Origin: Alphaproteobacteria bacterium | Lineage (GTDB): Bacteria; Pseudomonadota; Alphaproteobacteria; CAAHEQ01; UBA3637 | DNA length: 64,000 nucleotides | Assembly (NCBI GenBank): GCA_045631185.1 | Contig: JAZQUH010000039.1 | Coordinates: 75,740 to 139,739, forward strand | Direction: 5' to 3' | In this document: positions 1-64,000 of the stretch, piece by piece | Layout: the number at the start of each line of letters is the position of its first letter | Numbering within the stretch: the first letter of the stretch is position 1 | The notes under the pieces: generated by a model | Told to the model about the DNA's origin: nothing | The model's database searches: none | The model's input: the letters and a program-made list of their open reading frames with translations, nothing else | Made by a program: the position numbers and the translations under genes

Positions 1-2
1 TT

Positions 3-716
3 TTGGGCGGTACAGCCTTGGCTTTGATTATGTCCGGTTTGGCTTTGTGGAAAGTCAGTTCTGGTTGTGAAGAAAAATTCAAAAAATTCGTTGAGGCCAA
101 TCCGACAGTGATTATTGAATCTGTCAATAAACACTATGAACAAATGGAAAAAGAACGTGCAAAACCGACACCCAAAGTGGCTCCGGCTGAATTGGTGAAG
201 GAAATTGTTAATGATAAAACAAACTATTCTTTGGGTAACCCCAAGGGTAAATTTGTAATCATTGAATTCTTTGATTATCAATGTGGTTGGTGCAAAAAAA
301 CCAACGTTGAAATGACCAAGGCTGTTGCTTCTGCCGAAGGTAAAAATATCCGCTGGATTCCGATCGATACACCAATCTTTGGTGAAGCTTCCGAAACAAT
401 CGCTCGCTTTGTTTTGGCCGCCGGTAAACAAGGTAAATATGCCCAAATGCATGAAGCTGTCACAACAGCTCAAGGTAAATTGGATGAAGCTGCTTTGATT
501 GAATTGGGTAAAGGCTTGGGTTTGGATACCAAAAAGTTGAAAGCTGATGCCGATGGTAAAGCTATCCGTGAAAAATTGACAGCCAATAAAGAATACGCCA
601 AAAAATTGAACATCAATGGTGTTCCGATGTTGATCGTTGACGGTCAAATCAATCCTGGCGCTTTGTTGGGTGATAAATTGCAAGAAGCCGTGAAAGCTTC
701 TCAAGCCAAAAAATAA
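3..716 (+). CDS. DsbA/Com1-family periplasmic thiol:disulfide oxidoreductase (5' end cut by window edge)
   Basis: Open from window start; thioredoxin-fold CxxC site in FFDYQCGWCKK; hairpin terminator follows. Confidence 0.8.
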   Translation: MGGTALALIMSGLALWKVSSGCEEKFKKFVEANPTVIIESVNKHYEQMEKERAKPTPKVAPAELVKEIVNDKTNYSLGNPKGKFVIIEFFDYQCGWCKKTNVEMTKAVASAEGKNIRWIPIDTPIFGEASETIARFVLAAGKQGKYAQMHEAVTTAQGKLDEAALIELGKGLGLDTKKLKADADGKAIREKLTANKEYAKKLNINGVPMLIVDGQINPGALLGDKLQEAVKASQAKK

Positions 717-741
717 GAATTGAATAATTCTTAAATTTTCC

Positions 742-770
742 AGCCGATGTTTTTGACATCGGCTTTTTTC
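742..770 (+). terminator. Intrinsic terminator after dsbA-like gene
   Basis: AGCCGATGT / ACATCGGCT stem followed by TTTTTT; lies inside the 5' extension of ORF 747..1625, which supports the 807 start. Confidence 0.6.
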
Positions 771-806
771 TTGTTTTTTTTGAAAATCTGTGATAAAACT
801 AAAAAT

Positions 807-1625
807 ATGCAAAAATTGACACTCATTTTTGTTTTATTTCTTTTATGCGGATGTACCCAATTTGTGCGGGTGCGAAAGGGCGATACGCTATATTCCATTT
901 CCCGTGTCCATGAAGTGCCTGTCCGTGCTTTGATTCAGGAAAATAAAATTCCCGAACCCTATGTTATTAAAATCGGTCAGCGTTTAAAGATTCCGCAACA
1001 AAGAACTTATACGGTGCGAAAAGGCGACACCCTGTATTCCATTGCCCGCAAGTTTGATTTATCCGTCAATCAGGTGGCTCGCCAAAATAAAATTCAACCG
1101 CCATATACTTTAACGCCAGGGCAAAAATTGATTTTACAATCTTGGGATGATGCGGGGGAAATAGCAACGGCTGTAAATAAAAAAGGTTCAACCCAAAAGC
1201 CTGCGGTTAAATCTGGCAAAAAATCCGTAAAATTACCGGCTAATGCCAAAAATAAACGCTTTAATCAACCTGTTTCGGGAAAAGTCATTCAAAAATTCGG
1301 TATGACATCCAATGGCACATATAACGATGGTATCAACATTTCGGCCAAAGCCGGTACGCCTATTTTAGCGGCCGATAAAGGAACTGTGGCTTATGCGGGC
1401 AGTGATTTGAAAGGTTATGGTAATTTGGTTTTGGTGCGTCACGACGGTGGATGGTTCACGGCCTATGCCCATGCCGATAAAATCCATGTTAAAAAAGGCG
1501 ATATTGTTAAATTAAATCAAAAAATTGCCACTGTGGGTAAAACAGGTGGTGTGAAGCAACCTCAATTGCATTTTGAGGTGCGTTATAAATCCAAACCGGT
1601 TGACCCCAGTTTATATCTGCATTAA
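807..1625 (+). CDS. nlpD: NlpD-like lipoprotein: 2x LysM + M23 peptidase
   Basis: Lipobox LLCGC; LysM repeats (VRKGDTLYSIS.., VRKGDTLYSIA..); M23 motifs HDGGWFTAYAH and LHFEV. Confidence 0.85.
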   Translation: MQKLTLIFVLFLLCGCTQFVRVRKGDTLYSISRVHEVPVRALIQENKIPEPYVIKIGQRLKIPQQRTYTVRKGDTLYSIARKFDLSVNQVARQNKIQPPYTLTPGQKLILQSWDDAGEIATAVNKKGSTQKPAVKSGKKSVKLPANAKNKRFNQPVSGKVIQKFGMTSNGTYNDGINISAKAGTPILAADKGTVAYAGSDLKGYGNLVLVRHDGGWFTAYAHADKIHVKKGDIVKLNQKIATVGKTGGVKQPQLHFEVRYKSKPVDPSLYLH

Positions 1626-1686
1626 AAAAACTTGTATTTTTATTTAAGGTATGCTATACCCATATAAAAAGGGAAAGGGTTTTGAT

Positions 1687-3069
1687 ATGAAAAAAACAAT
1701 TTTATCTTTATTATGTGGTACGTTTTTGATTGCTCAATCGGCTCAGGCCGGTTTAAATGATGCTATTTTGGCTTATGATTATGGCCAATACGCATCGGCT
1801 TTATCTGAATTTACTTATCTATTGGATGAAGGTAATCCTGTTGCTGCTTACTATATGGGACGTATGTATCATTTGGGCCAAGGCGTTTCTAAAAATATGG
1901 TTACAGCGAAAAATTTGTATCAAAAAGCAGCTTCTGTTTCTTATTTCCCAGCAATGAATTATCTGGGGAAAATTTTGTTAGATGAAGGTAACTATGAATT
2001 GGCATTACCTTTGTTGCAACGTTCTGCATTAGCGGGTGAAAGTAGTTCAATTTATGAATTAGGTCAGTTTTATTCTGATGGTCGATTTATCGAAAAAAAT
2101 CCTGTTCAAGCTTTTAAATATTATAAAATAGCTTCATTTAATGGGGATATGAAAGCACAATATCAAATGGCAAAAATGTTTTTGGAGGGACGAGGAACTC
2201 CCCAAGACCATGCGAGTGCTTTGAAATGGTTAACTCGTTCAGCAGATCAGGGATATTTGTTGGCACAGATGGATTTAGCGGAATTATATCTAAATAATCG
2301 ACAATTGAGAAATATTCCCAGGGCTTACTCTTGGTATAGTATTATTGCAGCTTATAATTCAGATGAAATTGGTCAAAAGGCTGCAGAAAAGAGAGATGTG
2401 TTAGTAAAAGATAAGGCTTTAAAGAAAAATTTAAGTAAAATCCAAAAAGGAATAGTTAATTGGAAGCCGATTAAACAACAAGAGAGCGTGCCATTGGAAG
2501 AAAAGAATGAAGTAGAATCATTGATAATTGATGGATTTAATGATCCAGCTACTTTACAAGAAATAATATTTAATGAAGGCTTTTTGCCTCGTTCTCCAGA
2601 ATCTTTTGGAATAACCTTTAAAATGATTGATAATGTTATCGCCAATCAAAATGCCCAAGATTTAGTTGAACAAATTGAAAAATCTCAACAGTCGGGTCAG
2701 ATAGGGGCTTATGGTTATTTAGGGGATTTGTTTAAAACACGCTTAAATAATATGACAGAGGCTTTTTTATGGTATAAAAAAGGGGCAGAAGCTGGAGATA
2801 TTTATGCTCAATATCAGCTTGCACGAATGTTTTGTGAGGGGCGAGGTATCAGTCAGCCTGATGCAGCCAGTTGTTATGCCTGGTTAGAAATTGTTGCCTC
2901 TCAGAAAGATCCTGTTTATAATGCCTTGGCTCAAAAAGGTTTATCTATGGTTAATGTTCAGGCTACATCCGATGAGATAAAACGCGGGCAAGAATTAATT
3001 TCGGAATTAGAGAAAAAATTACCCGAAAAGATAGATAAATCAAAAGAAGATTCATTTAGTTTATTTTGA
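1687..3069 (+). CDS. Secreted Sel1-repeat (SLR/TPR-like) protein
   Basis: Signal peptide from MKKTILSLL; repeated Sel1 units (AAYYMGRMYHLGQGVSKN, AQYQMAKMFLEGRGTPQD, AQYQLARMFCEGRGISQPD). Confidence 0.8.
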   Translation: MKKTILSLLCGTFLIAQSAQAGLNDAILAYDYGQYASALSEFTYLLDEGNPVAAYYMGRMYHLGQGVSKNMVTAKNLYQKAASVSYFPAMNYLGKILLDEGNYELALPLLQRSALAGESSSIYELGQFYSDGRFIEKNPVQAFKYYKIASFNGDMKAQYQMAKMFLEGRGTPQDHASALKWLTRSADQGYLLAQMDLAELYLNNRQLRNIPRAYSWYSIIAAYNSDEIGQKAAEKRDVLVKDKALKKNLSKIQKGIVNWKPIKQQESVPLEEKNEVESLIIDGFNDPATLQEIIFNEGFLPRSPESFGITFKMIDNVIANQNAQDLVEQIEKSQQSGQIGAYGYLGDLFKTRLNNMTEAFLWYKKGAEAGDIYAQYQLARMFCEGRGISQPDAASCYAWLEIVASQKDPVYNALAQKGLSMVNVQATSDEIKRGQELISELEKKLPEKIDKSKEDSFSLF

Positions 3070-4749
3070 TATTTGTTTTATCTTCGCTTGGATTTGTTCT
3101 TTTGTTACTGTATCTAGATTTTCTTTTAAATCCAAAGCTTTTTTGTATTGAAAAAATGCTTCACGGGTACGCCCATTTGCTTGATAAATATCGCCCAAAT
3201 GCATGTTGATTAAAGCATTTTGAGGCATTAAATCCACTGCTTTTTCGGCCAAAGGTAAAGCTATGGTTGGTTGATTCTTTTTATAATAAGCAAAGGCCAT
3301 ACTGTCCAAAATATAAGTATCCTGTGGATTTTTTAAATAGGCTGATTCAATCAATTTAAAACCTTCGTCAATTTTGCCAATTTGTAAATAATGATAGCCG
3401 ATATTGTTTTGTAACATAGGATCATCCGGATTTAAAATTTTTGCCCGTTCCAAATCATCTAACATTAAATCTGTTCGATTGTTTTGTTGGTGTAAGCCAG
3501 CTCGTGCAATATAGGCTTCAATCAAAGGTTTGTTTTGTGGATTTTGTTCCAATAAAGGAATTAAACGATTATAAATATTCAATGCTTTTTGATATTGTTG
3601 AGTTGCGGTGTAATTTTCCCCCATCAAAGTCAAAAGAGGAATATAGTCAGTATTTGCTTTTTCTAACTGTTCCATTATCTTTTCCGCTTCGTTTAATTGA
3701 TTGTTTAATAATAAATTCGAAGCTTCTTTGAATAACAATGTGGCGGATTTATTGGGTATTTTCTTGTAATATTCTAAAGCTATATGCGGAAAATCAAAGC
3801 TTTGATTTAATTCAGCCCCCCATACCAAGGCGACCTGTTTATTTGGGTGTAATAACAGAGCAATAGAATTTAAAAAGATGGCTTCTTCTTTTGAAAATAA
3901 ACCGCTTGTTCCTTCGCTGGATAAATAATAAAACATCTCAGCTAAGGCGTTTTGTGCGGTTAAATCTGTTTGTCCGAATGATTGGATAATATCGGCGGTT
4001 GCGGGATACAATTTTTCCATTTTTTGAAATTGTTCATACAATTTGCTTTGTTTCCAATCACCTTGTGTTTGGGCATATTTTTTCAATAACGGGAAAAAGC
4101 CTAAAGCGGGCAGTTTTTTGTTTTGGATTTTTTCAAAACCTTTTGCTTTTAATTCATTATCATTGAAAAATTCACCCAATAAAAATTCCTGATATCCCAC
4201 TAAGTATGTTTGTTTTTTTATTTGTTTTAAATGTTTTAGGGCTGTTTTTTTATCGTTATTTTTTGCGGCCATCCAACTGTAAAATAACGGTAAAATAATG
4301 TCATCTTGTTTTTGGTGTTTTTTTTGTTTTAAAAAGTTTTCAAAATCATCACTATTTTGACGGAATAAATGGGCGGCTTTTAAATAATCGCTGAATAAAG
4401 TTTGGCGAAATTCATCGGGCATTTCATCCAAATAATCCAAAGTAATTTGAGGGGTGCCGTTAAATTGTGCATAGACATAAAAATCTTTTAATAATCCCGT
4501 GTGATTGGGGTCTTTTTTTAAAACTTTGTTATAGGCTTTTAAAAGTTTCGGAATGTTTTTTTCTTTTTGGGCAACGGTTGAAGCCAAATAAGCATCCATG
4601 GCGATTTTTTCGGGTAATTTTCGATTTGTTTTCCAAATATAGGAATAATCGGTTTCTGCTTCTTGTATTTGATGATAATTTTGATATACAATGACAGCTG
4701 TTCCTGTCAATAGGGCGGTTATAAAGCTGATAAAAAAGACCTTTTTCAT
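3061..4749 (-). CDS. Membrane-anchored TPR-repeat protein
   Basis: N-terminal hydrophobic anchor; TPR-like helical repeats in C-terminal third; ATG with upstream AAGGAAAG; 3' end overlaps Sel1 gene by 9 nt. Confidence 0.65.
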   Translation of the reverse strand: MKKVFFISFITALLTGTAVIVYQNYHQIQEAETDYSYIWKTNRKLPEKIAMDAYLASTVAQKEKNIPKLLKAYNKVLKKDPNHTGLLKDFYVYAQFNGTPQITLDYLDEMPDEFRQTLFSDYLKAAHLFRQNSDDFENFLKQKKHQKQDDIILPLFYSWMAAKNNDKKTALKHLKQIKKQTYLVGYQEFLLGEFFNDNELKAKGFEKIQNKKLPALGFFPLLKKYAQTQGDWKQSKLYEQFQKMEKLYPATADIIQSFGQTDLTAQNALAEMFYYLSSEGTSGLFSKEEAIFLNSIALLLHPNKQVALVWGAELNQSFDFPHIALEYYKKIPNKSATLLFKEASNLLLNNQLNEAEKIMEQLEKANTDYIPLLTLMGENYTATQQYQKALNIYNRLIPLLEQNPQNKPLIEAYIARAGLHQQNNRTDLMLDDLERAKILNPDDPMLQNNIGYHYLQIGKIDEGFKLIESAYLKNPQDTYILDSMAFAYYKKNQPTIALPLAEKAVDLMPQNALINMHLGDIYQANGRTREAFFQYKKALDLKENLDTVTKEQIQAKIKQISK

Positions 4750-4810
4750 AAAACACTTTCCTTTTTTCTTAAAATATGCTACAAATATTTAAAACAAAGA
4801 GCAAGCAAAA

Positions 4811-5458
4811 ATGACACCGTTTCAAAAATTATTTTGGTTATTTCAAATGGGAATTTCCACTTTCAGTGATGAAAAGCCTCAAAACTATTTAAAAAAAACA
4901 GCTACAAAATCTTTGGGGACATTGGCTGACTTGGATGCTTTGTTGCTAAATGAAAAAAACACACTGTCCAAAACAGCAATGCATACTTTGTGTGGAACAG
5001 GTGTGACAAAGGCTCGTATCATGTGTGTGTTAGAATCTCCATCGGCCACCGAAGATAGAACGGGAATTTATTTGTCGGGGGAAGAAGGTGAGCTGACCCA
5101 AAAGATTTTATCGTCCATAGGCTTGGATTTGCAAAAAAACACTTATTTGACTTATTTAAGTCCGTGGCGTCCGCCGGGGAATCGTTTGCTGACGGCAACA
5201 GAAATTGATTTGTGCCAAAAATATCTGGATAAGCGGATTCAGATTTTACAACCAGATTTCATATTGATTTTGGGTGTTCCTGTGATAAGGGCTTTGCTGA
5301 ACGGACACACATTATCCCAAGTGCGTCAGGGGCATGAAAAATATATGCAAATTCCTACATTTGGAACTTTTGCACCGGCGTGGTTGATGAAAAATCCGAC
5401 CTATCGCCGTCAGGTGTGGGAGGATTTGAAAAAGTTTAAGACTATGATTTCTGGATAG
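4811..5458 (+). CDS. Uracil-DNA glycosylase superfamily (family 4-like) protein with diverged catalytic motifs
   Basis: UDG-like core ...VLESPSATEDRTGIYLSGEEGELTQKIL... and ...FGTFAPAWLMKNP... aligned from memory to GEAPG..ED / HPA.LLR. Confidence 0.5.
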   Translation: MTPFQKLFWLFQMGISTFSDEKPQNYLKKTATKSLGTLADLDALLLNEKNTLSKTAMHTLCGTGVTKARIMCVLESPSATEDRTGIYLSGEEGELTQKILSSIGLDLQKNTYLTYLSPWRPPGNRLLTATEIDLCQKYLDKRIQILQPDFILILGVPVIRALLNGHTLSQVRQGHEKYMQIPTFGTFAPAWLMKNPTYRRQVWEDLKKFKTMISG

Positions 5459-5472
5459 TTTGTCTTTTTTTC

Positions 5473-5501
5473 TTGACTTTTTGATATAAATGATTTAAAA
5501 T
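5473..5501 (+). promoter_or_regulatory. Sigma70-type promoter of rpmG
   Basis: TTGACT - 17 nt - TAAAAT. Confidence 0.55.
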
Positions 5502-5533
5502 GAAACACATCTTTATTATGAAAGGCAAAAACA

Positions 5534-5695
5534 ATGGCAAAAAAAATCGCAATCAAAATTAAATTAGAAGGTCCTGAAGGATATTTTTATACCGCTAAAA
5601 AAAATCCGCGGACACATACCGAAAAAATCAAACGTCGTAAATACAATCCGAAAACACGGAAACACGAAGAGTTTGTTGAAAAGAAGATTAAATAA
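5534..5695 (+). CDS. rpmG: 50S ribosomal protein L33
   Basis: Hand translation MAKKIAIKIKLEGPEGYFYTAKKNPRTHTEKIKRRKYNPKTRKHEEFVEKKIK (53 aa, below ORF-track cutoff); classic L33 pattern; own promoter and terminator. Confidence 0.9.
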   Translation: MAKKIAIKIKLEGPEGYFYTAKKNPRTHTEKIKRRKYNPKTRKHEEFVEKKIK

Positions 5696-5703
5696 AACCC
5701 AAG

Positions 5704-5728
5704 CCCCTCTGCTTACGAGGGGTTTTTC
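5704..5728 (+). terminator. Intrinsic terminator after rpmG
   Basis: CCCCTC-loop-GAGGGG then TTTTTC. Confidence 0.75.
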
Positions 5729-5742
5729 TTTTATATTTTTTC

Positions 5743-5771
5743 TTGACATTTTTTATCCCCCTATTTAAACT
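5743..5771 (+). promoter_or_regulatory. Promoter of Cys-rich paralog 1
   Basis: TTGACA - 17 nt - TAAACT; GGGGG RBS before ATG 5799. Confidence 0.55.
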
Positions 5772-5798
5772 GGGGATAAATATTTATTTGGGGGTAAA

Positions 5799-6782
5799 AT
5801 GAAACACTTATCATTATTGGCAACATTGATGTTGTCATCATCCATGGTTTATGCGGGATGGATAACCAAAGGTACAGATTATAAAGGTGATTGTTTGGAA
5901 ATGATGTGCGATTGTGTGGAAGACAGTGAAACAAGAGATGGATATTGTTGTCCGAACGGTACTACCTTTACAAATACAGGAAATTCACATCCTATTTATA
6001 CACCTTGCAAATGTCCTGAAAATTTGTCATGGGATAGTACTTTATCCCAATGTGTGGAGTGTTTGACAGATACGAATTGTGATGAAGGTGTTTCTTGTAA
6101 TATTTTAACAAAGGTATGTTGTCCGGCCGAAACACCTAAATGGGATAGCGTTCAACAAAAATGTGTGGAATGTTTGACGGATTATCAAAAAGGTGAAGGT
6201 GCTTGTCCAACTAAACAAAAACCATTATGTATAAATAACACCTGTCAGGCGTGCCCATCGGATAAAATTTATTGGCATCCGGATAAGAAAATATGTGCTT
6301 CCTGTTTGGCAAATTATGGAATTAAAACAGAAGGTGCATGCCCCAATAAAGATAAACCCTTGTGTGATTCTAATTTTGTCTGTCAACCTTGTCCAAGTAA
6401 TAAACCTTATTTTTACAATGGACAATGTTATGATTGTAAAAGCTTGCCGACAAATCAATTAAAGGTAACGCCAACCAATATTGTGGGGGCTGCAGCCTGG
6501 GGTACTTATACTGTTTTGGATTGGACAACATTTCCAGTGGATGCCACATTGAAAATCAGTTCAAAATGTATTGATGATTATTTGATGTTGTATTTAAACA
6601 ACGATGAACGCAATGCTAAAAAAATATGGTATGCATATAACGTATATTGTTCCAATGTAACACCAAGGCAGGACAGCTATAAAATTCCTGCCAATACGCC
6701 ATTTAAATTAAAAGCACATGATGCAGGTGTCGGTAACGTTGATTGGATTGGAACAATGACTATAGAACCTATTTGCGATTAG
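5799..6782 (+). CDS. Secreted cysteine-rich repeat protein, paralog 1 (CxxC/furin-EGF-like modules + beta-rich C-terminal domain)
   Basis: Sec signal MKHLSLLATLMLSSSMVYA; N-box CLEMMCDCVED..GYCC; repeated WDS..CVECLTD and EGACP.K.KPLC modules; family shared with 22177, 27380, 32608. Confidence 0.75.
   Translation: MKHLSLLATLMLSSSMVYAGWITKGTDYKGDCLEMMCDCVEDSETRDGYCCPNGTTFTNTGNSHPIYTPCKCPENLSWDSTLSQCVECLTDTNCDEGVSCNILTKVCCPAETPKWDSVQQKCVECLTDYQKGEGACPTKQKPLCINNTCQACPSDKIYWHPDKKICASCLANYGIKTEGACPNKDKPLCDSNFVCQPCPSNKPYFYNGQCYDCKSLPTNQLKVTPTNIVGAAAWGTYTVLDWTTFPVDATLKISSKCIDDYLMLYLNNDERNAKKIWYAYNVYCSNVTPRQDSYKIPANTPFKLKAHDAGVGNVDWIGTMTIEPICD
6183..6446 (+). repeat. In-frame tandem duplication, 2 x 132 nt (44 aa) Cys-rich module inside paralog 1
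   Basis: YQKGEGACPTKQKPLCINNTCQACPSDKIYWHPDKKICASCLAN vs YGIKTEGACPNKDKPLCDSNFVCQPCPSNKPYFYNGQCYDCKSL. Confidence 0.7.
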
Positions 6783-6801
6783 ATTTATCTTAAAAAAAAT
6801 A

Positions 6802-6827
6802 CCCCCGAAAAACGGGGGATTTTTTTA
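6802..6827. terminator. Bidirectional intrinsic terminator (paralog 1 / RND pump gene)
   Basis: CCCCCG-AAAAA-CGGGGG flanked by A-run and T-run, between convergent genes. Confidence 0.8.
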
Positions 6828-6843
6828 TTGATAATTCAATCTG

Positions 6844-9800
6844 TTATTTTCGTTTATAAATTTTATCCACAACGGTTTGGATAAAGATATAAAACAACGG
6901 AATAAAGACCAATCCGATAATGGTCCCGATGGTCATACCGTAAAACACCGGTGTCCCCAACGAACGGCGTGAACCGCTGGCGGCACCTGTGGCCCAAATC
7001 ATGGGTAAAACACCCAAAATAAAGGTAAAGGCTGTCATTAAAACCGCACGGAAACGTTGGACCAATCCTTGAACGCCCGATTCAACAACATCTGTTCCTT
7101 TTGAATGTTCATCTCTGGCAAATTCCACAATCAAGATGGCGTTCTTACTGGCCAAACCAATCAAGAGAACCAATCCCAATTGGGCATAGATAGACATGGA
7201 AAGCCCTGTAATCCACAATCCCAATAATCCGCCCGAAACAGCAAAGATAACGCTCATCAACACGGGCATTGGTACAGACCAACTTTCATATTGCGCCACC
7301 AAGAATAAATAGGCAAATAAAATGGCCAACATCACCAATAATCCGACTTGTCCTTCATTTTGTTTTTCCTGATAGCTCATACCCGACCATTCAAAAGAAT
7401 AATCATTTGGTAAAACTTTATGGGCCAATTCTTCCAAACGATCCATGGCAGCACCCGAACTGACAGCATTTGATTGCATAATTGTCAAACCGGCGGCCGG
7501 ATATTGGTTATAACGGGTAATTTGACGCGGTGATAAAATTTGGCGTACATTGACCAAAGTTTTTAACGGCACCATTTTACCGGTAGCACTGGGCACATAC
7601 AACTTGTCCAAACTTTTTAAGTTTCGGCGATATTTCCAATCTGATTGTACAATCACTTTATTGACCTGAGTCCCAAAGTTCACATCATTGACATAACCCG
7701 ACCCTAAATAACTTTCCAAAGCACCAAAGATATTAGCCATTGGAACGTTCATGCTTTCGGCCTTAACCCGATCAATTTCCAAAAACAGATTGGGGGTTTT
7801 GGATGTAAAGCTGGAATAACCATACATAAAGTGTGGATCCGTTTGAATGATATCCAAAATGGCATTGGCATTATTTTCCAACTTGATGTAATCCAAATCA
7901 TTCATGGATTGCACTTTAAAATCCAAGCCACCGGCCAAGCCCAAACCGGGGATGGCGGGTAATTCAAACAATTGGAATTCGGCTTCGGGGATTTGGGCAA
8001 ATTTTTGTTGTAAAGATGCCAAAATGGCGGATGAATGTAATTTTTTATCCGTTCGTTTATCCCAATGGTTTAAGCCAATAAAGCTCATAGCCACGTTTTC
8101 ACCTTGACCGGAGGTCATTGAAAAACCTTCAATCAAGACAAAGTTTTTGACACCAGGTTCATTTTTTAAAATCGGCATCAACTTTTTGGCAACTTCATTG
8201 GTTCTGCCCATGCTGGCACCTTCGGGTAAATTGATATTTAACAATATCACACCTTGGTCTTCGTTGGGCAAAAAGGACGTGGTCATATTTTTGAACATGA
8301 TGACGGAAATGGCGCTAAATACCACAAAGACTAATCCGATTAAAACAATCTTGCGTCCCAAAGCCAATACCATTCCTTTTGTGGCATTGGTGCTTTTTTC
8401 CAGGGCCCTATTGAACCAACCAAACGGACCGCGCTCGAACAATTGGCTGGGTTTAAAAAAGTGTGAGCAAATGGCCGGTGCCAATGTTAAAGCGCACAAA
8501 GTGGAAAAACACACAGCAGCACAAATAGTGACAGAAAACTGTTGGTAAATTTTACCGGTAATACCACCCAAAAAGGCAATTGGCACAAAGATGGCCAACA
8601 ACACCAAAGTGGTTGCGACCAAAGCACCCGAAATTTCCTGCATGGTTTGTTTGGATGCATCCATTGCGTTCATTTTTTCTGTGTTCATTAAATAAGATAC
8701 ACGCTCTGTCACACAAATGGCATCATCCACCACCACACCGATGGCCAACAATAACCCGAACAAAGTGAACATATTGACCGAATATCCCAAAATCCCCATG
8801 ACCATGAATGTGGCCATTAATGAAACGGGAATTGTAATGGTTGGCACCAAGGTGGAACGCCAATCTTGTAAAAATAAATACACCACCAACACAACCAATA
8901 CGAATGTTAAAATCAAAGACCATACCACTTCATTGACTGAAGCATTGATGTAATCGGTTGAATCCATATTGATATTATATTCCAAGCCGGCAGGAAAGAA
9001 TTTTGACAAACGTTCTAATTCATTTCTGACACGTTCCATTGTTCCCAAAGCATTCGCCCCGGATGACAGGTTTATCATCATCACGACCGCTGGTTTTTGG
9101 TTGTAATATGCTTCATGGGCATAACTTTCCGAACCGATTTCCACACGCGCCACATCCTTTAAGCGCAACAATCCGCCTTCTTCATTGGTACGAATGATAA
9201 TGTTTTCAAATTCTTCGGTCGAAGATAAGCGTCCTGTGGTTTGCAGGTTATAGACCAATCCTTCTGAATCATCATTGGGACGGGCACCCAATTTACCCAA
9301 AGAAGGTTGATAGTTTTGGCTTTGAATGGCTGATTTTATTTTGGCAATCGGCAAGTTTAATGAGGCCATTTTATCGGCATCCAACCAAATACGCATACTT
9401 TTTTTGGTGCCGTAAACGTTCACTTCACCTGTGCCATCCAATTTGGACAAAGGTTTAACCACACTATTTTGCAAATAGTCGTTCATATCGCTGGTGGACA
9501 TGGATGAATCGGGCGAATAAAAGCTGATAAAGGCCAACATATTGCTGGATGCTTTCATTACCTGAATACCATAACGTTGCACTTCGGCCGGCAATAAGCT
9601 CATTACCTGTTGAATACGGTTTTGCACTTTAACGGTTGCCATATCCGGATCAGTATCCGGTTTAAAGGTAACGGTCAACATATAACCGCCATCCGTACTG
9701 TTGGATGACATATAAATCATATCGTCCACACCGTTAATGCCGTCTTCCAAAGGAATACCGACAGTCTTGGCAATAGTATCGGCACTGGCGCCGGGATAAC

Positions 9801-9945
9801 TGGCCCGAATACGCACTTCCGGTGGCGTGACGTTCGGATACATATCAACGGGTAAGTTAAACAAACAAATAGCGCCGGCCAACGATAAGATAATCGCTAA
9901 GACGGCAGCAAAACGGGGGCGTTTAATAAAAAATAAAGAAAACAT
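6844..9945 (-). CDS. RND (HAE1, AcrB/AcrD/AcrF-type) efflux transporter
   Basis: 1033 aa, 12-TM/two large loop layout, N-terminus MFSLFFIKRPRFAAVLAIILSLAG typical of AcrB family. Confidence 0.9.
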   Translation of the reverse strand: MFSLFFIKRPRFAAVLAIILSLAGAICLFNLPVDMYPNVTPPEVRIRASYPGASADTIAKTVGIPLEDGINGVDDMIYMSSNSTDGGYMLTVTFKPDTDPDMATVKVQNRIQQVMSLLPAEVQRYGIQVMKASSNMLAFISFYSPDSSMSTSDMNDYLQNSVVKPLSKLDGTGEVNVYGTKKSMRIWLDADKMASLNLPIAKIKSAIQSQNYQPSLGKLGARPNDDSEGLVYNLQTTGRLSSTEEFENIIIRTNEEGGLLRLKDVARVEIGSESYAHEAYYNQKPAVVMMINLSSGANALGTMERVRNELERLSKFFPAGLEYNINMDSTDYINASVNEVVWSLILTFVLVVLVVYLFLQDWRSTLVPTITIPVSLMATFMVMGILGYSVNMFTLFGLLLAIGVVVDDAICVTERVSYLMNTEKMNAMDASKQTMQEISGALVATTLVLLAIFVPIAFLGGITGKIYQQFSVTICAAVCFSTLCALTLAPAICSHFFKPSQLFERGPFGWFNRALEKSTNATKGMVLALGRKIVLIGLVFVVFSAISVIMFKNMTTSFLPNEDQGVILLNINLPEGASMGRTNEVAKKLMPILKNEPGVKNFVLIEGFSMTSGQGENVAMSFIGLNHWDKRTDKKLHSSAILASLQQKFAQIPEAEFQLFELPAIPGLGLAGGLDFKVQSMNDLDYIKLENNANAILDIIQTDPHFMYGYSSFTSKTPNLFLEIDRVKAESMNVPMANIFGALESYLGSGYVNDVNFGTQVNKVIVQSDWKYRRNLKSLDKLYVPSATGKMVPLKTLVNVRQILSPRQITRYNQYPAAGLTIMQSNAVSSGAAMDRLEELAHKVLPNDYSFEWSGMSYQEKQNEGQVGLLVMLAILFAYLFLVAQYESWSVPMPVLMSVIFAVSGGLLGLWITGLSMSIYAQLGLVLLIGLASKNAILIVEFARDEHSKGTDVVESGVQGLVQRFRAVLMTAFTFILGVLPMIWATGAASGSRRSLGTPVFYGMTIGTIIGLVFIPLFYIFIQTVVDKIYKRK

Positions 9946-11075
9946 TATTCTGCCTTGGTTTCAATGGGTTGAATCGTTTGTCCGTTGCGTAATTTTTGTC
10001 CGCCGGATACAACAATTTTATCTTGGGCGGTTAAACGATCTTCAATAACAATTTGACCGTCAATGTTTTCGCCTTTTGTTACATATTGTTGAATAACGGT
10101 ATTATCGCCGTTTAATTTCATAACATAACTGCCCGAAGCATCATTATACAGGGCGGTTTGCGGAACCATGACAACGGTTTTGGGTTGTGTATTTTGCCAT
10201 AATACATTCAAATGATCGTTTGGAATCAATAATTCATCTATGTTTTCATATTCGGCATACAAATTGACGGTGGCCGTTTGAACATCCATTTCATTATCCC
10301 AATAAACTTTATCCACCGGTAAAGGCAAAACGGATTTATCGGCTAATTCCAATTTCATTTGTGGAATTTCAGCTTGACCGTCTTTTTGCAACATTTTCTT
10401 CATTTGTAAATGTTCTTTATCGGTAATTGAAAAACTGATTTTGACCGGCGTTGTTTGCACGATACGTGCCAAAGCACCATTGGCGGCATTGACATAGTTT
10501 CCTTTTGTAATCAAAGCCTGACCGATACGGCCGGAAATGGGTGATTTAACCTCGGTGTGTTTCAAATCAATTTCGGCTAAACTCAAATTGGCTTGGGCTT
10601 GTTTAACGGCGGCCTGAGCCTGAGCTAAACGGCTTTCGGATTTTTCCAAATCAGCGGTTGAAACAAACTTGTCTTTATACAGTTGATTTTGGCGGTTGTA
10701 ATCACTTTTTAATTGTTTGACATCGGCTTCGGCCTTGGCTAAGGCAGCCTTAGCAACGGCTAAATTTGCCTGATATTTATCGGGATCAATTAAAAACAAA
10801 ACATCACCTTCATTGACGAATTGTCCGTCTGTGAATAAAACTTCTTTGATTTCACCGGCTACTTGCGGACGAATATCCACGGCATTTAATGGTTTGACCA
10901 AAGCGATGAAGCGTGTTTGATCTTGAATATCTTTCAATTCAGGCATTCCGACAGGAACATATGGGGTAGCACCCATTTGCATCGGCATACCTGATTTTAT
11001 TTGCTTTGTTCCCAAATAATAGGCACCACCCAAACCGCAAGCAATCAACGTACAAATCAATAAAGTTTTTTTCAT
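9945..11075 (-). CDS. RND periplasmic adaptor (MFP, AcrA/HlyD family)
   Basis: Start moved to MKKTLLICTLIAC (lipobox-like) with GGAGGAG RBS; coiled-coil hairpin AKAALAKAEADVKQLKSDYNRQNQLY; TAATG overlap with pump gene. Confidence 0.85.
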   Translation of the reverse strand: MKKTLLICTLIACGLGGAYYLGTKQIKSGMPMQMGATPYVPVGMPELKDIQDQTRFIALVKPLNAVDIRPQVAGEIKEVLFTDGQFVNEGDVLFLIDPDKYQANLAVAKAALAKAEADVKQLKSDYNRQNQLYKDKFVSTADLEKSESRLAQAQAAVKQAQANLSLAEIDLKHTEVKSPISGRIGQALITKGNYVNAANGALARIVQTTPVKISFSITDKEHLQMKKMLQKDGQAEIPQMKLELADKSVLPLPVDKVYWDNEMDVQTATVNLYAEYENIDELLIPNDHLNVLWQNTQPKTVVMVPQTALYNDASGSYVMKLNGDNTVIQQYVTKGENIDGQIVIEDRLTAQDKIVVSGGQKLRNGQTIQPIETKAE

Positions 11076-11136
11076 AATAACTCCTCCTTGTTTGAGGGGT
11101 AGATTAGAACATTTTGAAAATAAAATCAAGAATTTT

Positions 11137-11164
11137 TTGATTTTTTGAGGCTCAAAAAAATCAA
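11137..11164. promoter_or_regulatory. Imperfect 13-bp-arm palindrome upstream of efflux operon promoter (candidate operator)
   Basis: TTGATTTTTTGAG g CTCAAAAAAATCAA just upstream of minus-strand TTGATT-17-TAATCT. Confidence 0.35.
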
Positions 11165-11200
11165 ATTTAACAAAAATGTAATATTTTGTAATTTTTTTTA

Positions 11201-12634
11201 TTAAAAGGGTTTTGCCGATGGGACAGGCGGTATTTTTCCGGCCAAATGTTGTTTGAAATCCGGATGAATGGTTTCGGCCCAAAATTGGAATTGTTCCAAC
11301 TCAAAATCTTTTAATTGTCTGTCGGATGTTTTGTTGTTGTTAAATGGATTTACAACCTTTTTATTTTTGATAACTTCAAAGTGCAGGTGTGGTCCTGTGG
11401 AACGTCCTGTTGAACCGACATAGCCGATAACTTCACCCCGTTTGACCTTTGATTTAACCTTTAAATCAGCCCGATAACCGTTTAAGTGGGCATAGGCCGT
11501 TTGATAACCGTCGGCATGGCGAATGCTGATGTATTTACCATATGAACCTTTTCGGCCGATGGAAGTGATAACACCATCTGCGGCCGCCTGAACGGGTGTG
11601 TTTTTTGGGGCAGCTAAATCAACACCTTTATGGAAAATTTCGTATTTTAAAATGGGATGCTTGCGTTTGCCATAGGCTGATGACAAACGGGCTTTGGCCT
11701 TTAACGGACGTTTTAACAACATTTTACCACTGCTTTTACCACGGGCATCATAAAAGGCTGTTGTGCCGTCTTTGGCGGTATAGGCATAACGATTGACTTG
11801 TAAAGCGGAACCTTTTAAACCGATGAATAATAATTGTTTGGCGCCGATTTCCAAACCGCCTTCGGTTTGTTTGTATTCGGCAATAATGTCAAATAAAGTG
11901 CCTTTTTGAATATCGGATGAAAAATCCACTTCACCATCCAAGGCATTGATAACCTGATTGACGATGGCTTCGGGGACGTCTTGATTTTGGGCGGCTTTTG
12001 AAAAGTTTGTTTCCACGGTTCCTTGCCAACGGATTGTTTTTGTTTCCACGCGTCCTGTGTGTGAAAAGGGTGTCCAAGAACCGTCGGCTTCACGCAAAAC
12101 AGCCAAGGTTTCGCCATCACCGTTCATTAAAGACACGCCGACAACATCGGGCCCCTCTTTAAAGAACATAAATTGCATACCAGGGCGCAAAGTTCTTAAA
12201 TTGATAAGCAATTCCAATGCATCCACGATCTGAACCCTTTCTGAAGTGGGAACATCTTCACGGCTGAGCAAGGTTAAAACACTTTCGCCTTTATCCAGTT
12301 GGGTCATTTTTATTTTCAATTCACCCAATTGTACCCGTTGTTCTAATTCGTTTAAAGAAACATGTTCTTCTTTAACGACGGGTGCATCGCCTAAATCTTC
12401 ATGAACCACTTCTTCGGGCAGGGGGGCTTGTTCTAATTGTTTTTCTATTTCAGGTGTCGTTTCCGTTTTTTGTACCTGAGGTACAGAACAACGCATTAAA
12501 AAAGGAAAACTTCCCGCACAAATAGCAAACATCAACAACAATGCGATGCTTGATTGGCGTTTTTTTAAATGTTCCTTCAATCGTGCCAAGCGTATCCGAT
12601 TGGATGTTTTTTGAAATGTGTTTTTTAAGTTCAT
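11201..12634 (-). CDS. M23 family peptidoglycan DD-metalloendopeptidase with N-terminal anchor
   Basis: HKGVDLAAP, YAHLNGY, GSTGRSTGPHLHFEV motifs; N-terminal TM. Confidence 0.85.
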   Translation of the reverse strand: MNLKNTFQKTSNRIRLARLKEHLKKRQSSIALLLMFAICAGSFPFLMRCSVPQVQKTETTPEIEKQLEQAPLPEEVVHEDLGDAPVVKEEHVSLNELEQRVQLGELKIKMTQLDKGESVLTLLSREDVPTSERVQIVDALELLINLRTLRPGMQFMFFKEGPDVVGVSLMNGDGETLAVLREADGSWTPFSHTGRVETKTIRWQGTVETNFSKAAQNQDVPEAIVNQVINALDGEVDFSSDIQKGTLFDIIAEYKQTEGGLEIGAKQLLFIGLKGSALQVNRYAYTAKDGTTAFYDARGKSSGKMLLKRPLKAKARLSSAYGKRKHPILKYEIFHKGVDLAAPKNTPVQAAADGVITSIGRKGSYGKYISIRHADGYQTAYAHLNGYRADLKVKSKVKRGEVIGYVGSTGRSTGPHLHFEVIKNKKVVNPFNNNKTSDRQLKDFELEQFQFWAETIHPDFKQHLAGKIPPVPSAKPF

Positions 12635-12665
12635 AGGATTATCATAAAAAAATATTTTTATAATG

Positions 12666-13616
12666 TCAAATAATTTTTTTAATCAGACTCTCAATAATAT
12701 GAATAGTGTTTAATGTCAAACCGGTTTGAATATCATCACCGACTACCCAAAAACTTAAATTGTTTTCTTGATATTTTATATCCATTACAAAGACTTTTGT
12801 TTCGCTTAAAGTGGCGGCAGCGGATAAAATAAAAGGCCCGTCGTTTAAATCCATAAGATGAACAAAAGGATTGCTTTTCCATAAGTTTTTGGGTTGTTTT
12901 ATTTTTTGTTTTAAGGTGCACGAAATAAACAAACAAAAGCCTCGAAATACAGGCACAAAACAATGGCGAAAATCACAATTTATGTTCAAAATCTGTTTTA
13001 ATTGTTGGGGGCATGCTTTGGCCTTTTCTGATGGTATTTGTGGTATCAGGTTAAAAGCCAATGGCGGTTGATTGTGTTGGATTAAAACGGGGATTTGTGT
13101 ATAGACACTGCGTGTTTGTTCACGTAATTTTTTTGCTTCATCGGCACATAAAAATGATGTACCGATCAGGGCGATAGCCCGTGTTTTAACGGGTTCGTAT
13201 TTCACTAAATCGGATAAAACACGGCTTAAAACAACCGTCATGGATGTGGGGGAACACAATATGCGGTTTTTAATTTTTTTTATTTTAGTTTCATTGAACA
13301 TAGGAATAATCGGTTCGGATTTTGAAAATAATCCGGTGCAATCAATGGCCCAACTGTTTTTGGGCAAAGTTTTTTTTGGGTAAATGTTTAAAACTTCTTT
13401 ATCGCAAATCAACACGATAAAAGGTGCTTTCCAATCAAAAGCATCAAAGGGTATGATGTGTTTTTCTTCGCCTTGATAAAGTTGTTTTTCGTTGACTTTT
13501 TTCGGGTCCAATAAAAAAATTTGTTCTGTCGGATAATTATGAATGGCCAATTGTTCCAAAATTGCCTGACCGATAGGTGTTTGAAAGCCCAAGATAATGA
13601 TTTTCAACGTTTTCAT
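12666..13616 (-). CDS. Aspartate-semialdehyde dehydrogenase-like (Asd/USG-1 family) protein, probably catalytically degenerate
   Basis: Rossmann N-terminus KIIILGFQTPIGQ; CSPTS where Asd has NCST; VPVFRGFCLF where Asd has VPV..GHS. Confidence 0.5.
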   Translation of the reverse strand: MKTLKIIILGFQTPIGQAILEQLAIHNYPTEQIFLLDPKKVNEKQLYQGEEKHIIPFDAFDWKAPFIVLICDKEVLNIYPKKTLPKNSWAIDCTGLFSKSEPIIPMFNETKIKKIKNRILCSPTSMTVVLSRVLSDLVKYEPVKTRAIALIGTSFLCADEAKKLREQTRSVYTQIPVLIQHNQPPLAFNLIPQIPSEKAKACPQQLKQILNINCDFRHCFVPVFRGFCLFISCTLKQKIKQPKNLWKSNPFVHLMDLNDGPFILSAAATLSETKVFVMDIKYQENNLSFWVVGDDIQTGLTLNTIHIIESLIKKII

Positions 13617-13695
13617 TTGCCCTCTTTTTTATATTTAGATGGCCAATATAATCATAAAAAAACAACTGTTCTTTGTGGTGTAATTGATAATTGAC

Positions 13696-13724
13696 TTGCA
13701 TTAAATGTCAATTTAGGGCATAAT
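13696..13724 (+). promoter_or_regulatory. Promoter of lpxC
   Basis: TTGCAT - 17 nt - CATAAT, then AAGGAG RBS. Confidence 0.5.
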
Positions 13725-13745
13725 ACCCAAAAAAGGAGTTTTAAA

Positions 13746-14657
13746 ATGACCGAACAAAATCAAAATTATATTTACCCCGAAAAGACATTAAAAAATGCAA
13801 TCCCCTGTGTGGGCGTGTGTTTGCATTGCGGATTACCCGTTCATATGAATCTGATTCCGGCCCCAAAAGGAACAGGCATTCAGTTTGTCCGTACGGATAT
13901 TACCGATAAAAACAATGTGGTGCCGGCCACTTATTTGAATGTGGCGGATGCCCGTTTATGTACCAGCATTGCCAATAAATCAGGCGTTTCGGTTTCAATG
14001 ATTGAACATTTAATGGGGGCGTTGCACGCCTTTGGAATTACCAATTTACGCATTGAATTGGATGCACCTGAGGTGGCCTTGATGGATGGTTCGGCCCAAG
14101 ACTACATTACTTTGATTGAATGTGCCGGTGTGGTGGCTCAGGACGCCCCGCAAAAGGCATTGCGTGTGTTAAAAAAAGTATCGGTCCAAGACGGTGATGT
14201 TCAGGTATCCTTATCTCCCAATAAAGACGGCTTGGTTTTGGACACAATGATTGATTTTCCGCAAAGCAATGTGATTGGACATCAGGAATATCATTTGAAT
14301 TTAACGTTGGATAATTTTAAAGAATTGGTGGGCCGTGCCCGTACCTTTGGTTTTGTGTCCGAAGTGGAACAATTGCGTGCGATGGGTTTGGCCAAAGGGG
14401 CCAGCTTGGATAATGTGATTGCGGTTGAAAAAGATGGCGTGATGAACACGGGTGGTTTGCGTGATGCCAAAGAATTTATTGCCCATAAAACATTGGATGC
14501 GGTGGGTGATTTGTATCAGGTCGGTATGCCTGTTTTGGGACACTTTAAGGGTGAAAAATTCGGCCACCGTCATGTCAATCAATTATGGCGTCAATTGATG
14601 GCCGATCATGAAGCCTATGAAATTGTCCTGTTGGATGATGTTTTAAATAAAGGCTAA
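13746..14657 (+). CDS. lpxC: UDP-3-O-acyl-N-acetylglucosamine deacetylase
   Basis: GTGIQFVRTD, EHLMGALHAFGITN, FGFVSEVEQLRAMGLAKGASLDN, HKTLDAVGDL, GHRHVN motifs. Confidence 0.9.
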   Translation: MTEQNQNYIYPEKTLKNAIPCVGVCLHCGLPVHMNLIPAPKGTGIQFVRTDITDKNNVVPATYLNVADARLCTSIANKSGVSVSMIEHLMGALHAFGITNLRIELDAPEVALMDGSAQDYITLIECAGVVAQDAPQKALRVLKKVSVQDGDVQVSLSPNKDGLVLDTMIDFPQSNVIGHQEYHLNLTLDNFKELVGRARTFGFVSEVEQLRAMGLAKGASLDNVIAVEKDGVMNTGGLRDAKEFIAHKTLDAVGDLYQVGMPVLGHFKGEKFGHRHVNQLWRQLMADHEAYEIVLLDDVLNKG

Positions 14658-15388
14658 TCTTTACACTGGATAAAATAATCCAATGCCACTTGGGCACAGG
14701 TCAGTCCAAAGATACCCGTAATCGTGGGTAATGATCCCATTTGATGACGCACACGTCCTTTTTCCGGTACAGATTCGGGCATAGCCAGTTTACTTTTGTC
14801 TTTGGTCAGTTCCGGTGAATAGACAACCTTGAAATCCAAAGGCACGCCACGGCGTCTGAGATATTTTCGGATAAATCCGGCCAAAGGATCATTGCGGGTG
14901 TTTTTCATTTTTTCCACCTGAATCAGATTTGCTTTTGTTTTTAATGCCGCCCCCATACACGAAACAAAGGGAATATTGTTTTTAACCAAGGTTTCTATCA
15001 AACATACTTTCGGATTTAAACTGTCAATGGCATCCACCACAAAATCGGGTTTTATTTCGATGATTTTCGAAACGGTTTCCTGATTGATTAAAATGTCCAA
15101 AGTATCCACCCGAATATCGTTTGAAATATCGGCAATTCTTTGGCGTGCCACGTCCACTTTTTTTTGACCGATAGTGGAATTTAAGGCCAATAATTGTCGG
15201 TTGATATTGGTGATGCTGATGGTGTCAAAATCAATCAAAGTCAAATGTTTGATACCGGCACGGGCCAATGATTCCAAAACATATCCGCCGACCGCCCCGC
15301 AACCCACGATACACACATGGCTTTTTTCCAATTTTTTTAAGGCCGATTCGCCCACCATTAAACGCATTCGGGATAATCTATCTTCCAT
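14654..15388 (-). CDS. tcdA: ThiF/MoeB-family E1-like enzyme, tRNA threonylcarbamoyladenosine dehydratase-like
   Basis: VCIVGCGAVGG nucleotide loop, IKHLTLIDFDTISITNINRQ. Confidence 0.7.
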   Translation of the reverse strand: MEDRLSRMRLMVGESALKKLEKSHVCIVGCGAVGGYVLESLARAGIKHLTLIDFDTISITNINRQLLALNSTIGQKKVDVARQRIADISNDIRVDTLDILINQETVSKIIEIKPDFVVDAIDSLNPKVCLIETLVKNNIPFVSCMGAALKTKANLIQVEKMKNTRNDPLAGFIRKYLRRRGVPLDFKVVYSPELTKDKSKLAMPESVPEKGRVRHQMGSLPTITGIFGLTCAQVALDYFIQCKD

Positions 15389-16034
15389 TTAAAAAGTCCT
15401 TAAAATTTTGATTTATCTGTTCTGAATCAATACCCAGTTGCATATATAAAAAGGGCAAATTTGCCGGACTGGGTAATCCATCGGGGGCATCACTTTCAAT
15501 CAATAATTTATCCGCCGGAATCAATGGGATTTTTGTGGCGTGTGAAACCGAAAAATAGGCGTTAAATTTTTCCAAAAAACGAATAACATTTTTATCGCCC
15601 GAAAAACCGTGAAATAAATAAGTCAGATTCGGATAGTTTTTAATAATGGCTAATACTTCCTGCCATGCTCGGACACAATGAATGTGAACAGGTCTGTTCA
15701 ATCGTTGTGCTAATTTCAGCTGTTCTTCAAAAATTTCTTCTTGCTTATAAAAATCTTTTTTGCATTTATCCAAACCGATTTCACCGATATGACAGTTGGG
15801 ATTTTGAATCAATAAATTTTCCAACTCCTGAATGGCATTTTCATTTAAATCACCCACATACCACGGATGAATCCCAATAGCATGGATAACATTTTTAAGT
15901 GCCAATACTTTTTCCCAATCGTTGGGATTCGTTGCATTGCATATGATGTTTTCTATCCCTGTTGTACGGGCCAGTTGAATTTCGTTTTCATCCAACAAAT
16001 GACAATGTGCATCAATATAATTCACTACAACCAT
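15378..16034 (-). CDS. TatD-family metal-dependent hydrolase (short form)
   Basis: IDAHCHL metal motif, HCVRAW, ESDAP. Confidence 0.7.
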   Translation of the reverse strand: MVVVNYIDAHCHLLDENEIQLARTTGIENIICNATNPNDWEKVLALKNVIHAIGIHPWYVGDLNENAIQELENLLIQNPNCHIGEIGLDKCKKDFYKQEEIFEEQLKLAQRLNRPVHIHCVRAWQEVLAIIKNYPNLTYLFHGFSGDKNVIRFLEKFNAYFSVSHATKIPLIPADKLLIESDAPDGLPSPANLPFLYMQLGIDSEQINQNFKDFLNGR

Positions 16035-17122
16035 CCATCATCCTTTTGAGGTGGTAATTCAGGTTCTGTTGGGTCTGGTTTTTCTATTGTCGGATTGAAG
16101 GTTTTATGGACATGAAAAGCGCCCTGTACAAGAAGATGTATATATCCTGTTGGTAAAGCAATTGAGGTTAAAACAAACATTAAACAAAAAATGAAAAAGA
16201 AGAAAAATAAATATAATAAAGCAGAAGTTGGAATTGAAATCATTTCTGTTGGTATTCCCATTTGTTTTATTAAACACCATCCTAATCCTAAAATAAGTAA
16301 ATATAATAAAGAAAACAGTACTGTCATTAATTTACCTGCTGATGTTTTTATGCAAATAACTGCCACTGGTCCTCCAATAAAAAGGATAAATAGCCAAAGA
16401 GCTGTAGAACTTTGTCTTCCTAAAATACAATTTGCAAAGGACATAACAAAGTCATGTGCCGAAAAAGTTTTTAAAACTATATATAATCCCAAAATAGGAA
16501 GAAATGTAATAATTAGAAATAAAATTCCCCAAATAACGACTTGAAGGAATATAAGAGGTCTTTTTATACATTGAATAATTTTAAAGAAAAATCGATTAAA
16601 ATTGAAATTCATGATATAGCTCATATACAACATCGATATAATATAACCCTGAATTAAAATAAAGCTGATTATTGGTAAGATGAGGTTCAAAAAAATAATG
16701 GTTCCTTGCGAGTGTGGATTGGCTATAATTTTCGGTGCCACAAAGTTGAAAACGTATGATTGAATATAGGGGCGTAATAAAAATCCGAGGATTATTATCA
16801 AAGCCTGGAAAAGGAAAAAAGTGACAAATATTCGAGTGAAAAATTCAGAAGAAAACCTATTGGGTAAATTATATACATCAGATTTTGCTTGTATGGATAA
16901 ATATGAAAATAAAAAAGTATATAGAAGAGTTTGTAAAATAAGGATAATTGTGGATATTTTTGTGAAAAGAGATAATGTTGGTTTTACGTTTTGTTCTGTC
17001 ATAAAAATAGAAAATTCTATAAGGCCAAAACAGCCCAGAATCAGGAAAAAAAGTAAAGCAGAACCTAAAATAATAGTGCGTTTGCAAAAAGAAAATGAAA
17101 GTGTTTGAGAGATAGATAGCAT
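16025..17122 (-). CDS. Polytopic inner-membrane protein, unknown function
   Basis: About 8 hydrophobic segments; first gene of minus-strand operon with tatD/tcdA; ATG with AAAGGAAC RBS. Confidence 0.6.
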   Translation of the reverse strand: MLSISQTLSFSFCKRTIILGSALLFFLILGCFGLIEFSIFMTEQNVKPTLSLFTKISTIILILQTLLYTFLFSYLSIQAKSDVYNLPNRFSSEFFTRIFVTFFLFQALIIILGFLLRPYIQSYVFNFVAPKIIANPHSQGTIIFLNLILPIISFILIQGYIISMLYMSYIMNFNFNRFFFKIIQCIKRPLIFLQVVIWGILFLIITFLPILGLYIVLKTFSAHDFVMSFANCILGRQSSTALWLFILFIGGPVAVICIKTSAGKLMTVLFSLLYLLILGLGWCLIKQMGIPTEMISIPTSALLYLFFFFFIFCLMFVLTSIALPTGYIHLLVQGAFHVHKTFNPTIEKPDPTEPELPPQKDDGWL

Positions 17123-17189
17123 GCTGTTCCTTTCGTAAATTTCTTTTATTTTAATAATAATTGTTGTAATAAGTCAAGAAAAATCTTTC

Positions 17190-17218
17190 TTGCAAAAAGT
17201 ATGAAAATAGTGTAGTCT
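17190..17218 (+). promoter_or_regulatory. Promoter fused to uvrD ATG (leaderless design)
   Basis: TTGCAA - 17 nt - TAGTCT, 7 nt, ATG 17226; no Shine-Dalgarno. Confidence 0.5.
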
Positions 17219-17225
17219 GCCCCAC

Positions 17226-19355
17226 ATGAATAACGAACCTGAATTTTTATCTGAACTCAATCCCGAACAATTTCAAGCGGTTACTACAACCGAAGGACCT
17301 TTGTTGGTTTTATCGGGGGCCGGTACAGGTAAAACACGTGTTTTAACCACACGGATTGCCTATATTTTGGCACAACGTTTGGCACTACCTTGGCAGATTT
17401 TGGCAGTCACCTTTACCAACAAAGCGGCCAAAGAAATGGGTGGTCGTTTGGAACAAATGGTGGGATCAGCTTCCTTTGGTGTTTGGTTGGGGACTTTTCA
17501 CCGCATCGGTATTAAAATTTTACGCCGTTATGGTGGTTATGTTGGTTTGCAACAAAACTTTGCCGTTTTGGATTCGGATGATCAAGAAAGATTGTTGAAA
17601 AACTTGATGCAACAATATGGTGTGGATACCAAAAAATATCCGCCCAAAATGATGATGGATATTATTCAACGTTGGAAAGACCGTGGTCTGTCCCCCGATA
17701 AAGTAACCCATGCCGAATCCTGTGATTTTTGTGAAGGCAGAAGTTTGGATTTTTATAAACTTTATCAGCGTAAACTCACCGAAATGAATTCGGTTGATTT
17801 TGGTGATTTGTTGATGTTGCCGTTAAAGTTATTTCAGGAAAACGCCAATGTCTTGGCCGAATATCAGGAACAGTTTCATTATATCTTGGTGGATGAATAT
17901 CAGGATACCAACGTGGTTCAATATATGCTGTTAAGATTATTGGCCAAAAAGCATAATAACATTTGTTGTGTGGGGGATGATGATCAATCCATTTATTCGT
18001 GGCGTGGGGCAGATGTGGATAACATTTTAAATTTTGGTAAGATTTTCCCCAACGCCAAGGTGATTCGCTTGGAAAGAAACTATCGTTCAACCGCGCATAT
18101 TTTAGGGGCGGCTTCGGGTTTAATTGCCAATAATACAGGTCGTATGGGCAAAACCTTGCGTGTGGCGGATGAACAAAAAAACATGGGTAATCTGGTTTCT
18201 GTGCAAGGTTATTGGAACGGTTTACAGGAAGCCGAAAAAGTGATTGAACAGATAGAACACGATTTGCGAATGGGTACATCACTTTCCCAAATCGCCATTT
18301 TGGTGCGGGCCGGATTTCAAACCCGTGAATTTGAAGATAAATTGATTCAATCAGGAATTCCTTATAAAATTATCGGCGGATTTAAATTCTATGAACGTGA
18401 AGAAATTCGTGATGCAGTGGCCTATTTAAGATTGGTTTTAAACCCAAATGATGATTTGGCTTTTGTCCGTATTGTCAATAAACCCCGCCGTGGTATTGGT
18501 GATGTGGTGATGCAAGCGTTGCGTCAAACGGCTCAGGATAATCATCTCAGTTTATTTGATGCCATTGATTGGGCGGATTTAAAAACAGCCCCCAGAAAAT
18601 CATTACAAACCTTTAAGTCTTTGGTTCAATCGTGGCAAGAACACAGCAAAAATTTATCCCCCGTTGATTTAATCAAGGAAATTATGGATCAATCGGGCTA
18701 TGTGATGATGTGGCGTTTGGATAAATCGCCCGAAGCCCCCGGTCGTGTTGAAAACATTCACGAACTTTATAACGTTTTGGGTGATTTTGAAAGCATTGAA
18801 CAATTTATTGAATATGCCAGTTTATTGACCGAAAATGACGAAATGGCGACCAATGAACAATTGGTGGTAATGACTTTACACGCCAGCAAAGGTTTGGAAT
18901 TTGATACCGTCTTTTTAACCGGATGGGAAGAAGGCTTGTTTCCCCATCAACGTGCCATGGATGAAGCGGGTGATTTGGGATTGGAAGAAGAACGTCGTTT
19001 GGCCTATGTCGGTATTACACGTGCCCGAAAATCGGCACACATTTCTTATGCCAGCAATCGTCGTATTTATGGTCAATGGCAAAATTCATTACCCAGCCGT
19101 TTTATAAAAGAATTACCCGAAGAACATATTGATATGCGTGGGAATAACCGTATGGGTTATGGGGCATCATTTGCGGATGTGCGCATGCCGTGGGCCCATG
19201 AAAAAGTTCAACCCAAATCCCGCAAAGGCCGTCAGGTTATGCACGAAACTTTTGGTAAAGGTGTTGTGCTTCGTGAACACGGGGAAATGTTGGAGGTTGC
19301 CTTTGAGCGTGGCGGTATCCGAAAAATTATAGCACGCTTTTTAACGGAAATTTAA
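17226..19355 (+). CDS. uvrD: UvrD/PcrA/Rep-family SF1 DNA helicase
   Basis: GAGTGKT Walker A, VDEYQDTN, TLHASKGLEF, YVGITRA motifs. Confidence 0.9.
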   Translation: MNNEPEFLSELNPEQFQAVTTTEGPLLVLSGAGTGKTRVLTTRIAYILAQRLALPWQILAVTFTNKAAKEMGGRLEQMVGSASFGVWLGTFHRIGIKILRRYGGYVGLQQNFAVLDSDDQERLLKNLMQQYGVDTKKYPPKMMMDIIQRWKDRGLSPDKVTHAESCDFCEGRSLDFYKLYQRKLTEMNSVDFGDLLMLPLKLFQENANVLAEYQEQFHYILVDEYQDTNVVQYMLLRLLAKKHNNICCVGDDDQSIYSWRGADVDNILNFGKIFPNAKVIRLERNYRSTAHILGAASGLIANNTGRMGKTLRVADEQKNMGNLVSVQGYWNGLQEAEKVIEQIEHDLRMGTSLSQIAILVRAGFQTREFEDKLIQSGIPYKIIGGFKFYEREEIRDAVAYLRLVLNPNDDLAFVRIVNKPRRGIGDVVMQALRQTAQDNHLSLFDAIDWADLKTAPRKSLQTFKSLVQSWQEHSKNLSPVDLIKEIMDQSGYVMMWRLDKSPEAPGRVENIHELYNVLGDFESIEQFIEYASLLTENDEMATNEQLVVMTLHASKGLEFDTVFLTGWEEGLFPHQRAMDEAGDLGLEEERRLAYVGITRARKSAHISYASNRRIYGQWQNSLPSRFIKELPEEHIDMRGNNRMGYGASFADVRMPWAHEKVQPKSRKGRQVMHETFGKGVVLREHGEMLEVAFERGGIRKIIARFLTEI

Positions 19356-19570
19356 TCACGGCTTCTTTTGCGTCTGGGATCGGATGAATATGAACCTAAT
19401 GCTGAACCCAAACATGCACCGGCCAGTATGGCTACAGCTGTTGAAGAAAGAACATTTTCTTTTTTATCAATCGCTTCATTTGTCCGGTAAAGCGTATAAC
19501 ATTGGAATAAAGCACAACAAGCAATGGCTGTTCTTTTTAATCGTAAAATATTTTTGTCGCTGATTTTCAT
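19352..19570 (-). CDS. Small two-TM membrane protein (tandem paralog A)
   Basis: 72 aa; basic N- and C-termini, two hydrophobic/small-residue segments. Confidence 0.45.
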   Translation of the reverse strand: MKISDKNILRLKRTAIACCALFQCYTLYRTNEAIDKKENVLSSTAVAILAGACLGSALGSYSSDPRRKRSRD

Positions 19571-19585
19571 TTTATTTCCTTTTAT

Positions 19586-19804
19586 TTATTTTTGTTTGGC
19601 ATTTTCACGGGCTTTGACAATACTGCAGGCAACGCTTAAATTTCCTGCCCCCCATAAAGCCAAAGAAAACATCGGATTTTGACGTTTTTTGATTTGATAT
19701 CCGGTTAAAACCATACCCAAGGCCAATAAACCGAAACTGGCCGAAATCATGGCTTTGTCTTTTAATCTGAATTTATTTTTTGATGGTGTATTATTTTGCT
19801 TCAT
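19586..19804 (-). CDS. Small two-TM membrane protein (tandem paralog B)
   Basis: 72 aa; same layout as neighbour. Confidence 0.45.
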   Translation of the reverse strand: MKQNNTPSKNKFRLKDKAMISASFGLLALGMVLTGYQIKKRQNPMFSLALWGAGNLSVACSIVKARENAKQK

Positions 19805-19806
19805 GT

Positions 19807-20076
19807 TTAATTTCTTTCTAATTCGTTTAAAATTTCTTTATAACGTTGACGTTTTGTTTCGTGTGAGGACAGTTTTGATATTGAAGCACCGGCCATTGGT
19901 GCCAACACCAAAGGAACGGCAATGCTCTTTTTTTGAGCGGCATAGATACCACCTGCAACACACATCAGTGAAATCATACTTTGTAAAATAACATTTTTTT
20001 TGTGAAATTCTATTTTTTCCCGACAGCGTTGTTTTTGACGTTCAACAATTCTTTTTTGTTCTAAATAATGGTGCAT
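19807..20076 (-). CDS. Small two-TM membrane protein (tandem paralog C)
   Basis: Start moved to MHHYLEQ (ATG 20076); the longer ORF would overlap the lolC promoter and gene. Confidence 0.4.
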   Translation of the reverse strand: MHHYLEQKRIVERQKQRCREKIEFHKKNVILQSMISLMCVAGGIYAAQKKSIAVPLVLAPMAGASISKLSSHETKRQRYKEILNELERN

Positions 20077-20146
20077 TTGATACTTGTTTTCCTTTGTTTT
20101 TATAGGGAGTATAATAGCATATTTTTCAAAAAAAGTCAAACAGGGC

Positions 20147-20175
20147 TTGCTTTTTATCTCAAGTTTGTTTAAACT
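20147..20175 (+). promoter_or_regulatory. Promoter fused to lolC ATG (leaderless design)
   Basis: TTGCTT - 17 nt - TAAACT, 6 nt, ATG 20182; no SD. Confidence 0.5.
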
Positions 20176-20181
20176 GGAAAC

Positions 20182-21426
20182 ATGTTTAATCGTACTGAAA
20201 GACTTTTGGCTTTTCGTTATTTGAAATCCCGCAAAAGAACGGGCTTTGTTTCCGTTATTGCCGGCTTTTCCTTTTTGGGGATTATGCTGGGTGTTGCAAC
20301 ATTGATTATTGTGATGAGCGTGATGAACGGATTCAAGGCCGAATTGATGGGCCGTATTTTGGGATTGAATGGCCATTTGGGGGTTTATCCTGAATTTGGT
20401 GCAAAGTTGACCGAATATGCGGATTTGAAAAATGATATTTTAAAATTGGATGGAGTTCAGGCGGTTATTCCCGTTGTGGACGGACAAGTGATGATTACCA
20501 CGGATGAAGGTCAGGCCGGTGTGATGGTGCGTGGTATGGAACGCACGGATTTTGAAACCAGGGAATTGTTAAAGCAAAATTATACGGGTGAAAATCTGAT
20601 AAACTTTGAAAAAAATCATGTGATTTTGGGTTGGCGTTTGGCTTCTAAACTTGGTTTAAGGGTGGGGGATAAAATGACCATGATTTCGCCCAAGGCCAAT
20701 ATAACGGCTTTTGGTTCTATGCCCAAAATGAAAAGCTATAAAATCATCGGCACTTTTGACAGTGGGATGAGTGAATACGATTCCAATTTTGTTTTTATGC
20801 CGTTGGTTGAAGCGCAAAAGTTTTTTGCCATGAAAGACAGTGTATCGCATTTGGAAGTTTTCGCCAAAGATTTGTTCGTTGTCCCTGAGGTTTTGGATAA
20901 AGCTTTTGATGTTGTGAACGGTCGTGGTTCGGTTTATGATTGGCGCCATACAAATCAAGCCTTTTTCAATGCGATAGAGGTAGAACGCAATGTGATGTTT
21001 TTGATTTTGACTTTGATTATCATTGTGGCGGCCTTTAATATGATATCGGGTTTGATTATGTTGGTTCAGGACAAAGCCAAAGACATTGCGGTTTTGCGTA
21101 CGATGGGTATGTCCAAAGGGGCAGTGCAAAGGGTGTTTTTATTGGCAGGTTTAACCGTGGGCAGTATTGGCACATTGGCCGGTGTTATTTTGGGATTATT
21201 GTTTTGTTATAACATTGACGGCATTAAAAATTGGTTGGAATCCTTATCGGGACACGAACTTTTTTCGGCCGAGATATACTTTTTATCGCACCTGCCGGCC
21301 AAGGTGGATATCAATGAAGTTTTATGGGTGGCGGGTATGAGTTTGGCTTTGGCGTTTTTGGCCACATTATACCCCAGTTGGAAAGCATCCAAGACCGATC
21401 CTGTGGAGGCGCTCAGATATGAATAA
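20182..21426 (+). CDS. lolC: Lipoprotein-releasing system permease (LolC/LolE family)
   Basis: N-terminus FRYLKSRKR..., SVMNGF, FtsX-type C-terminal domain. Confidence 0.85.
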   Translation: MFNRTERLLAFRYLKSRKRTGFVSVIAGFSFLGIMLGVATLIIVMSVMNGFKAELMGRILGLNGHLGVYPEFGAKLTEYADLKNDILKLDGVQAVIPVVDGQVMITTDEGQAGVMVRGMERTDFETRELLKQNYTGENLINFEKNHVILGWRLASKLGLRVGDKMTMISPKANITAFGSMPKMKSYKIIGTFDSGMSEYDSNFVFMPLVEAQKFFAMKDSVSHLEVFAKDLFVVPEVLDKAFDVVNGRGSVYDWRHTNQAFFNAIEVERNVMFLILTLIIIVAAFNMISGLIMLVQDKAKDIAVLRTMGMSKGAVQRVFLLAGLTVGSIGTLAGVILGLLFCYNIDGIKNWLESLSGHELFSAEIYFLSHLPAKVDINEVLWVAGMSLALAFLATLYPSWKASKTDPVEALRYE

Positions 21427-22099
21427 CGCATTGAAACTGACCCATGTTTGTCGCACTTTTGGTAAAAATAATACCAAAGTGGAAGTTTTAAAAGACGTCA
21501 ATTTACAAATCAAAACGGGTGAGATTGTGGCTCTGGTCGGCCCCAGTGGTTCGGGCAAATCCACTTTGTTGCATATTGCGGGATTGTTGGATGCACCCAC
21601 ATCCGGTACGATTGAAATTACAGGCAAAAATGCCACCAAAATGGATGATGCGGGACGTACCCGATTGCGTATGAAAACAATCGGCTTTGTTTACCAATCG
21701 CATTTGTTGTTGCCTGATTTTAACGCTTTGGAAAATGTGATGATGCCTCAATTGATTGCGGGTGTTCGGGAAAATCAAGCCAAAGAACACGCCAAAGAAT
21801 TATTAAAACAGGTGGGGCTGTCGCATCGTTTGACCCACAGGGCAGGCCAACTGTCCGGTGGTGAACAACAACGTGTGGCCATTGCACGGGCTTTGGCCAA
21901 TAATCCGACATTATTGTTGGCCGATGAACCGACGGGGAATTTGGATCCCAAAACCGCCGATGAAGTTTTTGATACCTTTGTTCAAATTGTACGTCAAACG
22001 GGATTGTCGGCATTACTGGCCACACATAACCCTGAATTGGCCCAAAAAATGGACCGCCGAATCACAGTTGTTGATGGCAAAATCCAAGAATTGAAATAA
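21419..22099 (+). CDS. lolD: Lipoprotein-releasing system ATP-binding protein
   Basis: [35 protein letters not shown]; 8-nt overlap with lolC. Confidence 0.9.
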
Positions 22100-22114
22100 A
22101 TAGTCAACAATCCC

Positions 22115-22143
22115 TTGACAAAGGCGATAAAGTTTGCTAGTGT
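22115..22143 (+). promoter_or_regulatory. Promoter of pilin-like Cys-rich gene
   Basis: TTGACA - 17 nt - TAGTGT; AGGGAG RBS. Confidence 0.4.
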
Positions 22144-22176
22144 GGGGATAATTATAAATAATAAAGGGAGATAAAA

Positions 22177-23727
22177 ATGCAAAATATAAAAACAAACGAA
22201 ACAGGCCGTTCTATGGTTGAAATGCTGGGCGTTCTGGCTGTCATTGGCGTTTTAAGTGTTGCCGGTGTTGCGGGATATAAAGCCGCTGTCAGAAAGTCTT
22301 TGGCCAATAATTTATTGAATCAAGCTTCTATGCGTGCCACGGATGTCGCCACTAAAATAGGTTCAGGTAACTTGGATGCACTGGACAGTGATTCCTTTGT
22401 TGGAAATTTAGGTGGTGGTGTTACAATGTCCTCTGCTGTAAAAGGACCGGATGGATATGCGGATTATGATGAATCGGATGAACAATTTACCTTGACCATG
22501 GAAGGGGTTGATGAAGAGTTATGTCAACAAATGCAATCAATGGCCGGGGGTTCACGTTCAGTTGTGCGTGCTGTTCTTTGTGATGGTGATAAAGCCATTT
22601 TAACATTTAATAAGGATTTATCGGCAAATCCCGTTTCTTCTGATTTTGATAACAATAAAGAAGGTTGTGAATCCAGTGGTCGCAAATATTGTGCTAATGA
22701 TACCTGTATTCCTGCTACAGAAGAATGTCCAAATCCGTGTGCAGATGTGGAGCTGACAGATTGTCAACAATGTAATTCATTTACTGGTGAAATAGGATAT
22801 GCGGATAATGGTAAACGATGCAGAATAGATGATCAAAAAGGGACATGCTTTGATGGGGAGTGTCGCCCCATTTCATATTGTGAGAAAAATGGTGGTGTGT
22901 TAAAGGGTATGTCCAACCAATTTTGTCATTACACTGATCCTATGAGTTGGCTGGATGCTGCCAAAAAGTGTACGGCAAAAGAAAATCCAACGGAAGCTGA
23001 TATCAAAAAATATATGCCATCCGTTGCAGGAATGGGCTGTGGTTCTGATCAAGCATATGGTTGTGAAGATAGAAATCTTCCATATACAATCTACTGGACA
23101 TCTGATTGTTATGATTCGTTATGTGAAGAAAACTATCTTAGTAATGAGGGGGAAGCTCATAAAATTAGATATGGTTCTTGGCACGATTGGAGTTCTTCCA
23201 GAACATCACGCCTCGAGGTTGTATGTTATAATATAGATCCAGAAGGATATGAACGCGTACCAGATGATTGTCCATCGGGTACATCATCAACAGGAAAAGG
23301 GGGAGAGGTTTCATATTTATTGGATTGTTATTGTCCTGAAAATAAAATATGGGATAGTGAAACTTCCAGCTGTAAGGAAGATGATAGACCCCTTTATGTA
23401 AATGGTGAAAATAAACAGAAATTTGCATCGCTTAGATCCCTTGGGCCATACTGTCCAAAGGGATATCATTGGGCTAGTTATTCTGAATTTCAGAAAGATT
23501 TTAATTGTACCACTTGGGATGATGCATATTGGTCTTATGGCTGTTCAGAAAATGTATACCTTTCTGGAATTTTAAATTCTTGTTCTACGGATGCTTGGTC
23601 TGAGCCGATTACAGAGGTTTCTTGCGATATTTATCCATATAGTCCGGTTTATTTAGAGGCTGGGGGTAGTATCAGGCGGAAGCAGTACGGTGATAAAGGC
23701 TATGCAATTTGTAGACGTTCAGAATAG
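22177..23727 (+). CDS. Prepilin-type N-terminus fused to a large cysteine-rich, lectin-like domain (candidate pilus adhesin or minor pilin), paralog 4
   Basis: MQNIKTNETG|RSMVEMLGVLAVIGVLSVAGVAGY: Gly(-1), Glu(+5), about 20 hydrophobic residues; C-terminal 380 aa Cys-rich with CPENKIWDSETSSC module shared with 5799/32608. Confidence 0.7.
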   Translation: MQNIKTNETGRSMVEMLGVLAVIGVLSVAGVAGYKAAVRKSLANNLLNQASMRATDVATKIGSGNLDALDSDSFVGNLGGGVTMSSAVKGPDGYADYDESDEQFTLTMEGVDEELCQQMQSMAGGSRSVVRAVLCDGDKAILTFNKDLSANPVSSDFDNNKEGCESSGRKYCANDTCIPATEECPNPCADVELTDCQQCNSFTGEIGYADNGKRCRIDDQKGTCFDGECRPISYCEKNGGVLKGMSNQFCHYTDPMSWLDAAKKCTAKENPTEADIKKYMPSVAGMGCGSDQAYGCEDRNLPYTIYWTSDCYDSLCEENYLSNEGEAHKIRYGSWHDWSSSRTSRLEVVCYNIDPEGYERVPDDCPSGTSSTGKGGEVSYLLDCYCPENKIWDSETSSCKEDDRPLYVNGENKQKFASLRSLGPYCPKGYHWASYSEFQKDFNCTTWDDAYWSYGCSENVYLSGILNSCSTDAWSEPITEVSCDIYPYSPVYLEAGGSIRRKQYGDKGYAICRRSE

Positions 23728-23736
23728 TGCGTTGAA

Positions 23737-23767
23737 ATCCCCCGTCATTCGGCGGGGGATTTTTTTA
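23737..23767 (+). terminator. Intrinsic terminator after pilin-like gene
   Basis: ATCCCCCG-loop-CGGGGGAT + TTTTTT. Confidence 0.8.
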
Positions 23768-23792
23768 CATTATACTTTTATTTATCCTTTCA

Positions 23793-23822
23793 AAAAAAAC
23801 AACCGCCTTACAAAAGGCGGTT
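23793..23822 (-). terminator. Intrinsic terminator of 23873..24409 gene
   Basis: AACCGCC-loop-GGCGGTT, T-run on minus strand. Confidence 0.7.
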
Positions 23823-23872
23823 GCTCATCAACTTTTAACTGCTCAGGCCAATTGTTTCAGGGCTGAGTTATT

Positions 23873-24409
23873 TTAATTTCTTTCGCGTCTTGCTTGCATG
23901 ATTTTATCTAAGTTCCATTTTGGAGTGGTTTTAGCAACCTTTTCACCTTTTTTAACAAAAGAAACCAATGGGCCAAAGTCTTTATCCTGTTGAACGGCCA
24001 GGGCCAATAAGTGATTTCCACTGTCAATAATTTCACCATGTTCGGTTTCTATGCAACGATACATATTGCCATCTCTGGCTTGAATAAAAATAGAATAGGA
24101 TGTTTTTTCGTTTTTGTCTTTATCAATAAAAGGATAACGTTGTAAAACAACATTTGTTTTACAACGTTGCATTTGAATAAAGACGGGTTTTTTGGAATAA
24201 TCAATCTTTTTATTTCTGAATTGTTTTTCGTTGATGGTTTCCAATGGGGCAAAGGGGATTCTTTCGCCCAAATAACGCACATCAATTTTTAATTTGCTGT
24301 CTTGTCGAACATCGGACGGATAAGAGCCTTTTAACCATCCTTTGGCTCTTTCCAATGTTGTTTCAACGGTTTTTTGGACATCTAAATTTAATTTATTGAA
24401 AGATTGCAT
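23873..24409 (-). CDS. Hypothetical protein (178 aa)
   Basis: ATG with AAGGAGAA RBS, own terminator; no motif recognised. Confidence 0.5.
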   Translation of the reverse strand: MQSFNKLNLDVQKTVETTLERAKGWLKGSYPSDVRQDSKLKIDVRYLGERIPFAPLETINEKQFRNKKIDYSKKPVFIQMQRCKTNVVLQRYPFIDKDKNEKTSYSIFIQARDGNMYRCIETEHGEIIDSGNHLLALAVQQDKDFGPLVSFVKKGEKVAKTTPKWNLDKIMQARRERN

Positions 24410-24610
24410 TTATTCTCCTTTTGATACGATTCATTATAACACAGAATGCTTTTTTGTCAATTGTTTTTTTCTTTGTTCGGCTGTGTATCATAAAAAAACC
24501 TTGCATTTTGTTTCAAAAAATGGTAAAAGACTTTTCATAAAAAAAGAGGATTTTCCACTTTGGGTGGTTTCATTCGGGTGGTTTTTTTAATTTAAACCAA
24601 GGAAGAAAAT

Positions 24611-27274
24611 ATGACAAAATGGGTTTATACTTTTGGTGATGGCAAGGCCGAAGGCGATGCCACCATGCGTGAAACATTGGGTGGTAAAGGTGCTAACCTG
24701 GCCGAAATGTCCAGTATCGGCGTGCCTGTGCCCCCGGGCTTTACAATTACAACAGAAGCCTGTGTTTACTATTACAAAAACAACAAAACATATTCCGAAG
24801 ATTTAAAACAACAAGTGTTAGAAGGATTAAAGGGTGTGGAAGCCGTTATGGGTAAAAAATTCGGTGATCCCGAAAATCCGTTGTTGTTCTCGGTGCGTTC
24901 CGGTGCCCGCGTTTCCATGCCGGGTATGATGGATACAATTTTGAATTTGGGTTTGAACGACCAAACAGTCGAAGGTTTGGCCAAAGCTTCCAATAACCCC
25001 AAATTCGCCTATGACAGCTATCGTCGTTTCATTCAAATGTATTCTGACACAGCCATGGGTGTGGATATCCACAAATTTGAAGCTGTTTTGGACCGTGTGC
25101 GTGAAGAAAACGGTTATAAACATGACAGCGAAATGACCGTTGAACAATTAAAGGCCGTGATTGCCGAATACAAACAAATCGGTATCGCCGAAGGTAAACC
25201 TGTTCCCCAAGATGTGAATGAACAATTGTGGGGTGCTATCGGTGCCGTGTTTGGTTCTTGGATGAGCGAACGTGCCATCTTCTATCGCAAACTGAACAAC
25301 ATTCCTGCCGATTGGGGTACCGCTGTGAACGTCCAATCCATGGTGTTTGGAAACAGTGGTGATAACTCAGCCACAGGTGTGTGCTTCAGCCGTGACGCCG
25401 CCACCGGTGAAAATTATTTCTATGGTGAATATTTGAAAAACGCTCAAGGTGAAGATGTGGTGGCCGGTATTCGTACACCACAACAAATTTCCAAAATCGG
25501 TAATGAACGCCGTGGTTTGGATTTGCCTTGTATGGAAGAAGAATTCCCTGTCGTTTATGCTGAATTGGATGCCATTCGTCATAAATTGGAATCCCACTAC
25601 AAAGATATGCAAGATATGGAATTTACTGTTGAAAATGGTAAATTGTGGATGTTGCAAACACGTAACGGTAAACGTACCGGTTTGGCTGCCTTGAAAGTGG
25701 CCGTTGACATGGTGCATGAAGGCTTGATTTCCAAAGAAGAAGCCGTCACACGTGTTGAACCCGGACATTTGGATCAATTATTGCACCCGATGTTTGACAA
25801 ATCCGCCAAACGTGAAGTGATTGCCACAGGTTTGCCGGCTTCTCCCGGTGCTGCCGTTGGTCAAATCGTGTTCAGTGCTGCTGATGCCGAAGCCCAAGCT
25901 GCCGAAGGTAAAAAAGTGGTGTTGGTGCGTGTGGAAACATCTCCGGAAGATATTGCCGGTATGCATGTGTCCCAAGGTGTGTTGACCGCCCGTGGTGGTA
26001 TGACATCTCACGCCGCCGTGGTTGCCCGTGGTATGGGTATTCCTTGCGTGTCCGGTGTGGCCGATTTGCGTATTGATTATGCCGGTCAAACATTGACAGC
26101 CGGTTCTGTTACATTAAAAGCCGGTGATATGATTTCTATTGACGGTACAACAGGTCAAGTGATGGCCGGTGAATTACCTTTGGTCAATCCGGAAATGGCC
26201 GGTGACTTTGGTGAATTCATGACATGGGTGGATGAAATCCGCACATTGAAAGTTCGTGCCAACGCCGAAACACCGACAGATGCTCAAACAGCTAAAGATT
26301 TCGGAGCTGAAGGTATCGGTTTGTGCCGTACAGAACACATGTTCTTTGACCCCAGCCGTATTAACTTCATGCGTGAAATGATTTTGGCAAAAGATGAAGC
26401 CGGTCGCCGTGCTGCTTTGGCCAAATTGTTGCCTTTCCAACGTGAAGACTTTGTGGCTTTGTTCAAAATTATGGACGGTCTGCCCGTGACAATTCGTTTG
26501 TTGGATCCGCCGTTGCATGAATTCTTGCCCAACAAACCGGCTGAACAAGAAGCTTTGGCCGCTCAAATGGGCTTGACAGTTGAAGAAATTCGTGCCCGTA
26601 CAGCCGCTTTACACGAAGCCAACCCAATGTTGGGCTTGCGTGGTTGCCGTTTGGCTGTTGTGTATCCGGAAATTTGTGAAATGCAAACACGCGCCATCAT
26701 TGAAGCCGCTATCCAAGTGGCCGATGCCGGTGTGAAAGTGTTGCCCGAAATCGAAGTTCCGTTGATTTCTTCACGCAAAGAATTGGAAATCTGCAAAAAG
26801 ACAATTGATGAAACAGCCGCCACAGTCTTTGCTGAAACAGGCAAAAAAGTGGAATACGAAGTGGGTACAATGATTGAATTGCCCCGCGCTGCTTTGTTGG
26901 CTGATGAAATTGCCGAATTGGCTGACTTCTTTGAATTCGGAACAAACGACTTGACCCAAACAACATTGGGTATGAGCCGTGATGACGCCGGTTCCTTCTT
27001 GCCCGAATATGTGACAAAGGGAATCTATGACCGTGATCCGTTCCAATCCTTGGATACCACAGGTGTTGGTAAGTTGATTCAGATGGCCTGTGCCGAAGGC
27101 AAAAAGACCAATCCGAACATTTACCTGAGTATTTGTGGTGAACACGGTGGTGATGCCAACTCCATCATGTACTTGAATCAGTACTTGAACGGTGTTTCTT
27201 GCTCGCCATACCGTGTACCGTTGGCCCGCTTGGCTGCAGCTCAAGCTGCTGTTAAAGCAAAAAAAGCCAACTAA
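24611..27274 (+). CDS. ppdK: Pyruvate, phosphate dikinase
   Basis: 887 aa; GGKGANLAEM, phospho-His loop GGMTSHAAVVARG, PEP-utilising C-terminal TIM domain (GTNDLTQ). Confidence 0.95.
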   Translation: MTKWVYTFGDGKAEGDATMRETLGGKGANLAEMSSIGVPVPPGFTITTEACVYYYKNNKTYSEDLKQQVLEGLKGVEAVMGKKFGDPENPLLFSVRSGARVSMPGMMDTILNLGLNDQTVEGLAKASNNPKFAYDSYRRFIQMYSDTAMGVDIHKFEAVLDRVREENGYKHDSEMTVEQLKAVIAEYKQIGIAEGKPVPQDVNEQLWGAIGAVFGSWMSERAIFYRKLNNIPADWGTAVNVQSMVFGNSGDNSATGVCFSRDAATGENYFYGEYLKNAQGEDVVAGIRTPQQISKIGNERRGLDLPCMEEEFPVVYAELDAIRHKLESHYKDMQDMEFTVENGKLWMLQTRNGKRTGLAALKVAVDMVHEGLISKEEAVTRVEPGHLDQLLHPMFDKSAKREVIATGLPASPGAAVGQIVFSAADAEAQAAEGKKVVLVRVETSPEDIAGMHVSQGVLTARGGMTSHAAVVARGMGIPCVSGVADLRIDYAGQTLTAGSVTLKAGDMISIDGTTGQVMAGELPLVNPEMAGDFGEFMTWVDEIRTLKVRANAETPTDAQTAKDFGAEGIGLCRTEHMFFDPSRINFMREMILAKDEAGRRAALAKLLPFQREDFVALFKIMDGLPVTIRLLDPPLHEFLPNKPAEQEALAAQMGLTVEEIRARTAALHEANPMLGLRGCRLAVVYPEICEMQTRAIIEAAIQVADAGVKVLPEIEVPLISSRKELEICKKTIDETAATVFAETGKKVEYEVGTMIELPRAALLADEIAELADFFEFGTNDLTQTTLGMSRDDAGSFLPEYVTKGIYDRDPFQSLDTTGVGKLIQMACAEGKKTNPNIYLSICGEHGGDANSIMYLNQYLNGVSCSPYRVPLARLAAAQAAVKAKKAN

Positions 27275-27293
27275 TTGGCAAAAGCTAAAAAAG

Positions 27294-27322
27294 ATCCCCG
27301 TCATTTCGACGGGGATTTTTTA
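27294..27322 (+). terminator. Intrinsic terminator after ppdK
   Basis: ATCCCCGTC-loop-GACGGGGAT + TTTTTT. Confidence 0.8.
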
Positions 27323-27351
27323 TTGACAACAAAAAATAAAATTAGTACTAT
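27323..27351 (+). promoter_or_regulatory. Promoter of Cys-rich paralog 2
   Basis: TTGACA - 17 nt - TACTAT. Confidence 0.55.
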
Positions 27352-27379
27352 ATAAAAAATTTAGATTAAGGGGAATTAG

Positions 27380-28519
27380 ATGAAACGCTTATCACTATTG
27401 ACCGTATTATTACTGACATCATCTATGGTTTGTGCGGAATGGAAGTATTATAAATTTGATTCTCAAAACAAAATATATACAACAACTCCTCAAGGTTTTT
27501 GTATGGAAGCCATTTGTGAAAATGGTTGTGTTGAAGATATTCAGACAAATAATGGAGTTTGCTGTCCCGTACCTGTTGAAGGCGAAAATTGTGTTTCCGA
27601 TACAATAGATGAAAAGGGTTGTGTTTTATCATTAAGGAAAACGTGTGCATCAAATCAATATTGTAATAAAAATACTAAAACCTGTCAGCCAATACCCGTA
27701 TGCGATACTTGTCAAAAATTCGATACCGATAACGGTCAATGCGTGGTGGATTCATCTAAGAACAATCAACAAATTCAAGATGCTTGTCATATGTGTCAAA
27801 ATGGAAAGGTTGTATTGAAAGATCTAGCAAAACAGTTTATTTCTAATAATTCTTGTGTTGAATGCTTGACCGATGCAAATTGCCCCAATGGTTATACCTG
27901 TGATGCCAATAAAAAAGAATGTCATAAACCTTGTGTAAAAAATGTTGATTGGGGTGGTTTGTGTGCACAGAGTTGTCAGTGTAAAGATGGTACGGGAAAA
28001 TATTCTGGCTGGTCTGGTGTTTGTCAAGAGGGTGTGTGCTGTTTTAGTGAATGTACTGTTTGCGGTTCAAAAGCATATTGTCCCCCAAAAGGATGTTCTT
28101 CAAAATCTGATTGTCCGTCGGGACATTATTGTTCCAATGGTGAATGTTTAGCTTGTCCGCAAAGAGTGGAAATTCCAACATATCAAGGATGTAAATCCAC
28201 CAGCGATAATCGCTTGTGTGTGATTGGGACAAGAATCGGCTCGACCAGTTATAAAAAGAATACACAATGGGTAAATCCATATCAATGCACTTATAATGTT
28301 TACTTTTCGGGAACTTTGGATACAAAAGCTAAAAGTAAAGCCCACAACAAAGTGTATATAAACGGCGGCCATGCTTTGGGTTATGATAGTCGTAAATACA
28401 CCTATTCAGATTCATATATTGGGCAATTGGCACCGGGTGGCGGTGTGGAAGTTGAAATTTATAATAACTCCGGTCGTCCGTGTTCTTCCTTATCGGCTTG
28501 GATGACATTGGCTGAATAA
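27380..28519 (+). CDS. Secreted cysteine-rich repeat protein, paralog 2
   Basis: Signal MKRLSLLTVLLLTSSMVCA (near-identical to paralog 1); N-box CMEAICENGCVED..GVCC; CVECLTDANC module. Confidence 0.75.
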   Translation: MKRLSLLTVLLLTSSMVCAEWKYYKFDSQNKIYTTTPQGFCMEAICENGCVEDIQTNNGVCCPVPVEGENCVSDTIDEKGCVLSLRKTCASNQYCNKNTKTCQPIPVCDTCQKFDTDNGQCVVDSSKNNQQIQDACHMCQNGKVVLKDLAKQFISNNSCVECLTDANCPNGYTCDANKKECHKPCVKNVDWGGLCAQSCQCKDGTGKYSGWSGVCQEGVCCFSECTVCGSKAYCPPKGCSSKSDCPSGHYCSNGECLACPQRVEIPTYQGCKSTSDNRLCVIGTRIGSTSYKKNTQWVNPYQCTYNVYFSGTLDTKAKSKAHNKVYINGGHALGYDSRKYTYSDSYIGQLAPGGGVEVEIYNNSGRPCSSLSAWMTLAE

Positions 28520-28523
28520 AATT

Positions 28524-28550
28524 ATCCCCCGAAAACGGGGGATTTTTTTT
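28524..28550. terminator. Intrinsic terminator between convergent genes
   Basis: ATCCCCCG-AAAA-CGGGGGAT + T8. Confidence 0.8.
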
Positions 28551-29010
28551 AATTTTCTTTGATGGTTTCGGTGGTGGTATAAACGGTTTTATCGGGCGTG
28601 ATGATTTTTTGTGTTTTTTCCTGAACCGTCCATTTTTTATTTGGCATATAATTTCCTGATTCTGAGGCCGTACCCATCACAAAGCCAACCACGATTGCGC
28701 CCCAAAAAACGATTTCGGCAAAGTATTTAAACATCCCCAAAATACCGCAGATATATTTGGCGGCCGTATTCATATAAAATGCTTTTCCGTTACCGTCTGA
28801 ATTGATGGTAAATATATTGATAACGGACCACAAAGATGTGATTAAAGTTCCAACGAATCCTGTGAACAAAGTGATACATAATTGAATCAGTCCCCGTCCC
28901 CATCTTTGGGCGTAAAAGTTATGTAATCCGAAAGGGCCGAATAATAAAGCCAAAATGACATAAATCAGCTGGCTTTTTTGATTTTTATGGTATTGTTGTG
29001 TTGTTGTCAT
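28549..29010 (-). CDS. TM2-domain membrane protein
   Basis: ALLFGPFGLHNFYAQRWGRGLIQL TM2 signature; AGGAGG RBS. Confidence 0.7.
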   Translation of the reverse strand: MTTTQQYHKNQKSQLIYVILALLFGPFGLHNFYAQRWGRGLIQLCITLFTGFVGTLITSLWSVINIFTINSDGNGKAFYMNTAAKYICGILGMFKYFAEIVFWGAIVVGFVMGTASESGNYMPNKKWTVQEKTQKIITPDKTVYTTTETIKEN

Positions 29011-29083
29011 ATTTTGCCTCCTTTTGTTTTTAAATAATGGGTCTTTTTATAAAAATTTCAATCCAACCGAAGGTATTCTTTTC

Positions 29084-29112
29084 TTGATTTTTTTATTAAA
29101 ATTTGCTAAACT
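29084..29112 (+). promoter_or_regulatory. Promoter fused to dnaE ATG (leaderless design)
   Basis: TTGATT - 17 nt - TAAACT, 6 nt, ATG 29119. Confidence 0.5.
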
Positions 29113-29118
29113 TTGACC

Positions 29119-32100
29119 ATGAAACCACAGTTTATACATTTGCATGTGCATACGGCCTATTCGTTGTTGGAAGGGGCCATTAAAATGCCGAAATTGGCCA
29201 AATGGGCGTCGGATAACAAAATGCCCGCCGTTGCCATGACCGATTCGGGCAATATCTGTGGGGCAATGGCCATGATGCACGAAATGCCCCCCTTGGGGAT
29301 TCAGCCCATTTTGGGAACGCAGTTGTTGGTTAAATCACCCAAACAAAATGTGAACGCTTTGGATACATCGGACGATACCTTTGATAAAGTTGTTTTGTTG
29401 GTGCAAAATGAAACAGGGTATAAACACTTATTAAAGCTGTTTTCTTTTTATTATATGGGGGCCGATAAACAAGGCCAACCGCATATTACCTTTGATGAAC
29501 TGTGCACACATACAGACGGTTTGATTTGTTTGACTGGCGGATGGGAAGGCCTGATTGGTCGGCCTTTATTGGCGGGAAAATATGAATACGCTAAACAAAT
29601 TGCCCAAAAAATGCAAAACGCCTTTGGCGACAGGTTATATATTGAATTGATGCGTCATGGTATGGATCAGGAACAACAAACCGAAGAGGGCTTTTTACAA
29701 TTGGCTTTGGATTTAAACATCCCGATTGTGGCCACCAATGATGCCTATTTTTTAACCCCTGATATGTATGAAGCGCAAGACGCATTGATGTGTATTGCCG
29801 AAAAGAAAGTTTTAACCGATGAAGACCGGCGCCGTTTGACACCGGAACATTATTTAAAAACAGAAGATCAAATGTGCGAATTGTTTTCGGATTTGCCTGA
29901 GGCTTTGGCCAATTCTGTTTTGATTGCCCGCCGGTGTGCCTTTATGGCCGAAAAGAAAAAGCCGGCCTTCCCGAATTTTGATTGCAAGGGTAAAACGGAA
30001 GATGAAGTTTTGGCGGATATGGCCGAAGAGGGTTTTAAAATCCGTATGCAAGGCAGATCACCGGAAGAACAACAAAAATATCACGATCAAATGTTGTTTG
30101 AATTGGGCGTGATTAAACAAATGGGTTTCCCCGGCTACTTTTTGATTGTGGCCGATTTTATTCAATGGTCCAAAAACAACGGTGTGCCGGTGGGGCCGGG
30201 GCGTGGTTCTGGGGCAGGTTCGGTTGTGGCATGGTGTTTGATGATTACCGATATTGACCCCATGCGGTTTGATTTGGTGTTTGAACGATTTTTGAATCCC
30301 GAACGTGTGAACATGCCTGATATAGACGTGGATTTTTGTCAGGAACGTCGTGAAAAAACAATTGAATATGTGCAAAATCATTATGGTTTTGACCATGTGG
30401 CACAAATTATTACTTTCGGTAAGTTACAGGCCAAAGCCGTGATTCGTGATGTGGGCCGTGTGATGCAGGTACCTTTCCCCGTGGTGGACAGATTGTCCAA
30501 AATGATTCCCAATGATCCCAAAATTACCTTGGAAAAGGCTTTTGAACAAGAACCCCGATTAAAAGAAGAAATAGAAGCCGAAGAACAAATCAAAGAATTG
30601 TTTGCCATTGCCGTTAAATTGGAAGGTTTATTCCGCAATACATCCACCCATGCGGCGGGTGTGGTGATTGGCAACAAACCTTTGGATGAAATTGTGCCGA
30701 TTTATAAAGATCCGTCATCGGATATGCCGGTTACTCAATTTGATATGAAATATGTGGAAGAAGCCAGCTTGATTAAGTTTGACTTTTTGGGACTGAAAAC
30801 TTTGACCACTATTAAAAAAACATTAGAGCTTTTGCAAAAACGCGGGATAGAAGTGGATATTGACCATATTCCGTTGGATGATCCTGAAACTTTTAAATTG
30901 TTGCGTGCGGCCGATACGACAGGTGTGTTCCAGTTGGAATCAACGGGGATGAAAAAAATTCTGCACGATATGCAACCCGATAAAATTGAAGATATTGTGG
31001 CGTTGGTGTCGCTTTATCGCCCGGGGCCCATGGATTCAATCCCAACCTATATTGCCGTGAAAAAAGGCTTGGAAGAACCCGATTATATGCATCCGATGTT
31101 GGAACCGATTTTAAAGGAAACTTACGGTATTATGATTTATCAGGAACAGGTGATGCAAATTTCGCGTGATATGGCGGGCTTTTCGTTGGGCGGAGCCGAC
31201 TTGTTGCGCCGAATTATGGGTAAGAAAAAGGCCGAGTTGTTGCCCCCTGAACGGGTGAAATTTATTGAAGGGGCCAAACAAAAAGGTGTTGATGAAAAAA
31301 TCGCCGAAAAAGTGTTTGATAAAATGGCCAAGTTTGCATCCTATGGTTTTAACAAGGCACATGCGGCCGCCTATGCCTTTATTGCATATCAAACGGCCTA
31401 TTTAAAGGCACACTTTCCGGCCGAATTTATGGCAGCCACGATGACGTTGGATAAAATCAATACGGATAAATTGGCGATATTTAAAGAGGATGTCTTGGCG
31501 CATAAAATTGAAGTTTTGCAACCCGATATCAATTTGTCCGAGGTCAACTTTACCGTTCAAGACGGCAAAGTTCGCTATGCATTGTCTGCGGTTAAAAATG
31601 TGGGCGAAGCCGGTATGATGGCGGTGGTGGCTGAACGTGAAAAAAATGGTCCCTTTAAATCCATTCAAGATTTTGCATCCCGTGTGGATGTATCGGCATT
31701 GAATAAAAGATATGTTGAAAATCTGGCCAAATCAGGGGCCTTTGAATGTATTGAAAAAAATCGGGCGATGGTCTTTAATAATGTGGAAAACATTGTTTCT
31801 TATGCGGCCCAGGCCACACAAGGACGAAACAGTGCCCAAATGGGATTGTTTGGTGCGGATGCTTCGGCTAATGCGTTAAAATTGACACGTTATCCCGAAT
31901 GGCCACAAATGGAAAAACTGGAACATGAAAAAGAAGCGCTGGGCTTTTATTTATCGGCCCATCCTTTGGATTCATACGGTGTTGTTTTGGAACGTTTGCG
32001 TGCGGTGGATTATATCGATATTGCCCCCATGGTTTCGGCCAGCCCGGCAGTGCGTACTTATTTGGCGGTTATTGTATCGGATGTGCGTGAACGTATCAGT

Positions 32101-32535
32101 CAAAAGGGCAACCGATTCGCCTTTATATCGGCCAGTGATAAATCTGGCAGTTTTGATTTAATGTGCTTTTCGGATGTGTTGGAAGCTCATCGTGATAAAT
32201 TGAAATCAGGTCAACCGTTATTATTGACCATCAGCGCCACCAAACGTGAAGGTGAAGACCAAATCCGTATCAATATCCAGGATGTGGCATACTTGGCCGA
32301 TGCGATGGCCAAAACACAAACGACATTGATTGTGGCGTTGGAAAATGTTCAGGCGATTGAGGAAATCAAAAATCGTTTGGCAAAAGTTCCCGCCGGGCGC
32401 AGTAAAATCTTTTTGATTTTAAAAACCAAAGAATATAATGTGGAATTTGAATTGCCCAATCGTTATACTTTAACCCCCGATGTGATGGACGATTTATCCC
32501 AAATTTTGGGTGTTGCCGAAATCAAACAGGCTTAG
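29119..32535 (+). CDS. dnaE: DNA polymerase III alpha subunit
   Basis: PHP N-terminus FIHLHVHTAYSLLEG, PDIDVDF, polymerase core; the ORF-track start 29113 is TTG, and the first ATG is 29119. Confidence 0.95.
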   Translation: MKPQFIHLHVHTAYSLLEGAIKMPKLAKWASDNKMPAVAMTDSGNICGAMAMMHEMPPLGIQPILGTQLLVKSPKQNVNALDTSDDTFDKVVLLVQNETGYKHLLKLFSFYYMGADKQGQPHITFDELCTHTDGLICLTGGWEGLIGRPLLAGKYEYAKQIAQKMQNAFGDRLYIELMRHGMDQEQQTEEGFLQLALDLNIPIVATNDAYFLTPDMYEAQDALMCIAEKKVLTDEDRRRLTPEHYLKTEDQMCELFSDLPEALANSVLIARRCAFMAEKKKPAFPNFDCKGKTEDEVLADMAEEGFKIRMQGRSPEEQQKYHDQMLFELGVIKQMGFPGYFLIVADFIQWSKNNGVPVGPGRGSGAGSVVAWCLMITDIDPMRFDLVFERFLNPERVNMPDIDVDFCQERREKTIEYVQNHYGFDHVAQIITFGKLQAKAVIRDVGRVMQVPFPVVDRLSKMIPNDPKITLEKAFEQEPRLKEEIEAEEQIKELFAIAVKLEGLFRNTSTHAAGVVIGNKPLDEIVPIYKDPSSDMPVTQFDMKYVEEASLIKFDFLGLKTLTTIKKTLELLQKRGIEVDIDHIPLDDPETFKLLRAADTTGVFQLESTGMKKILHDMQPDKIEDIVALVSLYRPGPMDSIPTYIAVKKGLEEPDYMHPMLEPILKETYGIMIYQEQVMQISRDMAGFSLGGADLLRRIMGKKKAELLPPERVKFIEGAKQKGVDEKIAEKVFDKMAKFASYGFNKAHAAAYAFIAYQTAYLKAHFPAEFMAATMTLDKINTDKLAIFKEDVLAHKIEVLQPDINLSEVNFTVQDGKVRYALSAVKNVGEAGMMAVVAEREKNGPFKSIQDFASRVDVSALNKRYVENLAKSGAFECIEKNRAMVFNNVENIVSYAAQATQGRNSAQMGLFGADASANALKLTRYPEWPQMEKLEHEKEALGFYLSAHPLDSYGVVLERLRAVDYIDIAPMVSASPAVRTYLAVIVSDVRERISQKGNRFAFISASDKSGSFDLMCFSDVLEAHRDKLKSGQPLLLTISATKREGEDQIRINIQDVAYLADAMAKTQTTLIVALENVQAIEEIKNRLAKVPAGRSKIFLILKTKEYNVEFELPNRYTLTPDVMDDLSQILGVAEIKQA

Positions 32536-32607
32536 CGTTTTTTTATTGACATTTGTAAAAAATATGTGTATGAGTAATATTATCCTCAAGAAAGGAGGGG
32601 GAGATTA

Positions 32608-33678
32608 ATGTATAAATTACTTTTATCATTAAGCACAATAGGGCTAATGAGTTATTCGTTTGGGGCTTTAGCGCAGGTTAAGTATTCTGGAGCTTGTATG
32701 GAAGCAATTTGTGATTATGGTTGTCATGAAAATGCAGATGGTACAGGTCAATGCTGTGAACGGCCGACAAAAACAAATTGTTTAAAAAATGTTTATGGAT
32801 CTGATGGTTGTATGATTGCAATAAAGGCAGATTGTGCCTTAACTGAATTTTGTGCATCGGATGGAACCTGTAAACCATGCTCTACGGCGGATGCAACACC
32901 ACGTCGCCGTAATCAAGAATCAAATTATTGCGAATGTCCAACAGGATATAATAAACGCTGTGGTTCAACCAGAACAACTAAGACATGTTTGGATGGTGGT
33001 GATTATGTATGCGCAAATGGTTGTTTCGATCATACAGATTGTCCCGCTGACCAACAATGTTCTTGTGTGGGCCGTTCTTGTCCAAGGACAGGAGGTACTT
33101 GTCAGTCTTGTCCAGAAGGGACACATCGTTCTGATGCTTCTGCGACGGTTTGTTTGCCTTGTACAGGATGTCAGACTTGGGATCCGGAAACTCAGGTTTG
33201 TTTAAATCAGTGTCCAGAAGGTCAATTTTGTGGTCAGTTACCTGGGGGAAAAGCCCCCAATTGTGGTGGTGATGCGTGTATGCCTATTTTGCCCAAAGAT
33301 AAATTGGTGAAAAAATTGGGTAGTATAAATAACCGTAGTTATTATATACCGCCGCCAGACAAACAATGGAAAATGACCCATACCAGTGCTTCTCGTTTTT
33401 GTGAATATTATGGTATGCATTTGGCGACAATCAATGAAGCCTGTATGAAAGACTTTGCTTATGATAGTGGTCACGATTGTCCTAATTTTGTCAGTGTGAA
33501 AAAATTCCAATGGGGTGATAATTGGTTTGATTTGACTCACTATAATACAAACTCCAGTGGTGATTTTTGGCTGGCGAATTTAGATGGTAATAACGCAATG
33601 CGTGTAACACATTCTTGTGGTAATAACCATCAAACAAATATTTGTAATACAGTTTATCCGTTATGTACGGAAAATTAA
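32608..33678 (+). CDS. Secreted cysteine-rich protein, paralog 3, with C-type-lectin-like C-terminus
   Basis: Signal peptide; N-box CMEAICDYGCHEN..GQCC; CQTWDPETQVC module; C-terminal W..A..FC..YGMHLATI..FWLANL pattern. Confidence 0.7.
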   Translation: MYKLLLSLSTIGLMSYSFGALAQVKYSGACMEAICDYGCHENADGTGQCCERPTKTNCLKNVYGSDGCMIAIKADCALTEFCASDGTCKPCSTADATPRRRNQESNYCECPTGYNKRCGSTRTTKTCLDGGDYVCANGCFDHTDCPADQQCSCVGRSCPRTGGTCQSCPEGTHRSDASATVCLPCTGCQTWDPETQVCLNQCPEGQFCGQLPGGKAPNCGGDACMPILPKDKLVKKLGSINNRSYYIPPPDKQWKMTHTSASRFCEYYGMHLATINEACMKDFAYDSGHDCPNFVSVKKFQWGDNWFDLTHYNTNSSGDFWLANLDGNNAMRVTHSCGNNHQTNICNTVYPLCTEN

Positions 33679-33692
33679 AAAAGGAGGAGAAA

Positions 33693-34220
33693 ATGAAAAA
33701 AATATTTTTAACAACAACAATGTGCTTATTTGCACTGCCTTTAATGGCCATGGATTGTGCTTACTCACCGGAACAGGAAATTGTCCGTTCAGCTGAAAAT
33801 TATGCCGAAATTGAAAAATTGGGCGAAAATTTTAATGCCAATGCGACATATCCATGTGGTGGAACATTATCTCAGTTGGCTGTTTTGCGTGGTAATTTGG
33901 ACTCTTTATATTATCTGTATCAACATGGTGCTAATTTTAATGCGGACGTATCATTAAAAGGATATGAAATTCCCGGCGCACCAGATGTGATTCCGTTCCC
34001 ATTGTTTGTGGCACGTTATTCACCTAATGCAGAAATTGTAGATACAATGTTGAATTCTGGTATTGATTTTAAGGTAAAAGACAGCATGGGACATGATGTC
34101 TTTTGGTATTTTGAAAAAAATCCCGTTTTGCGTAACACTTATTTGACCAAAAAGGGATGGGATTCGTTAACTCCTGTTTCTGAAATAGTGGAACGGGCCA
34201 AACAAGGGATTCCTTACTAA
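33693..34220 (+). CDS. Secreted ankyrin-repeat protein
   Basis: Start MKKIFLTTTMCLFALPLMA with AAGGAGGAG RBS; ANK-like GGTLSQLAVLRGNLDSLYYLYQHGANFNA; 14 nt after paralog 3, no terminator between. Confidence 0.65.
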   Translation: MKKIFLTTTMCLFALPLMAMDCAYSPEQEIVRSAENYAEIEKLGENFNANATYPCGGTLSQLAVLRGNLDSLYYLYQHGANFNADVSLKGYEIPGAPDVIPFPLFVARYSPNAEIVDTMLNSGIDFKVKDSMGHDVFWYFEKNPVLRNTYLTKKGWDSLTPVSEIVERAKQGIPY

Positions 34221-34228
34221 AAATATCC

Positions 34229-34254
34229 TCCCCCTTGCAAAAGGGGGATTTTTC
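34229..34254 (+). terminator. Intrinsic terminator after ankyrin gene
   Basis: TCCCCCTT-GCAA-AAGGGGGA + TTTTT. Confidence 0.75.
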
Positions 34255-34283
34255 TTGCCAAAAAGGGCTTTTTATGGTATAAT
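34255..34283 (+). promoter_or_regulatory. Promoter of rbfA-truB
   Basis: TTGCCA - 17 nt - TGgTATAAT (extended -10). Confidence 0.6.
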
Positions 34284-34307
34284 ACCTGTCAAAGAAAGGA
34301 TTTTAAA

Positions 34308-34691
34308 ATGAAAAAGCCCCCTTCACAACGTCAATTGCGTGTGGCTGAAGAAATTAAAAAATTGTTGGCCAAAACATTGATTGAAAATAATTTGTTTATC
34401 CAAGGGTTGAAGGCACCTTATTTAATGATTACCGAAGTTCAAATTGCACCTGATTTCGGTTATACGGATATTTATATGCGTGCCATGCCACCGGTGAATA
34501 CAGATGAACAGGTTGCATTATTGAATGAACATAAAGGGGCCTTTCGTAAAAAGATTGGGCAAAATGTCCGTTTACGTATAACCCCCGAGGTGCGCTTTTT
34601 TTCCGATACACGTTTTGAACAAGATGCACATATTGAATCCATCTTGAACAGTCCGCGTGTGAAAGCCGATCTTGACAAATACAAAGAATAA
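34308..34691 (+). CDS. rbfA: Ribosome-binding factor A
   Basis: SQRQLRVAEEIKKLLA..., ITEVQIAPDFGYTDIY pattern. Confidence 0.85.
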   Translation: MKKPPSQRQLRVAEEIKKLLAKTLIENNLFIQGLKAPYLMITEVQIAPDFGYTDIYMRAMPPVNTDEQVALLNEHKGAFRKKIGQNVRLRITPEVRFFSDTRFEQDAHIESILNSPRVKADLDKYKE

Positions 34692-35550
34692 CATAAACGG
34701 TTGGTTGATTATCAATAAGCCGTATGATATGGGATCTACCCCTGTTGTGGGACGGTTAAAGTATTTATTAAAGCCGTCTAAAATTGGGCATGCGGGAACT
34801 TTGGATCCGTTGGCAACGGGTGTTTTGCCGATTGCATTGGGTAAAGCCACACGTTTAATCCCCTTTGTGATGGATGGGAAAAAAATATATGAATTCACTG
34901 TTCGTTGGGGTGTTCAAACGGATTCGGATGATTTGGCCGGTCAGGAAATTGCCCACAATGATATACGCCCGACACAGGAACAAATTTTATCGGTGTTACC
35001 GAAATTTATCGGAACAATTATGCAAAAGCCCAGTATTTATTCGGCCTTAAAAATCAACGGGCAAAGGGCCTATGATTTGGCGCGCAGTGGTCAAGATGTT
35101 CAAATTCAACCAAGACCCACAAAAATCTATGATTTAAGGTTGTTAGATCATGATGGCGAAACATCGTCTTTTGTGGCCGAAGTAGGCAAGGGGACATATA
35201 TTCGTACTTTGGCACACGATATCGCCGAATCTGTGGGTGCCTTGGGTGTGGTGATTCGCTTACATCGCACAAAAGACGGTCCATTTGATATCAATCAGGC
35301 TGTTTTATTGGATGCTGATTTGGAAAAAAATATCCTGCCGATGGAAAATGTTTTGGGGAATTTACCGAAAATAAATGTATCATCGGATGTGGCCAAACGT
35401 TTGATTTGTGGTCAAAGAATAAAAGATGAAGCTTACGCTGACTTATCGGGTATTTATGCCGTTATGTGTGAAAATCAATTGGTTGCGCTGGGTGAAGTTG
35501 AAAAAAACGTGTTGCATCCACGGTCGATTTTTGCCACAAAAGAGGATTAA
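34672..35550 (+). CDS. truB: tRNA pseudouridine(55) synthase
   Basis: GWLIINKP..GSTP, HAGTLDPLATGVL catalytic Asp motif; apparent TTG start overlapping the rbfA 3' end. Confidence 0.85.
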   Translation: MTNTKNNINGWLIINKPYDMGSTPVVGRLKYLLKPSKIGHAGTLDPLATGVLPIALGKATRLIPFVMDGKKIYEFTVRWGVQTDSDDLAGQEIAHNDIRPTQEQILSVLPKFIGTIMQKPSIYSALKINGQRAYDLARSGQDVQIQPRPTKIYDLRLLDHDGETSSFVAEVGKGTYIRTLAHDIAESVGALGVVIRLHRTKDGPFDINQAVLLDADLEKNILPMENVLGNLPKINVSSDVAKRLICGQRIKDEAYADLSGIYAVMCENQLVALGEVEKNVLHPRSIFATKED

Positions 35551-35613
35551 AAAACACTTAGATTTGCAATTTGTATCAAAATATGCTAAACAATTAAAAA
35601 AAGGAGAATAAAA

Positions 35614-38600
35614 ATGGGTAAAATATTTAATAAACGCTTTATGCCTTTGCTTTCATCACACTTTTTATCGTCAATCAATGACGCCTTTATGCGCACATTG
35701 TTTTTATTTTATGCAACCTATCAATTAACCCGTGAAAGTACAATCTTTATCATCACGGGTGTTATTTTTTATGCATTGACCTTTTGTGTGGGCAGTACGA
35801 TCGCCGGTCAGGTGGCCGATAAAATTTCCAAAAAGAAGTTTTTGATTTTCTTCCGATTGATTGAAATTGTGGCATTGTTATTGACCTTGGGTGGTGTTTC
35901 ACTCAGTTCACGTTGGGTTTTGTTGTTGATTATGGGCGGTTTAGGTTTTATCAGTGCCTGTTTGCGTGTGGCGGATTATTCTTTGATGCCGGCCTTGGTG
36001 GCACAGCGTGATTTGGTCAAAGCCAATGCTTTAATTAAAATTGCCTCTTTAATCGGTTTGGGTTTGTCGGCATTGATGATGATGTTGATATACAAATATG
36101 ATGTGTTGCCTGCTTTTGTTTGCTTGGGTGCTGTTGCTTTATCGGTTATCAGCTTGGGCTTAACATATTTATTACCTGAACAAAAATCGGTGGATCCCGA
36201 AACGGAAGTTGTTAAAAATCCCATTCATGTATTTGATTATGTCGGCAAGACCTTGAAGTACAAATTTGATGATTGGGCTTACTTAATCGGTATTGCTTGG
36301 TTTTGGGTGTTGATGAGCTTGGTTGGTATGTTATCGGGTGAATATGGTCAAAATATATTACAGGCCCGTTGGTCAGTGATGGCCTTTTTATCCGGTGCGA
36401 TATTCCCGTTGGGTTATATTATCGGTTCAATCATTTGTGTGCGTTCTAACCGCAAACGTTTGGGATCTCAGGCCGTTTGGGTTGGTGCTTTAATTTCTGT
36501 GGTATTGTTGGACTTTGTTTTTGCTGCCGGTGCTTTGTCACAAATTGAAGTTACCAAAGCCATTACGATTTCCCGTTTATTGACAGGTAGCTTTTTGTAT
36601 TGGCATGTTTTGTTAAATGTTTTTGCTTTGGGATTATTGTCGGCTCTTTATGTGATTCCGTTTTATGCCCAATTACAAATGCATACCGAAGAACGCATTA
36701 TGGGACGTATGTTTTCGCTCAGCGGATTATTAAATGCTTTGACCATGGGTTGCGCCTTTTTGGTCGTAATGGGCATGCGTATTTTATCCTTTGATTTGTC
36801 GGCTGTAATGGTTGTGTTTGCGATATTGAATCTGTTTGTATCGCTTTACTTTGTGCGCTTATTGCCGATTGAACAACGTCGTCGCTTTTTCAAAAAAGTT
36901 TTGGGTCGTTTGTTCCGTGTTAAAGTCTATGGTTTGGAAAGAATGCCCAAAGTGGGTGAACCTTGCTTGATTGTTTGCAATCACACCAGCTATATGGACG
37001 TTTTGTTGATTTCCACATTTATTGATCGTCCGATTGTGTTTTCCATCAATAATCGTTTGTTGGAAAAGACAATTGTGAAGTTTATGACAAATTTGGTGGA
37101 TTTAAGACCCTTGGATCCGACCAGCCCCTTTGCCGTTAAAACAATGGTCAATGAATTAAAGCAAAATAAAACCTGTATGATTTTTAACGGTGGTTTATTG
37201 GAAGGCGGAAATACACGCTTGAAAATTTATGAAGGTTCGGCCATGATGGCATTAAAAGGCAACGCCCCGATTGTGCCGATTCGTATTGACGGTGCCGCCC
37301 ATACTTTTGGTTCACGTGTATTGGGTAAAAAGACATGGTTTAAGGCTTTCCCGCAAATTACAATTACGGTGATGCCACCGGTTGAATTTAAATATCCCGA
37401 AACGATGCCTACCCGTGAACAACGTATGCGTTCTTCGGGCAAATTGTATGACGTGATTTCCAATATGGTTTTTGAAAGCTATGAAAAAGACAGAACGATT
37501 TTTCAGGCTGTGGCTGATGCCATGAAAATGCGTGGTCATATGTTCCGTGTCTTGGATGATACAGCCCGCCATCCCCAAACATACGCCAGCGTGTTTTTAA
37601 AATCATTTGTCTTGGGTGCTTTGATCAATAAACATTTACCCGATGATGAACGTGTGGGTATTATGATTCCGACATCTTCAGCCTGTGTTTATACTTTCTT
37701 GGGTTTGCAGGCCTATGGTAAAGTGCCGGCCATGATCAACTTTACCGCAGGCGCTCAGGCGGTGGTTAGCACTTGCCAAACGGTTGGTTTAAAACATATT
37801 GTCACGGCCCGTAAAGTGGTTCAGTTGGCCAAATTGGAAAATCTGGTGGCTGAGTTAGAGAAAAACGGTGTGAAGGTAATGTTCTTGGAAGATATGAAGG
37901 CCGCCTTGACATTGTCGGATAAATTGCGTGGTGTTTTGGGTGCTTTGTTCCCCCATCATGTGTATAAAAAGACCAGTAAAGGTAAAGTATCTTCCAAAGA
38001 TACAGGTGTTATTTTGTTCACATCCGGTTCAGAAGGTTTGCCAAAGGCTGTTTTGTTAAGCCATTATAACCTGTTATCCAATTGTTATCAGGTGCCATGC
38101 CGATTTGATTTGTACAAAACGGACGTGTTTTTGAACTGTTTGCCGTTGTTCCATTCCTTTGGTTTGGGGGCGGGGACAATTTTACCGTTGATTACGGGTA
38201 TTAAGACATTCTTATATCCGACCCCGCTTCATTATCGGATTATCCCCGAAATAGCGGCCAGCATTCGTGCCACGATTTTCTTTGCAACGGATACGTTCTT
38301 GTCATCTTATGCCAAATGTGCCAATCCGTATGATTTTAACAGCTTGCGTGTTGTGGCCGGTGGTGCCGAAAAAATCCGTGAAGAAACCCGTAAAGTGTGG
38401 CAGGAAAAATTTGGTGTGCGTTTGTTTGAAGGCTATGGTGCCACAGAATGTTCGCCCTTTATTTCTGTGAACACCTTCTTGTTCCAGAAAAAAGATTCCG
38501 TGGGTCGTTTATTGCCCGGTATTGAATCCCGCCTGAAAAAAATTGAAGGTATTGCCGAAGGCGGTGAGTTATACGTTAAAGGCCCCAATATTATGCAAGG

Positions 38601-39036
38601 CTATATGCGTCATACAAATCCTGGTGTATTGGAACCGCCAAAAGATGGTTGGTATGACACGGGTGATATTGTTGAAATTGATGATGACGGATTTATCACC
38701 ATCAAAGGCCGTTGCAAACGCTTTGCCAAAATTGGCGGTGAAATGGTGTCTTTGTTGGCCGTTGAACAAACAATCGCCAAGAAATGGCCGGATGCTTTAT
38801 CGGGTGCCGTGAATTTGCCTGATGAAAGAAAGGGTGAAAAAATTATCCTGATAACCAATGAAAAGCAAATCACAAAAGATGCTTTGATTTCCTTGTTTAA
38901 AGAAAAGGGAATGACCGAGTTGGGATTGCCGGCCGTGATTGTTCATACGGATAATCCGCCCATTTTGGGAACAGGCAAGTTTGATTATCAAACGGCCAAG
39001 AATATGGCGATTGAGGCCTGTAAGCCCAAAGCATAA
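35614..39036 (+). CDS. aas: Triple fusion: MFS lysophospholipid transporter (LplT-like) + PlsC acyltransferase + acyl-ACP/AMP-forming synthetase (Aas)
   Basis: About 12 TM N-terminal 410 aa; HX4D box CNHTSYMDV; AMP-binding motifs FTSGSEGLPKAV, GYGATE, DTGD. Confidence 0.8.
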   Translation: MGKIFNKRFMPLLSSHFLSSINDAFMRTLFLFYATYQLTRESTIFIITGVIFYALTFCVGSTIAGQVADKISKKKFLIFFRLIEIVALLLTLGGVSLSSRWVLLLIMGGLGFISACLRVADYSLMPALVAQRDLVKANALIKIASLIGLGLSALMMMLIYKYDVLPAFVCLGAVALSVISLGLTYLLPEQKSVDPETEVVKNPIHVFDYVGKTLKYKFDDWAYLIGIAWFWVLMSLVGMLSGEYGQNILQARWSVMAFLSGAIFPLGYIIGSIICVRSNRKRLGSQAVWVGALISVVLLDFVFAAGALSQIEVTKAITISRLLTGSFLYWHVLLNVFALGLLSALYVIPFYAQLQMHTEERIMGRMFSLSGLLNALTMGCAFLVVMGMRILSFDLSAVMVVFAILNLFVSLYFVRLLPIEQRRRFFKKVLGRLFRVKVYGLERMPKVGEPCLIVCNHTSYMDVLLISTFIDRPIVFSINNRLLEKTIVKFMTNLVDLRPLDPTSPFAVKTMVNELKQNKTCMIFNGGLLEGGNTRLKIYEGSAMMALKGNAPIVPIRIDGAAHTFGSRVLGKKTWFKAFPQITITVMPPVEFKYPETMPTREQRMRSSGKLYDVISNMVFESYEKDRTIFQAVADAMKMRGHMFRVLDDTARHPQTYASVFLKSFVLGALINKHLPDDERVGIMIPTSSACVYTFLGLQAYGKVPAMINFTAGAQAVVSTCQTVGLKHIVTARKVVQLAKLENLVAELEKNGVKVMFLEDMKAALTLSDKLRGVLGALFPHHVYKKTSKGKVSSKDTGVILFTSGSEGLPKAVLLSHYNLLSNCYQVPCRFDLYKTDVFLNCLPLFHSFGLGAGTILPLITGIKTFLYPTPLHYRIIPEIAASIRATIFFATDTFLSSYAKCANPYDFNSLRVVAGGAEKIREETRKVWQEKFGVRLFEGYGATECSPFISVNTFLFQKKDSVGRLLPGIESRLKKIEGIAEGGELYVKGPNIMQGYMRHTNPGVLEPPKDGWYDTGDIVEIDDDGFITIKGRCKRFAKIGGEMVSLLAVEQTIAKKWPDALSGAVNLPDERKGEKIILITNEKQITKDALISLFKEKGMTELGLPAVIVHTDNPPILGTGKFDYQTAKNMAIEACKPKA

Positions 39037-39040
39037 AATT

Positions 39041-39070
39041 AAAGCCCGAGTTATTCTCGGGCTTTTTTTT
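39041..39070 (+). terminator. Intrinsic terminator after aas
   Basis: AAAGCCCGAG-TTATT-CTCGGGCTTT + T-run. Confidence 0.85.
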
Positions 39071-39160
39071 AAAAAAATAACTTGCATTTTATTGTATTCT
39101 TTTTTATGATGAGAAATACGAAGGAATTATCTTTTAAAATAAAATGAAAGGCAGGCAGAT

Positions 39161-40072
39161 ATGAAAGGTTCGCATGTTTTGGCTTTTTTAAAGGCTCCAT
39201 TTAATCAACAATTTATGTTTGTCTGTCTTTTATTGTTGCCGGTACTTTTATTAGCGCCATTATTTACATCTTTTTTTAATTTTCTTTATCAGAATTTAGA
39301 TTTTGTTCAATCTGCTGACAATGAAATGGTGGGGCGACTTTTTATTCAATGGTTCATTACACAAAAGGCACAACTTTACATTTTTGCATTTTTGGGGCTT
39401 TTTATGTCTGGATTTTTAATCCAATCTTATTCTTTGATGTTAATTCATGGTATACAGTCGCAAAAGGTTAAACTATATGATTTTAAAATGCTTCCTATTG
39501 CGAATAGCCAAATTTTTAAAGGGATTTTAAAATTAATTAGTTATACATTTTGGTTTGCATGTTACTTTGTGATATGTTCAATCGCAGCTATTTTATTCAT
39601 TTATTTAATAAATTTTCTTGCTGAAATGTTGCCGACTTTTTTCTCTGTTTTATTATGGATTGCTTGTGTATTGGTTTGTATAGCCTTTATCTTATGGATT
39701 ATTTTAAATTCAGCAGTTGCTTCATATCGTTTTAATATGAACTTAAAGACAAGAACAATTTTTGAATGGTTTGAAAATTATCGTTTTATAAAAAAATATA
39801 AGTCACGTTTCTTTATCGTTTTTGGGATTTGTTTTTTATTTGCTCAGGTTATTTCTGTTATTAGTCAAACGGTATATACATGGATATTACAATTCTTTTC
39901 GTTGATTGAAGGTCTTATCATCTCTTTTGGTGCATCTCAACCAATAATGCCGTCAATTTTAATGATTTTGTTGGGGATCATTTTCTTTGCCTATTTGACA
40001 TTGTTGCACAGTATATTTATTGGGAAAGCACTGTTTTGGTTAAAGCAAAAGCCAAAAACAATAAAGAAATAA
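39161..40072 (+). CDS. Polytopic membrane protein, unknown function
   Basis: 303 aa, 6-7 hydrophobic segments; its stop directly abuts the smpB stop. Confidence 0.55.
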   Translation: MKGSHVLAFLKAPFNQQFMFVCLLLLPVLLLAPLFTSFFNFLYQNLDFVQSADNEMVGRLFIQWFITQKAQLYIFAFLGLFMSGFLIQSYSLMLIHGIQSQKVKLYDFKMLPIANSQIFKGILKLISYTFWFACYFVICSIAAILFIYLINFLAEMLPTFFSVLLWIACVLVCIAFILWIILNSAVASYRFNMNLKTRTIFEWFENYRFIKKYKSRFFIVFGICFLFAQVISVISQTVYTWILQFFSLIEGLIISFGASQPIMPSILMILLGIIFFAYLTLLHSIFIGKALFWLKQKPKTIKK

Positions 40073-40552
40073 TTATTTGTTATAATGTGCCATGATGCGC
40101 TGTTTATCGCGTTGCCAATCACGTTGTTTGATAGTTTCACGTTTATCGGCATAGGTCTTACCTTGGGCCAAAGCGATTTTCATTTTGGCAATCCCACGGG
40201 CATTAAAGTATAAATCCAAAGGAATGATGGTGCGTCCTTTTTGATTGACCTCACGCAACAGCTTGGATAATTCTTTTTGATGCAATAATAATTTTCTGGG
40301 GCGTGTTGCCTGTTCCGTTACAAAGCCTTTGTTGGCCGGTGAGTATTCTTCAATTCGGGCGTTGACCAAAACCAGCTCGCCATTTTCGGGTGATACATAG
40401 CTTTCCCCGATACTGGCATGTCCCATACGCAAAGATTTGACTTCTCCGCCTGTTAAAATAAGGCCAGCCTCATAGGTATCCAAAATCATATAATGAAAGT
40501 GGGCTTTGCGATTTGTGGCCACAGGGCCGGTTGAAATTAAATTGTTACTCAT
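40073..40552 (-). CDS. smpB: SsrA-binding protein
   Basis: Start at MSNNLIS; NRKAHFHY, GGEVKSLR, YFNARGIAKMKIALAQGK. Confidence 0.9.
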   Translation of the reverse strand: MSNNLISTGPVATNRKAHFHYMILDTYEAGLILTGGEVKSLRMGHASIGESYVSPENGELVLVNARIEEYSPANKGFVTEQATRPRKLLLHQKELSKLLREVNQKGRTIIPLDLYFNARGIAKMKIALAQGKTYADKRETIKQRDWQRDKQRIMAHYNK

Positions 40553-40559
40553 GTTGTGG

Positions 40560-40588
40560 ATTTTAACACCTTTTATTAAAAAAGTCAA
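40560..40588 (-). promoter_or_regulatory. Promoter fused to smpB ATG (leaderless design)
   Basis: Minus strand TTGACT - 17 nt - TAAAAT, 7 nt, ATG 40552. Confidence 0.5.
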
Positions 40589-40590
40589 TG

Positions 40591-40618
40591 AAAAAGCCCC
40601 CTGAATTCAGAGGGCTTT
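40591..40618 (-). terminator. Intrinsic terminator after rpsT
   Basis: Minus-strand AAAGCCCTC-loop-GGGGGCTTT (one G.U) + TTTTT. Confidence 0.7.
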
Positions 40619-40638
40619 GAAATCATTTGCTTACAAGC

Positions 40639-40911
40639 TTATTTTTTGATAACTAAAGCTTTTAAGGCTTGGGCCAAACGAGAAATTTGGCGAGCCATTG
40701 TATTGGCTTTAATTGTGCGCTTGTTTTTGGCTTTTGCCAAAGAAGATTCCGCTTTACGGAAAGCCTTTGTGGCTGTTTCTTTGTCGCCTTTAGCAATAGC
40801 GGCACGTGTTTGTTTAACGGCAGTACGTGTTGCATTCAAGCGGGTTGCATTGATTGTTTCACGTTTTTTGTTGCGTTTAACACGTGTTTTAGCTGATTTT
40901 AAGTTTGCCAT
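40639..40911 (-). CDS. rpsT: 30S ribosomal protein S20
   Basis: MANLKSAKTRVKRNKKR... basic helical 90 aa. Confidence 0.9.
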   Translation of the reverse strand: MANLKSAKTRVKRNKKRETINATRLNATRTAVKQTRAAIAKGDKETATKAFRKAESSLAKAKNKRTIKANTMARQISRLAQALKALVIKK

Positions 40912-41017
40912 TTGTATGCCTCTCTAAAAGTAAAGTTAAATAACGTTTTTCATTATATCCGATTTATTCAAAAAAGTCAAGGGGTTTTATATTTGAGTTG
41001 CTTATGTGTCTCAATTC

Positions 41018-41046
41018 TTGACATTTGTGTGGCTTTTTGGTATACT
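41018..41046 (+). promoter_or_regulatory. Promoter of alaS
   Basis: TTGACA - 17 nt - TATACT; AAGGAG RBS. Confidence 0.6.
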
Positions 41047-41076
41047 TTAAAAATAATTTTTTAAAAGGAGAAAGCT

Positions 41077-42846
41077 ATGTCAATAACCTATCGTGAACTG
41101 CGTCAAAAATGGTTGGAATTTTTTAAATCAAAAGGGCATGCCGAAATTCCGTCGGCTTCTGTGTTTCCCGAAAATGATGCCACAGTGTTGTTCACGACCG
41201 CCGGTATGCATCCGTTGGTTCCGTATTTGATGGGACAAAAACATCCGGCCGGCAACCGTTTGACGGATATTCAAAAATGTATCCGTACGAATGATATTGA
41301 TTCTGTTGGTGATACCAGCCATTTGACCTTTTTTGAAATGATGGGCAACTGGTCTTTGGGCGATTATTTCAAAAAGGAAATGGTGGCTTGGAGCTTTGAG
41401 TTTTTGACCCAGCATTTGGGATTCAAGCCCGAACAATTGGCGGTTACCTGTTTTAAAGGTGATGAAAACGCCCCGCGTGATGATGAAACGGCTGGGTTTT
41501 GGAAAGAGCAGGGATTAAAAGATAATCAAATTTTCTTTTATGGTGCGGATGATAACTGGTGGGGGTTGGCCGATGGTGGTCCATGCGGTCCGGATACGGA
41601 AATGTTTATTGATAACGGTCAACCGGCATGCGGTGCGGATTGTGGTCCGGCCTGTCATTGTGGTAAGTACACCGAAATTTGGAATGACGTGTTTATGCAA
41701 TATGAAAAAAAATCCGATGGTTCTTTGGTAAAGTTGGCCCAACAAAATGTTGATACAGGTATGGGATTGGAACGCACCTTGGCCTTTATGAACGGTGTCG
41801 GTGATGCTTTTTCAACGGAATTGTTTGCGGGTTTGCGTCAAAAATTGGAAGAATTGTCGGGCAAAAAATATGCCGAAGCATTGGTGCCTTTCCGTAAAGT
41901 ATTGGACCATGTGCGTACATCTGTTTTTATTTTGGGTGATGATAAGCATTTGGCTCCATCCAACACGGACCAAGGATATGTTTTGCGTCGTTTGATTCGT
42001 GTGGCCATTCGTTCGTTAAAGCAATTGGGGATTACGGATTTTGTATTGCCGGCTTTGGCCGAATGTGTTTTGGATCAATACGGTGAATATTATCCTGAAT
42101 TGCAACGCAACCGTGATTTCATTATGACCGAATTGGCCAAAGAAGAACAATTGTTTAACCGTACGATTACGGCCGGCTTAAAGGAAATGGATAAAGTCAT
42201 GGGTCGTGTTCAAAACGGATTGATTGATGGCCAAACAGCATTCCATTTGTACGATACCTATGGTTTTCCGTTGGAATTCACACAACAAATTGCCACCGAA
42301 AACAACTTACAGGTGGATGTGGACGGTTTTAATAAGTGTTTTCAGGCACATCAGGAACTTTCCCGCAAAGGTGCCGAACAAAAATTCAAGGGCGGTTTGG
42401 CCGACCATTCGGAAAAATCGGCCCACTATCACACCGCCACACATATTATGCACGCCATGTTGCGTCAAATGTTTGGTGAAACGGTGGCTCAAAAGGGCAG
42501 TAATATTACGCCTGAACGGATGCGTTTTGACTTTTCCTTTAATCGCAAGATGACACCCGAAGAAGTCAAAGAATTGGAAAATCGTGTGAATGCGGTGATT
42601 GAACAAAAAATCCCTGTGGAATGTGCTGAACGGACTTTGGCCGAAGCCCAAGCCGAAGGCGCGATTGGTTTGTTTGCCCACAAATATGATGCCGAAAAAG
42701 TTAAAGTTTATACCATTGGTTCGGTTTCCAAGGAAGTTTGTGGTGGTCCGCACGCCCAAAATACAGGCGATTTAGGTCACTTCCGTATTTTAAAGGAAGA
42801 ATCTTCATCGGCCGGTGTGCGCCGTATCAAGGCCGTTTTGGAATAA
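41077..42846 (+). CDS. alaS: Alanine--tRNA ligase, short form (589 aa; ends right after editing domain)
   Basis: Class II core FTTAGMHP, EIWNDVFMQY; editing HTATH and CGGPH motifs; no C-Ala domain. Confidence 0.85.
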   Translation: MSITYRELRQKWLEFFKSKGHAEIPSASVFPENDATVLFTTAGMHPLVPYLMGQKHPAGNRLTDIQKCIRTNDIDSVGDTSHLTFFEMMGNWSLGDYFKKEMVAWSFEFLTQHLGFKPEQLAVTCFKGDENAPRDDETAGFWKEQGLKDNQIFFYGADDNWWGLADGGPCGPDTEMFIDNGQPACGADCGPACHCGKYTEIWNDVFMQYEKKSDGSLVKLAQQNVDTGMGLERTLAFMNGVGDAFSTELFAGLRQKLEELSGKKYAEALVPFRKVLDHVRTSVFILGDDKHLAPSNTDQGYVLRRLIRVAIRSLKQLGITDFVLPALAECVLDQYGEYYPELQRNRDFIMTELAKEEQLFNRTITAGLKEMDKVMGRVQNGLIDGQTAFHLYDTYGFPLEFTQQIATENNLQVDVDGFNKCFQAHQELSRKGAEQKFKGGLADHSEKSAHYHTATHIMHAMLRQMFGETVAQKGSNITPERMRFDFSFNRKMTPEEVKELENRVNAVIEQKIPVECAERTLAEAQAEGAIGLFAHKYDAEKVKVYTIGSVSKEVCGGPHAQNTGDLGHFRILKEESSSAGVRRIKAVLE

Positions 42847-42868
42847 GATGCTTTGATTTATATCAGAA

Positions 42869-42900
42869 AATCCCCCGTTTGTCGGGGGATTTATTTGTTT
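42869..42900 (+). terminator. Intrinsic terminator after alaS
   Basis: AATCCCCCG-loop-CGGGGGATT + T-rich tail. Confidence 0.75.
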
Positions 42901-42932
42901 GTCATTTTTGAATTTGATCAAAATTTATTTTT

Positions 42933-42972
42933 GCATAAAAAAAAACACCCCGTTGAAACGGCGTGTTTTTTT
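42933..42972. terminator. Bidirectional hairpin terminator (serves the minus-strand VirB2-like gene)
   Basis: ACACCCCG-TTGAAA-CGGCGTGT flanked by A9 and T7. Confidence 0.7.
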
Positions 42973-42982
42973 GAGAGGTTGG

Positions 42983-43321
42983 TTAATAACCACCATAATC
43001 ATTACCTTCGCCTTGAACTCCTGAACCAGTATCAGCAGCGTATTTGACGATATAGTCAGCACAGGCAACAACGGCCACACCAAAGACCAATGCCCACAAC
43101 CATTTCCATTGGATTTTACCCAACAAGGCAGCAGCGGCCATACCAATCAAACCAAAAGCAGCCAAAACATAAAATACCTTTCTGACGTCATCAAAAACGG
43201 ATTGTAAATTATTCACAATCGAACCTAATCCTCCAGCGTCATCTTCAGCCCATGCAGAGCCAACGTAGGTAATTAAGGCAAAAATGGCAACAAAGGCCAT
43301 GACTTTTAATAATTTTTTCAT
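42983..43321 (-). CDS. Small secreted two-TM protein with VirB2/TrbC-pilin-like topology
   Basis: Signal MKKLLKVMAFVAIFALITYVGSAWA|ED; about 25 aa; TM1; KIQWKW; TM2; short Gly/acidic tail; AAAGGAA RBS. Confidence 0.5.
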   Translation of the reverse strand: MKKLLKVMAFVAIFALITYVGSAWAEDDAGGLGSIVNNLQSVFDDVRKVFYVLAAFGLIGMAAAALLGKIQWKWLWALVFGVAVVACADYIVKYAADTGSGVQGEGNDYGGY

Positions 43322-43608
43322 TTTATATTCCTTTCTTTTTTTGTTGATGCATCATTCAAATAAAAGTACAAAATTTATGACGAAAACGATACGTCTTTTT
43401 ATTTTTTTCCTTTACTTTATGACTCCTTATAAGGTTTTACGGTTTGAAACCATTTCAAACCATATCTATATCATAAACAATTTTTTTTCTTTGTCCAGTA
43501 TTTTTTTAAAAAAAAACGAAAAAAACACAAAAAAAGAATTTGTTAATAAAATATTAACTTTTTAGTGTTTATGATAATCACAAGTTTAATCATCGCATAG
43601 GGGAATGC

Positions 43609-44373
43609 ATGAAAAAGTTGTTTGTCGGTTGTATCGCATTTTTTTGGATGTCTTGTGCCGTGGCACAAGATTCGGGAGTGATTGCGGTTGCAGAAGCTGA
43701 TGAATTTTTGGGCCCAACATATGCGATTCCTGATGCTCCTGTTTTTGTAGATTTGCCGTCAGGGGGAGCTTCTAACCGCAATGTCCTGACTGAAATTTTT
43801 GGTTCTGATGCGGTAACCTTAAACGCTAATGATCCAATTGAAACGGTTTCTGGTCAAAATTTTGAACCAACCCCCGGTTTATATCGTCCCAAAAAAAATG
43901 TTTTAACAAAGTTACCGGATTTGCCGGCACCTCAATTGATGTATGAATCTGTTTTGGATACAACAATTACGCCGGTGATTCGAAAATCAGATTATGCGGA
44001 TCGTTTTTTGGAAAGTCTTCAAAATGGAAAGAGGGTCACTTTTTCTGTTCCTCGTGAAATACGTATTTCTTTTTATCCCGGGCAATCTTCTTTGTCGGCT
44101 CAAGCATTAAAGTGGATAAAGGCCTTTGCTTTAAAGGTTCGTAATGATCCACGGTTGGTAATTGAAATTCGTGTTTCAGAAAAAGATTGGTCGTTGCAAA
44201 GCAAACGTGTGGCGTTGATGCTTCAGTCGGTAATGGAACAAGGTGTTTCTCGGCATCAAATTTTTATCTATAAAACAAATCGTTCTTCTGATTCTGTTTT
44301 GTTAGGATATGGTTATAGTGTGGATAAAGAATTGGAAAAAGGTAAAAAAAAGCAAAAAACAATCACTTGGTAA
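43609..44373 (+). CDS. Secreted pilus-operon protein with OmpA/MotB-like C-terminal region (PilL position)
   Basis: Signal peptide ..SCAVA|QD; C-terminus FYPGQSSLSAQALKWIKAFALKV..LVIEIRV..LQSKRVALMLQSVMEQGV resembles OmpA-C pattern. Confidence 0.4.
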   Translation: MKKLFVGCIAFFWMSCAVAQDSGVIAVAEADEFLGPTYAIPDAPVFVDLPSGGASNRNVLTEIFGSDAVTLNANDPIETVSGQNFEPTPGLYRPKKNVLTKLPDLPAPQLMYESVLDTTITPVIRKSDYADRFLESLQNGKRVTFSVPREIRISFYPGQSSLSAQALKWIKAFALKVRNDPRLVIEIRVSEKDWSLQSKRVALMLQSVMEQGVSRHQIFIYKTNRSSDSVLLGYGYSVDKELEKGKKKQKTITW

Positions 44374-44433
44374 AAAAAATACTTGTAATATAAAAAAAAA
44401 GAGTGTATGTTTTTCTAAAACAGGGAGTACAAT

Positions 44434-45129
44434 ATGATTTATAAAAAAGATTTCTTTAAGTTTTTTGTAGTTTCAGGCGTGTTATTGTCTGTGATTTCTG
44501 CTCAGGCTCAGAGTGGTCAGTTTGTTGATTGTTCTCAAGGAGGGGCAAATTGTGATGTGCTTTATGCGACTGATGATGTATTTATAATGCCTGATTGTGT
44601 GGATTGTGTATCAGGTGAAATTCAGGTGGAACCGGCGGTTACAAAGACTTCTTATCAGCCTTTGGCATATTCTATGCCTATAGATAATCAGATGGAAGTT
44701 TTGCCTAATGGTGCTGTGCGTATGACGACAACTCAGGTTTCTGGTGTGCGTTCAGGAGCTAGCGATATTCAAACGACACGTAAGGTAGAAAGAGTTGAAG
44801 AGCGTCGTTTAGGTGGTAAATGGGTAACGCATGATACAAATGAAAAGGTTGCTTTCGGTGATTCTGTTCATGATTGGGATGCTGCCCGTGGAGAAACGTT
44901 GAAATCTTTGTTGACTCAATGGGCTGAAGTATCGGGTTGGACTTTGGTTTGGAAATTGGATCGTGATTATAATTTGGAAGCCGGTGTGGTTTTCCGTGGT
45001 ACATTTACCGAAGTGGCTGGTGCGATTATTCGTACTTTTGCTCGTGCAAAACCAGCCCCTATCGGGACTTTTTATCGTGGTAATCGTGTTTTGGTTGTCA
45101 GCATACAGGAGGACGAGAATGCTCATTAA
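44434..45129 (+). CDS. TcpQ-domain pilus biogenesis protein (R64 PilM/TcpQ-like)
   Basis: Signal peptide; C-terminus ETLKSLLTQWAEVSGWTLVWKLDRDYNLEAGVVFRGTFTEVAGAII typical of TcpQ/PilM family. Confidence 0.6.
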   Translation: MIYKKDFFKFFVVSGVLLSVISAQAQSGQFVDCSQGGANCDVLYATDDVFIMPDCVDCVSGEIQVEPAVTKTSYQPLAYSMPIDNQMEVLPNGAVRMTTTQVSGVRSGASDIQTTRKVERVEERRLGGKWVTHDTNEKVAFGDSVHDWDAARGETLKSLLTQWAEVSGWTLVWKLDRDYNLEAGVVFRGTFTEVAGAIIRTFARAKPAPIGTFYRGNRVLVVSIQEDENAH

Positions 45130-46738
45130 AAAATTATCCATTGCTTTGTTTGCGGGGTGTTTTGCTTTGGCTGGATGTAATCAATATGTAGTTGAAGGAA
45201 ATAAACGCATAGAAGAAACTCTATCCCGTGTGGAAGAGTATAAAGAAATTTCTCAGATTCCGGATTTGCCTGAACCCACTGATACAGTGCGTATGCAAAA
45301 TGATATTTATTTGGGTAATCAAAGTATCAAGATTATGGAAGGGGATTCATTGCCCGCGTGGTTGGAAAAAGAAGATGGTATTACAATGGCAGTGGCAGAA
45401 GATGCTAAGTTGGCGGATATCTTGCAAGAAATTTCTGACATTACAGGGATGGATATTCGTTTGGATGATTTGCGTATGGAAAATGCAATACCAGAAGACG
45501 CAGTTCCTTTGAAATATTCGGGATCTTTAAGCGGTCTTTTGAATTATTTATCTAATCGATACAGTGTGTATTGGCGTTATAAAGATGGTGTAATTTCTTT
45601 CTTTACTAAGGAAACTCGTATTTTTACAATTTATGCTTTGCCGACCACTTCTACTATGCAGGCCAGTTTGAGTGGTGCCACAATGGGCGAAGGTGGTGGT
45701 GGCACTTCGTCTTCAAACTTGAGTGTTAATGCTGAATTGGATGTTTGGAGCAGCATTGAAGAAGGAGTTAAACAGGTTGTCGGTGAAAATGGTCAGTTGT
45801 CTTTTTCAAAGACTGCTGGTACGATTTCTGTAACAGCTTCGCCTTATATTGTGCGTAAGGTTGCTGCTTATGTGGCCAATTGGAATGAAAAATTATCACG
45901 TCAGGTGGCAATTACAGTACGTATTTTACAGGTGACCATTTCCGATGATAATAATTATGGTTTGAATTTGAATGCTATTTTTGATAACGGAAATATTTCA
46001 GCCACTTTTTCAACAGCTGCAACGTTGGGGACAAGTGGTCTTTTGTCGATGGCTTTGATAAAACCTGATAGCAAATTTAAACCAGAGGCTATTATTCAGG
46101 CCTTTTCAACCCAAGGAAAAACTCGGTTAGTGACCAGTTCAACCGTGACAACGCTGAATAATAAACTAGCACCGATTCAAATTTCAACATCTCAAGGGTA
46201 TGTGAAAGAAATTACGGTTACTACAACGGGTAGTGGTGAGGATAAAAGTTCCGAAGTTCAAATGGATACAGATGATTTGAGCTATGGTTTTACAATGGAA
46301 GTTTTACCGCGTATCTTGGATCATGGTCGTTTGATTTTGTTGTTTAACTTGTCTATTACAGATTTGTTGGAATTGAAGAATTTTACGGCTGGTTCAAACG
46401 ATAAAGGTTCGAATGATTCTTCTTCCGAAACAGAGGGTGATTCTTCTGAAGGTGAAGACGATGATAATGAGTCTGAAATGAAAACAGTTCAGTTGCCGAC
46501 AATGAGAAATCGTGGTTTTGTTCAGGAAATTGCAATGCGCTCAGGACAAACACTGGTCTTAACAGGTTTTGAAGATATCAATGAATCAACAAAATCTGCC
46601 GGTGTGGGTAAGGCTAAAATGGGTATTTTGGGTGGTCAGGCGGTAACTGCAATGGTACGGAACGTTTTGGTTATCTTAGTTACACCAGAAGTGTTACAAT
46701 CGCCTTTGTCTCAAGAAGCCTTAATGCGCGATTATTAA
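45119..46738 (+). CDS. Lipoprotein secretin (PilN-family type IVb pilus outer-membrane channel)
   Basis: Start MLIKKLSIALFAGCFALAGC (lipobox) with AGGAGGA RBS, overlapping upstream stop; secretin C-domain (TTLNNKLAPIQIS.., SYGFTMEVLPRIL.., VLVILVTPEVL). Confidence 0.8.
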   Translation: MLIKKLSIALFAGCFALAGCNQYVVEGNKRIEETLSRVEEYKEISQIPDLPEPTDTVRMQNDIYLGNQSIKIMEGDSLPAWLEKEDGITMAVAEDAKLADILQEISDITGMDIRLDDLRMENAIPEDAVPLKYSGSLSGLLNYLSNRYSVYWRYKDGVISFFTKETRIFTIYALPTTSTMQASLSGATMGEGGGGTSSSNLSVNAELDVWSSIEEGVKQVVGENGQLSFSKTAGTISVTASPYIVRKVAAYVANWNEKLSRQVAITVRILQVTISDDNNYGLNLNAIFDNGNISATFSTAATLGTSGLLSMALIKPDSKFKPEAIIQAFSTQGKTRLVTSSTVTTLNNKLAPIQISTSQGYVKEITVTTTGSGEDKSSEVQMDTDDLSYGFTMEVLPRILDHGRLILLFNLSITDLLELKNFTAGSNDKGSNDSSSETEGDSSEGEDDDNESEMKTVQLPTMRNRGFVQEIAMRSGQTLVLTGFEDINESTKSAGVGKAKMGILGGQAVTAMVRNVLVILVTPEVLQSPLSQEALMRDY

Positions 46739-46748
46739 AGGAGTCCGT

Positions 46749-48107
46749 ATGGAAAAAGAACAAACCAATCTGATTGATCAGCTGGAAACAACGAAACAAG
46801 AAGTTGTTAAGCGTTCTTCAACGGGTATTGTGACGGTTGATGGTCAAAAATATGCCGTTGGTTTGGTTTGGCAGCCGGTTCAAAATTTGGACGATCCGAT
46901 TGTTGAAATTCGGGAATCTGCAGAAAGTGAAGCAGGGGCTGACTTATACTGTTTAAGACCGGCTGCAACACCTCAATATGGTATAGGTTATAGTGAATTG
47001 GGACATCGTGACGGTATCCCTTCCTTGGCCGCATCTGTTGCGACTGCATTGACTGATCGTACTTCTGTTTGTGCTGTTTTCCGTGTTGATGAAGGATGGT
47101 GGTTGGTGGCCATCCGTAATGATTTGATTTTAGCGGAAGAAGATATTGTTTTTGACAACGAAGTAGAAGCTCAGCGTGCCTATGCTGCCATGATGGCTGT
47201 GCCTGATTGGGACTTGCGTATTGTTCCGCCAGAATGGAATATCGAAGGTGTAGAACGCCAAGATTTGGCAAAACTTGTTGCAGGAACAAGAAAGGTACGT
47301 CTGCAGCAAATTAATGCTCAAGTTCGGACAAAGTTTTTGTTATTTTTTGCGATTGCAATTGTTTTAGGTGTTGCTTATTTAATTTGGTTTTTAATCAAGA
47401 CATTAACTGGGATAATAGGGGAACCGACTCCACTTCCGGGAGACGGCGATAGCGGCGGGATAATTACTACTCCTGTTGTTCCTACTCCAAGAGGACCTGA
47501 ACCATGGGATGTTGTTCCTGATATGAATGCCTTTTTTCAACAATGTTGGACATCTGTGTATCAGGTTCAAAGCATTACTATTCCTGGTTGGACTATGGGA
47601 ACAATACAGTGTACTCCAAAACAGTTGACAACTTCTTGGCGAATGACTGATCCAAAACTTGGGCCTTTGTCTTTGGCTCGTTTTGGTATTGATTCTTATA
47701 ATTTTGATAAAGATAATTTTGAAATGACTATAAAAAGTGATGGGACTTCTGCAGATGGTCTGATGAAGTTTGATGAACCTCATATTCCGACGGTTTCTTC
47801 TGTCCCCAGAATGACAGCAAAAGAGTTAGAAGAAGATGTACGTGAAATTCAATTGGCAACAGGGCTTACTTTCCAATTCAATAGACAAACTTTATTGTCG
47901 CCCCCTAATCGGGCTGATGGTACACGTCCACCTGGTCAAAAATCATATGTATACTATTCTTTTACGGTTTTATCGCCATATCCACCTATGGAATGGAAAC
48001 CGTTTTTTGAAAAATTTTCTGGTTTAGAACTAATTAAACTAGAATATACACCAGCTGGTGGTGCAACTAACAAATGGAAATATGAGGGAAGAATCTATGC
48101 AAAATAA
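46749..48107 (+). CDS. PilO (R64/PilO2-type pilin accessory protein)-like
   Basis: N-terminus TVDGQKYAVGLVWQPVQ..., central TM, size about 450 aa, position after the secretin. Confidence 0.6.
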   Translation: MEKEQTNLIDQLETTKQEVVKRSSTGIVTVDGQKYAVGLVWQPVQNLDDPIVEIRESAESEAGADLYCLRPAATPQYGIGYSELGHRDGIPSLAASVATALTDRTSVCAVFRVDEGWWLVAIRNDLILAEEDIVFDNEVEAQRAYAAMMAVPDWDLRIVPPEWNIEGVERQDLAKLVAGTRKVRLQQINAQVRTKFLLFFAIAIVLGVAYLIWFLIKTLTGIIGEPTPLPGDGDSGGIITTPVVPTPRGPEPWDVVPDMNAFFQQCWTSVYQVQSITIPGWTMGTIQCTPKQLTTSWRMTDPKLGPLSLARFGIDSYNFDKDNFEMTIKSDGTSADGLMKFDEPHIPTVSSVPRMTAKELEEDVREIQLATGLTFQFNRQTLLSPPNRADGTRPPGQKSYVYYSFTVLSPYPPMEWKPFFEKFSGLELIKLEYTPAGGATNKWKYEGRIYAK

Positions 48108-48987
48108 AACTTTTTTAAAAACCTTTTTTGTCTTTTCTTTTTTGGCCTTACCTGCGTTTGCTCAAGTGGATGAGTTGCCTGAAGAATATAAAACGCCAAC
48201 AATAGATTTGTCGGACAAGAAAACATTGGATTTTTCTGACCGTACTTCTATGGATACCTTGGAGTTAACGCCGTTGCCGGGGAATAATGAAACTGATATT
48301 ACAGGACCTCAAGAATATACGGAATCTGTTTCTTCTAATGATTATCCAAGTGAACAGTTGCGAGGTCGTTTAAATTTGGATGTTTTTGAAGAAATGGCTC
48401 AAATAGAAAGGGATACAGCCTTTTTAAAATTACATATTGAAAAAGCGAAAGTAAAAAATGAATTAGAAAATTTGCGTGCAACATACCGTCAAAATCGATT
48501 GGATGAAATTGCCAAAAGAGAGGATGTTGTTCGTACGCGTATTCAATGGTGGCAAGAACAGGAAAAATTGCGTTTAGAGGCTGAAAAACAACGGCAAGAA
48601 GCTGAGGAGTTGAAAACTCAAAGAGCTGAAGCAGAGGCTTTGAAGCAGCAGTTGGCTGAAGCGCAAAAAGCTGTAGAGGAAGCTCAAGCTCAGGCTCAGG
48701 CGGAAGCTTTGAAGGTGCAAGAACAACTTCAAAATCAGAAACAAGAACCTGTATTTGAACAGGGAAATGATGCTGAATTAGAACCTGTAATTTCTCATCC
48801 GACATATGTTTTGGTTGGTGTAAAGGGGACACGAGGAAATTTAGAAGCAAAAGTGAAAAATATAACTTCTGAACAGATCACTACCGTTCGTTCTGGTGAT
48901 GATTTATTTGGTGAAACTGTTGTTTCTGTTACGCCGGATAGTGTTATTTTGCTTCGTGAAGGCAGCGAATATGAAATTAAATTTTAA
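48097..48987 (+). CDS. PilP-like pilot/periplasmic protein with long coiled coil
   Basis: Start MQNKTFLKTFFVFSFLALPAFA overlapping pilO stop; E/A/Q coiled coil; C-terminal beta domain YVLVGVKG..VILLREGSEYEIKF. Confidence 0.55.
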   Translation: MQNKTFLKTFFVFSFLALPAFAQVDELPEEYKTPTIDLSDKKTLDFSDRTSMDTLELTPLPGNNETDITGPQEYTESVSSNDYPSEQLRGRLNLDVFEEMAQIERDTAFLKLHIEKAKVKNELENLRATYRQNRLDEIAKREDVVRTRIQWWQEQEKLRLEAEKQRQEAEELKTQRAEAEALKQQLAEAQKAVEEAQAQAQAEALKVQEQLQNQKQEPVFEQGNDAELEPVISHPTYVLVGVKGTRGNLEAKVKNITSEQITTVRSGDDLFGETVVSVTPDSVILLREGSEYEIKF

Positions 48988-49002
48988 AAATTTGGTGCTG
49001 AG

Positions 49003-50952
49003 ATGGACGAAAATAAATTAGCTGATTCGAATAATTTTCAAGCTCAACAGATTTCATCTGGTGATATTCTTTCACCACCAATAATTCCTGGGCAGATGTC
49101 ATCTGAATTGAATACTGATGAATCTCAGATAGAAGGATCTGTTGCTGGAACGGATTTTTCTGCAGCTGATATTTTGGCTCCTCGTCAGAATTTATCAGAG
49201 TCTTTAAATACATTGAAAGAATTTTCACAAACGGACCAAACTCAACCAGTTCAAGAAGTTAAGCCAGAAGAAGTTACCGCTCAAACAAAATTGACTGTAG
49301 AGGAAAATCCACAAGCAGAACAACAATCTGCCCCATCAGAATTGTATTCTTATGAAGATCCAAATGATCATAGTTCTGTTAGATTTTTAAAAGATTTGTA
49401 TGATAATTCAAATGAATGTATGACTTCAGCAGCTGGTTCTTTTCCTGTCAATGAAGAAACTCGTAAATTATTGGCTTTATTCTCCAATGGTCGTTTTTTT
49501 GTGGTGGAGGATAAAAAGTATGATGGTCGAGTTTTGGGTTTTGAATACTTGGCCAAAAAAAGGCGTTTGCAGATTTCTGATCCAGAGTATGTAACAGCTG
49601 CCGAACTGTTGGCTATTTATGGTTATGCAGATCAAATTCATACGGCGACAGATTCAATCAGTACGGAAGAGGCTCAACGTCAAACTCGTATGCAACGAGA
49701 TTTTGTGACGGTTATTTCGCGTGCGGCTATTAACCATGTTTCTGATATTCATATTGTTGTGGCAGATCATACAACAGTTATGTTCCGTGTGAATGGTTTG
49801 ATGCAGACGGAAATGGAATATAATAAAGAATGGGGTGAAAGTTTTGTGCGTGCAGCCTTTGCATCAGCAGACGTTTCGGATTCCAACTATGCTCAAAATG
49901 AATATCAGGCGGCCCAAAAATTGGGACGTACGCCATTGCGTGGTTCGGGTGGGCGCTTGGTATTGCCCAAATCCGTTTTGGGTTTGCGTTTACAATTTAA
50001 CCCGATTGCTTTTGGTACGCGTTATGTGATTATCCGTTTGTTATATGCAGATGAAAATGCATCTACGGGCGATCAGGCGCTTGAAAGTTTGGGTTTTTCT
50101 GATTACGATATTGAAAAATTCAGATATTTGCGCTCATTACCAACGGGAATTGTGGTTGTCTCGGGTCCAACAGGTTCAGGAAAATCTACAACCTTACAGC
50201 GTAACATGATTTCCATGTTAAAGGAACGTAACTTTGAAACCAACCTGATTACCGTGGAAGATCCGCCTGAATATCCGATTCCTGGAGCTCGACAGATGCC
50301 GGTGACCAATGCGGGGGTTGAAGAAGCTAAAGATCGTGAATTCACCAAAGCATTATCGGCAGCATTGCGTTCTGACCCTGACTCTTTAATGATCGGTGAA
50401 ATTCGTACCTTATCAGCGGCTGATTTGGCTTTTCGTGGTGCTTTATCCGGTCATAATGTGTGGACCACCTTGCATGCCAATACGGCGTCGGCGGTATTAT
50501 TGCGTTTAAAGGATATAGGCGTAGAAGATTTTAAATTACAAGATCCTTCTATTATGCGTGGTATGTTAGCTCAGCGCCTATTCAGAAAAGTTTGTCCACA
50601 TTGTCGAGTTTCGACGAAAAACCAATTACAACATCCTGCGGTTCAAAGATTACGTGAAGCCTATGGGGATATAGGATTAGAAAATACTTATTTGCGTGGA
50701 GCAGGTTGTGAGGAATGTGATTTTCGTGGTGTCAGCGGTCGTTCGGCCGTTGCTGAATTTATTTTGCCAGATACAACCTTTTTGGATTTAATGCTAAAGG
50801 GTGAAACACAAAAAGCGATGAATTATTGGGTAACAGATTTACATGGTCGTACCTTGAAAGAGGGAGCTATGGAGCACATGTTTAAAGGTGAATTTGATAT
50901 TGAAGAAGTAGAGCGATGGTGTGGTCATCTTAATCAACCGAATTTGATTTAA
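49003..50952 (+). CDS. GspE/PilB-family assembly ATPase (R64 PilQ-like) with about 230-aa N-terminal extension
   Basis: SDIHIV, Walker A SGPTGSGKSTT, SDPDSLMIGEIR, GHNVWTTLHAN, CPHC...CEEC tetracysteine. Confidence 0.9.
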   Translation: MDENKLADSNNFQAQQISSGDILSPPIIPGQMSSELNTDESQIEGSVAGTDFSAADILAPRQNLSESLNTLKEFSQTDQTQPVQEVKPEEVTAQTKLTVEENPQAEQQSAPSELYSYEDPNDHSSVRFLKDLYDNSNECMTSAAGSFPVNEETRKLLALFSNGRFFVVEDKKYDGRVLGFEYLAKKRRLQISDPEYVTAAELLAIYGYADQIHTATDSISTEEAQRQTRMQRDFVTVISRAAINHVSDIHIVVADHTTVMFRVNGLMQTEMEYNKEWGESFVRAAFASADVSDSNYAQNEYQAAQKLGRTPLRGSGGRLVLPKSVLGLRLQFNPIAFGTRYVIIRLLYADENASTGDQALESLGFSDYDIEKFRYLRSLPTGIVVVSGPTGSGKSTTLQRNMISMLKERNFETNLITVEDPPEYPIPGARQMPVTNAGVEEAKDREFTKALSAALRSDPDSLMIGEIRTLSAADLAFRGALSGHNVWTTLHANTASAVLLRLKDIGVEDFKLQDPSIMRGMLAQRLFRKVCPHCRVSTKNQLQHPAVQRLREAYGDIGLENTYLRGAGCEECDFRGVSGRSAVAEFILPDTTFLDLMLKGETQKAMNYWVTDLHGRTLKEGAMEHMFKGEFDIEEVERWCGHLNQPNLI

Positions 50953-50964
50953 GGAAGGTGTAAT

Positions 50965-52086
50965 ATGGCACAAGGAAAAAATGAGGTAAAATTAAAAGGC
51001 GGTGCGTTGGAATCAATTAATATGGCTTATGCCCAATTAATGGTTCGTTTGCATGCAACAGATCGATTAGAGATGTATCGTAAATTGGCGGCCCTTTTGA
51101 AAAACAGATTTTCTTTGATGGATGCTTTGGAACGTTTATATCAAATTGCTTCAAAAGACGGAAAAAGTCCTTCAGATACGATGGCCATGGCAGTAGCCAA
51201 TTGGATGTTAAAAATTCGAAATGGTCAGACTTTTTCGGAAGCATTACATGGTTGGGCTCCTTCTACCGAATTGTTATTGTTATCAGTGGGTGATGTTGCT
51301 AATTTGGAATTAGCCTTGGAACATACTGTACGCGTCGTTGAAGGCATGAACAAAATGCGCTCTTTGGTTTGGGGTGCTGTGGCTTATCCTTTGTTTTTGT
51401 TGTGTATGGTGGCTTTATTGATTTGGGGTGTGGCCAAGTTCATGGTGCCACCGATGAAGGAAGCCGTGCCGAATTTGGAATGGCAAGGGGTTGCAGGCTC
51501 ATTAATTGATTTGTCTAATTTTGTTGACCAGCACCCGATATTATTATTTTCTATTGTACCTGTAATTACTATCTGTATAATGATTACATTTCCATATTGG
51601 AAGGGTGCTGGTCGGGCAGCATTTGATAAATTTCCGCCATGGTCCATTTATCGTGGTTTTGTGGGGGTCAGCTGGTTGTTGGCTTTATCGGCTTTGGTGC
51701 GTGCTGGTATGCCTGTTTCCAAGGCTGTTCGTTCGCTACTGGGTGATGATTCAACTCCTTATTTAAAGTTTCGTTTAAATCGCACATTATTATTTATTAG
51801 TAATGGTGATAACTTAGGCGAAGCCTTATATCATACCCGCTTGGGATTTCCAGATGAAGAAGTAATAGGCGATTTACGGATTTATTCTGAGTTGGATACA
51901 TTTCCTGAAGCTTTGGAAAACTTGGCAACAGGTTGGTTGGAATCATCGGTTCGCACTATCGGGAAACAGGCGGAAATTTTAAACTCGATTGCCATTTTGG
52001 CCATTGCCGCTGTCATCGGTTGGGTGGTTTGGGGAACCTTTGCCATGCAGGATCAAATGGTCAGCGGTATGGGCTTGGGCGGTTAG
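50965..52086 (+). CDS. GspF/PilC-family inner-membrane platform protein (R64 PilR-like)
   Basis: 373 aa, duplicated cytoplasmic domain + 3 TM layout; AAGGAAGG RBS. Confidence 0.8.
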   Translation: MAQGKNEVKLKGGALESINMAYAQLMVRLHATDRLEMYRKLAALLKNRFSLMDALERLYQIASKDGKSPSDTMAMAVANWMLKIRNGQTFSEALHGWAPSTELLLLSVGDVANLELALEHTVRVVEGMNKMRSLVWGAVAYPLFLLCMVALLIWGVAKFMVPPMKEAVPNLEWQGVAGSLIDLSNFVDQHPILLFSIVPVITICIMITFPYWKGAGRAAFDKFPPWSIYRGFVGVSWLLALSALVRAGMPVSKAVRSLLGDDSTPYLKFRLNRTLLFISNGDNLGEALYHTRLGFPDEEVIGDLRIYSELDTFPEALENLATGWLESSVRTIGKQAEILNSIAILAIAAVIGWVVWGTFAMQDQMVSGMGLGG

Positions 52087-52262
52087 ACCGGTTTGGCGTT
52101 GCCGATATTTAAGGCACAAACATCCAAAACGTTTTTGATTTTTGAAACAACTTTATCGTCTTTGACATTGGGGGTAATGGCGGTTAAAACGCTGGCCCCC
52201 GTCACAATAGATGTTAAAGCGGTGATAAAGTCATAAAAATGATTGATGATAAAGTTTAACAT
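52083..52262 (-). CDS. Small membrane protein (holin-like), 59 aa
   Basis: Hand translation MLNFIINHFYDFITALTSIVTGASVLTAITPNVKDDKVVSKIKNVLDVCALNIGNAKPV; below ORF-track cutoff; last gene of lysis cassette. Confidence 0.4.
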   Translation of the reverse strand: MLNFIINHFYDFITALTSIVTGASVLTAITPNVKDDKVVSKIKNVLDVCALNIGNAKPV

Positions 52263-52271
52263 TTTATTCTC

Positions 52272-52520
52272 CTATTTTAAAATAAGGTTTAACAAAGCCA
52301 TAATCAGGGCAGTGCCTGTTGTGGCCACGATAATGGTAATTAAATTTTTAATCGGTGTAATTTCATTTTTTAAAACAAACTCTTGTTTTAAATTGGCATA
52401 TAGTGTGTCAACCTGTTGTTTGATTTCACCAAGTTGTTGTTGCAATAATGAAACGGACGCCATCAATTTGCCGATTTCTATGGATAGACTGGGGGCAGGC
52501 ATATCAGACTCCTTAAACAT
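52272..52520 (-). CDS. Tail-anchored coiled-coil protein (holin/spanin-like)
   Basis: 82 aa; coiled coil then C-terminal TM ITIIVATTGTALIMALLNLIL; 8-nt overlap with hydrolase gene. Confidence 0.45.
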   Translation of the reverse strand: MFKESDMPAPSLSIEIGKLMASVSLLQQQLGEIKQQVDTLYANLKQEFVLKNEITPIKNLITIIVATTGTALIMALLNLILK

Positions 52521-52917
52521 TTTTATAAAATAAATGATTGCCGATTTGGGCGCATGGGATTAAATGTCTGGCCCACAGGGGATGACATTCAAAGGTGTGA
52601 TAGTGCGTGGCCCCGTTTGTGTTATCCTTTAATACACCGGCTAAAGCTCTTTTAACGATTCTTTGGCAAATTTGATAAACGGGATTTTCGGATAAATCGC
52701 CTGTTAAAATTTTGTAATTGACATCATTGTGATTCCAACATGAAAATTGTTTGGGCTTTAAACATACTTCACGGATATTTTTGCCCCACCACATCGGTTG
52801 GATCAGATTCATTTTGACACGATTTAAAATAACATTGGCAACGGCTTCTTGACCGGCCAAAGATTCGCCACGGGCTTCACCGTAAATTGTTTTTGAAAAG
52901 ATTTCTTCTTCTGTCAT
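52513..52917 (-). CDS. SleB-type cell wall hydrolase (endolysin)
   Basis: TIYGEARGE..AVANVILNRV, QFSCWN, THYH..IGNHLFY (Hydrolase_2 pattern). Confidence 0.8.
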   Translation of the reverse strand: MTEEEIFSKTIYGEARGESLAGQEAVANVILNRVKMNLIQPMWWGKNIREVCLKPKQFSCWNHNDVNYKILTGDLSENPVYQICQRIVKRALAGVLKDNTNGATHYHTFECHPLWARHLIPCAQIGNHLFYKNV

Positions 52918-52929
52918 TTATTATTCTCC

Positions 52930-54321
52930 TTATCGCCACAGGGGGCGTTGTTTATAAAAAAGCGGTAAAGTTTTCAATCGAACGGGTTCGCTTAACAAAC
53001 ATCCCGCCACGGCATCCAAACCATCATCATGGGTATTTCCGGTTGAATTAAAATCTTGCATTTCCCGAATAAAAGGTGTTTTTAAAACACTTTCATGGGC
53101 ATATAGGTTGCCGTTTAACAAAGGTGGCTCTATGGCCCCTAAAATGCGTTCGGTTTTATTTTGTCGGGCTGTTTCTTCCAATACGGCAATGGCCAAGCGT
53201 TGGCGGGATAATTCCTGACGCAACAGGGCCGGTAAGAATCGCCCGATACCGTTTGTTTCCAAATGAATGGCCGGCAACATCAATTCTTTTAAAAACTGAA
53301 CAACTTTTTGGCATTGATAAGAGGTTGCTTCTTCATTTTCGGGAACGGTTAAATATAATAATTGATGAATGTAATGAAAACCAGTTGCATCCGAAAAAAC
53401 GCCCGCTACGACACTTTTATCGCCACCGACTTTACCAAAGGCCGGATCCCACCAGGCACATCCCGAAACCAATCGCCGAGAATTTAATTTTAAGACGGCC
53501 TGACCATTGGCTTCGGTATAATCCAGATTATCCGAATAAATTTTTAATTTTCTTTCATCCAAGCGTTGTTTATCAAAGGCCACCGCCTCTAACATCATTT
53601 GGCTTAAAAATTTAAAACGTGGGGTTGTTTGTTTTATTTGATTTATTTTATCCACAGAAAATCTTTCGGGCCAAGTGGCCAAGCCTGATGCATCCATAAT
53701 CGGTAATTTTAAAAGTTTCCAATTTGGTTGATTGTAAATACTTTGGCGTGTATGGGGTGTGCCGATATACAAAATCAATCCGTCGGGTGACAGGATATAA
53801 TCCAATTCGGCCAGTTTTTGTTTTAAATCTTCACGTTTGCCGGCTGTATCACATGTTTTGGGTACTTCCACATCATCACATAAAATGATATCAGCCCGAC
53901 ATCCTGTGATATTGGCACTTAAACCACGGGCCAAAACGGACGGATCACGACCACCGGCGGGACGTTGAACGGTCAATTTATCACCGGCCCATTCTTCGGC
54001 TTTTTCGGGCTTTAATCCATGACACAGAGGATGGCGTTCCAAAATATGTTTGATATGACGCACCATTTTTTGCGCCAAAGCGTGATCGGCCGATAAAACC
54101 AATAATCTTAAATTGGGATTTTGCGTTAAAACCCACGCACAAAACAAACCGACGATGGTTGATTTTCCTGAATTGCGAAAGGCCATTAAAACGGCCTGTC
54201 TGCGTCCTTGTGAAAAATAAAGTTCAGACAAAAAACGGCCCATTATTTTGTGGTGATTTGGAATGGATAAATTTTGGATTTTATCCCAAATCCATACGAA
54301 TTCCAGAAATGTCGTTTTCAT
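52930..54321 (-). CDS. Phage terminase large subunit
   Basis: Walker A RNSGKST, Walker B IILCDDVE, C-terminal nuclease HDDGLDA. Confidence 0.85.
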   Translation of the reverse strand: MKTTFLEFVWIWDKIQNLSIPNHHKIMGRFLSELYFSQGRRQAVLMAFRNSGKSTIVGLFCAWVLTQNPNLRLLVLSADHALAQKMVRHIKHILERHPLCHGLKPEKAEEWAGDKLTVQRPAGGRDPSVLARGLSANITGCRADIILCDDVEVPKTCDTAGKREDLKQKLAELDYILSPDGLILYIGTPHTRQSIYNQPNWKLLKLPIMDASGLATWPERFSVDKINQIKQTTPRFKFLSQMMLEAVAFDKQRLDERKLKIYSDNLDYTEANGQAVLKLNSRRLVSGCAWWDPAFGKVGGDKSVVAGVFSDATGFHYIHQLLYLTVPENEEATSYQCQKVVQFLKELMLPAIHLETNGIGRFLPALLRQELSRQRLAIAVLEETARQNKTERILGAIEPPLLNGNLYAHESVLKTPFIREMQDFNSTGNTHDDGLDAVAGCLLSEPVRLKTLPLFYKQRPLWR

Positions 54322-54571
54322 CTTTTAAATCCTCTTTGGCCTGATGAATCAAATCCAATAAATCGGTTTGATTGGTGGGTTGTTTTTTGGGTGCTATATC
54401 CAAAATTTTAATCAATAAAGCAATATGCAACAGTGCCGATTTACATGCACTGTGATAGGCGTTAAAATCTTTGGCATTCATGGGGCAATCGGCATTGGCA
54501 AAGGATTGATATGTTTGAACGGCTTTTTCCAAAAAAGGTTTCATTTTTTTCAGATAGGCCTTCATACGCAC
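54281..54571 (-). CDS. Phage hypothetical protein (possible small terminase, unproven)
   Basis: ORF-track start is GTG; first ATG at 54565; helical 94-96 aa; overlaps TerL start. Confidence 0.35.
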   Translation of the reverse strand: MRMKAYLKKMKPFLEKAVQTYQSFANADCPMNAKDFNAYHSACKSALLHIALLIKILDIAPKKQPTNQTDLLDLIHQAKEDLKDENDISGIRMDLG

Positions 54572-55048
54572 CTACTTAATCATTGTACGGCTGATACCGC
54601 CGGCCAAATTACCCAAAGTGCCATACATATTATTTTGGCTGGCCTGATTGATGCTGTTTAATTTTAACAGGTTTGTACCGGTGGAATGATTCAAGCTGTT
54701 TAACAGGGCATCCGATGATATTTTGGCCTGATTGACCAAGTATTTATCCTCCATATCATATTCCCTTTGCATGGCGTTTAAATAAGTTTGCCCCGTTCCC
54801 GATTGACCGGATAATCCCGACGCCCCCAGTTTGGCTTTATAACTGGCCTGTTGTTGAGCCAACAAATTTTTGTTTCTTCGTTGTCTTTCATTTAACGCCA
54901 ATTGTGCTTGTTTATCCTGTAAAGCGGCCTGTTCGGCGGCATAGGCATTGGAACGTTTGATGGCTTTTTTTTGACGATCGGCATTGGCTTTTGTATAATA
55001 AGCCGAACCCAAGATTGAGACGGCTGTGGCAATAACTGCTGCTTCCAT
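54572..55048 (-). CDS. Phage internal-virion-like protein, Q/N-rich with N-terminal anchor
   Basis: 158 aa; MEAAVIATAVSILGSAYY hydrophobic N-terminus; AGGAGG RBS. Confidence 0.4.
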   Translation of the reverse strand: MEAAVIATAVSILGSAYYTKANADRQKKAIKRSNAYAAEQAALQDKQAQLALNERQRRNKNLLAQQQASYKAKLGASGLSGQSGTGQTYLNAMQREYDMEDKYLVNQAKISSDALLNSLNHSTGTNLLKLNSINQASQNNMYGTLGNLAGGISRTMIK

Positions 55049-55049
55049 A

Positions 55050-56975
55050 TTATCCTCCTATTTTAATATCACTGATAACCGAAACCAATTGAAAAGGCAG
55101 AGGTTGCTTGCCTTGAATAATCCATAAAGGTTCGGTCGGATTTCTTTTCCATCCCAATCCCCGTACAACAATATCTGTTGTTTTGGTGCTGGGGGCACTG
55201 TCCAAAATATAATTATTCAGACTTTCGTTCATTTCCTGATGTAATCCGCAACCGGTGTCTATTTCAAAACTTTTGGTATTGATTAAACGAAATACGCCCC
55301 TGACAAAGCGACATGATGCCACCGGTGCAGAACCGTTGCTGGCACCGGCTGAGGCGGGCAAGGGAACAATTTTATGCGAAAAGCCTAAACCGTATTGTAG
55401 TTTTTGGGCATTGATATTTAACCGAACCGTTCCGGTTGAAATATCCTGATTTTCCTGAACACGTCCATCGGCCAATAATTGCACATTCCATCCGTTTAAA
55501 TAATCCAAACCGTCCCAATCCATTTGTGGCGTTTGGCTTGTTTGATTTTGGGCCAAATCCATATACATTTCATCATCCATTTTTTCCAAATAAAATTTAT
55601 CTTTTCTTTGTGTAATGAAATAGGTGGATTTCCCTGAAACGGCAACATTTAAAAATTTGCCTTGCGTTTTATGACGTGTCCAACTTTGGATATCTTCACC
55701 CCTAAAACTGGTCAAAGCACTTAATGAACCGTCCTGCATGATGATATAGGCCTGACGTTGATATTTATCATAGGCCATATCCACCGGATGATTGATGACA
55801 TGGTGGGCCAGCAAAGATAAATCGGTAGCCTGATAGATGCCTTCCAAATCCGAAAACAAAAATTCACGGATTTCTTTGCCATTGGCACTGGCAAAAATGG
55901 TGGCACCGTCAATGCCCACCGGCGGGATATAATTTTCATCAGGTGAGCCCACCTGAGTTTGGCGGTGTAATTGAATGGATTCGGGGGTTAAAGGATTACC
56001 CGATACCATCCATTCGGCACCGGTTGTAAAAACCTGTAAATGCCGACCGGAAAACAAGGCGGTGATTTTATTACCCTGATTGGACATCAACGAAAAACAG
56101 ATGGCTTCGTTATCCAGTGCTGTTCCTTCTTCAAAGTTACCCAAGTCATTACTTTGGCTGAACCATAATGTATTGGGTAAACTTTTGGATCCGCCAAAAA
56201 CCAATCGGGATTGATAAGTGGCAACCGTTGCCGGCCATCCGCGTTCATCGCTCCATGCAACTTCACCCCAATATCTTGTGGCTTCTAATTTTGTTTCTTT
56301 TGTGGCATCTTCATCATCCAACAATTTTTTTAAAACGGTTGCATTGGCATGTTGATTATCACTGACGGCTGTGATTTTGACATAACCGGCGCCTAATTTG
56401 AAAACCTGATTCAAATGTTTGCTTTCAAATAAAGGTGCATTGGCTGTTAAAGTAACCGAATCCAAACATCCGCTGGATGAAATGGATATGTTTTTATCAT
56501 TAAAACGGTGATAGGGGATATGCATATATCCGTTTTGGTTTAAAAATTCAAAGCTTTTTATTTGCCATTGACCGTTATCCAATTTGATATGTTGTGGGGC
56601 AAAATCGGGATGCACGATAATCACGCCATCCGATAGGCAAGCCCAACGAATTTGGCGAATATCTTCATCATCCCAGGGGGTTGTGAGAGTGCTAATCAAA
56701 ATATCGTTTTGAAAAATCTTCGTTTGATTATTTTGTATAACCAATAAATAAGTATGTGAACTATCTTGCTCATAACCGATTAAACGTCCTTTTGTTTGTA
56801 ATTCAAAAATGTATTTTAATCCGGGTCGGCGATGAACACCGCCGGTGGGTTCAATAAAAACATTTTCCAAAATTTGTGCACCGTTATGATAGCTGGTTAA
56901 ATCCACCCGTCCCAATAAATCGGGAGATAATTCACCGGCCGTGAAATTTGTTTTGGCGGTAAACATATTTGTCAT
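55050..56975 (-). CDS. Podovirus tail tubular protein B / nozzle-like
   Basis: 641 aa following a 189-aa protein after capsid (T7 gp11/gp12 order); N-terminus FTAGELSPDLLGRVDLTSYHNGAQ; ATGA overlap upstream. Confidence 0.5.
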   Translation of the reverse strand: MTNMFTAKTNFTAGELSPDLLGRVDLTSYHNGAQILENVFIEPTGGVHRRPGLKYIFELQTKGRLIGYEQDSSHTYLLVIQNNQTKIFQNDILISTLTTPWDDEDIRQIRWACLSDGVIIVHPDFAPQHIKLDNGQWQIKSFEFLNQNGYMHIPYHRFNDKNISISSSGCLDSVTLTANAPLFESKHLNQVFKLGAGYVKITAVSDNQHANATVLKKLLDDEDATKETKLEATRYWGEVAWSDERGWPATVATYQSRLVFGGSKSLPNTLWFSQSNDLGNFEEGTALDNEAICFSLMSNQGNKITALFSGRHLQVFTTGAEWMVSGNPLTPESIQLHRQTQVGSPDENYIPPVGIDGATIFASANGKEIREFLFSDLEGIYQATDLSLLAHHVINHPVDMAYDKYQRQAYIIMQDGSLSALTSFRGEDIQSWTRHKTQGKFLNVAVSGKSTYFITQRKDKFYLEKMDDEMYMDLAQNQTSQTPQMDWDGLDYLNGWNVQLLADGRVQENQDISTGTVRLNINAQKLQYGLGFSHKIVPLPASAGASNGSAPVASCRFVRGVFRLINTKSFEIDTGCGLHQEMNESLNNYILDSAPSTKTTDIVVRGLGWKRNPTEPLWIIQGKQPLPFQLVSVISDIKIGG

Positions 56976-57541
56976 GCGCGTACCTCAATCAAAGAAAAAT
57001 CCTGAAAGCAGGGGTTTATGGATTGTTGTGAATCCACTAATCTGGCCTGTTTTAATTCTTCGGCGGCAATTTTACGCATATAATCCGTGCGCGTTGTGCT
57101 TTCGGTTAAAGGCAGACAAAATTCGCTGGCCAACTGGGTGATAAAGGCCTTTACAAAAAAAGGCGGAAAAGTGCTTTCATCGGGTTTTTCAATATAATTT
57201 AAAATAACTTTTGGTGTATTGGCGTACAGGCATTTACCCACAATTTTATATTGTAATCCCGAACTTTTGATATTTTGTCCGGCCGATAAAATCCGCAAAC
57301 AATTATTGGGTAATTGAAAGGCGTATTGGTAATCCGAAACGGGTTTGTTTTCCAATCGGGCCAAATTTTTTTGTTTTAATGCAAAACGCCACGGATAGGA
57401 TGCCAATAAGTTTTCCAAGGTTGGTTGATACAATTGGGATGCCACGGTGGATTCACAGGACGTTTCATCAAAAGAAGAAATACTGTTGGCCCCCAATTCC
57501 ACCAAAGCACGAGAGCATAAATCAATGTTTGTGTATGACAT
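56972..57541 (-). CDS. Podovirus tail tubular protein A / adaptor-like
   Basis: Start moved to MSYTNIDL (AAAGGAAC RBS); 189 aa; position after the capsid terminator. Confidence 0.45.
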   Translation of the reverse strand: MSYTNIDLCSRALVELGANSISSFDETSCESTVASQLYQPTLENLLASYPWRFALKQKNLARLENKPVSDYQYAFQLPNNCLRILSAGQNIKSSGLQYKIVGKCLYANTPKVILNYIEKPDESTFPPFFVKAFITQLASEFCLPLTESTTRTDYMRKIAAEELKQARLVDSQQSINPCFQDFSLIEVRA

Positions 57542-57558
57542 ATTGTTCCTTTTGTATG

Positions 57559-57592
57559 AAAAAATCCCCCTTGGGATAAAACCAAAGGGGGA
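57559..57592 (-). terminator. Intrinsic terminator immediately after capsid gene
   Basis: Minus strand UCCCCCUU(U)GG-loop-CCAAGGGGGA + U6. Confidence 0.75.
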
Positions 57593-57611
57593 CAAATGGT
57601 AAAGATTTTTT

Positions 57612-58457
57612 TTAGACGGCCTTATCCAAGCAAACCATTTTGACAACACCGTTATCGTCAATCAGGCTGGCCCCTTGGCTCATCATGTTGTTCACATAAT
57701 GGGCGGCATAATCACCGTGCCATGTGATATCGGTTGTGATATCCTGACCAGCGGCCAAACCGACGGCTGATTTGTGATAGATAAAACAGGTTGTACAGGC
57801 TGAATCACCGGCACCTTCTGTGGGCAATCCGGTGTGCATAATCCAATTGATTCCCATCCATTTGCGTGTTTCGGAACCCGTCAACAACGGATGCGCATCA
57901 CCCACATAGTTGGCATTTGAAAATTCATCCAAGCTCAACAATTGATTCCATTGCGCCGGTCCCACCAAAGCATAGCGTTCACCATCATCGGGAACATTGG
58001 CGCTGTTGAGTTTTTGAAAGGCCTGCAAAATGCGTTCTTTGGTCAAACCTGTTGATCCATCACCGGCACTTTGTGTGGCATTTTCTAAAACGCAAATAAT
58101 CAATTCATCTGTTTTGCGTCCCAAAGCATAGGCACCGGCTGTGGCCAAAACTTTGCGTTCGTCATGGCCGACCTTTAATTCATCCAATTTGTCAATCCAT
58201 TGACCGGCATACCAATCGGACAAAGTACATTCCACCGGTGCGTGTGTGACGGCGGCGGGTGTCAATTGGGCATTGCGGGATGATTTTTGGTTGGCTGTTT
58301 GGGTGCCGATAACCTGAAAGGTTGTGCTGGAACCTGTAATACCGCCTTTAAAACGGACGGTGTTGCGTAATTTGGAACCTTGTTGTTGATAGGCTGTGTG
58401 GACATCGGCTTCAAAATGTTTTACAAATGAAGCGTCAATGGTGTTTGAAGTTGTCAT
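57612..58457 (-). CDS. Phage major capsid protein
   Basis: Start MTTSNTID with GGAGAA RBS; pattern FVKHFEADVHTAYQQQGSKLRNTV..YALGRKTDELI; position after scaffold. Confidence 0.65.
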   Translation of the reverse strand: MTTSNTIDASFVKHFEADVHTAYQQQGSKLRNTVRFKGGITGSSTTFQVIGTQTANQKSSRNAQLTPAAVTHAPVECTLSDWYAGQWIDKLDELKVGHDERKVLATAGAYALGRKTDELIICVLENATQSAGDGSTGLTKERILQAFQKLNSANVPDDGERYALVGPAQWNQLLSLDEFSNANYVGDAHPLLTGSETRKWMGINWIMHTGLPTEGAGDSACTTCFIYHKSAVGLAAGQDITTDITWHGDYAAHYVNNMMSQGASLIDDNGVVKMVCLDKAV

Positions 58458-58579
58458 TATTTTCTCCATATAGTTTTAAGTTTAAAAAATCCTTATCAAA
58501 GGTTGTGAAGAAAATCTTCGCCTTCATTCGGGCTGGTTAAGGTGCGGGGCGCTGGGCTTATCCGCAAAATAAAAAGGCT

Positions 58580-59233
58580 TTAACCGTATAAACGTTTAAA
58601 GCCTTTTTCAATACGGCCGACCAATTCGGGATCCTGATCTTTCCAATATTTTGGATCCTGCATCAATCGGCGTAAAGTTTTTTCATCATCCATGGGGTTG
58701 AGGCGACTTTTACCTTTGATAACAGGTGATTCCTGTTTTTCCTGCATCATGCGGTAAAGCGTTAAAACACCGTCTTTTGTGGATGATAAAATTTCAAAAG
58801 TTTTTTGATCTAAATTTTTTTCACCCCATGCGGATAATTCACGGGCGACATTGTTGAAATGTTCGGCACCGCCAAATTCGTCCTCCAAAGCTTTTAATTC
58901 TTTATCACATCCGACTTGACGGGCAAAATTTTCCAACTGGGGTAAAATAAAATCGGCCGCGATATCATAAACCCCTTGCACCTGTTCATTGGTCAATCCC
59001 AATTCAAACAATCGTTTGTTGATGATTAAATCGGATAGTAATAACGGGTCTTTCGGGGTAATTTTATAATCTTCGGCTTTGTTGGGGATGGTACCGTTTT
59101 GTGTTTGTCTGGGGGTGCTCATCTTTTTTTCCAAAGCCAAATAAGATTTTAACAATTCATCGGTATTTAATTTTCCTTCTTTGTTTAAAAATTTTTCGGG
59201 GATAGCGGGTGTTTCGTTGATTTGTTCACTCAT
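58580..59233 (-). CDS. Phage scaffolding protein
   Basis: Start MSEQINE (AAGGAA RBS); PEKFLNKEGKLNTDELLKSYLALEKK motif typical of scaffolds; helical, acidic. Confidence 0.6.
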   Translation of the reverse strand: MSEQINETPAIPEKFLNKEGKLNTDELLKSYLALEKKMSTPRQTQNGTIPNKAEDYKITPKDPLLLSDLIINKRLFELGLTNEQVQGVYDIAADFILPQLENFARQVGCDKELKALEDEFGGAEHFNNVARELSAWGEKNLDQKTFEILSSTKDGVLTLYRMMQEKQESPVIKGKSRLNPMDDEKTLRRLMQDPKYWKDQDPELVGRIEKGFKRLYG

Positions 59234-59249
59234 AAATAATTCCTTTTGT

Positions 59250-59447
59250 TTAAGGTTGTTTTCCATTTTGAATTAAACGTTCCATTGTGGCAATCAGGGC
59301 ACGTTGCCCTTCCAAATACCACAGTTCCTGATTACTGGCCTGAGGGGATAAAATTCGCCCTGATATTTTTTGACGCAAATAATTTAAAACGGTTTTACCG
59401 TCTGTTGTTTGGGCCAATCTGGTAAAAGCATGGGCAATACGAATCAT
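59250..59447 (-). CDS. Small phage protein (65 aa)
   Basis: MIRIAHAF start in ATGA overlap with portal stop. Confidence 0.4.
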   Translation of the reverse strand: MIRIAHAFTRLAQTTDGKTVLNYLRQKISGRILSPQASNQELWYLEGQRALIATMERLIQNGKQP

Positions 59448-60910
59448 GGTGTACTTTCGCTTGGTTGTAATTGAATAAAGTTGGCGGGCAATCCCATTTT
59501 TTCGGTCAGCCATTTTAATACTTCATTGGTGTTCATTTTGGCCAAAACATCATTACCCAAGCCGGCCACGGCGGATATCCATGCTAAAGCATTTTGAGCC
59601 TCTTTTTTGGATTGCATTTCGGCCCGTGGGGATTTATAGGTAATGTTTAACAACCGCCCGTCCAAAAAGATTTCAGGGATTTCGCCACGTTTGCGTAAAA
59701 TACCGACAGCCCGTTCAATTAAAGGTGTCAATAATTCGGATTGCAAACGGCCATAGGTGGCGCCCAAAATACGAATCATTTCTTCGCTTCGTTCCAAAAC
59801 TTCGGTGGCGGTCATTTTCATTTCATCACAAACCGTCCCCAATTTATCGCCCAACATTGCATGTCGGATGCGTTCACGCAAATCTTTGATAACCAATTGT
59901 GATACATCAAACTTGCCGGGGGCTTCCAAAGGCGTTAAACCTTTGGAGCCGACGGCTTTTGGAATAATCGCACCGGGGGTCAGATTGATGGTGGCGGGGT
60001 TGAGTACACCATCATCTTCGGCTAACCAGATACCTGTCACGGCAATCGTGGCGTTTTTCAAAATCAATTCCACGACTTTGTTGGCTGTTTTAATATCGGG
60101 TAAAGCTTTCATGACAGGGGAACGCCCGTAAATTTCCCCCGGTGCTTTCAGCCAGCGGAAAGCGATAAACGGCGAAGTGGTGTAATGTGTTTCGCTCAGG
60201 AGGAAAGGTGACTCCTGATTATCGCCTGAGAATGACTGGCAATTGGGATCTGAAAAGCAAGTATAAGTATAACCGCCTTTGGGGCAGGGGATTAAAGCCT
60301 CTATCACACGCAAAGGTGATTTATCGTCTTTATCCCGTTTGGGTAATTTGTTGGCGCCGAATTTGGCAACAAAGGATTCTTCATCCATGGCAAAGCTTCT
60401 GAAAACTTTATCCAATTTACCGTTATTACCTTCGGCTAAACAGATTTCGTTTAACGGAACGGCCGTAAATTTAAAGGCCGATGAAGAACCGATATCGCTT
60501 TGTTCAAATAATAAACAGGCTGTCCCGACCGTAATTAAATCCAAATAACATTGATGGATTTCCGTTGAAAAGTTGGATCTGTCCAAATGCGATTGCAAGG
60601 TGGCGGATATTTTTTCCAAAGTCGGGGCGATTTGAATTTTTTCTGTGGATGTCAATTCATCACCGGCGTTTAATTGGAACCATTGCACCCAAGGCGGTGT
60701 CAGTTCGCTCAACATTAAAGCGGCCAGCTGATCTGTTGCATCCAAAGCGGTGGCATCATACAGATTGGCAATTTTGTTTGCGCCGGGTAAAAAGGTTGTT
60801 TGTCGTGTCGGCAGGGCATAGGCATAGCATTCTTGCCAAACCGATTCCCAATCAGACCGCTGTTGCACGGCCTGTTGATACATTTGATACAGTTTTTTGA
60901 TATCGGACAT
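59444..60910 (-). CDS. Phage portal protein (T7 gp8 / head-tail connector type)
   Basis: Start MSDIKKLYQMY with AAAGGAGAA RBS; LYDATALDATDQLAALMLSELTPPWVQWFQL. Confidence 0.75.
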   Translation of the reverse strand: MSDIKKLYQMYQQAVQQRSDWESVWQECYAYALPTRQTTFLPGANKIANLYDATALDATDQLAALMLSELTPPWVQWFQLNAGDELTSTEKIQIAPTLEKISATLQSHLDRSNFSTEIHQCYLDLITVGTACLLFEQSDIGSSSAFKFTAVPLNEICLAEGNNGKLDKVFRSFAMDEESFVAKFGANKLPKRDKDDKSPLRVIEALIPCPKGGYTYTCFSDPNCQSFSGDNQESPFLLSETHYTTSPFIAFRWLKAPGEIYGRSPVMKALPDIKTANKVVELILKNATIAVTGIWLAEDDGVLNPATINLTPGAIIPKAVGSKGLTPLEAPGKFDVSQLVIKDLRERIRHAMLGDKLGTVCDEMKMTATEVLERSEEMIRILGATYGRLQSELLTPLIERAVGILRKRGEIPEIFLDGRLLNITYKSPRAEMQSKKEAQNALAWISAVAGLGNDVLAKMNTNEVLKWLTEKMGLPANFIQLQPSESTP

Positions 60911-60937
60911 TTTTTCTCCTTTGGGTTGATTACAACT

Positions 60938-60976
60938 AAAAATAGAAAAAAGGACCTTTCGTAAAACGAAAAGTCC
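60938..60976 (-). terminator. Intrinsic terminator between late promoter and portal gene
   Basis: Minus strand GGACUUUUCG-UUUUA-CGAAAGGUCC (10 bp, the single irregular pair is G.U only on this strand) + UUUUUUCUAUUUUU. Confidence 0.8.
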
Positions 60977-61010
60977 CTTTGGATACACTTCTAACTTTTA
61001 ATTGATTCGC

Positions 61011-61039
61011 ATTATAGCATAAATTTTTTCATTTGTCAA
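61011..61039 (-). promoter_or_regulatory. Consensus sigma70 late promoter
   Basis: Minus strand TTGACA - 17 nt - TGcTATAAT (perfect -35, -10 and extended TG). Confidence 0.75.
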
Positions 61040-61436
61040 GGAAAATTTTCCTTTTTTCTTTTTTTAAGGCTAAATACAGCTGATATGGTGTCCAAATTTT
61101 GGGGTTTGTCAGACCTAAAAAACGCTTGACGGTTTCCACACAGGTCATGGGTCTGAGATGAAAGGAAATTTTTTTTGGCATAACCAAAGTCGTGCGTACC
61201 AATTGGTATCCTTTGTTTTTTAAAATTTGGGGTGCGCACCTTTGATGCATTAAAATTAAATCGGTATAATGCATCACCGGATCAATTAAAATCCATTCAA
61301 AATCATTGCCGATTAAAAGGGCGCAATGATAAAAGCCTTTTTTTAAAAAACGGGTCCACCAATGCGTGGGATTGCCACCAAAGGCCACATAGGCAAAAGG
61401 AAAACGATAAGCGTTTACGGATGGTGTATAAATCAT
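61029..61436 (-). CDS. Phage early protein, 135 aa, unknown function
   Basis: AAGGAG RBS; conserved-looking Cys/His (FYHCALL.., MTCVETVKRFLG). Confidence 0.5.
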   Translation of the reverse strand: MIYTPSVNAYRFPFAYVAFGGNPTHWWTRFLKKGFYHCALLIGNDFEWILIDPVMHYTDLILMHQRCAPQILKNKGYQLVRTTLVMPKKISFHLRPMTCVETVKRFLGLTNPKIWTPYQLYLALKKEKRKIFLDK

Positions 61437-61451
61437 GTCAAACTCCTTTAT

Positions 61452-61811
61452 TTATGTGGCATAAACGATTCCTTTTTGTTTTAATAAATTGCCCAAAAAT
61501 TTTAATCCTTCATACCACAGGCGACAAATTTTCGGTGTATCGCCAAAATGTTCGTGTGGCGGAACTTGGGCAAAGCCGTATTTGGCCAAAACCTTTAAAT
61601 GTTCGGCTTTTAAAGTGCCGTTTTGCATCAATCTTTTAACGGCGATGGCGATATCGGCCGATTCGCACGGACGTGCAATTTTGGATTCTCCCCCACGGCT
61701 TCTTTCATGTTTTAAATTTTCGCATAAACAGTACCAAAACCACGCCTCTTCACTGGAAGAAAAAGGTGTTGTTTGTCTGTTGTCAACGGATGATAGATAT
61801 TTATTCTTCAT
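61452..61811 (-). CDS. Phage early protein, 119 aa, Cys/His-rich (candidate regulator)
   Basis: GAGGAG RBS; WFWYCLCENL, RPCES, PPHEHF, KICRLW. Confidence 0.5.
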   Translation of the reverse strand: MKNKYLSSVDNRQTTPFSSSEEAWFWYCLCENLKHERSRGGESKIARPCESADIAIAVKRLMQNGTLKAEHLKVLAKYGFAQVPPHEHFGDTPKICRLWYEGLKFLGNLLKQKGIVYAT

Positions 61812-61848
61812 ATTTTTCTCCTCGGTTTATAAAAAAAGAACAAAACGA

Positions 61849-61877
61849 GAACTAACATATTTTTTTATGAATGTCAA
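61849..61877 (-). promoter_or_regulatory. Early promoter (divergent from repressor promoter)
   Basis: Minus strand TTGACA - 17 nt - TAGTTC. Confidence 0.4.
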
Positions 61878-61926
61878 GAGGGAAATAAGAAAAAAATCCT
61901 ATTGACAAACATTTGAAAATATGTTA
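61853..61926. promoter_or_regulatory. Candidate operators in the switch region
   Basis: AACAT-N8-ATGAA (61854-61871) and AACAT-N8-ATGTT (61908-61925) each fill a promoter spacer; 11-bp inverted repeat TAACATATTTT / AAAATATGTTA. Confidence 0.4.
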
Positions 61927-61930
61927 AAGT
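61902..61930 (+). promoter_or_regulatory. Repressor gene promoter
   Basis: TTGACA - 17 nt - TAAAGT. Confidence 0.55.
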
Positions 61931-61960
61931 GATTTACAACTAAAAAGAGAAAGGAATAAG

Positions 61961-62596
61961 ATGCAACTTTCGTATAATGAAATTTGGCTGGGTTTGGAAA
62001 ATCTGGCACAAAATAAGGGAATGTCTTTGTCGGCATTGGCGCAAAAGGCCGGTTTGGATCCCACCAGTTTTAATAAATCCAAGCGTATTGGGGCGGATGG
62101 GCGCAAACGTTGGCCGTCCACCGAAAGTATGAATAAGGTTTTAAAGGCCACCAACACCACGGTCTTTGAATTTATGGAATTGGCGGGGCAACCGTGTCCG
62201 ACACCCAAAAATATGATTCCTTTGTTGGGATTGGCCAAAGCGGGACGGGAAGGTTATTTCGATTCGGACGGTTGGCCAATTTTATCGGGCGATTGGGATG
62301 CGGTTGAATTTCCTTTGACAATCGATAAGCGAGTTTACGCTTTGGAAGTTTCGGGTAACAGTATGGAGCCTGTCTATCGTGAAGGTGATAAATTGATTGT
62401 GGCGCCCGATTCGGAAATCCGCCGTGGCGACCGTGTAATTGCCAAAACCATATCGGGCGAAGTGATGGTGAAAGAATTTCAACGCCGATCCATGAATCAA
62501 GTGGAATTAAAATCACTCAATCCTGATTGTGAAGATGTCTATTTGAATCCGTCTGATATCGCATGGATGGCCCGTGTAATTTGGGTCAGCCAATAG
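61961..62596 (+). CDS. CI/LexA-like repressor: HTH + S24 peptidase
   Basis: N-terminal HTH (MSLSALAQKAGLDPTSFNKSKR); S24 GNSMEPVYREGDKLIV with downstream catalytic Lys (VMVKEF). Confidence 0.8.
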   Translation: MQLSYNEIWLGLENLAQNKGMSLSALAQKAGLDPTSFNKSKRIGADGRKRWPSTESMNKVLKATNTTVFEFMELAGQPCPTPKNMIPLLGLAKAGREGYFDSDGWPILSGDWDAVEFPLTIDKRVYALEVSGNSMEPVYREGDKLIVAPDSEIRRGDRVIAKTISGEVMVKEFQRRSMNQVELKSLNPDCEDVYLNPSDIAWMARVIWVSQ

Positions 62597-62681
62597 TTTT
62601 CCTTTTTGATTTTTTTGCTTGCAATTGATGTGAAAGTATGCTAAACATCAAACAGTTTTTATAAAAACCAAGGAGTTTTAG

Positions 62682-63218
62682 ATGAAAAAAATGGGAATTT
62701 TTGCCACTTTGATGATGTTGGCAACTTCGGTGCGGGCTAATCCTGCCTGTACGACCTTGTGCCCGTTGGTGTTGGGCGCGTCTTTGGGAATTGCCCGCAA
62801 ATTGGGTGTAAAGGATGAAGTGGTCGGTGTTTTGTTTGGTGCTTTGTTGGCTATTTTGGGATATTGGTTTATCCGCTTTTTTGAAAAAAGAAATTGGAAC
62901 TTTAAAGGCCGTAATTTTATTTTGATGGCGTTGTCTTTATCAACGGTGGGCTTTGTTTATTTGAACACTTTGACCTATAAGCCTATGTTGCATTGGAACT
63001 TATTCTATATCGATTCATTTTTGTGGGCCGCCATTTGGGGGGCAATTGCCCACATTTCAGGGGTTCATTTGTATGGTTGGTTAAAGGAAAAAAATGGCGG
63101 ACATGCCCATTTTCCGTTTGAAAAAGTTGTGATTCCTGTTGCTTTAGATTTGTTTGTGTGCTGGATTTTTGGTGGCACAAACTTGTGCGAATGCAAGGAA
63201 GTCTTTATATTAAATTAA
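62682..63218 (+). CDS. Membrane protein, unknown function
   Basis: Signal/TM N-terminus, 4-5 TM; AAGGAG RBS. Confidence 0.5.
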   Translation: MKKMGIFATLMMLATSVRANPACTTLCPLVLGASLGIARKLGVKDEVVGVLFGALLAILGYWFIRFFEKRNWNFKGRNFILMALSLSTVGFVYLNTLTYKPMLHWNLFYIDSFLWAAIWGAIAHISGVHLYGWLKEKNGGHAHFPFEKVVIPVALDLFVCWIFGGTNLCECKEVFILN

Positions 63219-63231
63219 AAGGAGTAAAACC

Positions 63232-63831
63232 ATGAAAAAAGCAGAATCAGTCAAAGAATTCGTGGAACGTGTGGATGCCACAAAAAAGAAAAATCCAAAA
63301 GATTTGTCTTCGGATCAGGATTTGACAATTGCCATTATGAACCTTATTTCCATTGAAGAACATTTGATTTTTTCGGGTGCTAAAACTGGTAAAGACAGCT
63401 TTTATGATTTGGTTCAGGATGTGCGTGAATTGCGCAAAAATTTAATGTTGCAAATTATCCCGTCCTATGAAGGCGAAGTATGGTGTATTTCCAAACATTT
63501 GTTGGCCACCTCTATGCGTTTGATGGAAGTGGGTACAAAACAACAATCCATGGGGCATAAAGAAAAAGCCAATCAATTGTTCACTCAGGCCTATGATTTA
63601 TACTGTTTGTTCTGGGGCTTGAATATGAATTTGGTGGATACCAAAGATATCGCTTGGAAACCGGATAATTTGGAAGATGTTGAAAAGGAAGTGGCACAAT
63701 TGACAAAAGGCGCTCAGGCAACCCCTGTAAAGGTTGAAAAAAAAGAAGTGGTTGAAGCGGTGCCTGCCACTGGTGTTTTCGGAAAATTAAAAGCGGTGGT
63801 GCGTAAAGCCGTTGATTGTTGTATTGAATAA
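63232..63831 (+). CDS. Hypothetical soluble protein (199 aa)
   Basis: AAGGAG RBS, 13 nt after preceding gene; no motif recognised. Confidence 0.5.
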   Translation: MKKAESVKEFVERVDATKKKNPKDLSSDQDLTIAIMNLISIEEHLIFSGAKTGKDSFYDLVQDVRELRKNLMLQIIPSYEGEVWCISKHLLATSMRLMEVGTKQQSMGHKEKANQLFTQAYDLYCLFWGLNMNLVDTKDIAWKPDNLEDVEKEVAQLTKGAQATPVKVEKKEVVEAVPATGVFGKLKAVVRKAVDCCIE

Positions 63832-63873
63832 ACTTTATTCAAAGTTGTTCTGTGAAAAAGGGGGAGAAATCAC

Positions 63874-64000
63874 ATGAGCACACCTCAATTTTGTAAAGTA
63901 TTGGATGGTAACGGCGGGTCAAAAAATATCCGCCTGTCTGATGTCAAACCACGATTGAAGTCGCCTGTATGGATTCATATTGACTATGAAGACGAAGATA
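63874..64000 (+). CDS. CorA/ZntB-like divalent cation transporter, N-terminal fragment (runs off window)
   Basis: GGGGAG RBS; MSTPQFCKVLDGNGGSKNIRL..PVWIHIDYED resembles the ZntB N-terminus. Confidence 0.4.
   Translation, partial: MSTPQFCKVLDGNGGSKNIRLSDVKPRLKSPVWIHIDYEDED

What the first reader, a model, noticed from the sequence alone, without database searches (positions are those of the whole stretch)
22177..23727. Prepilin-type N-terminus fused to a 380-aa cysteine-rich lectin-like region: candidate tip adhesin for the remote pilus machine
The N-terminus is MQNIKTNETG|RSMVEMLGVLAVIGVLSVAGVAGY. It has the class III signal layout: a short basic/polar leader, Gly at -1, Glu at +5 and about 20 hydrophobic residues. 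Arg at +1 is atypical. The rest of the protein is not pilin-like. It is Cys-rich and shares modules with three Sec-secreted paralogs, for example CPENKIWDSETSSC here against CPENLSWDSTLSQC at 5799. It also contains two stretches with a C-type-lectin-like pattern (MSWLDAAKKC...YWTSDC...VVCYN and YHWASYSEFQKDFNC...AICR). The gene lies 20 kb from the pilus operon, directly after lolCD, with its own promoter and terminator. It is the only pilin-like gene in the window. It would make sense as a PilV-like adhesin displayed by the 43.6-52 kb machinery.
Basis: partly seen in the sequence, partly recalled or inferred. Interest (0 to 1): 0.7.

Follow-up and report, generated by a model that had tools for sequence, protein, structure and literature searches.

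The report
Modular type IVb pilin with lectin-fold module
This gene encodes a pilus-subunit "handle" fused to a string of disulfide-rich binding modules, one with a C-type-lectin fold; it belongs to a large, unnamed family in uncultured gut Alphaproteobacteria that probably gives one pilus many alternative sticky ends.

Summary
The ORF (22177-23727, 516 aa) is real, and its N-terminus is a genuine type IV prepilin signal. The string G|RSMVEMLGVLA(V/I)IGVLS is invariant in more than 100 relatives. In three related genomes it also heads short PilS/Bundlin-type major pilins lying directly downstream of a type IVb pilus operon orthologous to the window's 43.6-52 kb operon. Residues 11-150 form a pilin module (AlphaFold pLDDT above 90; profile-profile homology to those pilins). 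Residues 247-350 are a compact C-type-lectin-like domain: the module profile hits langerin at E=1e-5, and all top-50 Foldseek hits are CTLDs. No calcium/sugar-binding motif is present. The protein is not unique. It is one member of a large family (more than 579 genomic hits; at least 14 genes in one genome) with a constant pilin module and variable Cys-rich C-termini (CTLD, EGF, discoidin, mucin-WxxW), scattered among housekeeping genes. The best reading is a modular T4b pilin displayed by the pilus as an adhesin, one of many exchangeable ones. Tip position, ligand and processing are inferred. No prepilin peptidase or major pilin gene lies in the window. It is a new variant of a known kind.

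The parts
22164..22170 (+). Shine-Dalgarno sequence AAGGGAG, 6 nt before the ATG
   Evidence: read directly from the sequence
22177..22206 (+). Leader peptide MQNIKTNETG (residues 1-10) ending in Gly-1; predicted prepilin-peptidase cleavage after G10
   Evidence: G10 is invariant in 72 aligned relatives; leaders vary in length but all end (E/Q/K)(S/T/N/K)G
22207..22626 (+). Pilin module (residues 11-150): alpha1 helix (14-63), 4-stranded sheet, invariant Cys116/Cys135 pair
   Evidence: AF2 pLDDT 86-96 over residues 31-170; hhalign against machine-adjacent short pilins gives probability 100%, and 97% (E 7.6e-11) without the first 32 residues; invariant columns
22663..22872 (+). Cys-rich spacer (residues 163-232, 14 Cys), EGF-like by composition only
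   Evidence: nearly invariant Cys columns C177, C184, C215, C224, C229; a relative's equivalent region hits EGF_Teneurin; no significant hit for the window protein itself
22915..23226 (+). Compact C-type-lectin-like domain (residues 247-350)
   Evidence: hhalign to the family-wide C-terminal module gives probability 97%, E 7e-11; module profile against PDB gives langerin 1.1e-5 and nearly all other hits CTLDs; AF2 of 228-356 has pLDDT 77.8, pTM 0.74; all Foldseek top-50 hits are CTLDs, probability 0.9-0.98, best E 3.7e-3, TM 0.36-0.45
23269..23379 (+). 37-aa Cys module (residues 365-401, CPSGTSS...CPENKIWDSETSSCKE) shared with Sec-secreted ORF 5799-6782
   Evidence: tblastn E 1.7e-4, 46% identity
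23380..23727 (+). Near-orphan C-terminal region (residues 402-516) and stop codon; fold unknown
   Evidence: querying residues 357-516 finds only 4 relatives among 1.84 billion representatives; AF2 pLDDT below 50; hhalign to the CTLD module gives probability 3%
23734..23770 (+). Intrinsic terminator: 13-bp stem (7 GC pairs), 4-nt loop, T-run
   Evidence: sequence
43609..52086 (+). Type IVb pilus machine operon (254-aa protein, TcpQ-like, secretin, PilO, 309-aa protein, T2SSE ATPase, T2SSF platform): the presumed assembly machine. It has no pilin, PilT or peptidase gene attached
   Evidence: Pfam; same gene order as an annotated E. coli T4b operon; orthologous to L056/L057/L068 operons that are followed by pilins with the same N-terminus

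Best explanation
The gene encodes a modular type IVb pilin. Shown: the protein has a class III (prepilin) signal, and its mature N-terminus is identical to that of short PilS/Bundlin-type major pilins encoded next to orthologous T4b machines in related genomes. It has a confidently modelled pilin module (residues 11-150), followed by disulfide-rich modules that include a compact C-type-lectin-fold domain (247-350). It belongs to a large family with a constant pilin module and variable C-termini. Inferred: after Sec insertion, a prepilin peptidase cuts after Gly10. The invariant alpha1 helix lets the subunit enter the filament built by the 43.6-52 kb machine (ATPase, platform, PilO, secretin/TcpQ). 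Because the 366-residue extension is bulky, the subunit most likely sits at the pilus tip, where its narrow beads-on-a-string modules can pass through the secretin and act as the ligand-binding end. Different paralogs would give the same pilus different binding specificities. The ligand is unknown. The CTLD lacks the Ca2+/sugar motifs, so it may bind protein or glycan.
For: Invariant G|RSMVEMLGVLA..G..S..G in 72 aligned relatives. Short proteins with this N-terminus score above Pfam thresholds for PilS (4.9e-18) and Bundlin (4.9e-14), and lie right after T2SSF in operons orthologous to the window's (ATPase 56-62% identical). hhalign of the large-family N-domain against the short pilins gives probability 100%, and 97% without alpha1-N. 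AF2 gives a 50-residue alpha1 plus sheet at pLDDT above 90. CTLD assignment. Relatives carry discoidin, Mucin2_WxxW and teneurin-EGF modules, which are typical binding domains. Within one genome the paralogs share only leader, alpha1 and pilin head at the DNA level. Precedents: modular pilins (PMC8179133); the CofB tip trimer with a lectin-fold domain on a T4b pilus (PMC6048534); PilV adhesin variants (PMC9045228).
Against: No A24 prepilin peptidase was found in the window or in 80 related loci, including three complete operons. No major pilin or PilT gene lies in the window; a T7-like phage block sits where related operons have them, so the window's machine could be crippled or served from elsewhere. 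TIGR02532 is below cutoff and Pfam is silent. PDB sequence and fold searches give only non-significant pilin hits. Foldseek support for the CTLD is uniform but modest (best E 3.7e-3, TM about 0.4). Dozens of large paralogs per genome is more than a one-tip-per-pilus model obviously needs. Nothing here shows expression, cleavage, assembly or binding.
Confidence: 0.6

Rival explanations
1. It is a pilin-like protein that is processed but not displayed on a long pilus. It either stays in the inner membrane or a short pseudopilus with its Cys-rich domain in the periplasm (T2SS-like role, for example a piston cap or substrate adaptor), or it is released as a soluble exoprotein by the T4b machine.
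For: One database calls a relative 'pseudopilin PulG'. T4b pili are known to double as secretion devices (TcpF/CofJ). The window's operon lacks a major pilin and a retraction ATPase. The same Cys-rich modules also occur on ordinary Sec-secreted proteins in the window.
Against: The machine is T4b-type (TcpQ, PilO, the gene order of T4b operons), not T2SS. The N-terminus is identical to PilS/Bundlin-type major pilins rather than to pseudopilins. Adhesion-type modules (CTLD, discoidin, mucin WxxW) make little sense in the periplasm.
Confidence: 0.15
2. It is incorporated along the filament body (or forms filaments itself) rather than at the tip, decorating the pilus shaft with many copies of the Cys-rich arm.
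For: It retains Glu5 and an alpha1 identical to the major pilin, so nothing in the sequence restricts it to the tip. The modular-pilin literature does not exclude a body location if the linker is flexible (PMC8179133). The many paralogs could co-polymerise.
Against: A 366-residue extension on every subunit, or on many, would clash with helical packing and with the secretin channel (inference). Known large T4b minor pilins (CofB, TcpB) are tip-located initiators.
Confidence: 0.12
3. It is an ordinary signal-anchored (type II) membrane protein, or a Sec-cleaved protein, whose resemblance to a prepilin is coincidental and which has no link to any type IV filament.
For: TIGR02532/N_methyl models do not reach threshold. 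Arg at +1 is not seen in known pilin classes (own knowledge). No peptidase gene was found.
Against: The string is invariant across hundreds of proteins and is identical to that of Pfam-positive T4b pilins adjacent to T4b machines. Homology extends beyond the helix into the pilin head. AF2 gives the lollipop architecture.
Confidence: 0.05

Closest known systems
Modular type IV pilins (Streptococcus sanguinis PilB with a vWA module, PilC with a lectin module; Raynaud et al. 2021, PMC8179133)
   Same: A small N-terminal pilin module with a class III signal is fused to a functional binding module that is not specific to pilus biology, and the protein is proposed to be tip-exposed. The concept is described as widespread (more than 1,200 proteins, 264 architectures).
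   Different: Those were catalogued through IPR012902, which this family fails. They are T4a/monoderm examples with one or two per genome. Here the pilin is T4b-type, the modules are Cys-rich CTLD/EGF-like, and the family is expanded to many dispersed paralogs per genome.
Type IVb minor pilins CofB (ETEC CFA/III) and TcpB (V. cholerae TCP)
   Same: Large T4b pilin-like proteins of about 400-520 aa, with an N-terminal pilin domain plus C-terminal beta-rich domains. CofB ends in a lectin-fold (H-type) domain, sits at the tip as a trimer and initiates assembly (PMC6048534; PMC5207764).
   Different: They are encoded inside the pilus operon as a single copy. No sequence or fold similarity was detected here (TcpB Foldseek E 3.5). 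The lectin fold is H-type rather than C-type. CofB's lectin site binds a secreted protein, not a sugar.
PilV adhesins of IncI plasmid (R64, TP114) thin pili with the shufflon
   Same: A T4b pilus of the PilN/PilO/PilQ/PilR type (the window's machine has the TcpQ-secretin-PilO-ATPase-T2SSF order). The minor pilin has a constant N-terminal part and alternative C-termini that set binding specificity (PMC9045228, PMC5430464).
   Different: There the diversity comes from site-specific DNA inversion in one gene. Here there are no inverted repeats or recombinase, and the diversity is spread over separate genes with their own upstream regions. No homology to PilV was shown.
PilS/Bundlin-type T4b major pilins (Pfam PF08805, PF05307)
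   Same: The short family members with the identical N-terminus are members. The window protein's pilin module is homologous to them by profile-profile comparison.
   Different: The window protein itself does not reach either Pfam model. Its pilin head is smaller (about 90 residues after alpha1) and carries a 366-residue extension.
C-type lectin-like domains (langerin/CD207, NK-receptor CTLDs, snake-venom snaclecs)
   Same: The W..A...C...G..L.S...WxxxD...C pattern, profile similarity (E 1.1e-5) and predicted fold.
   Different: The domain is shorter (about 100 against 120-130 residues), has extra disulfides and has no EPN/QPD...WND Ca2+/carbohydrate site. The Pfam Lectin_C model is not reached. 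Most similar structures are protein-binding CTLDs.

Membership tests
Type IV pilin (class III signal peptide, as defined in PMC10191384) | Hydrophilic leader peptide ending in Gly or Ala | tested here: met
   MQNIKTNETG; Gly10 is invariant in 72 relatives (definition)
Type IV pilin (class III signal peptide, as defined in PMC10191384) | 20-25 mainly hydrophobic residues after the cleavage site, often with Glu at +5 | tested here: met
   RSMVEMLGVLAVIGVLSVAGVAGY; Glu15 (= +5) is invariant
Type IV pilin (class III signal peptide, as defined in PMC10191384) | Match to the IPR012902 / TIGR02532 / Pfam N_methyl signature | tested here: not met
   TIGR02532 scores 7.7 bits against a cutoff of 16.3; no Pfam hit. 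The Pfam-positive PilS-type pilin L068:10001-10570, with the same N-terminus, also shows no N_methyl hit at E<=0.01, so the model is blind to this clade
Type IV pilin (class III signal peptide, as defined in PMC10191384) | Lollipop fold: long alpha1 helix packed on a beta-sheet head | tested here: met
   AF2 gives helix 14-63 and strands 83-89, 103-109, 132-136, 139-145, with pLDDT 86-96. Foldseek and PDB-sequence hits to pilins are not significant
Type IV pilin (class III signal peptide, as defined in PMC10191384) | Cleavage (and N-methylation) by an A24 prepilin peptidase | not testable with these tools
   No A24-like ORF in the window or the 80 loci; the whole genome is not available
Type IV pilin (class III signal peptide, as defined in PMC10191384) | Polymerised into a filament by a T4F machine | not testable with these tools
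   Only association: an orthologous T4b operon is followed by pilins with the identical N-terminus in L056/L057/L068
T4b pilins (Pfam PilS PF08805 / Bundlin PF05307) | Score above the Pfam gathering threshold | tested here: not met
   No hit for the window protein; short relatives do score
T4b pilins (Pfam PilS PF08805 / Bundlin PF05307) | Homology of the globular head to bona fide T4b pilins | tested here: met
   hhalign probability 97%, E 7.6e-11 after removing the first 32 mature residues; the alignment reaches the conserved FTLT..GV...VC.QM segment
T4b operon-encoded minor pilin (CofB/TcpB/PilV type) | Encoded within the pilus operon | tested here: not met
   The gene is 19.9 kb from the operon, between lolCD-like genes and PPDK; relative P0040 likewise sits between UDG and gyrB
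T4b operon-encoded minor pilin (CofB/TcpB/PilV type) | Sequence or fold similarity to CofB, TcpB or PilV | tested here: not met
   TcpB 7w63 Foldseek E 3.5; no others listed. PilV was not compared directly
Shufflon-diversified adhesin | Inverted sfx repeats and alternative 3' segments next to the gene | tested here: not met
   Only short chance-level repeats in 21.5-25.5 kb; no second copy of any gene segment in the window
C-type lectin-like domain (fold) | Profile/sequence similarity to CTLDs | tested here: met
   Module profile A2 against PDB: langerin 1.1e-5 and 29 of 33 listed sequences are CTLDs. The window's own module joins that profile through hhalign (probability 97%), but a plain HMM without its close relatives gives only 4.6 bits
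C-type lectin-like domain (fold) | Predicted 3-D fold superposes on CTLDs | tested here: inconclusive
   All top-50 Foldseek hits are CTLDs at probability 0.63-0.98, but the best E is 3.7e-3, TM is 0.33-0.45 and rmsd is 5-10 A
C-type lectin-like domain (fold) | Pfam Lectin_C threshold | tested here: not met
   0 hits for the window module; 2 of 31 family modules reach 0.0099 at best; scattered weak hits to Xlink, FGE-sulfatase and Lcl_C
Ca2+-dependent carbohydrate-binding C-type lectin (function) | EPN or QPD motif plus WND motif in the long loop region | tested here: not met
   Residues 247-350 read directly: no EPN, QPD or WND. The domain is about 100 aa, so the long loop is largely missing
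C-type lectin-like domain, second copy (residues about 402-516) | Relationship to the CTLD module | tested here: not met
   hhalign probability 3.4% against the family module and 0.4% against the window-type module; HMM -1.4 bits; AF2 pLDDT below 50

The most novel reading that the evidence does not exclude
Uncultured gut Alphaproteobacteria keep a genome-wide library of dozens of stand-alone modular pilin genes. All share one invariant alpha1 'plug' (RSMVEMLGVLA..., with an unprecedented Arg at +1) so that any of them can cap the same type IVb pilus. This would be a paralog-based, transcription-controlled counterpart of the plasmid shufflon, arming one filament with interchangeable eukaryote-like adhesion heads (CTLD, EGF, discoidin, mucin-WxxW) aimed at host mucus, host cells or other microbes.
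Probability: 0.35. Interest if true: 0.75.

Novelty: new variant of a known kind. Interest (0 to 1): 0.55.

Why it matters
Type IV pili are simple filaments with many functions, and grafting binding modules onto pilins is one recognised route to that versatility. This family would extend the idea in three ways. First, it is a T4b-type modular pilin family invisible to the signature (IPR012902) used to catalogue modular pilins, so current censuses undercount them. Second, it is expanded to many dispersed genes per genome with a frozen N-terminal plug and freely varying heads, which suggests a repertoire strategy for adhesion specificity. Third, it occurs in a poorly known, uncultured group of gut Alphaproteobacteria found in humans, ruminants and rabbits, and it carries eukaryote-like extracellular modules, pointing to how these organisms hold on in the gut. 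It also supplies a simple sequence tag (GRSMVEMLGVLA) for finding all such proteins. The finding is comparative and predictive only; no function has been shown.

Tried and rejected
(1) A homologue search with the lectin-like module alone (residues 228-356) returned nothing because the word-index prefilter failed. I mined the module locally instead. (2) A first HMM match of the window module to the family module (iE 3e-9) was circular, because the window protein was among the seeds. Without it and its close relatives the HMM gives only 4.6 bits. Only profile-profile comparison supports the link. (3) Foldseek on the full-length model gave no hit at E<=1e-3. (4) A PDB sequence profile of the whole family gave only sub-threshold pilin hits. 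(5) The prepilin peptidase search (phmmer with an E. coli A24 seed, plus a screen for polytopic ORFs with GxGDxK) found nothing in the window or the 80 loci. (6) Shufflon and DGR ideas for C-terminal diversity were rejected: no inverted repeats, no template copy, no YxDD ORF. (7) The second CTLD (402-516) was rejected. (8) Exact-sequence context look-ups for the window protein and P0010 had no record. (9) No paper was found that links RF32 gut Alphaproteobacteria with pili. (10) Recent gene conversion among paralogs was rejected: identity is at most 79% and is confined to the leader plus alpha1.
Full report
OBSERVATION. The ORF is present exactly as described: 22177..23727 on the + strand, ATG start, 516 codons, with in-frame stops immediately upstream. 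An AAGGGAG Shine-Dalgarno sequence lies 6 nt before the ATG. A 13-bp GC-rich hairpin with a T-run begins 7 nt after the stop codon. The gene follows a MacB_PCD/FtsX permease and an ABC ATPase (lolCD-like) and precedes, after a convergent 178-aa ORF, pyruvate phosphate dikinase. The 77-nt gap after the ABC ATPase has no terminator and only 9/12 promoter matches, no more than in shuffled sequence, so an independent promoter is not established. The protein has 30 Cys: two in the first 150 residues and 28 after residue 160.

THE N-TERMINUS IS A REAL PREPILIN SIGNAL. Curated models do not see it. Pfam gives nothing at E<=10. NCBIfam gives only a PpdD N-terminal match (E 0.021) and TIGR02532 at 7.7 bits against a cutoff of 16.3. 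A homologue search returned 408 relatives. In the 120 listed, the string G|RSMVEMLGVLA(V/I)(I/V/M)GVLS is essentially invariant behind leaders of variable length. In a 72-sequence alignment, G10, R11, S12, M13, V14, E15, M16, L17, G18, V19, L20, G24, G30, A43, A54, C116 and C135 are invariant, although overall identity is often only 30-40%. This fits the published definition of the class III signal: a hydrophilic leader ending in Gly/Ala, then 20-25 hydrophobic residues, often with Glu5 (PMC10191384).

LINK TO THE MACHINE. The decisive evidence is comparative. A scan of species-representative genomes found more than 579 coding stretches with this tag, almost all in uncultured Alphaproteobacteria MAGs from human, ruminant and rabbit guts. 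In the 80 loci retrieved, tag-bearing ORFs range from 113 to more than 1,600 mature residues. In three loci (L056, L057, L068), short members (168-178 mature residues, 2-4 Cys) lie directly after the T2SSF gene of an operon ordered TcpQ, secretin, PilO, ATPase, T2SSF, and are followed by a PilT-like ATPase. One of them (L068:10001-10570) has the N-terminus ...NEQSG|RSMVEMLGVLAIIGVLSVGGIAGY and scores above threshold for Pfam PilS (4.9e-18) and Bundlin (4.9e-14). These short pilins also match an annotated E. coli 'type 4 pilus major pilin' at E down to 4.7e-17. The window's 43.6-52 kb operon has the same Pfam content and order, the same order as an annotated E. coli T4b operon, and is orthologous to those three operons: ATPase 56-62% identical, T2SSF 50-53%, TcpQ 58-65%, secretin 36-38%, PilO 33-34%. 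The tag is therefore the N-terminus of the pilins served by this kind of machine.

THE PILIN MODULE. All 120 listed relatives share residues about 5-150; beyond about 190 the coverage collapses. AlphaFold2 with the family alignment models a 50-residue helix (14-63) followed by strands 83-89, 103-109, 132-136 and 139-145 and a helix at 113-122, with pLDDT 86-96 over residues 31-170. A profile of the large members' first 150 mature residues aligns to a profile of the short pilins with probability 100%. With the first 32 residues removed from both, the probability is still 97% (E 7.6e-11), and the alignment reaches the conserved 'FTLT..GV...VC.QM' strand and Cys. Direct PDB searches do not add support. 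Foldseek on the full model has no hit at E<=1e-3 (S. Typhi PilS E 2.6, TcpB E 3.5), and the family profile hits 'fimbrial protein' alpha1 only at E 0.1-0.5.

THE C-TERMINAL EXTENSION. Residues 163-232 are a Cys-rich spacer with nearly invariant Cys columns. It has no significant match of its own, although a relative's equivalent region hits teneurin-type EGF. A closely similar module is the sole appendage on small pilins in another MAG (L011, L019). A more common variant, '...M(T/S)WWSA.NWC.AHGK.LVSLSDL.C...YYWT.D...(A/V)LC(R/E)', ends most family members (62 C-terminal and 14 internal module hits among the listed proteins).

My first HMM link between the two variants was circular. Profile-profile comparison without the window's close relatives on the target side gives probability 97%, E 7e-11 over 84 columns. 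A profile of 31 modules searched against all PDB sequences finds langerin at 1.1e-5, and 29 of the 33 listed sequences are C-type-lectin-like domains (PLA2R, mosGCTL-1, CLEC2D, CD69, botrocetin, mannose receptor). AlphaFold2 of window residues 228-356 gives pLDDT 77.8 and pTM 0.74. All 50 top Foldseek hits to it are CTLDs (CD72, convulxin, NKR-P1, CLEC9A, mincle, langerin, LOX-1) at probability 0.63-0.98, but the best E is 3.7e-3 and TM is 0.33-0.45. Member-by-member Pfam hits are weak but all point to C-lectin-fold families (Lectin_C, Xlink, FGE-sulfatase, Lcl_C).

I conclude that this is a compact CTLD fold. It has no EPN/QPD or WND motif (sequence), so Ca2+-dependent sugar binding is not indicated.

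Residues 365-401 share a 37-aa Cys module with the Sec-secreted ORF 5799-6782 (E 1.7e-4). A search with residues 357-516 found only four relatives among 1.84 billion representative proteins. This region is not related to the CTLD module (hhalign probability 3%).

THE FAMILY. Other members carry discoidin/F5-8C, Mucin2_WxxW and teneurin-EGF modules. One MAG (SIG60) has at least 14 tag-bearing ORFs in nine of my loci. Among eight of them, DNA identity is 74-79% from -30 to +115 nt around the cleavage codon (61% in the preceding -62 window), mostly 50-60% through the pilin head, and at background (35-43%) upstream of -100 and beyond +440. They are thus independent genes sharing a constrained module, not recent conversions. 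Copies sit alone among housekeeping genes: the window copy lies between lolCD and PPDK, and P0040 lies between UDG and gyrB. No shufflon-type repeats, template repeat or reverse-transcriptase-like ORF accompany the window gene. Public sources give these proteins no name, apart from one 'pseudopilin PulG' call.

WHAT IS MISSING. The window's operon ends at T2SSF (52086). Where related operons have pilins and a PilT-like ATPase, the window has a T7-like phage block on the other strand: cell-wall hydrolase, terminase, capsid and head-tail connector. No other class III motif occurs in the window. No A24 peptidase candidate was found in the window or in any of the 80 loci, whereas the E. coli T4b operon has one in-operon. 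Processing and assembly are therefore inferred, and this strain's machine could even be incomplete.

INTERPRETATION. The best-supported reading (0.6) is a modular type IVb pilin: a pilin 'handle' that enters the T4b filament, carrying small disulfide-stabilised modules, one with a CTLD fold, as a binding head. It most likely sits at the tip and is one of many interchangeable heads. This matches the published concept of modular pilins (PMC8179133) and the precedent of CofB, a T4b tip minor pilin with a lectin-fold domain (PMC6048534). Functionally it echoes the PilV variants of IncI plasmids (PMC9045228). Rivals are a non-displayed pseudopilin-like or secretion role (0.15), incorporation along the shaft (0.12), and a coincidental signal anchor (0.05).

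NOVELTY. Modular pilins, T4b minor pilins with lectin-fold heads, and constant-N/variable-C pilus adhesins are all known. What is new is the combination: a T4b-type family invisible to IPR012902, an invariant Arg+1 alpha1 tag, a CTLD/EGF/discoidin/mucin-type module set, and expansion into many dispersed genes per genome in an uncultured gut lineage. I rate it a new variant of a known kind, with interest 0.55.

Noticed in passing
window 42983-43321 (-): A 112-aa ORF just upstream of, and divergent from, the T4b operon is a TrbC/VirB2-type (type IV secretion) pilin (Pfam E 2.3e-8, above threshold). No other T4SS genes were noted nearby in the window.
   Followed up: partly
window 52100-61000 (-): A T7-like phage block (cell-wall hydrolase 52513-52917, terminase 52930-54321, capsid 57612-58469, head-tail connector 59444-60988) sits exactly where related T4b operons carry their pilin genes and a PilT-like ATPase. 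It may have displaced or separated them.
   Followed up: partly
window 5799-6782, 27380-28519, 32608-33678 (+): Three Sec-signal proteins have 30, 40 and 37 Cys and no Pfam hits. ORF 5799 shares a 37-aa module with the pilin. ORF 32608 ends in a motif that looks CTLD-like by eye (…SASRFCEYYGMHLATINEAC…FWLANLD…YPLCTEN); an HMM seeded partly on the window protein matched it at iE 8e-5, but the match was lost once those seeds were removed. The same module set may therefore be used on both pilin-anchored and freely secreted proteins.
   Followed up: partly
relatives P0089, P0094, P0091, P0086: Family members with the same pilin module carry F5/8-type-C discoidin, Mucin-2 WxxW and teneurin-type EGF modules. 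These are eukaryote-like extracellular adhesion domains.
   Followed up: partly
L068 9266-9934 (+): Between the T2SSF gene and the tagged pilins lies a 222-aa Bundlin-like protein (Pfam 2.6e-7) that lacks the G|RSMVEM tag. It may be a pilin-like accessory or minor subunit of the machine.
   Followed up: no
N-terminal extensions of relatives, e.g. P0048, P0058, P0063, P0103: Many database models start far upstream and include recurring peptides such as CHCEEHSATRQSNEIASHSFAMTE. This looks like translation of a repeated upstream DNA element or miscalled starts, rather than real long leaders.
   Followed up: no
window 22207-22209 (Arg11, position +1): Arg at +1 of the mature pilin is invariant across the whole family, including the Pfam-positive major pilins. 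To my knowledge no described pilin class uses Arg at this position, and its role is unexplained.
   Followed up: no
window 43609-44373 and 48058-48987 (+): Two operon genes have no Pfam hit: a 254-aa signal-peptide protein and a 309-aa coiled-coil, Glu/Gln/Ala-rich protein. Both have weak counterparts at the same positions in L056/L057/L068, so they are probably clade-specific machine parts (PilL/PilP positions).
   Followed up: partly

Follow-up and report, generated by a model that had tools for sequence, protein, structure and literature searches.

The locus at positions 43609-52086 (forward strand) of the window, the whole 64-kb stretch of DNA analysed here, raises the question of whether a pilus assembly operon with no pilin, prepilin peptidase or adhesin gene beside it can be a working machine, and what it would assemble. 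We consider it likely that the region encodes a working, chromosomal type IVb pilus machine of the bundle-forming pilus (BFP) kind, which is inherited in its clade, receives its pilins in trans, is linked to VirB genes and is probably adhesive. The gene identities, their conservation, purifying selection and the linkages of the machine to pilins and to a type IV secretion system (T4SS) are the firm part of this reading, to which we add, by inference, filament assembly, adhesion, cooperation with the T4SS and processing in trans. The host clade consists of uncultured gut and rumen Alphaproteobacteria. All relatives compared are uncultured MAGs.

The ORF check of the window finds seven intact, full-length genes in the region:

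43609-44373, forward strand: g1, Sec signal peptide, variable N-terminal region and conserved C-terminal OmpA-C/Pal/MotB-fold domain (~aa 130-240)
44434-45129, forward strand: g2, TcpQ/BfpG-domain periplasmic protein, secretin partner (TcpQ PF10671, E 4e-18)
45119-46738, forward strand: g3, lipoprotein secretin of the PilN/BfpB type (Secretin PF00263)
46749-48107, forward strand: g4, PilO2/BfpC bitopic inner-membrane assembly protein (PAP_PilO PF06864, E 2e-21, full length)
48097-48987, forward strand: g5, secreted protein at the PilP/BfpU position; coiled coil (conserved), E/K/A/Q-rich spacer (variable), ~60-aa C-terminal beta domain
49003-50952, forward strand: g6, GspE-family assembly ATPase, BfpD-like (T2SSE, E 1e-64)
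50965-52086, forward strand: g7, GspF-family inner-membrane platform, BfpE/PilR-like (T2SSF, two repeats, E 1e-21)

The genes are coupled, as the preliminary description of this DNA had stated: the ATG of g3 at 45119 overlaps the stop of g2 (45127-45129), the ATG of g5 at 48097 overlaps the stop of g4 (48105-48107), and the remaining gaps measure 10-60 nt. HMM, PDB and structure searches agree with the products named there (OmpA-C-like, TcpQ, secretin, PilO2, GspE and GspF), and only weakly so for the PilP-like g5. The Pfam models TcpQ, Secretin, PAP_PilO, T2SSE and T2SSF were all matched, and the reading of the operon as a type IVb pilus assembly machine is supported.

The secretin g3 carries the lipobox FALAGC and aligns with BfpB (PDB 9u5s_A, E 7e-49); its score against TIGR02520 (PilN), 252 bits, is slightly below the 288-bit cut-off. 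By analogy with BFP, TCP and R64, it would form the channel in the outer membrane, and g2, which matches the BfpG chain of the BfpB-BfpG complex (9u5s_R, E 1.6e-12), would bind and stabilise it. No Pfam family is matched by g1. An AF2 model built from 31 homologs is confident in the C-terminal 110 aa (pLDDT 83-94), and Foldseek places it among the OmpA-C/MotB/Pal folds of the PDB (E 4e-5, probability 1.0; TM up to 0.66 to Pal). Weak profile matches to Pal and an OmpA domain accompany this fold assignment. The protein is a putative peptidoglycan anchor that, in the same analogy, would tether the assembly to the cell wall. It opens the operon in 79 loci, with lengths of 213-799 aa.

The g4 protein has over 170 homologs, which carry the NCBI name 'type 4b pilus protein PilO2', and it matches the N-domain of BfpC (3vhj, E 4e-5). 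PilO2/BfpC (PF06864) is an assembly protein of type IVb pilus systems (PMC3984277). The assignment of g5 comes mainly from gene position: it is weakly PilP-like, with TIGR03021 below cut-off (E 0.003) and hhalign giving 58% probability (E 1e-4) against the R64 PilP C-terminus. Together g4 and g5 may form the inner-membrane/periplasmic alignment complex. The ATPase g6 is closest to BfpD (8dze, E 1e-86) and retains its motifs GPTGSGKS (residue 388), DPDSLMIGEIR, GHNVWTTLHAN and CPHC..CEEC. With the platform g7, it would draw processed pilins out of the inner membrane for polymerisation, again as in BFP, TCP and R64.

R64, put forward earlier as the nearest system, gives way to the EPEC bundle-forming pilus. 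The four searchable parts (g3, g2, g4 and g6) have BfpB, BfpG, BfpC and BfpD as top PDB matches. In phmmer comparisons, a BFP-like operon on the E. coli plasmid p786605_3 (CP091397.1) scores about twice as high as R64: 217 against 127 bits for the secretin, 307 against 135 for the ATPase, 233 against 113 (PilR) for the platform and 55 against 23 for PilO. The order g2-g7 equals bfpG-B-C-U-D-E within bfpA-G-B-C-U-D-E-F-P-H-I-J-K-L, with G, B, C, D and E assigned by sequence and U by position only; the plasmid operon has this order too, and the pilins of the clade are bundlin-like. Differences from BFP can also be observed. The first gene, at the position of the pilin gene bfpA, encodes the OmpA-C-fold protein; bfpF (retraction ATPase), bfpP (peptidase), bfpH (transglycosylase) and bfpI-L are missing from the locus. 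The system is chromosomal, in Alphaproteobacteria, and linked to VirB T4SS genes, and its pilins are dispersed, often modular, and begin with GRSMxEML rather than GLSLIES.

With the R64/IncI1 thin pilus and the PAPI-1/ICE pili the operon shares the order PilN secretin, PilO2, PilP, PilQ ATPase and PilR platform, as well as the genetic association with a type IV secretion system. The TcpQ-like domain of g2 corresponds to the PilL C-terminus, the sole part of PilL that g2 shares. Sequence similarity to R64 is about half that to the BFP-like proteins, and PilM, PilS, PilT, PilU, PilV and a shufflon are absent in cis. As phmmer queries against the window and the loci of the relatives, R64 PilT, PilU and PilV found nothing, PilM found no homolog, and PilS gave only three marginal matches, to pilin-like ORFs in loci L040, L068 and L069. 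Its T4SS partner belongs to the VirB type (VirB2/3/4), unlike the I-type or GI-type partners of R64 and PAPI-1/ICE, and the present system lies on neither a plasmid nor a recognisable ICE.

The system has most of what defines a type IVb pilus: lipoprotein secretin, TcpQ/BfpG partner, PilO2/BfpC, GspE ATPase with GspF platform and, in trans, a class III pilin. The trait of having all components in one locus, typical of described type IVb pili, is not shared, as the locus has no pilin and no peptidase in the window and closer relatives. No A24 prepilin peptidase turns up in the window, within 10 kb of the operon on either side across about 80 species (85 loci), or in L088 and L089, whether by Pfam (run on the ORFs of the window), by phmmer from two A24 seeds or by scanning for the motif GxGDxK. 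Likewise, no retraction ATPase or lytic transglycosylase was found in the window or, in the relatives, up to 10 kb from the operon. A second ATPase, a peptidase, a transglycosylase and a minor pilin set are all missing in cis. The peptidase would necessarily be supplied in trans. There are parallels for this: none of the MSH loci has a peptidase gene, so that MSH systems presumably borrow one encoded elsewhere, and peptidases can be swapped from one system to another (PMC6668835). MSH differs in its component set and phylogenetic class (MshE/G/L etc.), and its pilins are in the locus.

The earlier remark that the platform gene is not followed by genes for a pilin, a prepilin peptidase or a PilV-like protein is true of the window and of closer relatives. 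Pilins are not missing altogether, however. In deeper relatives (eight loci: L029, L062-L065, L068, L069 and L084), 1-4 tandem bundlin-like pilin genes follow g7 on the same strand at 40-300 nt, encoding proteins of 144-195 aa (472 aa in L062). A scan for class III signal peptides, suggested for the whole genome and run within the window, finds a module-bearing gene about 20 kb upstream of the operon:

22177-23727, forward strand: modular type IVb pilin, 516 aa, class III signal MQNIKTNETG↓RSMVEMLGVLAVIGVLS (arrow, predicted cleavage site), Glu at +5

Its pilin module spans aa 1 to ~150 with Cys116-Cys135 and is followed by a Cys-rich C-terminal extension of ~380 aa. The module matches the post-g7 pilins of L065 and L084 (phmmer, E 2e-17 over aa 4-135). 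The AF2 model shows a helix (12-62) and a beta-sheet head, with pLDDT 82-94 over aa 30-200; Foldseek with this model returned no significant match. A profile of the clade pilins, built without E. coli sequences, matches bundlin (1zwt, E 1.9e-7), TcpA (2e-4) and PilS (7e-3). Pilins of the clade share the N-terminus G↓RSM(I/V)EMLGVLAI(I/V)GVLS; the short 10-aa leader and the Arg right after the predicted cleavage site (+1) are odd for type IVb pilins. We regard the 22177-23727 product as a candidate for both substrate and adhesin of the machine, whose substrates would be bundlin-like pilins with this N-terminus.

The pilin family is large and conserved, since it comprises 4315 representative clusters. 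Most members are long (250-630 aa), and the family is dispersed, with a constant module and swapped C-terminal domains; paralogs are at least ~90% identical across the first ~180 aa and diverge beyond. The layout with pilin genes after the platform gene, retained in deeper relatives, is probably ancestral, and in the present lineage the genes are scattered singly over the chromosome, many of them modular. The pilus is probably used for adhesion, with the modules as interchangeable adhesins. Modular pilins are documented as adhesins (PMC8179133): Streptococcus sanguinis PilB likewise fuses a pilin module to a C-terminal adhesion module, but here the host is diderm, the machine is type IVb, and each genome holds a multi-gene repertoire with a near-identical ~180-aa pilin module and unrelated C-termini. 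The same principle, an invariant pilin part joined to C-terminal adhesin parts that vary, underlies the PilV shufflon of R64, although variation here proceeds via separate paralogous genes, not DNA inversion.

A bolder extension, which we put forward only tentatively, is that the machine displays or assembles a rapidly shuffling, genome-wide repertoire of modular pilins, a chromosomal multi-gene counterpart of the shufflon. Gene conversion would presumably keep the ~180-aa module at least ~90% identical, which lets each pilin paralog fit the single machine, and unrelated Cys-rich or lectin-like C-termini would be swapped between genes and species. The repertoire would be coupled to a scattered VirB T4SS and, within one subclade, also to a T7-like particle module that is conserved there. 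If true, pilins, T4SS and T7-like module would form a cell-contact/exchange island in abundant uncultured gut commensals.

Long modular pilins are normally minor subunits. In this species no short gene of major-pilin size was identified; the paralogs seen are only long modular ones. Together with the prevailing length of the family, the missing retraction ATPase in cis and the best NCBIfam match of g6, which is GspE, this is compatible with a T2SS-like secretion or display device, in which a short pilus or pseudopilus made from the constant module exports or presents modular GRSMxEML proteins or soluble cargo (compare TcpF of TCP and CofJ of CFA/III) and no long adhesive pilus is built. Type IVb pili do secrete proteins via minor pilins (PMC9565799, PMC6048534). 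TCP, CFA/III and Longus further resemble the present system in the TcpQ-domain protein and lipoprotein secretin (TcpQ-TcpC) and in large pilins of ~420-520 aa (the minor pilins TcpB/CofB), where extra domains follow the pilin module as in the 516-aa protein of the window. TCP also works without a dedicated retraction ATPase (PMC6048534, PMC9565799). On the other hand, the TCP/Cof operons encode pilin, minor pilin and peptidase and have no PilO2-family protein at the equivalent position, and the C-terminal domains here are Cys-rich, unrelated in sequence and without a Pfam match. We regard the secretion device as unlikely: all solvable parts are nearest to BFP pilus components, not to T2SS, the T2SS-specific GspC, L and M and the pseudopilin set are missing, and deeper relatives encode ordinary-sized pilins right after the platform.

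The type IVb pilus reading also has to accommodate what lies on the other side of g1:

42983-43321, reverse strand: virB2/TrbC-type T4SS pilin gene, 112 aa, signal peptide and two hydrophobic helices, divergent from g1
43322-43608, no strand: divergent intergenic region between virB2 and g1, 287 bp, AT-rich

The virB2 product matches PF04956 (E 2.3e-8; 34.6 bits, cut-off 27.9 bits). A homolog is divergent from g1 in 57 of the 85 loci, in 1-5 tandem copies, and in 16 deeper loci virB2 is followed by virB3-virB4, opposite g1. For this species, the virB3-virB4 pair is found ~14 kb downstream from g7, on contig L089 (same species, 98.1% nucleotide identity to the window), with VirB4 assigned by PF03135 and VirB3 by a protein at the VirB3 position. 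The combination of VirB2/TrbC, VirB3 and VirB4 ATPase is present; the genes for VirB6, VirB8-11 and VirD4 may be elsewhere in the genome, outside the sequence read. Neither virB2 at 42983-43321 nor its link to virB3-virB4 figured in the preliminary description. That the divergent arrangement with virB2 (and with virB3-virB4) is conserved suggests co-regulation of the pilus with a VirB-type T4SS and cooperation between the two; by analogy with R64 and PAPI-1, the pilus may establish contact between cells. The 43322-43608 segment presumably serves as shared promoter or regulatory DNA for virB2 and the pilus operon. A consensus promoter scan of it was uninformative (26 sites, 25 expected).

The linked virB2, virB3 and virB4 could also mark the operon as cargo of a mobile element, an ICE or prophage-associated island encoding a conjugative mating pilus like those of R64 and PAPI-1. 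The best-known homologs are on plasmids, the flanking genes vary between distant relatives, and a phage module adjoins the operon. What had been called a phage lysis cassette downstream forms the last part of a complete T7-like module (head, tail, terminase, lysis). Against mobility, the operon is flanked by housekeeping genes (smpB, rpsT, alaS, gatCAB, dnaB and others), and no integrase, relaxase or coupling protein was seen within 10 kb on either side in any Pfam-annotated locus. Upstream synteny is kept among close relatives, GC content is no different from the neighbourhood, and protein divergence is graded over ~80 species, as vertical descent predicts. A mobile origin is quite improbable.

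That the operon is a decaying remnant, having lost its pilin, peptidase and adhesin genes, would account for the parts missing in cis, lytic transglycosylase and retraction ATPase included. This scenario is already effectively refuted. The g1-g7 order is identical in every complete locus (79 species-level loci, ~80 species), gene lengths agree with those of orthologs, and dN/dS of virB2 and g1-g7 against three relatives is 0.06-0.32. The operon is under purifying selection, not a remnant; conservation and dN/dS exclude the latter, and the full-length ORFs, the intact catalytic motifs of g6 and the matching pilins in trans also speak against it. Hardly credible, finally, is the idea that the system is chimeric and that the type IVb machine builds its fibre from the VirB2/TrbC pilin instead of a type IV pilin: virB2 is the small gene most consistently linked to the operon, with up to five tandem copies, but it is part of a T4SS operon because virB3-virB4 come after it in deeper relatives, this species has VirB3 and VirB4, relatives have genuine class III pilins linked to g7, and we know of no platform/GspE ATPase pair that polymerises VirB2-type pilins.

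The components of the type IVb machine carry insertions and extensions that had been described as unusual additions. Translation of 46391-46477 gives exactly the acidic Ser/Asp/Glu peptide quoted for the secretin g3; this loop varies across the clade and is missing from L081 and from the BFP-like secretin. The coiled coil of g5 (48400-48759) is as described. The N-terminal extension of g6 measures ~115 aa, not ~230: homology to BfpD begins at residue 134 (BfpD residue 18), and compositional disorder is confined to residues 1-115. None of these additions is peculiar to this genome. They are variable-length features found clade-wide, and the g6 extension itself ranges from ~0 to ~+420 aa.

The preliminary description placed seven coupled ORFs on the plus strand, and this arrangement holds at the following positions.

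Genes of the assembly operon
43609–44373, + strand: g1, protein with a C-terminal OmpA-C-like fold; no Pfam match
44434–45129, + strand: g2, TcpQ protein (Pfam TcpQ, 4e-18)
45119–46738, + strand: g3, secretin (Pfam Secretin; PilN model TIGR02520 at 252 bits, just under the cut-off)
46749–48107, + strand: g4, PilO2-like protein (Pfam PAP_PilO, 2e-21)
48097–48987, + strand: g5, protein in the PilP/BfpU position; weak C-terminal PilP alignment
49003–50952, + strand: g6, ATPase (T2SSE, 1e-64)
50965–52086, + strand: g7, platform protein (T2SSF, 1e-21)

Both g2/g3 and g4/g5 overlap by 11 nt, and the remaining intergenic gaps are 10–60 nt. The Pfam/NCBIfam check supports the families proposed for g2, g3, g4, g6 and g7. 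The g6 ATPase contains the Walker A motif, Asp box, His box and CPHC..CEEC tetracysteine. Its N-terminal extension, previously put at ~230 aa, is ~115 aa long: the alignment to BfpD begins at g6 residue 134, corresponding to BfpD residue 18, and compositional disorder is limited to residues 1–115. Translation reproduces both the acidic peptide reported before for the secretin and the coiled coil of g5. The OmpA-C-like reading of g1 proved right. Its AlphaFold model (31 homologs) is confident at residues 130–240, and this predicted region matches OmpA-C/MotB/Pal domains in a Foldseek search of the PDB (E 4e-5, probability 1.0, TM up to 0.66). The model also matches 9ngu, a chain of the Legionella Dot/Icm T4SS outer-membrane cap (E 1.6e-4). 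Neither Rfam nor tRNA scans gave any match in the window, and a sigma-70 promoter scan was uninformative, with 26 sites where 25 were expected.

The operon had been described as an R64/TCP-type pilus machine. While the type IVb assignment stands, the bundle-forming pilus (BFP) is a nearer system than R64. As judged from sequence matches, the closest solved homologs are all parts of the EPEC BFP: BfpB for g3 (7e-49), the BfpG chain of the BfpB–BfpG complex for g2 (1.6e-12), BfpC for g4 (4e-5) and BfpD for g6 (1e-86). Comparators were found by tblastn of plasmids with the g3 secretin, which returned the IncI1 PilN family (about 26% identity over 70% of the query) and the E. coli plasmid CP091397.1. 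The latter is the better comparator. Its operon follows the BFP order: bundlin-like pilin, TcpQ, secretin, PilO2, small protein, ATPase, platform, second ATPase, peptidase and transglycosylase. The window proteins score roughly twice as high against this operon as against R64.

phmmer bit scores of window proteins against the BFP-like plasmid operon and R64
Secretin: 217 and 127
ATPase: 307 and 135
Platform: 233 and 113
PilO: 55 and 23

The PDB matches, shared order and phmmer scores together equate g2–g7 with bfpG-B-C-U-D-E, where g5 is the BfpU equivalent by position only. The last ~55 aa of g5 align weakly to the R64 PilP C-terminus, and hhalign against the BfpU-position protein of CP091397.1 was not significant (7.5% probability).

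More than 170 PilO2 homologs come from uncultured MAGs and, where named, are called 'type 4b pilus protein PilO2 [Alphaproteobacteria bacterium]'. We located 79 loci in species-representative genomes, with PilO2 identities of 34–71%. Almost all are titled uncultured Alphaproteobacteria, and the named sources are human gut, rumen and other animal gut; we take the host clade to be probably GTDB order RF32. Four operon-bearing loci (L024, L067, L068 and L083) are filed as Lactobacillales, Holdemanella or Limosilactobacillus bins, labels that probably reflect bin contamination or mislabelling of public records. HMM mapping shows the g1–g7 order to be invariant in every complete locus, and dN/dS is 0.06–0.32 for all eight genes including virB2, measured against three relatives at a dS of about 1, near saturation. 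The invariant order and dN/dS indicate that the pilus system is maintained and is not the dead remnant considered earlier. The additions once regarded as unusual are present, but they are variable regions found throughout the clade rather than peculiarities of this locus. Depending on the species, the ATPase Walker A falls anywhere between residues 296 and 716; the acidic loop of the secretin differs in length and is missing in one relative and in the BFP-like secretin; g5 and g1 consist of conserved cores flanked by variable low-complexity spacers.

As the preliminary description had it, no pilin gene follows g7 in the window; none follows it in closer relatives. In eight deeper (more distant) relatives, 1–4 tandem pilin genes on the same strand begin 40–300 nt past g7. 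Their products are 144–195 aa long, save one of 472 aa, and all start with ...G↓RSM(I/V)EMLGVLAI(I/V)GVLS (arrow, predicted cleavage site), with Glu at +5 and a C-terminal Cys pair. A profile made from these g7-linked pilins, with no E. coli sequence included, matches bundlin (1zwt) across the globular domain with an E of 1.9e-7, TcpA with 2e-4 and Salmonella PilS with 7e-3. A motif scan found one window ORF with the same signal:

22177–23727: 516-aa pilin, MQNIKTNETG↓RSMVEMLGVLAVIGVLS

Residues 4–135 of this protein align with the operon-linked pilins (E 2e-17). In its AlphaFold model, a long predicted N-terminal helix (12–62) is followed by a beta-sheet head, with pLDDT 82–94 at residues 30–200. 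Foldseek with the whole 516-aa model gave no significant match, the weak pilin matches having E above 0.8, so the assignment rests on sequence profiles and secondary structure. The C-terminal ~380 aa are Cys-rich, modelled at low confidence and have no Pfam match.

The pilin family is very large, with 408 word-indexed matches and 4315 representative clusters at E ≤ 1e-3. Lengths are mostly 250–550 aa, with some short members of 146–161 aa. Among the compared proteins P0122–P0137, close paralogs are about 90% or more identical to the window pilin over the first ~180 residues, which comprise the pilin module and a short Cys-containing linker; beyond this point identity drops abruptly to background. 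P0122 shows the reversed pattern, with a divergent pilin module and a C-terminal domain 83–100% identical. These patterns suggest that the constant module undergoes gene conversion and that C-terminal modules are shuffled. The one paralog seen in its context is solitary and surrounded by housekeeping genes. By these alignments, the family is one of modular pilins, in which a constant pilin module is joined to swapped C-terminal modules, some of them discoidin-like. At +1, type IVb pilins usually carry Met, Leu, Val, Ser or Trp, and their leaders are usually longer. The clade pilins are unusual on both counts: in practically every family member, Arg comes directly after the predicted cleavage site (G↓RSMxEML; window 22204–22221, residues 10–15), and the leader is only about 10 aa. 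The modular architecture recalls the R64 PilV shufflon, CofB and TcpB, and shares the modular-pilin concept established for Streptococcus sanguinis PilB (PMC8179133).

A second class of large pilin-like proteins was seen in two deeper relatives, with no homolog in the window. The gene at 17914–19626 of L062 encodes 570 aa with the N-terminus G↓SLMVEVLAVLGL, and that at 16145–19219 of L081, directly 3' of g7, encodes 1024 aa with the N-terminus G↓ALMVEAIALLGL. In both loci the next gene encodes an unassigned membrane protein of 261–290 aa (L062 19639–20424; L081 19232–20104), and the pair may form a minor-pilin or tip complex.

The reported lack of a prepilin peptidase in cis was likewise confirmed. 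No A24 peptidase was detected when Pfam was run on 48 window ORFs and two proteins from related loci, when every ORF of the 85 loci (10 kb to either side of the operon) was scanned for the GxGDxK motif, or in phmmer searches seeded with R64 PilU and with the peptidase of the BFP-like plasmid. Contigs L088 and L089 gave none either, and no lytic transglycosylase, second (retraction) ATPase or PilV homolog was found in these contigs, the 85 loci or the window; R64 PilT, PilV and the plasmid transglycosylase had no phmmer match, and the plasmid's second ATPase matched g6 only. Gly-1 and Glu+5 are strictly conserved in thousands of family members, which suggests that prepilin processing takes place. 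Peptidases encoded apart from the assembly locus and common to several systems are documented, for example for MSH (PMC6668835).

The gene divergent from g1 belongs to a type IV secretion system (T4SS). The relevant features are:

42983–43321, − strand: virB2, VirB2/TrbC pilin (PF04956, 2e-8)
L089 13168–17763 (about window 66.4–71 kb, past the right end): VirB3-position gene, VirB4 and a 596-aa gene

In 57 of 85 loci a virB2 homolog is found at this same place, sometimes in as many as five tandem copies, and 16 deeper loci have the arrangement virB4 ← virB3 ← virB2, g1 → ... → g7 (→ pilins). Contig L089, from another sample, is 98.1% identical to window 53231–64000, hence the same species, and extends the right end. 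It carries the VirB3-position gene and the VirB4 gene (PF03135) about 14 kb downstream of g7, and its VirB4 is 66% identical to that of a deeper relative. Since virB3 and virB4 are found there, a compact ancestral locus has been broken up here with all its pieces persisting; the break-up is stepwise, with virB2-3-4, machine and pilin genes together in deeper relatives and dispersed in this genome. The first ~386 nt of the 596-aa gene are 92% identical to window 5800–6185, the start of the unassigned ORF 5799–6782, making a paralogous pair with a common N-terminus. In loci without virB2, the upstream neighbour is often an OmpR-type response regulator and HisKA sensor kinase. This pair lies directly upstream of g1, or of virB2, in one subclade (L028, L034, L036, L042, L043, L045, L046 and L060, and also L005/L033); the window lacks the pair, which is a candidate dedicated regulator.

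We consider it probable that the locus encodes a BFP-like type IVb pilus machine working as follows. The lipoprotein secretin g3 would be stabilised by the TcpQ protein g2 and anchored to peptidoglycan by the OmpA-fold protein g1. The PilO2- and PilP-position proteins g4 and g5 would form an alignment complex joining the secretin to the g6–g7 motor, which would polymerise trans-encoded bundlin-like pilins, including modular adhesin pilins such as 22177–23727. The conserved divergent linkage to virB2-3-4 suggests that the pilus is co-regulated with a VirB-type T4SS and, if R64 and PAPI-1 are a guide, that the two may cooperate. That the machine instead serves secretion or display is unlikely. 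Still less probable is that the operon is mobile-element cargo, as it is flanked by housekeeping genes and neither an integrase nor a relaxase turned up within 10 kb on either side in the Pfam-annotated loci. A dead remnant, against conservation and dN/dS, and a VirB2 fibre assembled by the type IVb machine, against the adjoining virB3–virB4 in relatives, were both rejected as highly improbable.

Nearly all known type IVb pili are encoded on plasmids or pathogenicity islands in enteric Gammaproteobacteria, whose colonisation and conjugation they drive. Beyond the Gammaproteobacteria, the only groups in which a 2019 survey recorded them were Acidithiobacillia and Nitrospirae (PMC6668835). Our literature search returned no description of such a pilus system in gut Alphaproteobacteria. 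The components were already recognisable, and some are named by NCBI; new are the host clade, the chromosomal fixation, the OmpA-fold first gene, the loss of cis pilin, peptidase and retraction genes, the dispersed modular pilin repertoire and the VirB linkage. A BFP-like machine is chromosomally fixed in a whole clade of uncultured gut and rumen Alphaproteobacteria, and it is tied to a very large family of modular pilins that offers good candidate adhesins with which gut commensals might bind hosts or glycans. Metatranscriptomics and heterologous expression gain concrete targets in the GRSMxEML pilin signature, the VirB genes and the genes of the machine. For annotation, an 'orphan' assembly operon can be fully functional via trans-encoded subunits.

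Adjoining the operon is a T7-like podovirus module (52272–61811, − strand; 61961–62596, + strand) with a holin-like ORF, Hydrolase_2 endolysin, large terminase, gp14-like protein, nozzle, tubular-A-like protein, capsid, scaffold and portal, followed by an S24 repressor-like gene. It shows no recognisable replication genes, RNA polymerase, gp15/gp16 or tail fibre. The module, convergent on g7, recurs with gene order and orientation unchanged in 10 more species-level loci (PilO2 identity 56–71%), whereas L001 lacks it. Divergence of the module proteins roughly tracks that of the pilus proteins, except in L007 (phage proteins 95–97% identical, pilus proteins only 72–90%). The nearest phage portals are those of Pelagibacter podophages (32–33%). 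Instead of a prophage in decay, the module may represent a GTA-like element that has been domesticated. On the other side of the operon, the alanyl-tRNA synthetase at 41077–42846 has only 589 aa, with catalytic and editing-SAD domains; its L001 counterpart is comparable (591 aa), and the short form without the usual C-terminal region appears conserved. A 379-aa Cys-rich secreted protein with no Pfam match (27380–28519), a Sel1-repeat protein (1651–3069) and a 185-aa ORF with a faint ankyrin match (33663–34220) are putative host-interaction-type proteins near the locus.

Follow-up and report, generated by a model that had tools for sequence, protein, structure and literature searches.

The window, i. 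e. the whole 64-kb stretch of DNA that was analysed, contains a cluster of about 10.5 kb between positions 52083 and 62596. It consists of 14 intact genes in one orientation (minus strand) and a divergently transcribed S24 repressor gene, 15 genes in total. The minus-strand open reading frames listed in a preliminary description of this DNA are all present, the gene identities proposed there were confirmed by profile matches (Pfam, PHROG), and the two ATGA overlaps (59447-59444 and 56975-56972) are real. As had also been described, cellular genes lie on both flanks. The left neighbour is an operon for a type IVb pilus; its T2SSF gene has its end at 52086 and shares 4 nt with the last gene of the cluster. 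The right neighbours are two small genes without known function. Further genes of the window are dnaE, truB, rbfA, smpB, alaS and ppdK. The features of the cluster are:

61961 to 62596, plus strand: repressor with a weak XRE-type helix-turn-helix and an S24 self-cleaving peptidase domain (PF00717 Peptidase_S24, E 1e-23; phrog_4)
61812 to 61960, no strand: divergent regulatory region, with blocks kept across about 25 orthologous intergenic regions
61838 to 61852, minus strand: LexA-type box GTTCTCGTTTTGTTC, an exact fit to the alphaproteobacterial consensus GTTC-N7-GTTC
61452 to 61811, minus strand: early gene e119, for a small protein of four helices that is restricted to this family of elements
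61029 to 61436, minus strand: early gene e135, for an alpha/beta protein in which, by alignment, His36 and Cys98 are invariant and Cys37 nearly so
61011 to 61039, minus strand: late promoter with TG extension, TTGACA-17 nt-TATAAT, matching at 12 of 12 positions
60948 to 60980, minus strand: intrinsic terminator (15-bp stem and T-run), placed in the leader after the late promoter and before the ribosome-binding site of the portal gene
60930 to 60942, minus strand: first copy of the 13-mer TTTTTAGTTGTAA, just past the late terminator
59444 to 60910, minus strand: portal, T7 gp8 type (PF12236, E 8e-124, full length)
59250 to 59447, minus strand: Bbp19-like protein, 65 aa (PF25181, E 9e-8), coupled to the portal gene by an ATGA overlap
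58580 to 59266, minus strand: scaffolding protein of the T7 gp9 type (PF05396 with 30.1 bits, cut-off 27.1)
57612 to 58469, minus strand: major capsid protein (PF19821, E 7e-70)
56972 to 57541, minus strand: adaptor or tail tubular protein A in the gp11 position, 189 aa (phrog_394 'tail protein', E 9e-51)
55050 to 56975, minus strand: nozzle or tail tubular protein B, gp12 type, 641 aa (PF25675, 30.5 bits against a cut-off of 27)
54572 to 55048, minus strand: gp14-like internal or ejection protein, 158 aa (PF24072 T7_gp14, E 3e-5, 24.4 bits, under the cut-off of 27)
54281 to 54571, minus strand: 96-aa ORF, helical with an acidic tail, which lies immediately upstream of TerL and overlaps it (phrog_31793, function unknown, E 1e-12)
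52930 to 54321, minus strand: large terminase, TerL (phrog_38, E 6e-77; weak match to PF22530, T7 RNaseH-like)
52513 to 52917, minus strand: cell-wall hydrolase, an endolysin of the SleB / Hydrolase_2 type (PF07486, E 5e-22)
52272 to 52520, minus strand: 82-aa coiled-coil protein with a C-terminal transmembrane segment, position kept in the compact clade, dN/dS about 0.09
52083 to 52262, minus strand: 59-aa membrane protein, last gene, convergent with the pilus T2SSF gene (phrog_9685, E 1e-9)

The cluster codes for a complete head of the T7 supergroup, for a short tail tube made of adaptor and nozzle, for a single gp14-like ejection protein and for an ATPase-nuclease that serves packaging, and it contains a lysis cassette. 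The most probable start codon of the portal gene is the ATG at 60910, which follows an AAGGAG ribosome-binding site, and not the GTG at 60988. The capsid gene is the best conserved structural gene (dN/dS 0.02-0.10). The nozzle has full-length tblastn matches in tail tubular B genes of podophages, and 1350 proteins are related to it at E <= 1e-20. The gp14-like protein, which has an N-terminal hydrophobic segment, is the sole ejectosome-type gene product of the cluster, and the ORF at its position clusters across 91 loci. In TerL the Walker A (RNSGKST), Walker B (ILCDDVE) and nuclease (HDDGLDA) motifs are intact. The preliminary description had found no recognisable small terminase, and indeed the 96-aa ORF in the small-terminase position has no similarity to T7 gp18 or to any PDB sequence. 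It adjoins TerL in both compact and expanded loci and is, by position only, a small-terminase candidate. Likewise, the 82-aa protein is a candidate lysis accessory protein and the 59-aa membrane protein a candidate holin.

The element has no means to replicate, integrate or excise. Profile searches of the cluster bore out the reported absence of integrase, replication genes, large ejection proteins and tail fibre: there were zero matches to an integrase or a replication gene, and no tail-fibre homolog was found for the window copy. Excisionase, primase and transposition genes were not found in the cluster, nor did the profile searches reveal a toxin or bacteriocin domain. The 64-kb window contains no tRNA gene, and no direct or att repeats were found flanking the element. 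The codon usage of the cluster is host-like (cosine to the host 0.971; 0.950 between one half of the host genes and the other).

Relatives of the nozzle are encoded in at least 570 genomic stretches, the carriers being mostly metagenome-assembled genomes. The same 15 genes in the same order make up 38 compact loci and occur in more than 25 species-level genomes of gut and rumen Alphaproteobacteria. In the free-living carriers that were examined (Thalassospira, Acetobacteraceae, Magnetospirillum, Micavibrio) the cluster measures 12-20 kb and includes a tail fibre. We examined 166 related loci (80 genomic loci, 80 IMG/VR contigs and 6 metagenome-assembly loci). All of these relatives are 10-20-kb clusters without integrase or replication genes; none of them belongs to a prophage of about 40 kb, and no integrase was called in any annotated locus. 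The flanks of the compact loci are housekeeping genes that are syntenic within clades. Related genomes carry the short cluster at the same chromosomal sites and with the same neighbours, which are pilQ-pilR and the 178/199-aa genes in seven species, lnt and atpCD in nine and lon-dnaN-recF in one. As the flank synteny differs between clades, some relocation has occurred. Divergence of the cluster follows that of its flanks (Pearson r 0.94 for pilQR, 0.82 for atpD and 0.92 for lnt), and the cluster is better conserved than Lnt. In a tree of portal, capsid, nozzle and TerL the loci group by host taxon.

Most genes are under purifying selection with a dN/dS of about 0.1, a check that the preliminary description had proposed. 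Compared with the ortholog locus L005, at unsaturated dS (0.3-0.8), dN/dS was 0.06-0.13 for 13 genes, 0.29 for Bbp19 and 0.46 for the 96-aa ORF. That the orthologs are recent horizontal copies of one sequence is excluded by their divergence of 40-96%. The cluster is kept intact by selection and is inherited with the chromosome in hundreds of alphaproteobacterial species.

These data bear on the possibility that the element has no function and is the remnant of a prophage that was recently truncated or is decaying. It does lack many phage functions, and the nozzle ortholog of L011 carries a nonsense codon, as would be expected of a remnant. However, of the 25 full-length compact loci 23 have all their genes intact, the gene set and its order are retained at protein identities as low as about 43-50% with the low dN/dS given above, the regulatory sites are conserved, and none of the 166 loci is a longer version. 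We consider a remnant hardly credible. A minimal autonomous temperate virus, which would package its own genome of about 10.5 kb and re-enter by homologous recombination or a host recombinase, would account for the complete head and packaging set, the lysis genes and the CI-like switch. IMG/VR pipelines do call relatives proviruses, and a 5-kb relative from human faeces was deposited as 'Bacteriophage sp.'. Yet the 80 IMG/VR contigs, all of 22 kb or less and with provirus calls that begin at the repressor or e119, include neither terminal repeats nor circular forms. Together with the lack of replication, integration and transposition genes, the missing fibre of the compact clade, the syntenic positions and the co-divergence with the host, this makes such a virus very improbable.

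The control regions are conserved as well. The repressor has the Ala-Gly site, the serine (GNSMEP) and the lysine (VMVKEF) in its sequence. It is not a canonical LexA; its match to TIGR00498 lexA (40.8 bits, cut-off 110.95) covers the C-terminal domain only. Across the compact clade it is 65-90% identical (43% for the outlier L031), a degree of conservation much like that of the capsid, and its dN/dS is 0.03-0.09. Phage immunity genes usually diversify, and in its conservation the repressor is thus unlike them. In the divergent region, P_rep (plus strand) has TTGACA at 61902-61907 and TAAAGT at 61925-61930, and P_early (minus strand) has its -35 TTGACA at 61877-61872; the conserved block CAATAGGAtttttttCTTATT (61904-61884) lies between the -35 boxes of the two promoters. 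The LexA-type box overlaps the -10/+1 region of P_early. Its consensus (quoted in PMC3091678) is matched exactly in 54 of 65 orthologous intergenic regions, compact and expanded, the expectation being 0.008 per 170 bp.

Downstream of the early genes, the stop codon of e135 overlaps the -35 of the late promoter, and CCTTGACA-N17-TGnTATAAT is kept throughout the compact clade. The conserved leader boxes CAGTTAAAAG and AGAAGTGTATCC precede the terminator. A hairpin of -10 kcal/mol or stronger with a T-run stands before the portal gene in 83 of 101 loci, with unrelated stem sequences. The 13-mer TTTTTAGTTGTAA has exactly two exact copies in the 64-kb window, both within the control regions of the element; the second (61934-61946) lies beside the start codon of the repressor. 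In orthologs the core TTTTTAGTTG is kept at both sites, and the 13-mer is a candidate operator.

Neither early protein has a recognisable antiterminator or activator fold. For e119 there was no match in Pfam, NCBIfam or PHROG, no tblastn match among 50,697 phage records and, for its AF2 model (pLDDT 83), no fold match in the PDB. In a library of 1.84 billion proteins it accounts for 477 clusters at 50% identity, its position is identical in compact and expanded loci, and it is a candidate regulator or antiterminator. The e135 model (pLDDT 86) likewise has no fold match in the PDB. In BFVD it matches uncharacterised phage proteins (E 4e-8, TM 0.72), and tblastn found e135 in 50 Vibrio podophages; e135 is phage-derived.

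Another explanation is a satellite of the capsid-forming-PICI type, which would make its own heads, package itself and borrow fibres and ejection proteins from a helper podophage to spread. The small size of 10.5 kb would suit this, as would the combination of head, packaging and part of the tail with missing fibre and large internal proteins. On the other hand, the integrase, excisionase, primase, replication gene and att repeats are all missing, one chromosomal site is kept across species with co-divergence of the flanks, the repressor does not diversify as an immunity gene would, codon usage is fully host-like, and no close enough helper phage is known, the best matches being 25-33% identical. 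A satellite is therefore improbable.

The preliminary description had preferred a host-retained, GTA-like particle module, and this option is the best supported one, given the lack of prophage-sized relatives among the loci examined, the syntenic sites and the purifying selection. We consider it probable, with some reservation, that the element is not a prophage but a compact member of a large, anciently domesticated family of podovirus-derived clusters in Alphaproteobacteria and a candidate GTA-like element ('viriform'). If so, it would be a previously undescribed, DNA-damage-inducible GTA-like system rather than a dead or ordinary prophage; no description of it was found in the literature searched.

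Such an element could work as follows. In the undamaged cell a repressor on the LexA-type box, be it the host LexA, the adjacent self-cleaving S24 protein or both, would shut the early promoter. DNA damage would activate RecA, the repressor would cleave itself, and e119 and e135 would be expressed. One of them may let RNA polymerase from the strong late promoter pass the terminator about 45 nt downstream, by a logic like that of lambda Q at PR'-tR' or of GafYZ of the Caulobacter GTA, and read-through would switch on the 12-gene late operon. Proheads would assemble on portal and scaffold, and the terminase would fill them with any DNA at hand, which would have to be chromosomal, as the element is unable to replicate. 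After addition of the tail tube, holin and lysin would lyse the producer cell. As the cluster family has no large inner-membrane-spanning ejection proteins (gp15/gp16 type), delivery would probably end in the periplasm of the recipient and need its uptake functions, as with RcGTA. The tail-fibre gene of the free-living relatives is missing from the cluster in the window's lineage, where receptor binding might be encoded elsewhere, as in RcGTA and FpGTA, or be dispensed with.

With no fibre or spike and a single small ejection protein in the window copy, adsorption and DNA delivery are unexplained, which is a point against a GTA-like element.

Possibly, the particles carry DNA but are selected for killing competitors or for releasing DNA or public goods, as in an SOS-induced killer or altruistic-lysis module like PBSX, and not for gene transfer. 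The LexA-type box and the self-cleaving repressor point to induction by DNA damage, the lysis cassette is retained, productive DNA injection is doubtful in a clade without fibre or large ejection proteins, and there are precedents in PBSX and possibly FpGTA (discussed in PMC12946183). But strong purifying selection acts on the portal, scaffold, capsid and terminase genes alike, which speaks for the importance of heads filled with DNA; a fibreless short podovirus tail is not an obvious killing device, and no toxin or bacteriocin domain was found. We regard this explanation as unlikely, though worth keeping in mind, and compare the GTA-like candidate with known systems below.

The nearest true phages are 23-33% identical (most 25-33%); an unannotated 5-kb faecal contig, the 'Bacteriophage sp.' mentioned above, reaches 51.5% on the portal. 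Temperate podophages, namely Vibrio phage CKB-S2 and its relatives, HTVC010P-type pelagiphages (portals 30-33% identical) and Bordetella BPP-1, share with the element homologous portal, Bbp19-like, scaffold, capsid, adaptor, nozzle and terminase genes, and in Vibrio phages the e135 homolog adjoins the portal gene as it does here (in CKB-S2 it lies between the terminase and portal genes). The earlier label 'T7-like' holds for the structural module only; it does not extend to a phage RNA polymerase, which is missing, and the nearest phages are the HTVC010P-type pelagiphages, BPP-1 and Vibrio podophages of about 33 kb. In contrast to the 10.5-kb element, these podophages have genomes of 32-42 kb. 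The annotated genome of CKB-S2 (34.7 kb) has an integrase, large internal virion proteins (about 700-1060 aa) and about 25 small genes without annotation. The element has lost all of these and has gained e119, the LexA-type box and a fixed chromosomal residence.

PBSX of Bacillus is likewise an SOS-inducible, repressor-controlled, non-replicating particle cluster kept in its host lineage, induction and particles being predicted from the genes in the case of the element. PBSX packages random host DNA. It is a contractile-tailed, myovirus-like killing agent and is unrelated to the element in sequence and host phylum. BaGTA of Bartonella is also a domesticated phage cluster of Alphaproteobacteria that is conserved across its host lineage, but its gene order and families do not match: its terminase stands beside a 620-aa portal, its capsid differs, and it is coupled to run-off replication (PMC3610622).

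The statement in the preliminary description that described GTAs all derive from long-tailed phages is outdated by the podovirus-like, GTA-like FpGTA of Faecalibacterium, reported in 2026 (PMC12946183). Like the element, FpGTA resides in a gut bacterium and has a core of 10.5 kb, an operon derived from the short-tailed-phage type (terminase, portal, scaffold, capsid) that lacks replication genes. Its fibre, receptor-binding and lysis genes form a separate operon about 125 kb away (PMC12946183), a precedent for the missing fibre of the element, whose lysis genes lie inside the cluster. By its description FpGTA is set apart from the element: it belongs to Firmicutes, starts with the terminase genes and has a different gene set. 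It is supported experimentally by 40-nm particles, 8.5-9 kb of host DNA and proteomics (PMC12946183), whereas the element is known from genes alone.

RcGTA-type elements (Rhodogtaviriformidae: Rhodobacter capsulatus, Caulobacter CcGTA) resemble the element in being alphaproteobacterial phage-derived head-tail-packaging clusters of about 10-15 kb without integrase or replication genes, in vertical inheritance, purifying selection, host-like codons and, as read from the genes of the element, a tie to host stress regulation. The lack of inner-membrane ejection proteins parallels the periplasmic delivery of RcGTA, and the promoter-terminator leader resembles the control of the CcGTA cluster by activation and anti-termination (PMC11150451). 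The element was found in Rhodospirillales and Acetobacteraceae; a GTA-Hunter table based on GTDB gives zero predicted RcGTA-like clusters for Rhodospirillales, Acetobacterales and Azospirillales (PMC6821227). The ancestors are unrelated. RcGTA is HK97/siphovirus-like: its terminase gene comes first, and it has a prohead protease and a long tail with a tape measure. The gene order of the element is that of T7 (portal, scaffold, capsid, adaptor, nozzle and, at the end, terminase), and it lacks both protease and long tail; and where RcGTA is controlled by CtrA and GafA, the element has a dedicated S24 repressor and a LexA-type box.

The part of the window from 48 to 64 kb was mapped for ORFs, which gave 14 minus-strand ORFs running from 61811 to 52083 and one divergent ORF on the plus strand (61961-62596). 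This map and the profile matches agree with the preliminary description, which had reported a co-oriented 14-gene cluster with a divergent repressor; both ATGA overlaps that it had named proved real when checked in the sequence. The profile matches were as follows.

Cluster genes and their profile matches
Portal, minus strand: PF12236, E 8e-124
Bbp19-like small protein, minus strand: PF25181
Scaffold, T7-type, minus strand: PF05396
Capsid, minus strand: PF19821, E 7e-70
Adaptor, minus strand: phrog_394, E 9e-51
Nozzle, minus strand: PF25675
gp14-like protein, minus strand: PF24072, weak (24.4 bits against a cut-off of 27)
Large terminase (TerL), minus strand: phrog_38, E 6e-77
Lysin, Hydrolase_2, minus strand: PF07486
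Two small membrane proteins, minus strand: the final one of the cluster matches phrog_9685
Repressor, HTH-S24, 61961-62596, plus strand: PF00717 and phrog_4

The head, tail tube, packaging and lysis genes are all intact in the window. According to the profile matches the T7 order is kept, i.e. portal, scaffold, capsid, gp11 adaptor and gp12 nozzle, with the terminase late; the portal gene most likely starts with the ATG at 60910. No cluster ORF matched integrase, replication, RNA polymerase or tail-fibre families in Pfam, PHROGs or NCBIfam, and excision functions were likewise without match among the cluster ORFs in these databases. The window contains no tRNA gene, and no att-like or flanking direct repeats were found at the element. 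The earlier statement that integrase, replication and fibre genes are lacking is borne out by these results. DNA polymerase, primase and single-subunit RNA polymerase are absent from the cluster; the two early ORFs, e119 (61452-61811, minus strand) and e135 (61029-61436, minus strand), gave no such match either. Internal proteins of gp15 or gp16 size and a gp17 fibre were not found in the window, and the ejectosome is represented by the weak gp14-like protein alone. Known RNA families (Rfam) were not detected anywhere in the window. The preliminary description had recognised no small terminase, and similarity searches gave none: profile comparison of s96, the 96-aa ORF upstream of TerL, with T7 gp18 yielded a probability of 0.2%, and comparison with PDB sequences lent no support. 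What has to be added is that s96 holds the position of a small terminase, so that its assignment stays positional. As judged from sequence, the T7-type character of the cluster is confined to its structural module.

The cellular flanks reported before were found as well: dnaE, truB, rbfA, smpB, alaS, ppdK and a type IVb pilus operon lie in the window as chromosomal neighbours. The pilus set (43609-52086, plus strand) encodes a TcpQ-like protein, a secretin, PilO, a coiled-coil protein of 309 aa, an ATPase (T2SSE) and a platform protein (T2SSF); genes for a pilin or a prepilin peptidase are missing downstream of it. The T2SSF gene is convergent with the last cluster gene, with an overlap of 4 nt. 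At the related locus L030, pilus genes adjoin the opposite (repressor) end of the cluster. No other long run of minus-strand genes occurs in this part of the window, so the cluster runs against the prevailing gene orientation there. In the flanks, where coding is on the plus strand, GC skew is strongly positive (0.1-0.3); over the cluster (52000-62600) it is close to zero. The AlaRS ORF (41077-42846, plus strand) encodes 589 aa with the catalytic and SAD domains, and the usual C-terminal region is missing; about 760 bp separate its end from the next long ORF (at least 120 aa) at 43609. The gene may be split, or the enzyme may be naturally short, as in a reduced genome.

Synteny in related genomes and purifying selection, both of which the preliminary description had proposed to examine, were found. 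The flanks are conserved within clades: the arrangement of the window, with pilQ-pilR, the cluster and genes for 178-aa and 199-aa proteins, is common to seven species, and the arrangement of lnt, the cluster and atpC-atpD to nine. Cluster divergence, calculated from portal, capsid, adaptor, nozzle and TerL, correlates with the divergence of pilQR (Pearson r 0.94, 28 pairs), atpD (0.82, 21 pairs) and lnt (0.92, 45 pairs); vertical descent was judged on the flanking genes alone. The cluster is better conserved than Lnt. Between the window and L005, its closest relative, where dS is 0.3-0.8 and hence unsaturated, 13 genes have a dN/dS of 0.06-0.13, with Bbp19 at 0.29 and s96 at 0.46. Over 12 pairs nearly all genes show values of 0.02-0.17, and for most genes the eleven pairs other than that with L005 are similar to it or lower; higher values, 0.2-0.4, occur in some of the more diverged pairs for the small genes Bbp19, scaffold, s96, gp14 and lysin. 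Every gene is intact in 23 of the 25 full-length loci of the window's compact form, and in one locus a nonsense codon interrupts the nozzle gene. By codon usage the cluster is indistinguishable from the host genes: the cosine between cluster and host is 0.971, compared with 0.950 between halves of the host gene set. The repressor is conserved about as well as the capsid. Phage immunity genes are usually not conserved to that level. When four proteins from each of 92 loci were concatenated for a neighbour-joining tree, the loci grouped according to host (Thalassospira, Acetobacteraceae, Magnetospirillum, Micavibrio-like and gut/rumen groups), with the compact form in one large deep clade and two small independent lineages.

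This evidence excludes a decaying remnant or a recent truncation. The freshly truncated prophage, one of the options of the preliminary description, has to be given up because the same 15 genes recur in the same order among relatives and are under purifying selection. A phage satellite (PICI, capsid-forming PICI or P4-like), which would have its own integrase and replication initiator or primase and would be mobile, with derepression in response to a helper, is strongly argued against by the absence of these genes in the profile searches and by the chromosomal location, which is fixed across species. An autonomous virus is strongly argued against, too. The element has no self-propagation functions, is inherited vertically with its host and is under purifying selection, as is asked of a GTA. 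We consider it highly probable that it is a domesticated, selected and vertically inherited module.

The nozzle counts 1350 relatives among database proteins at E <= 1e-20, and its identity to the best 120 is 43-98%. These are mostly 630-645 aa long (a handful are truncated fragments), and many of them lie on 100-650 kb MAG contigs named 'Alphaproteobacteria bacterium'. Three relatives that were looked up, two of them 50-54% and one 45% identical, share all 15 genes and their order; they are flanked by the housekeeping genes lnt and trmA-aspS, by lnt and the ATP synthase operon, and by lon-dnaN-recF. None of the four annotated relatives inspected had a called integrase. With one genome per GTDB species, 570 genomic stretches with a nozzle relative were confirmed among the 600 pattern matches listed, and all 15 window proteins were mapped on the best 80 of at least 570 loci. 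The carriers so far belong to Rhodospirillales-type orders, Acetobacteraceae, Micavibrio-like predators and uncultured gut/rumen lineages. Cultured carriers, all of the expanded form described below, are many Thalassospira species (T. tepidiphila and T. povalilytica among them), Elioraea tepidiphila, Belnapia, Falsiroseomonas (F. stagni), Siccirubricoccus, Roseicella and Paramagnetospirillum marisnigri SP-1; in cultured carriers the cluster genes are labelled as 'hypothetical' or 'phage' proteins. Three loci, L020 (CAYPVK010000004.1), L047 and L057, have titles that say Lactobacillales or Pseudobdellovibrionaceae and contain the same alphaproteobacterial cluster, which in L020 is flanked by lnt and atpCD. 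They are probably mis-binned or mis-labelled MAG contigs.

The loci show two architectures. In the compact one (38 loci), which is that of the window, nozzle and TerL lie 613-851 bp apart; in the expanded one (83 loci) their distance is 2-7 kb, most often 3.0 kb. The expanded order matches the compact one: repressor, e119, e135, portal, Bbp19, scaffold, capsid, adaptor, nozzle and gp14-like gene, followed by the extra genes, s96, TerL and lysin. The main extra gene in typical expanded loci of about 3 kb encodes a tail fibre or spike whose N-terminal domain is conserved (MTEHIKIGD..P..Y.A.G.QT.F.YPFPIF) and whose C-terminus varies; a pectate-lyase domain is present in one such fibre. Further genes are found where the interval is longer. 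Genes of gp15 or gp16 size were found neither in the compact form nor in the inspected expanded intervals of about 3 kb. Expanded relatives also carry extra small genes within the structural operon, e.g. a reverse-strand PilZ-domain gene (2798-3181 of locus L085, minus strand), and several small, moron-like ORFs lie between scaffold, capsid, adaptor and nozzle; the compact form is without them.

For the window's clade no tail fibre was found in the cluster, within up to 10 kb around it in relatives, or in the 64-kb window; nine fibre proteins of expanded relatives, used as tblastn queries, gave chance matches only. The absence of the fibre in this clade is the main difficulty. Since RcGTA and also FpGTA, a podovirus-like GTA-like element of Faecalibacterium, keep such genes at distant loci (for FpGTA see PMC12946183), the missing fibre alone is no argument against function.

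The 80 relatives in IMG/VR are at most 22 kb long, none of the 80 has terminal repeats or is circular, and the provirus calls typically start exactly at the repressor or e119. The genomic relatives are short, too. The possibility raised before, that relatives carry these genes only as parts of full-length prophages of about 40 kb, is therefore not what we found: no such relative is among the loci examined, these are compact or expanded and, where annotated, without an integrase, and the nearest true phages are only distant.

The 149-bp region between the repressor and e119 contains two divergent TTGACA promoters. The control features of the element are as follows.

Control features of the element
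61852-61838, minus strand: GTTCTCGTTTTGTTC, exact GTTC-N7-GTTC, the alphaproteobacterial LexA-box consensus; overlaps the early-promoter -10/+1
61904-61884: CAATAGGA, conserved block between the -35 boxes in the early control region
61039-61011, minus strand: late promoter, a perfect (12/12) sigma-70 promoter, TTGACA-17-TGcTATAAT, between e135 and the portal gene
60980-60948, minus strand: strong intrinsic terminator, about 30 nt past the late promoter and before the portal ribosome-binding site
60930-60942 and 61934-61946, minus strand: 13-mer TTTTTAGTTGTAA, two exact copies in 64 kb, both in control regions

The consensus GTTC-N7-GTTC is quoted in PMC3091678. Of 65 orthologous regions, 54 have an exact box, in either orientation, in the corresponding position, against an expectation of 0.008 per 170 bp; the box-bearing regions come from both architectures and range from about 40% to 70% GC. 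The S24 protein has the Ala-Gly, Ser and Lys motifs of self-cleavage. It was considered as the host LexA and rejected, as its lexA equivalog score is far under the cut-off and stems from the peptidase domain alone, and there was no PDB sequence match. The early promoter carries a LexA-type consensus box, and the element also keeps an S24 repressor of its own; control by the host is possible.

At the late promoter the -35 box is overlapped by the stop codon of e135. The promoter and the leader boxes CAGTTAAAAG and AGAAGTGTATCC are conserved in the compact clade, where the leader hairpin keeps its structure with a wholly different sequence from locus to locus; a hairpin of <= -10 kcal/mol with a T-run is present family-wide, in 83 of 101 loci. 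One copy of the 13-mer TTTTTAGTTGTAA follows the late terminator and the other adjoins the repressor start codon. Its core is conserved at both places in orthologs, and it may be an operator.

Neither e119 nor e135 matched an entry of Pfam, NCBIfam or PHROGs even at E <= 10, comparison of their profiles with PDB sequences gave nothing significant, and their models had no PDB neighbour with E < 0.3. e119, which has a confident four-helix AF2 model, belongs to a family of 477 clusters at 50% identity; it showed no PDB neighbour in fold and no homolog in phage records. e135 has a confident alpha/beta AF2 model with invariant His and Cys residues and clear relatives among uncharacterised podophage proteins adjoining the portal gene. 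Its assignment as a permuted papain-like/NlpC-P60 cysteine peptidase was dropped, the Foldseek hits (3kw0, Josephin) being weak and non-significant (E > 0.6).

A strong late promoter, a close terminator and a candidate regulator gene just upstream make up a layout of the lambda Q type. Neither e119 nor e135 is recognisable as a Q-family antiterminator; by analogy, the logic may be the same as that of lambda Q with a protein that is not recognisably Q. Control of the Caulobacter GTA by activation and anti-termination is reported in PMC11150451. As the layout of promoter and terminator is that of lambda PR'-tR' and recalls this control, we infer a cascade from damage to the late operon. DNA damage would derepress the early promoter, e119 and e135 would be made, one or both of them would allow read-through of the leader terminator, and the late operon would then be expressed.

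What would follow can be predicted from the genes. Since the element has no replication gene, its terminase would be limited to chromosomal DNA, the only abundant substrate. Delivery by the particles may stop at the periplasm, as for RcGTA; this is suggested by the lack of gp15/gp16-type proteins in the compact and the inspected 3-kb expanded loci. The most likely of the remaining interpretations is a host-retained, SOS-inducible module that is predicted to build DNA-filled, short-tailed particles and to lyse the cell. A PBSX-like device, serving to kill or to lyse, is less likely. On balance we favour a combined explanation, an anciently domesticated, SOS-inducible, GTA-like cluster derived from a podovirus. 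GTAs are reportedly defined, by Lang et al. 2012 and Kogay et al. 2022, by particles with random host DNA of less than the encoding length. That the element actually transfers genes is quite possible, if just short of probable. Only tentatively do we propose the fullest version, i.e. a new, independently domesticated GTA family from a T7-supergroup podovirus, switched on by damage through a lock of LexA box and S24 repressor, with antitermination by e119/e135 and periplasmic delivery to kin, and maybe the source of the Azospirillum particles discussed below.

To our knowledge only a handful of GTA families exist, and the picture in alphaproteobacteria is dominated by the siphovirus-like RcGTA lineage. 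We take the finding for a GTA-like lineage that arose independently, from a podovirus, and has a control circuit of a new kind. If this is true, GTA-like systems arise repeatedly and from differing virion architectures, and there was a second, unrelated and equally ancient domestication, from a short-tailed phage. Capsid-mediated gene exchange would extend to gut/rumen Alphaproteobacteria and predatory Micavibrio-like bacteria. The carriers include orders (GTDB Rhodospirillales, Acetobacterales and Azospirillales) for which GTA-Hunter predicted no RcGTA-like clusters (PMC6821227). The annotation of 10-20-kb 'proviruses' in carrier genomes would change, since IMG/VR now lists such loci as viruses. 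The circuit is compact and genetically tractable: it comprises an SOS box and a self-cleaving repressor, two small proteins of a new kind, and a leader with promoter and terminator. Cultured carriers exist (Thalassospira, Elioraea, Belnapia). The fibre-less clade poses the question of how a podovirus-type particle without fibre or large ejection proteins is yet selected.

Among true phages the nearest are HTVC010P-type pelagiphages, BPP-1 and Vibrio podophages of about 33 kb, with 23-33% identity (most 25-33%). The 34.7-kb genome of one of the Vibrio phages, CKB-S2, encodes an integrase and internal virion proteins of 700-1060 aa, besides about 25 small genes that lack annotation. Near-identical DNA was not found in phage and plasmid collections. 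The portal of MT838907.1, an unannotated 'Bacteriophage sp.' sequence of 5084 bp from human faeces, is 51.5% identical to that of the window; either cluster DNA reaches virome preparations or the viral label was given by sequence alone.

Azospirillum lipoferum 4B and Azospirillum sp. B510 release particles with about 10 kb of DNA upon mitomycin C treatment, those of 4B containing random host fragments; the locus that encodes the particles was reportedly never identified (PMC3899980, PMC2818188). No family member was found on a plasmid or chromid in PLSDB, Azospirillum chromids included. The element family may be the source of these mitomycin-inducible particles.

Full-text literature searches found no published description of this alphaproteobacterial family. 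BaGTA was considered as one and rejected for its different gene order and content, as was the 'ancient prophage' of Sphingomonadales, which is RcGTA-like. The element itself is not RcGTA-like, since RcGTA differs in ancestry and gene order. The earlier view that long-tailed phages are the ancestors of all described GTAs is outdated by FpGTA, which comes from another phylum and is described with a different gene set (PMC12946183).
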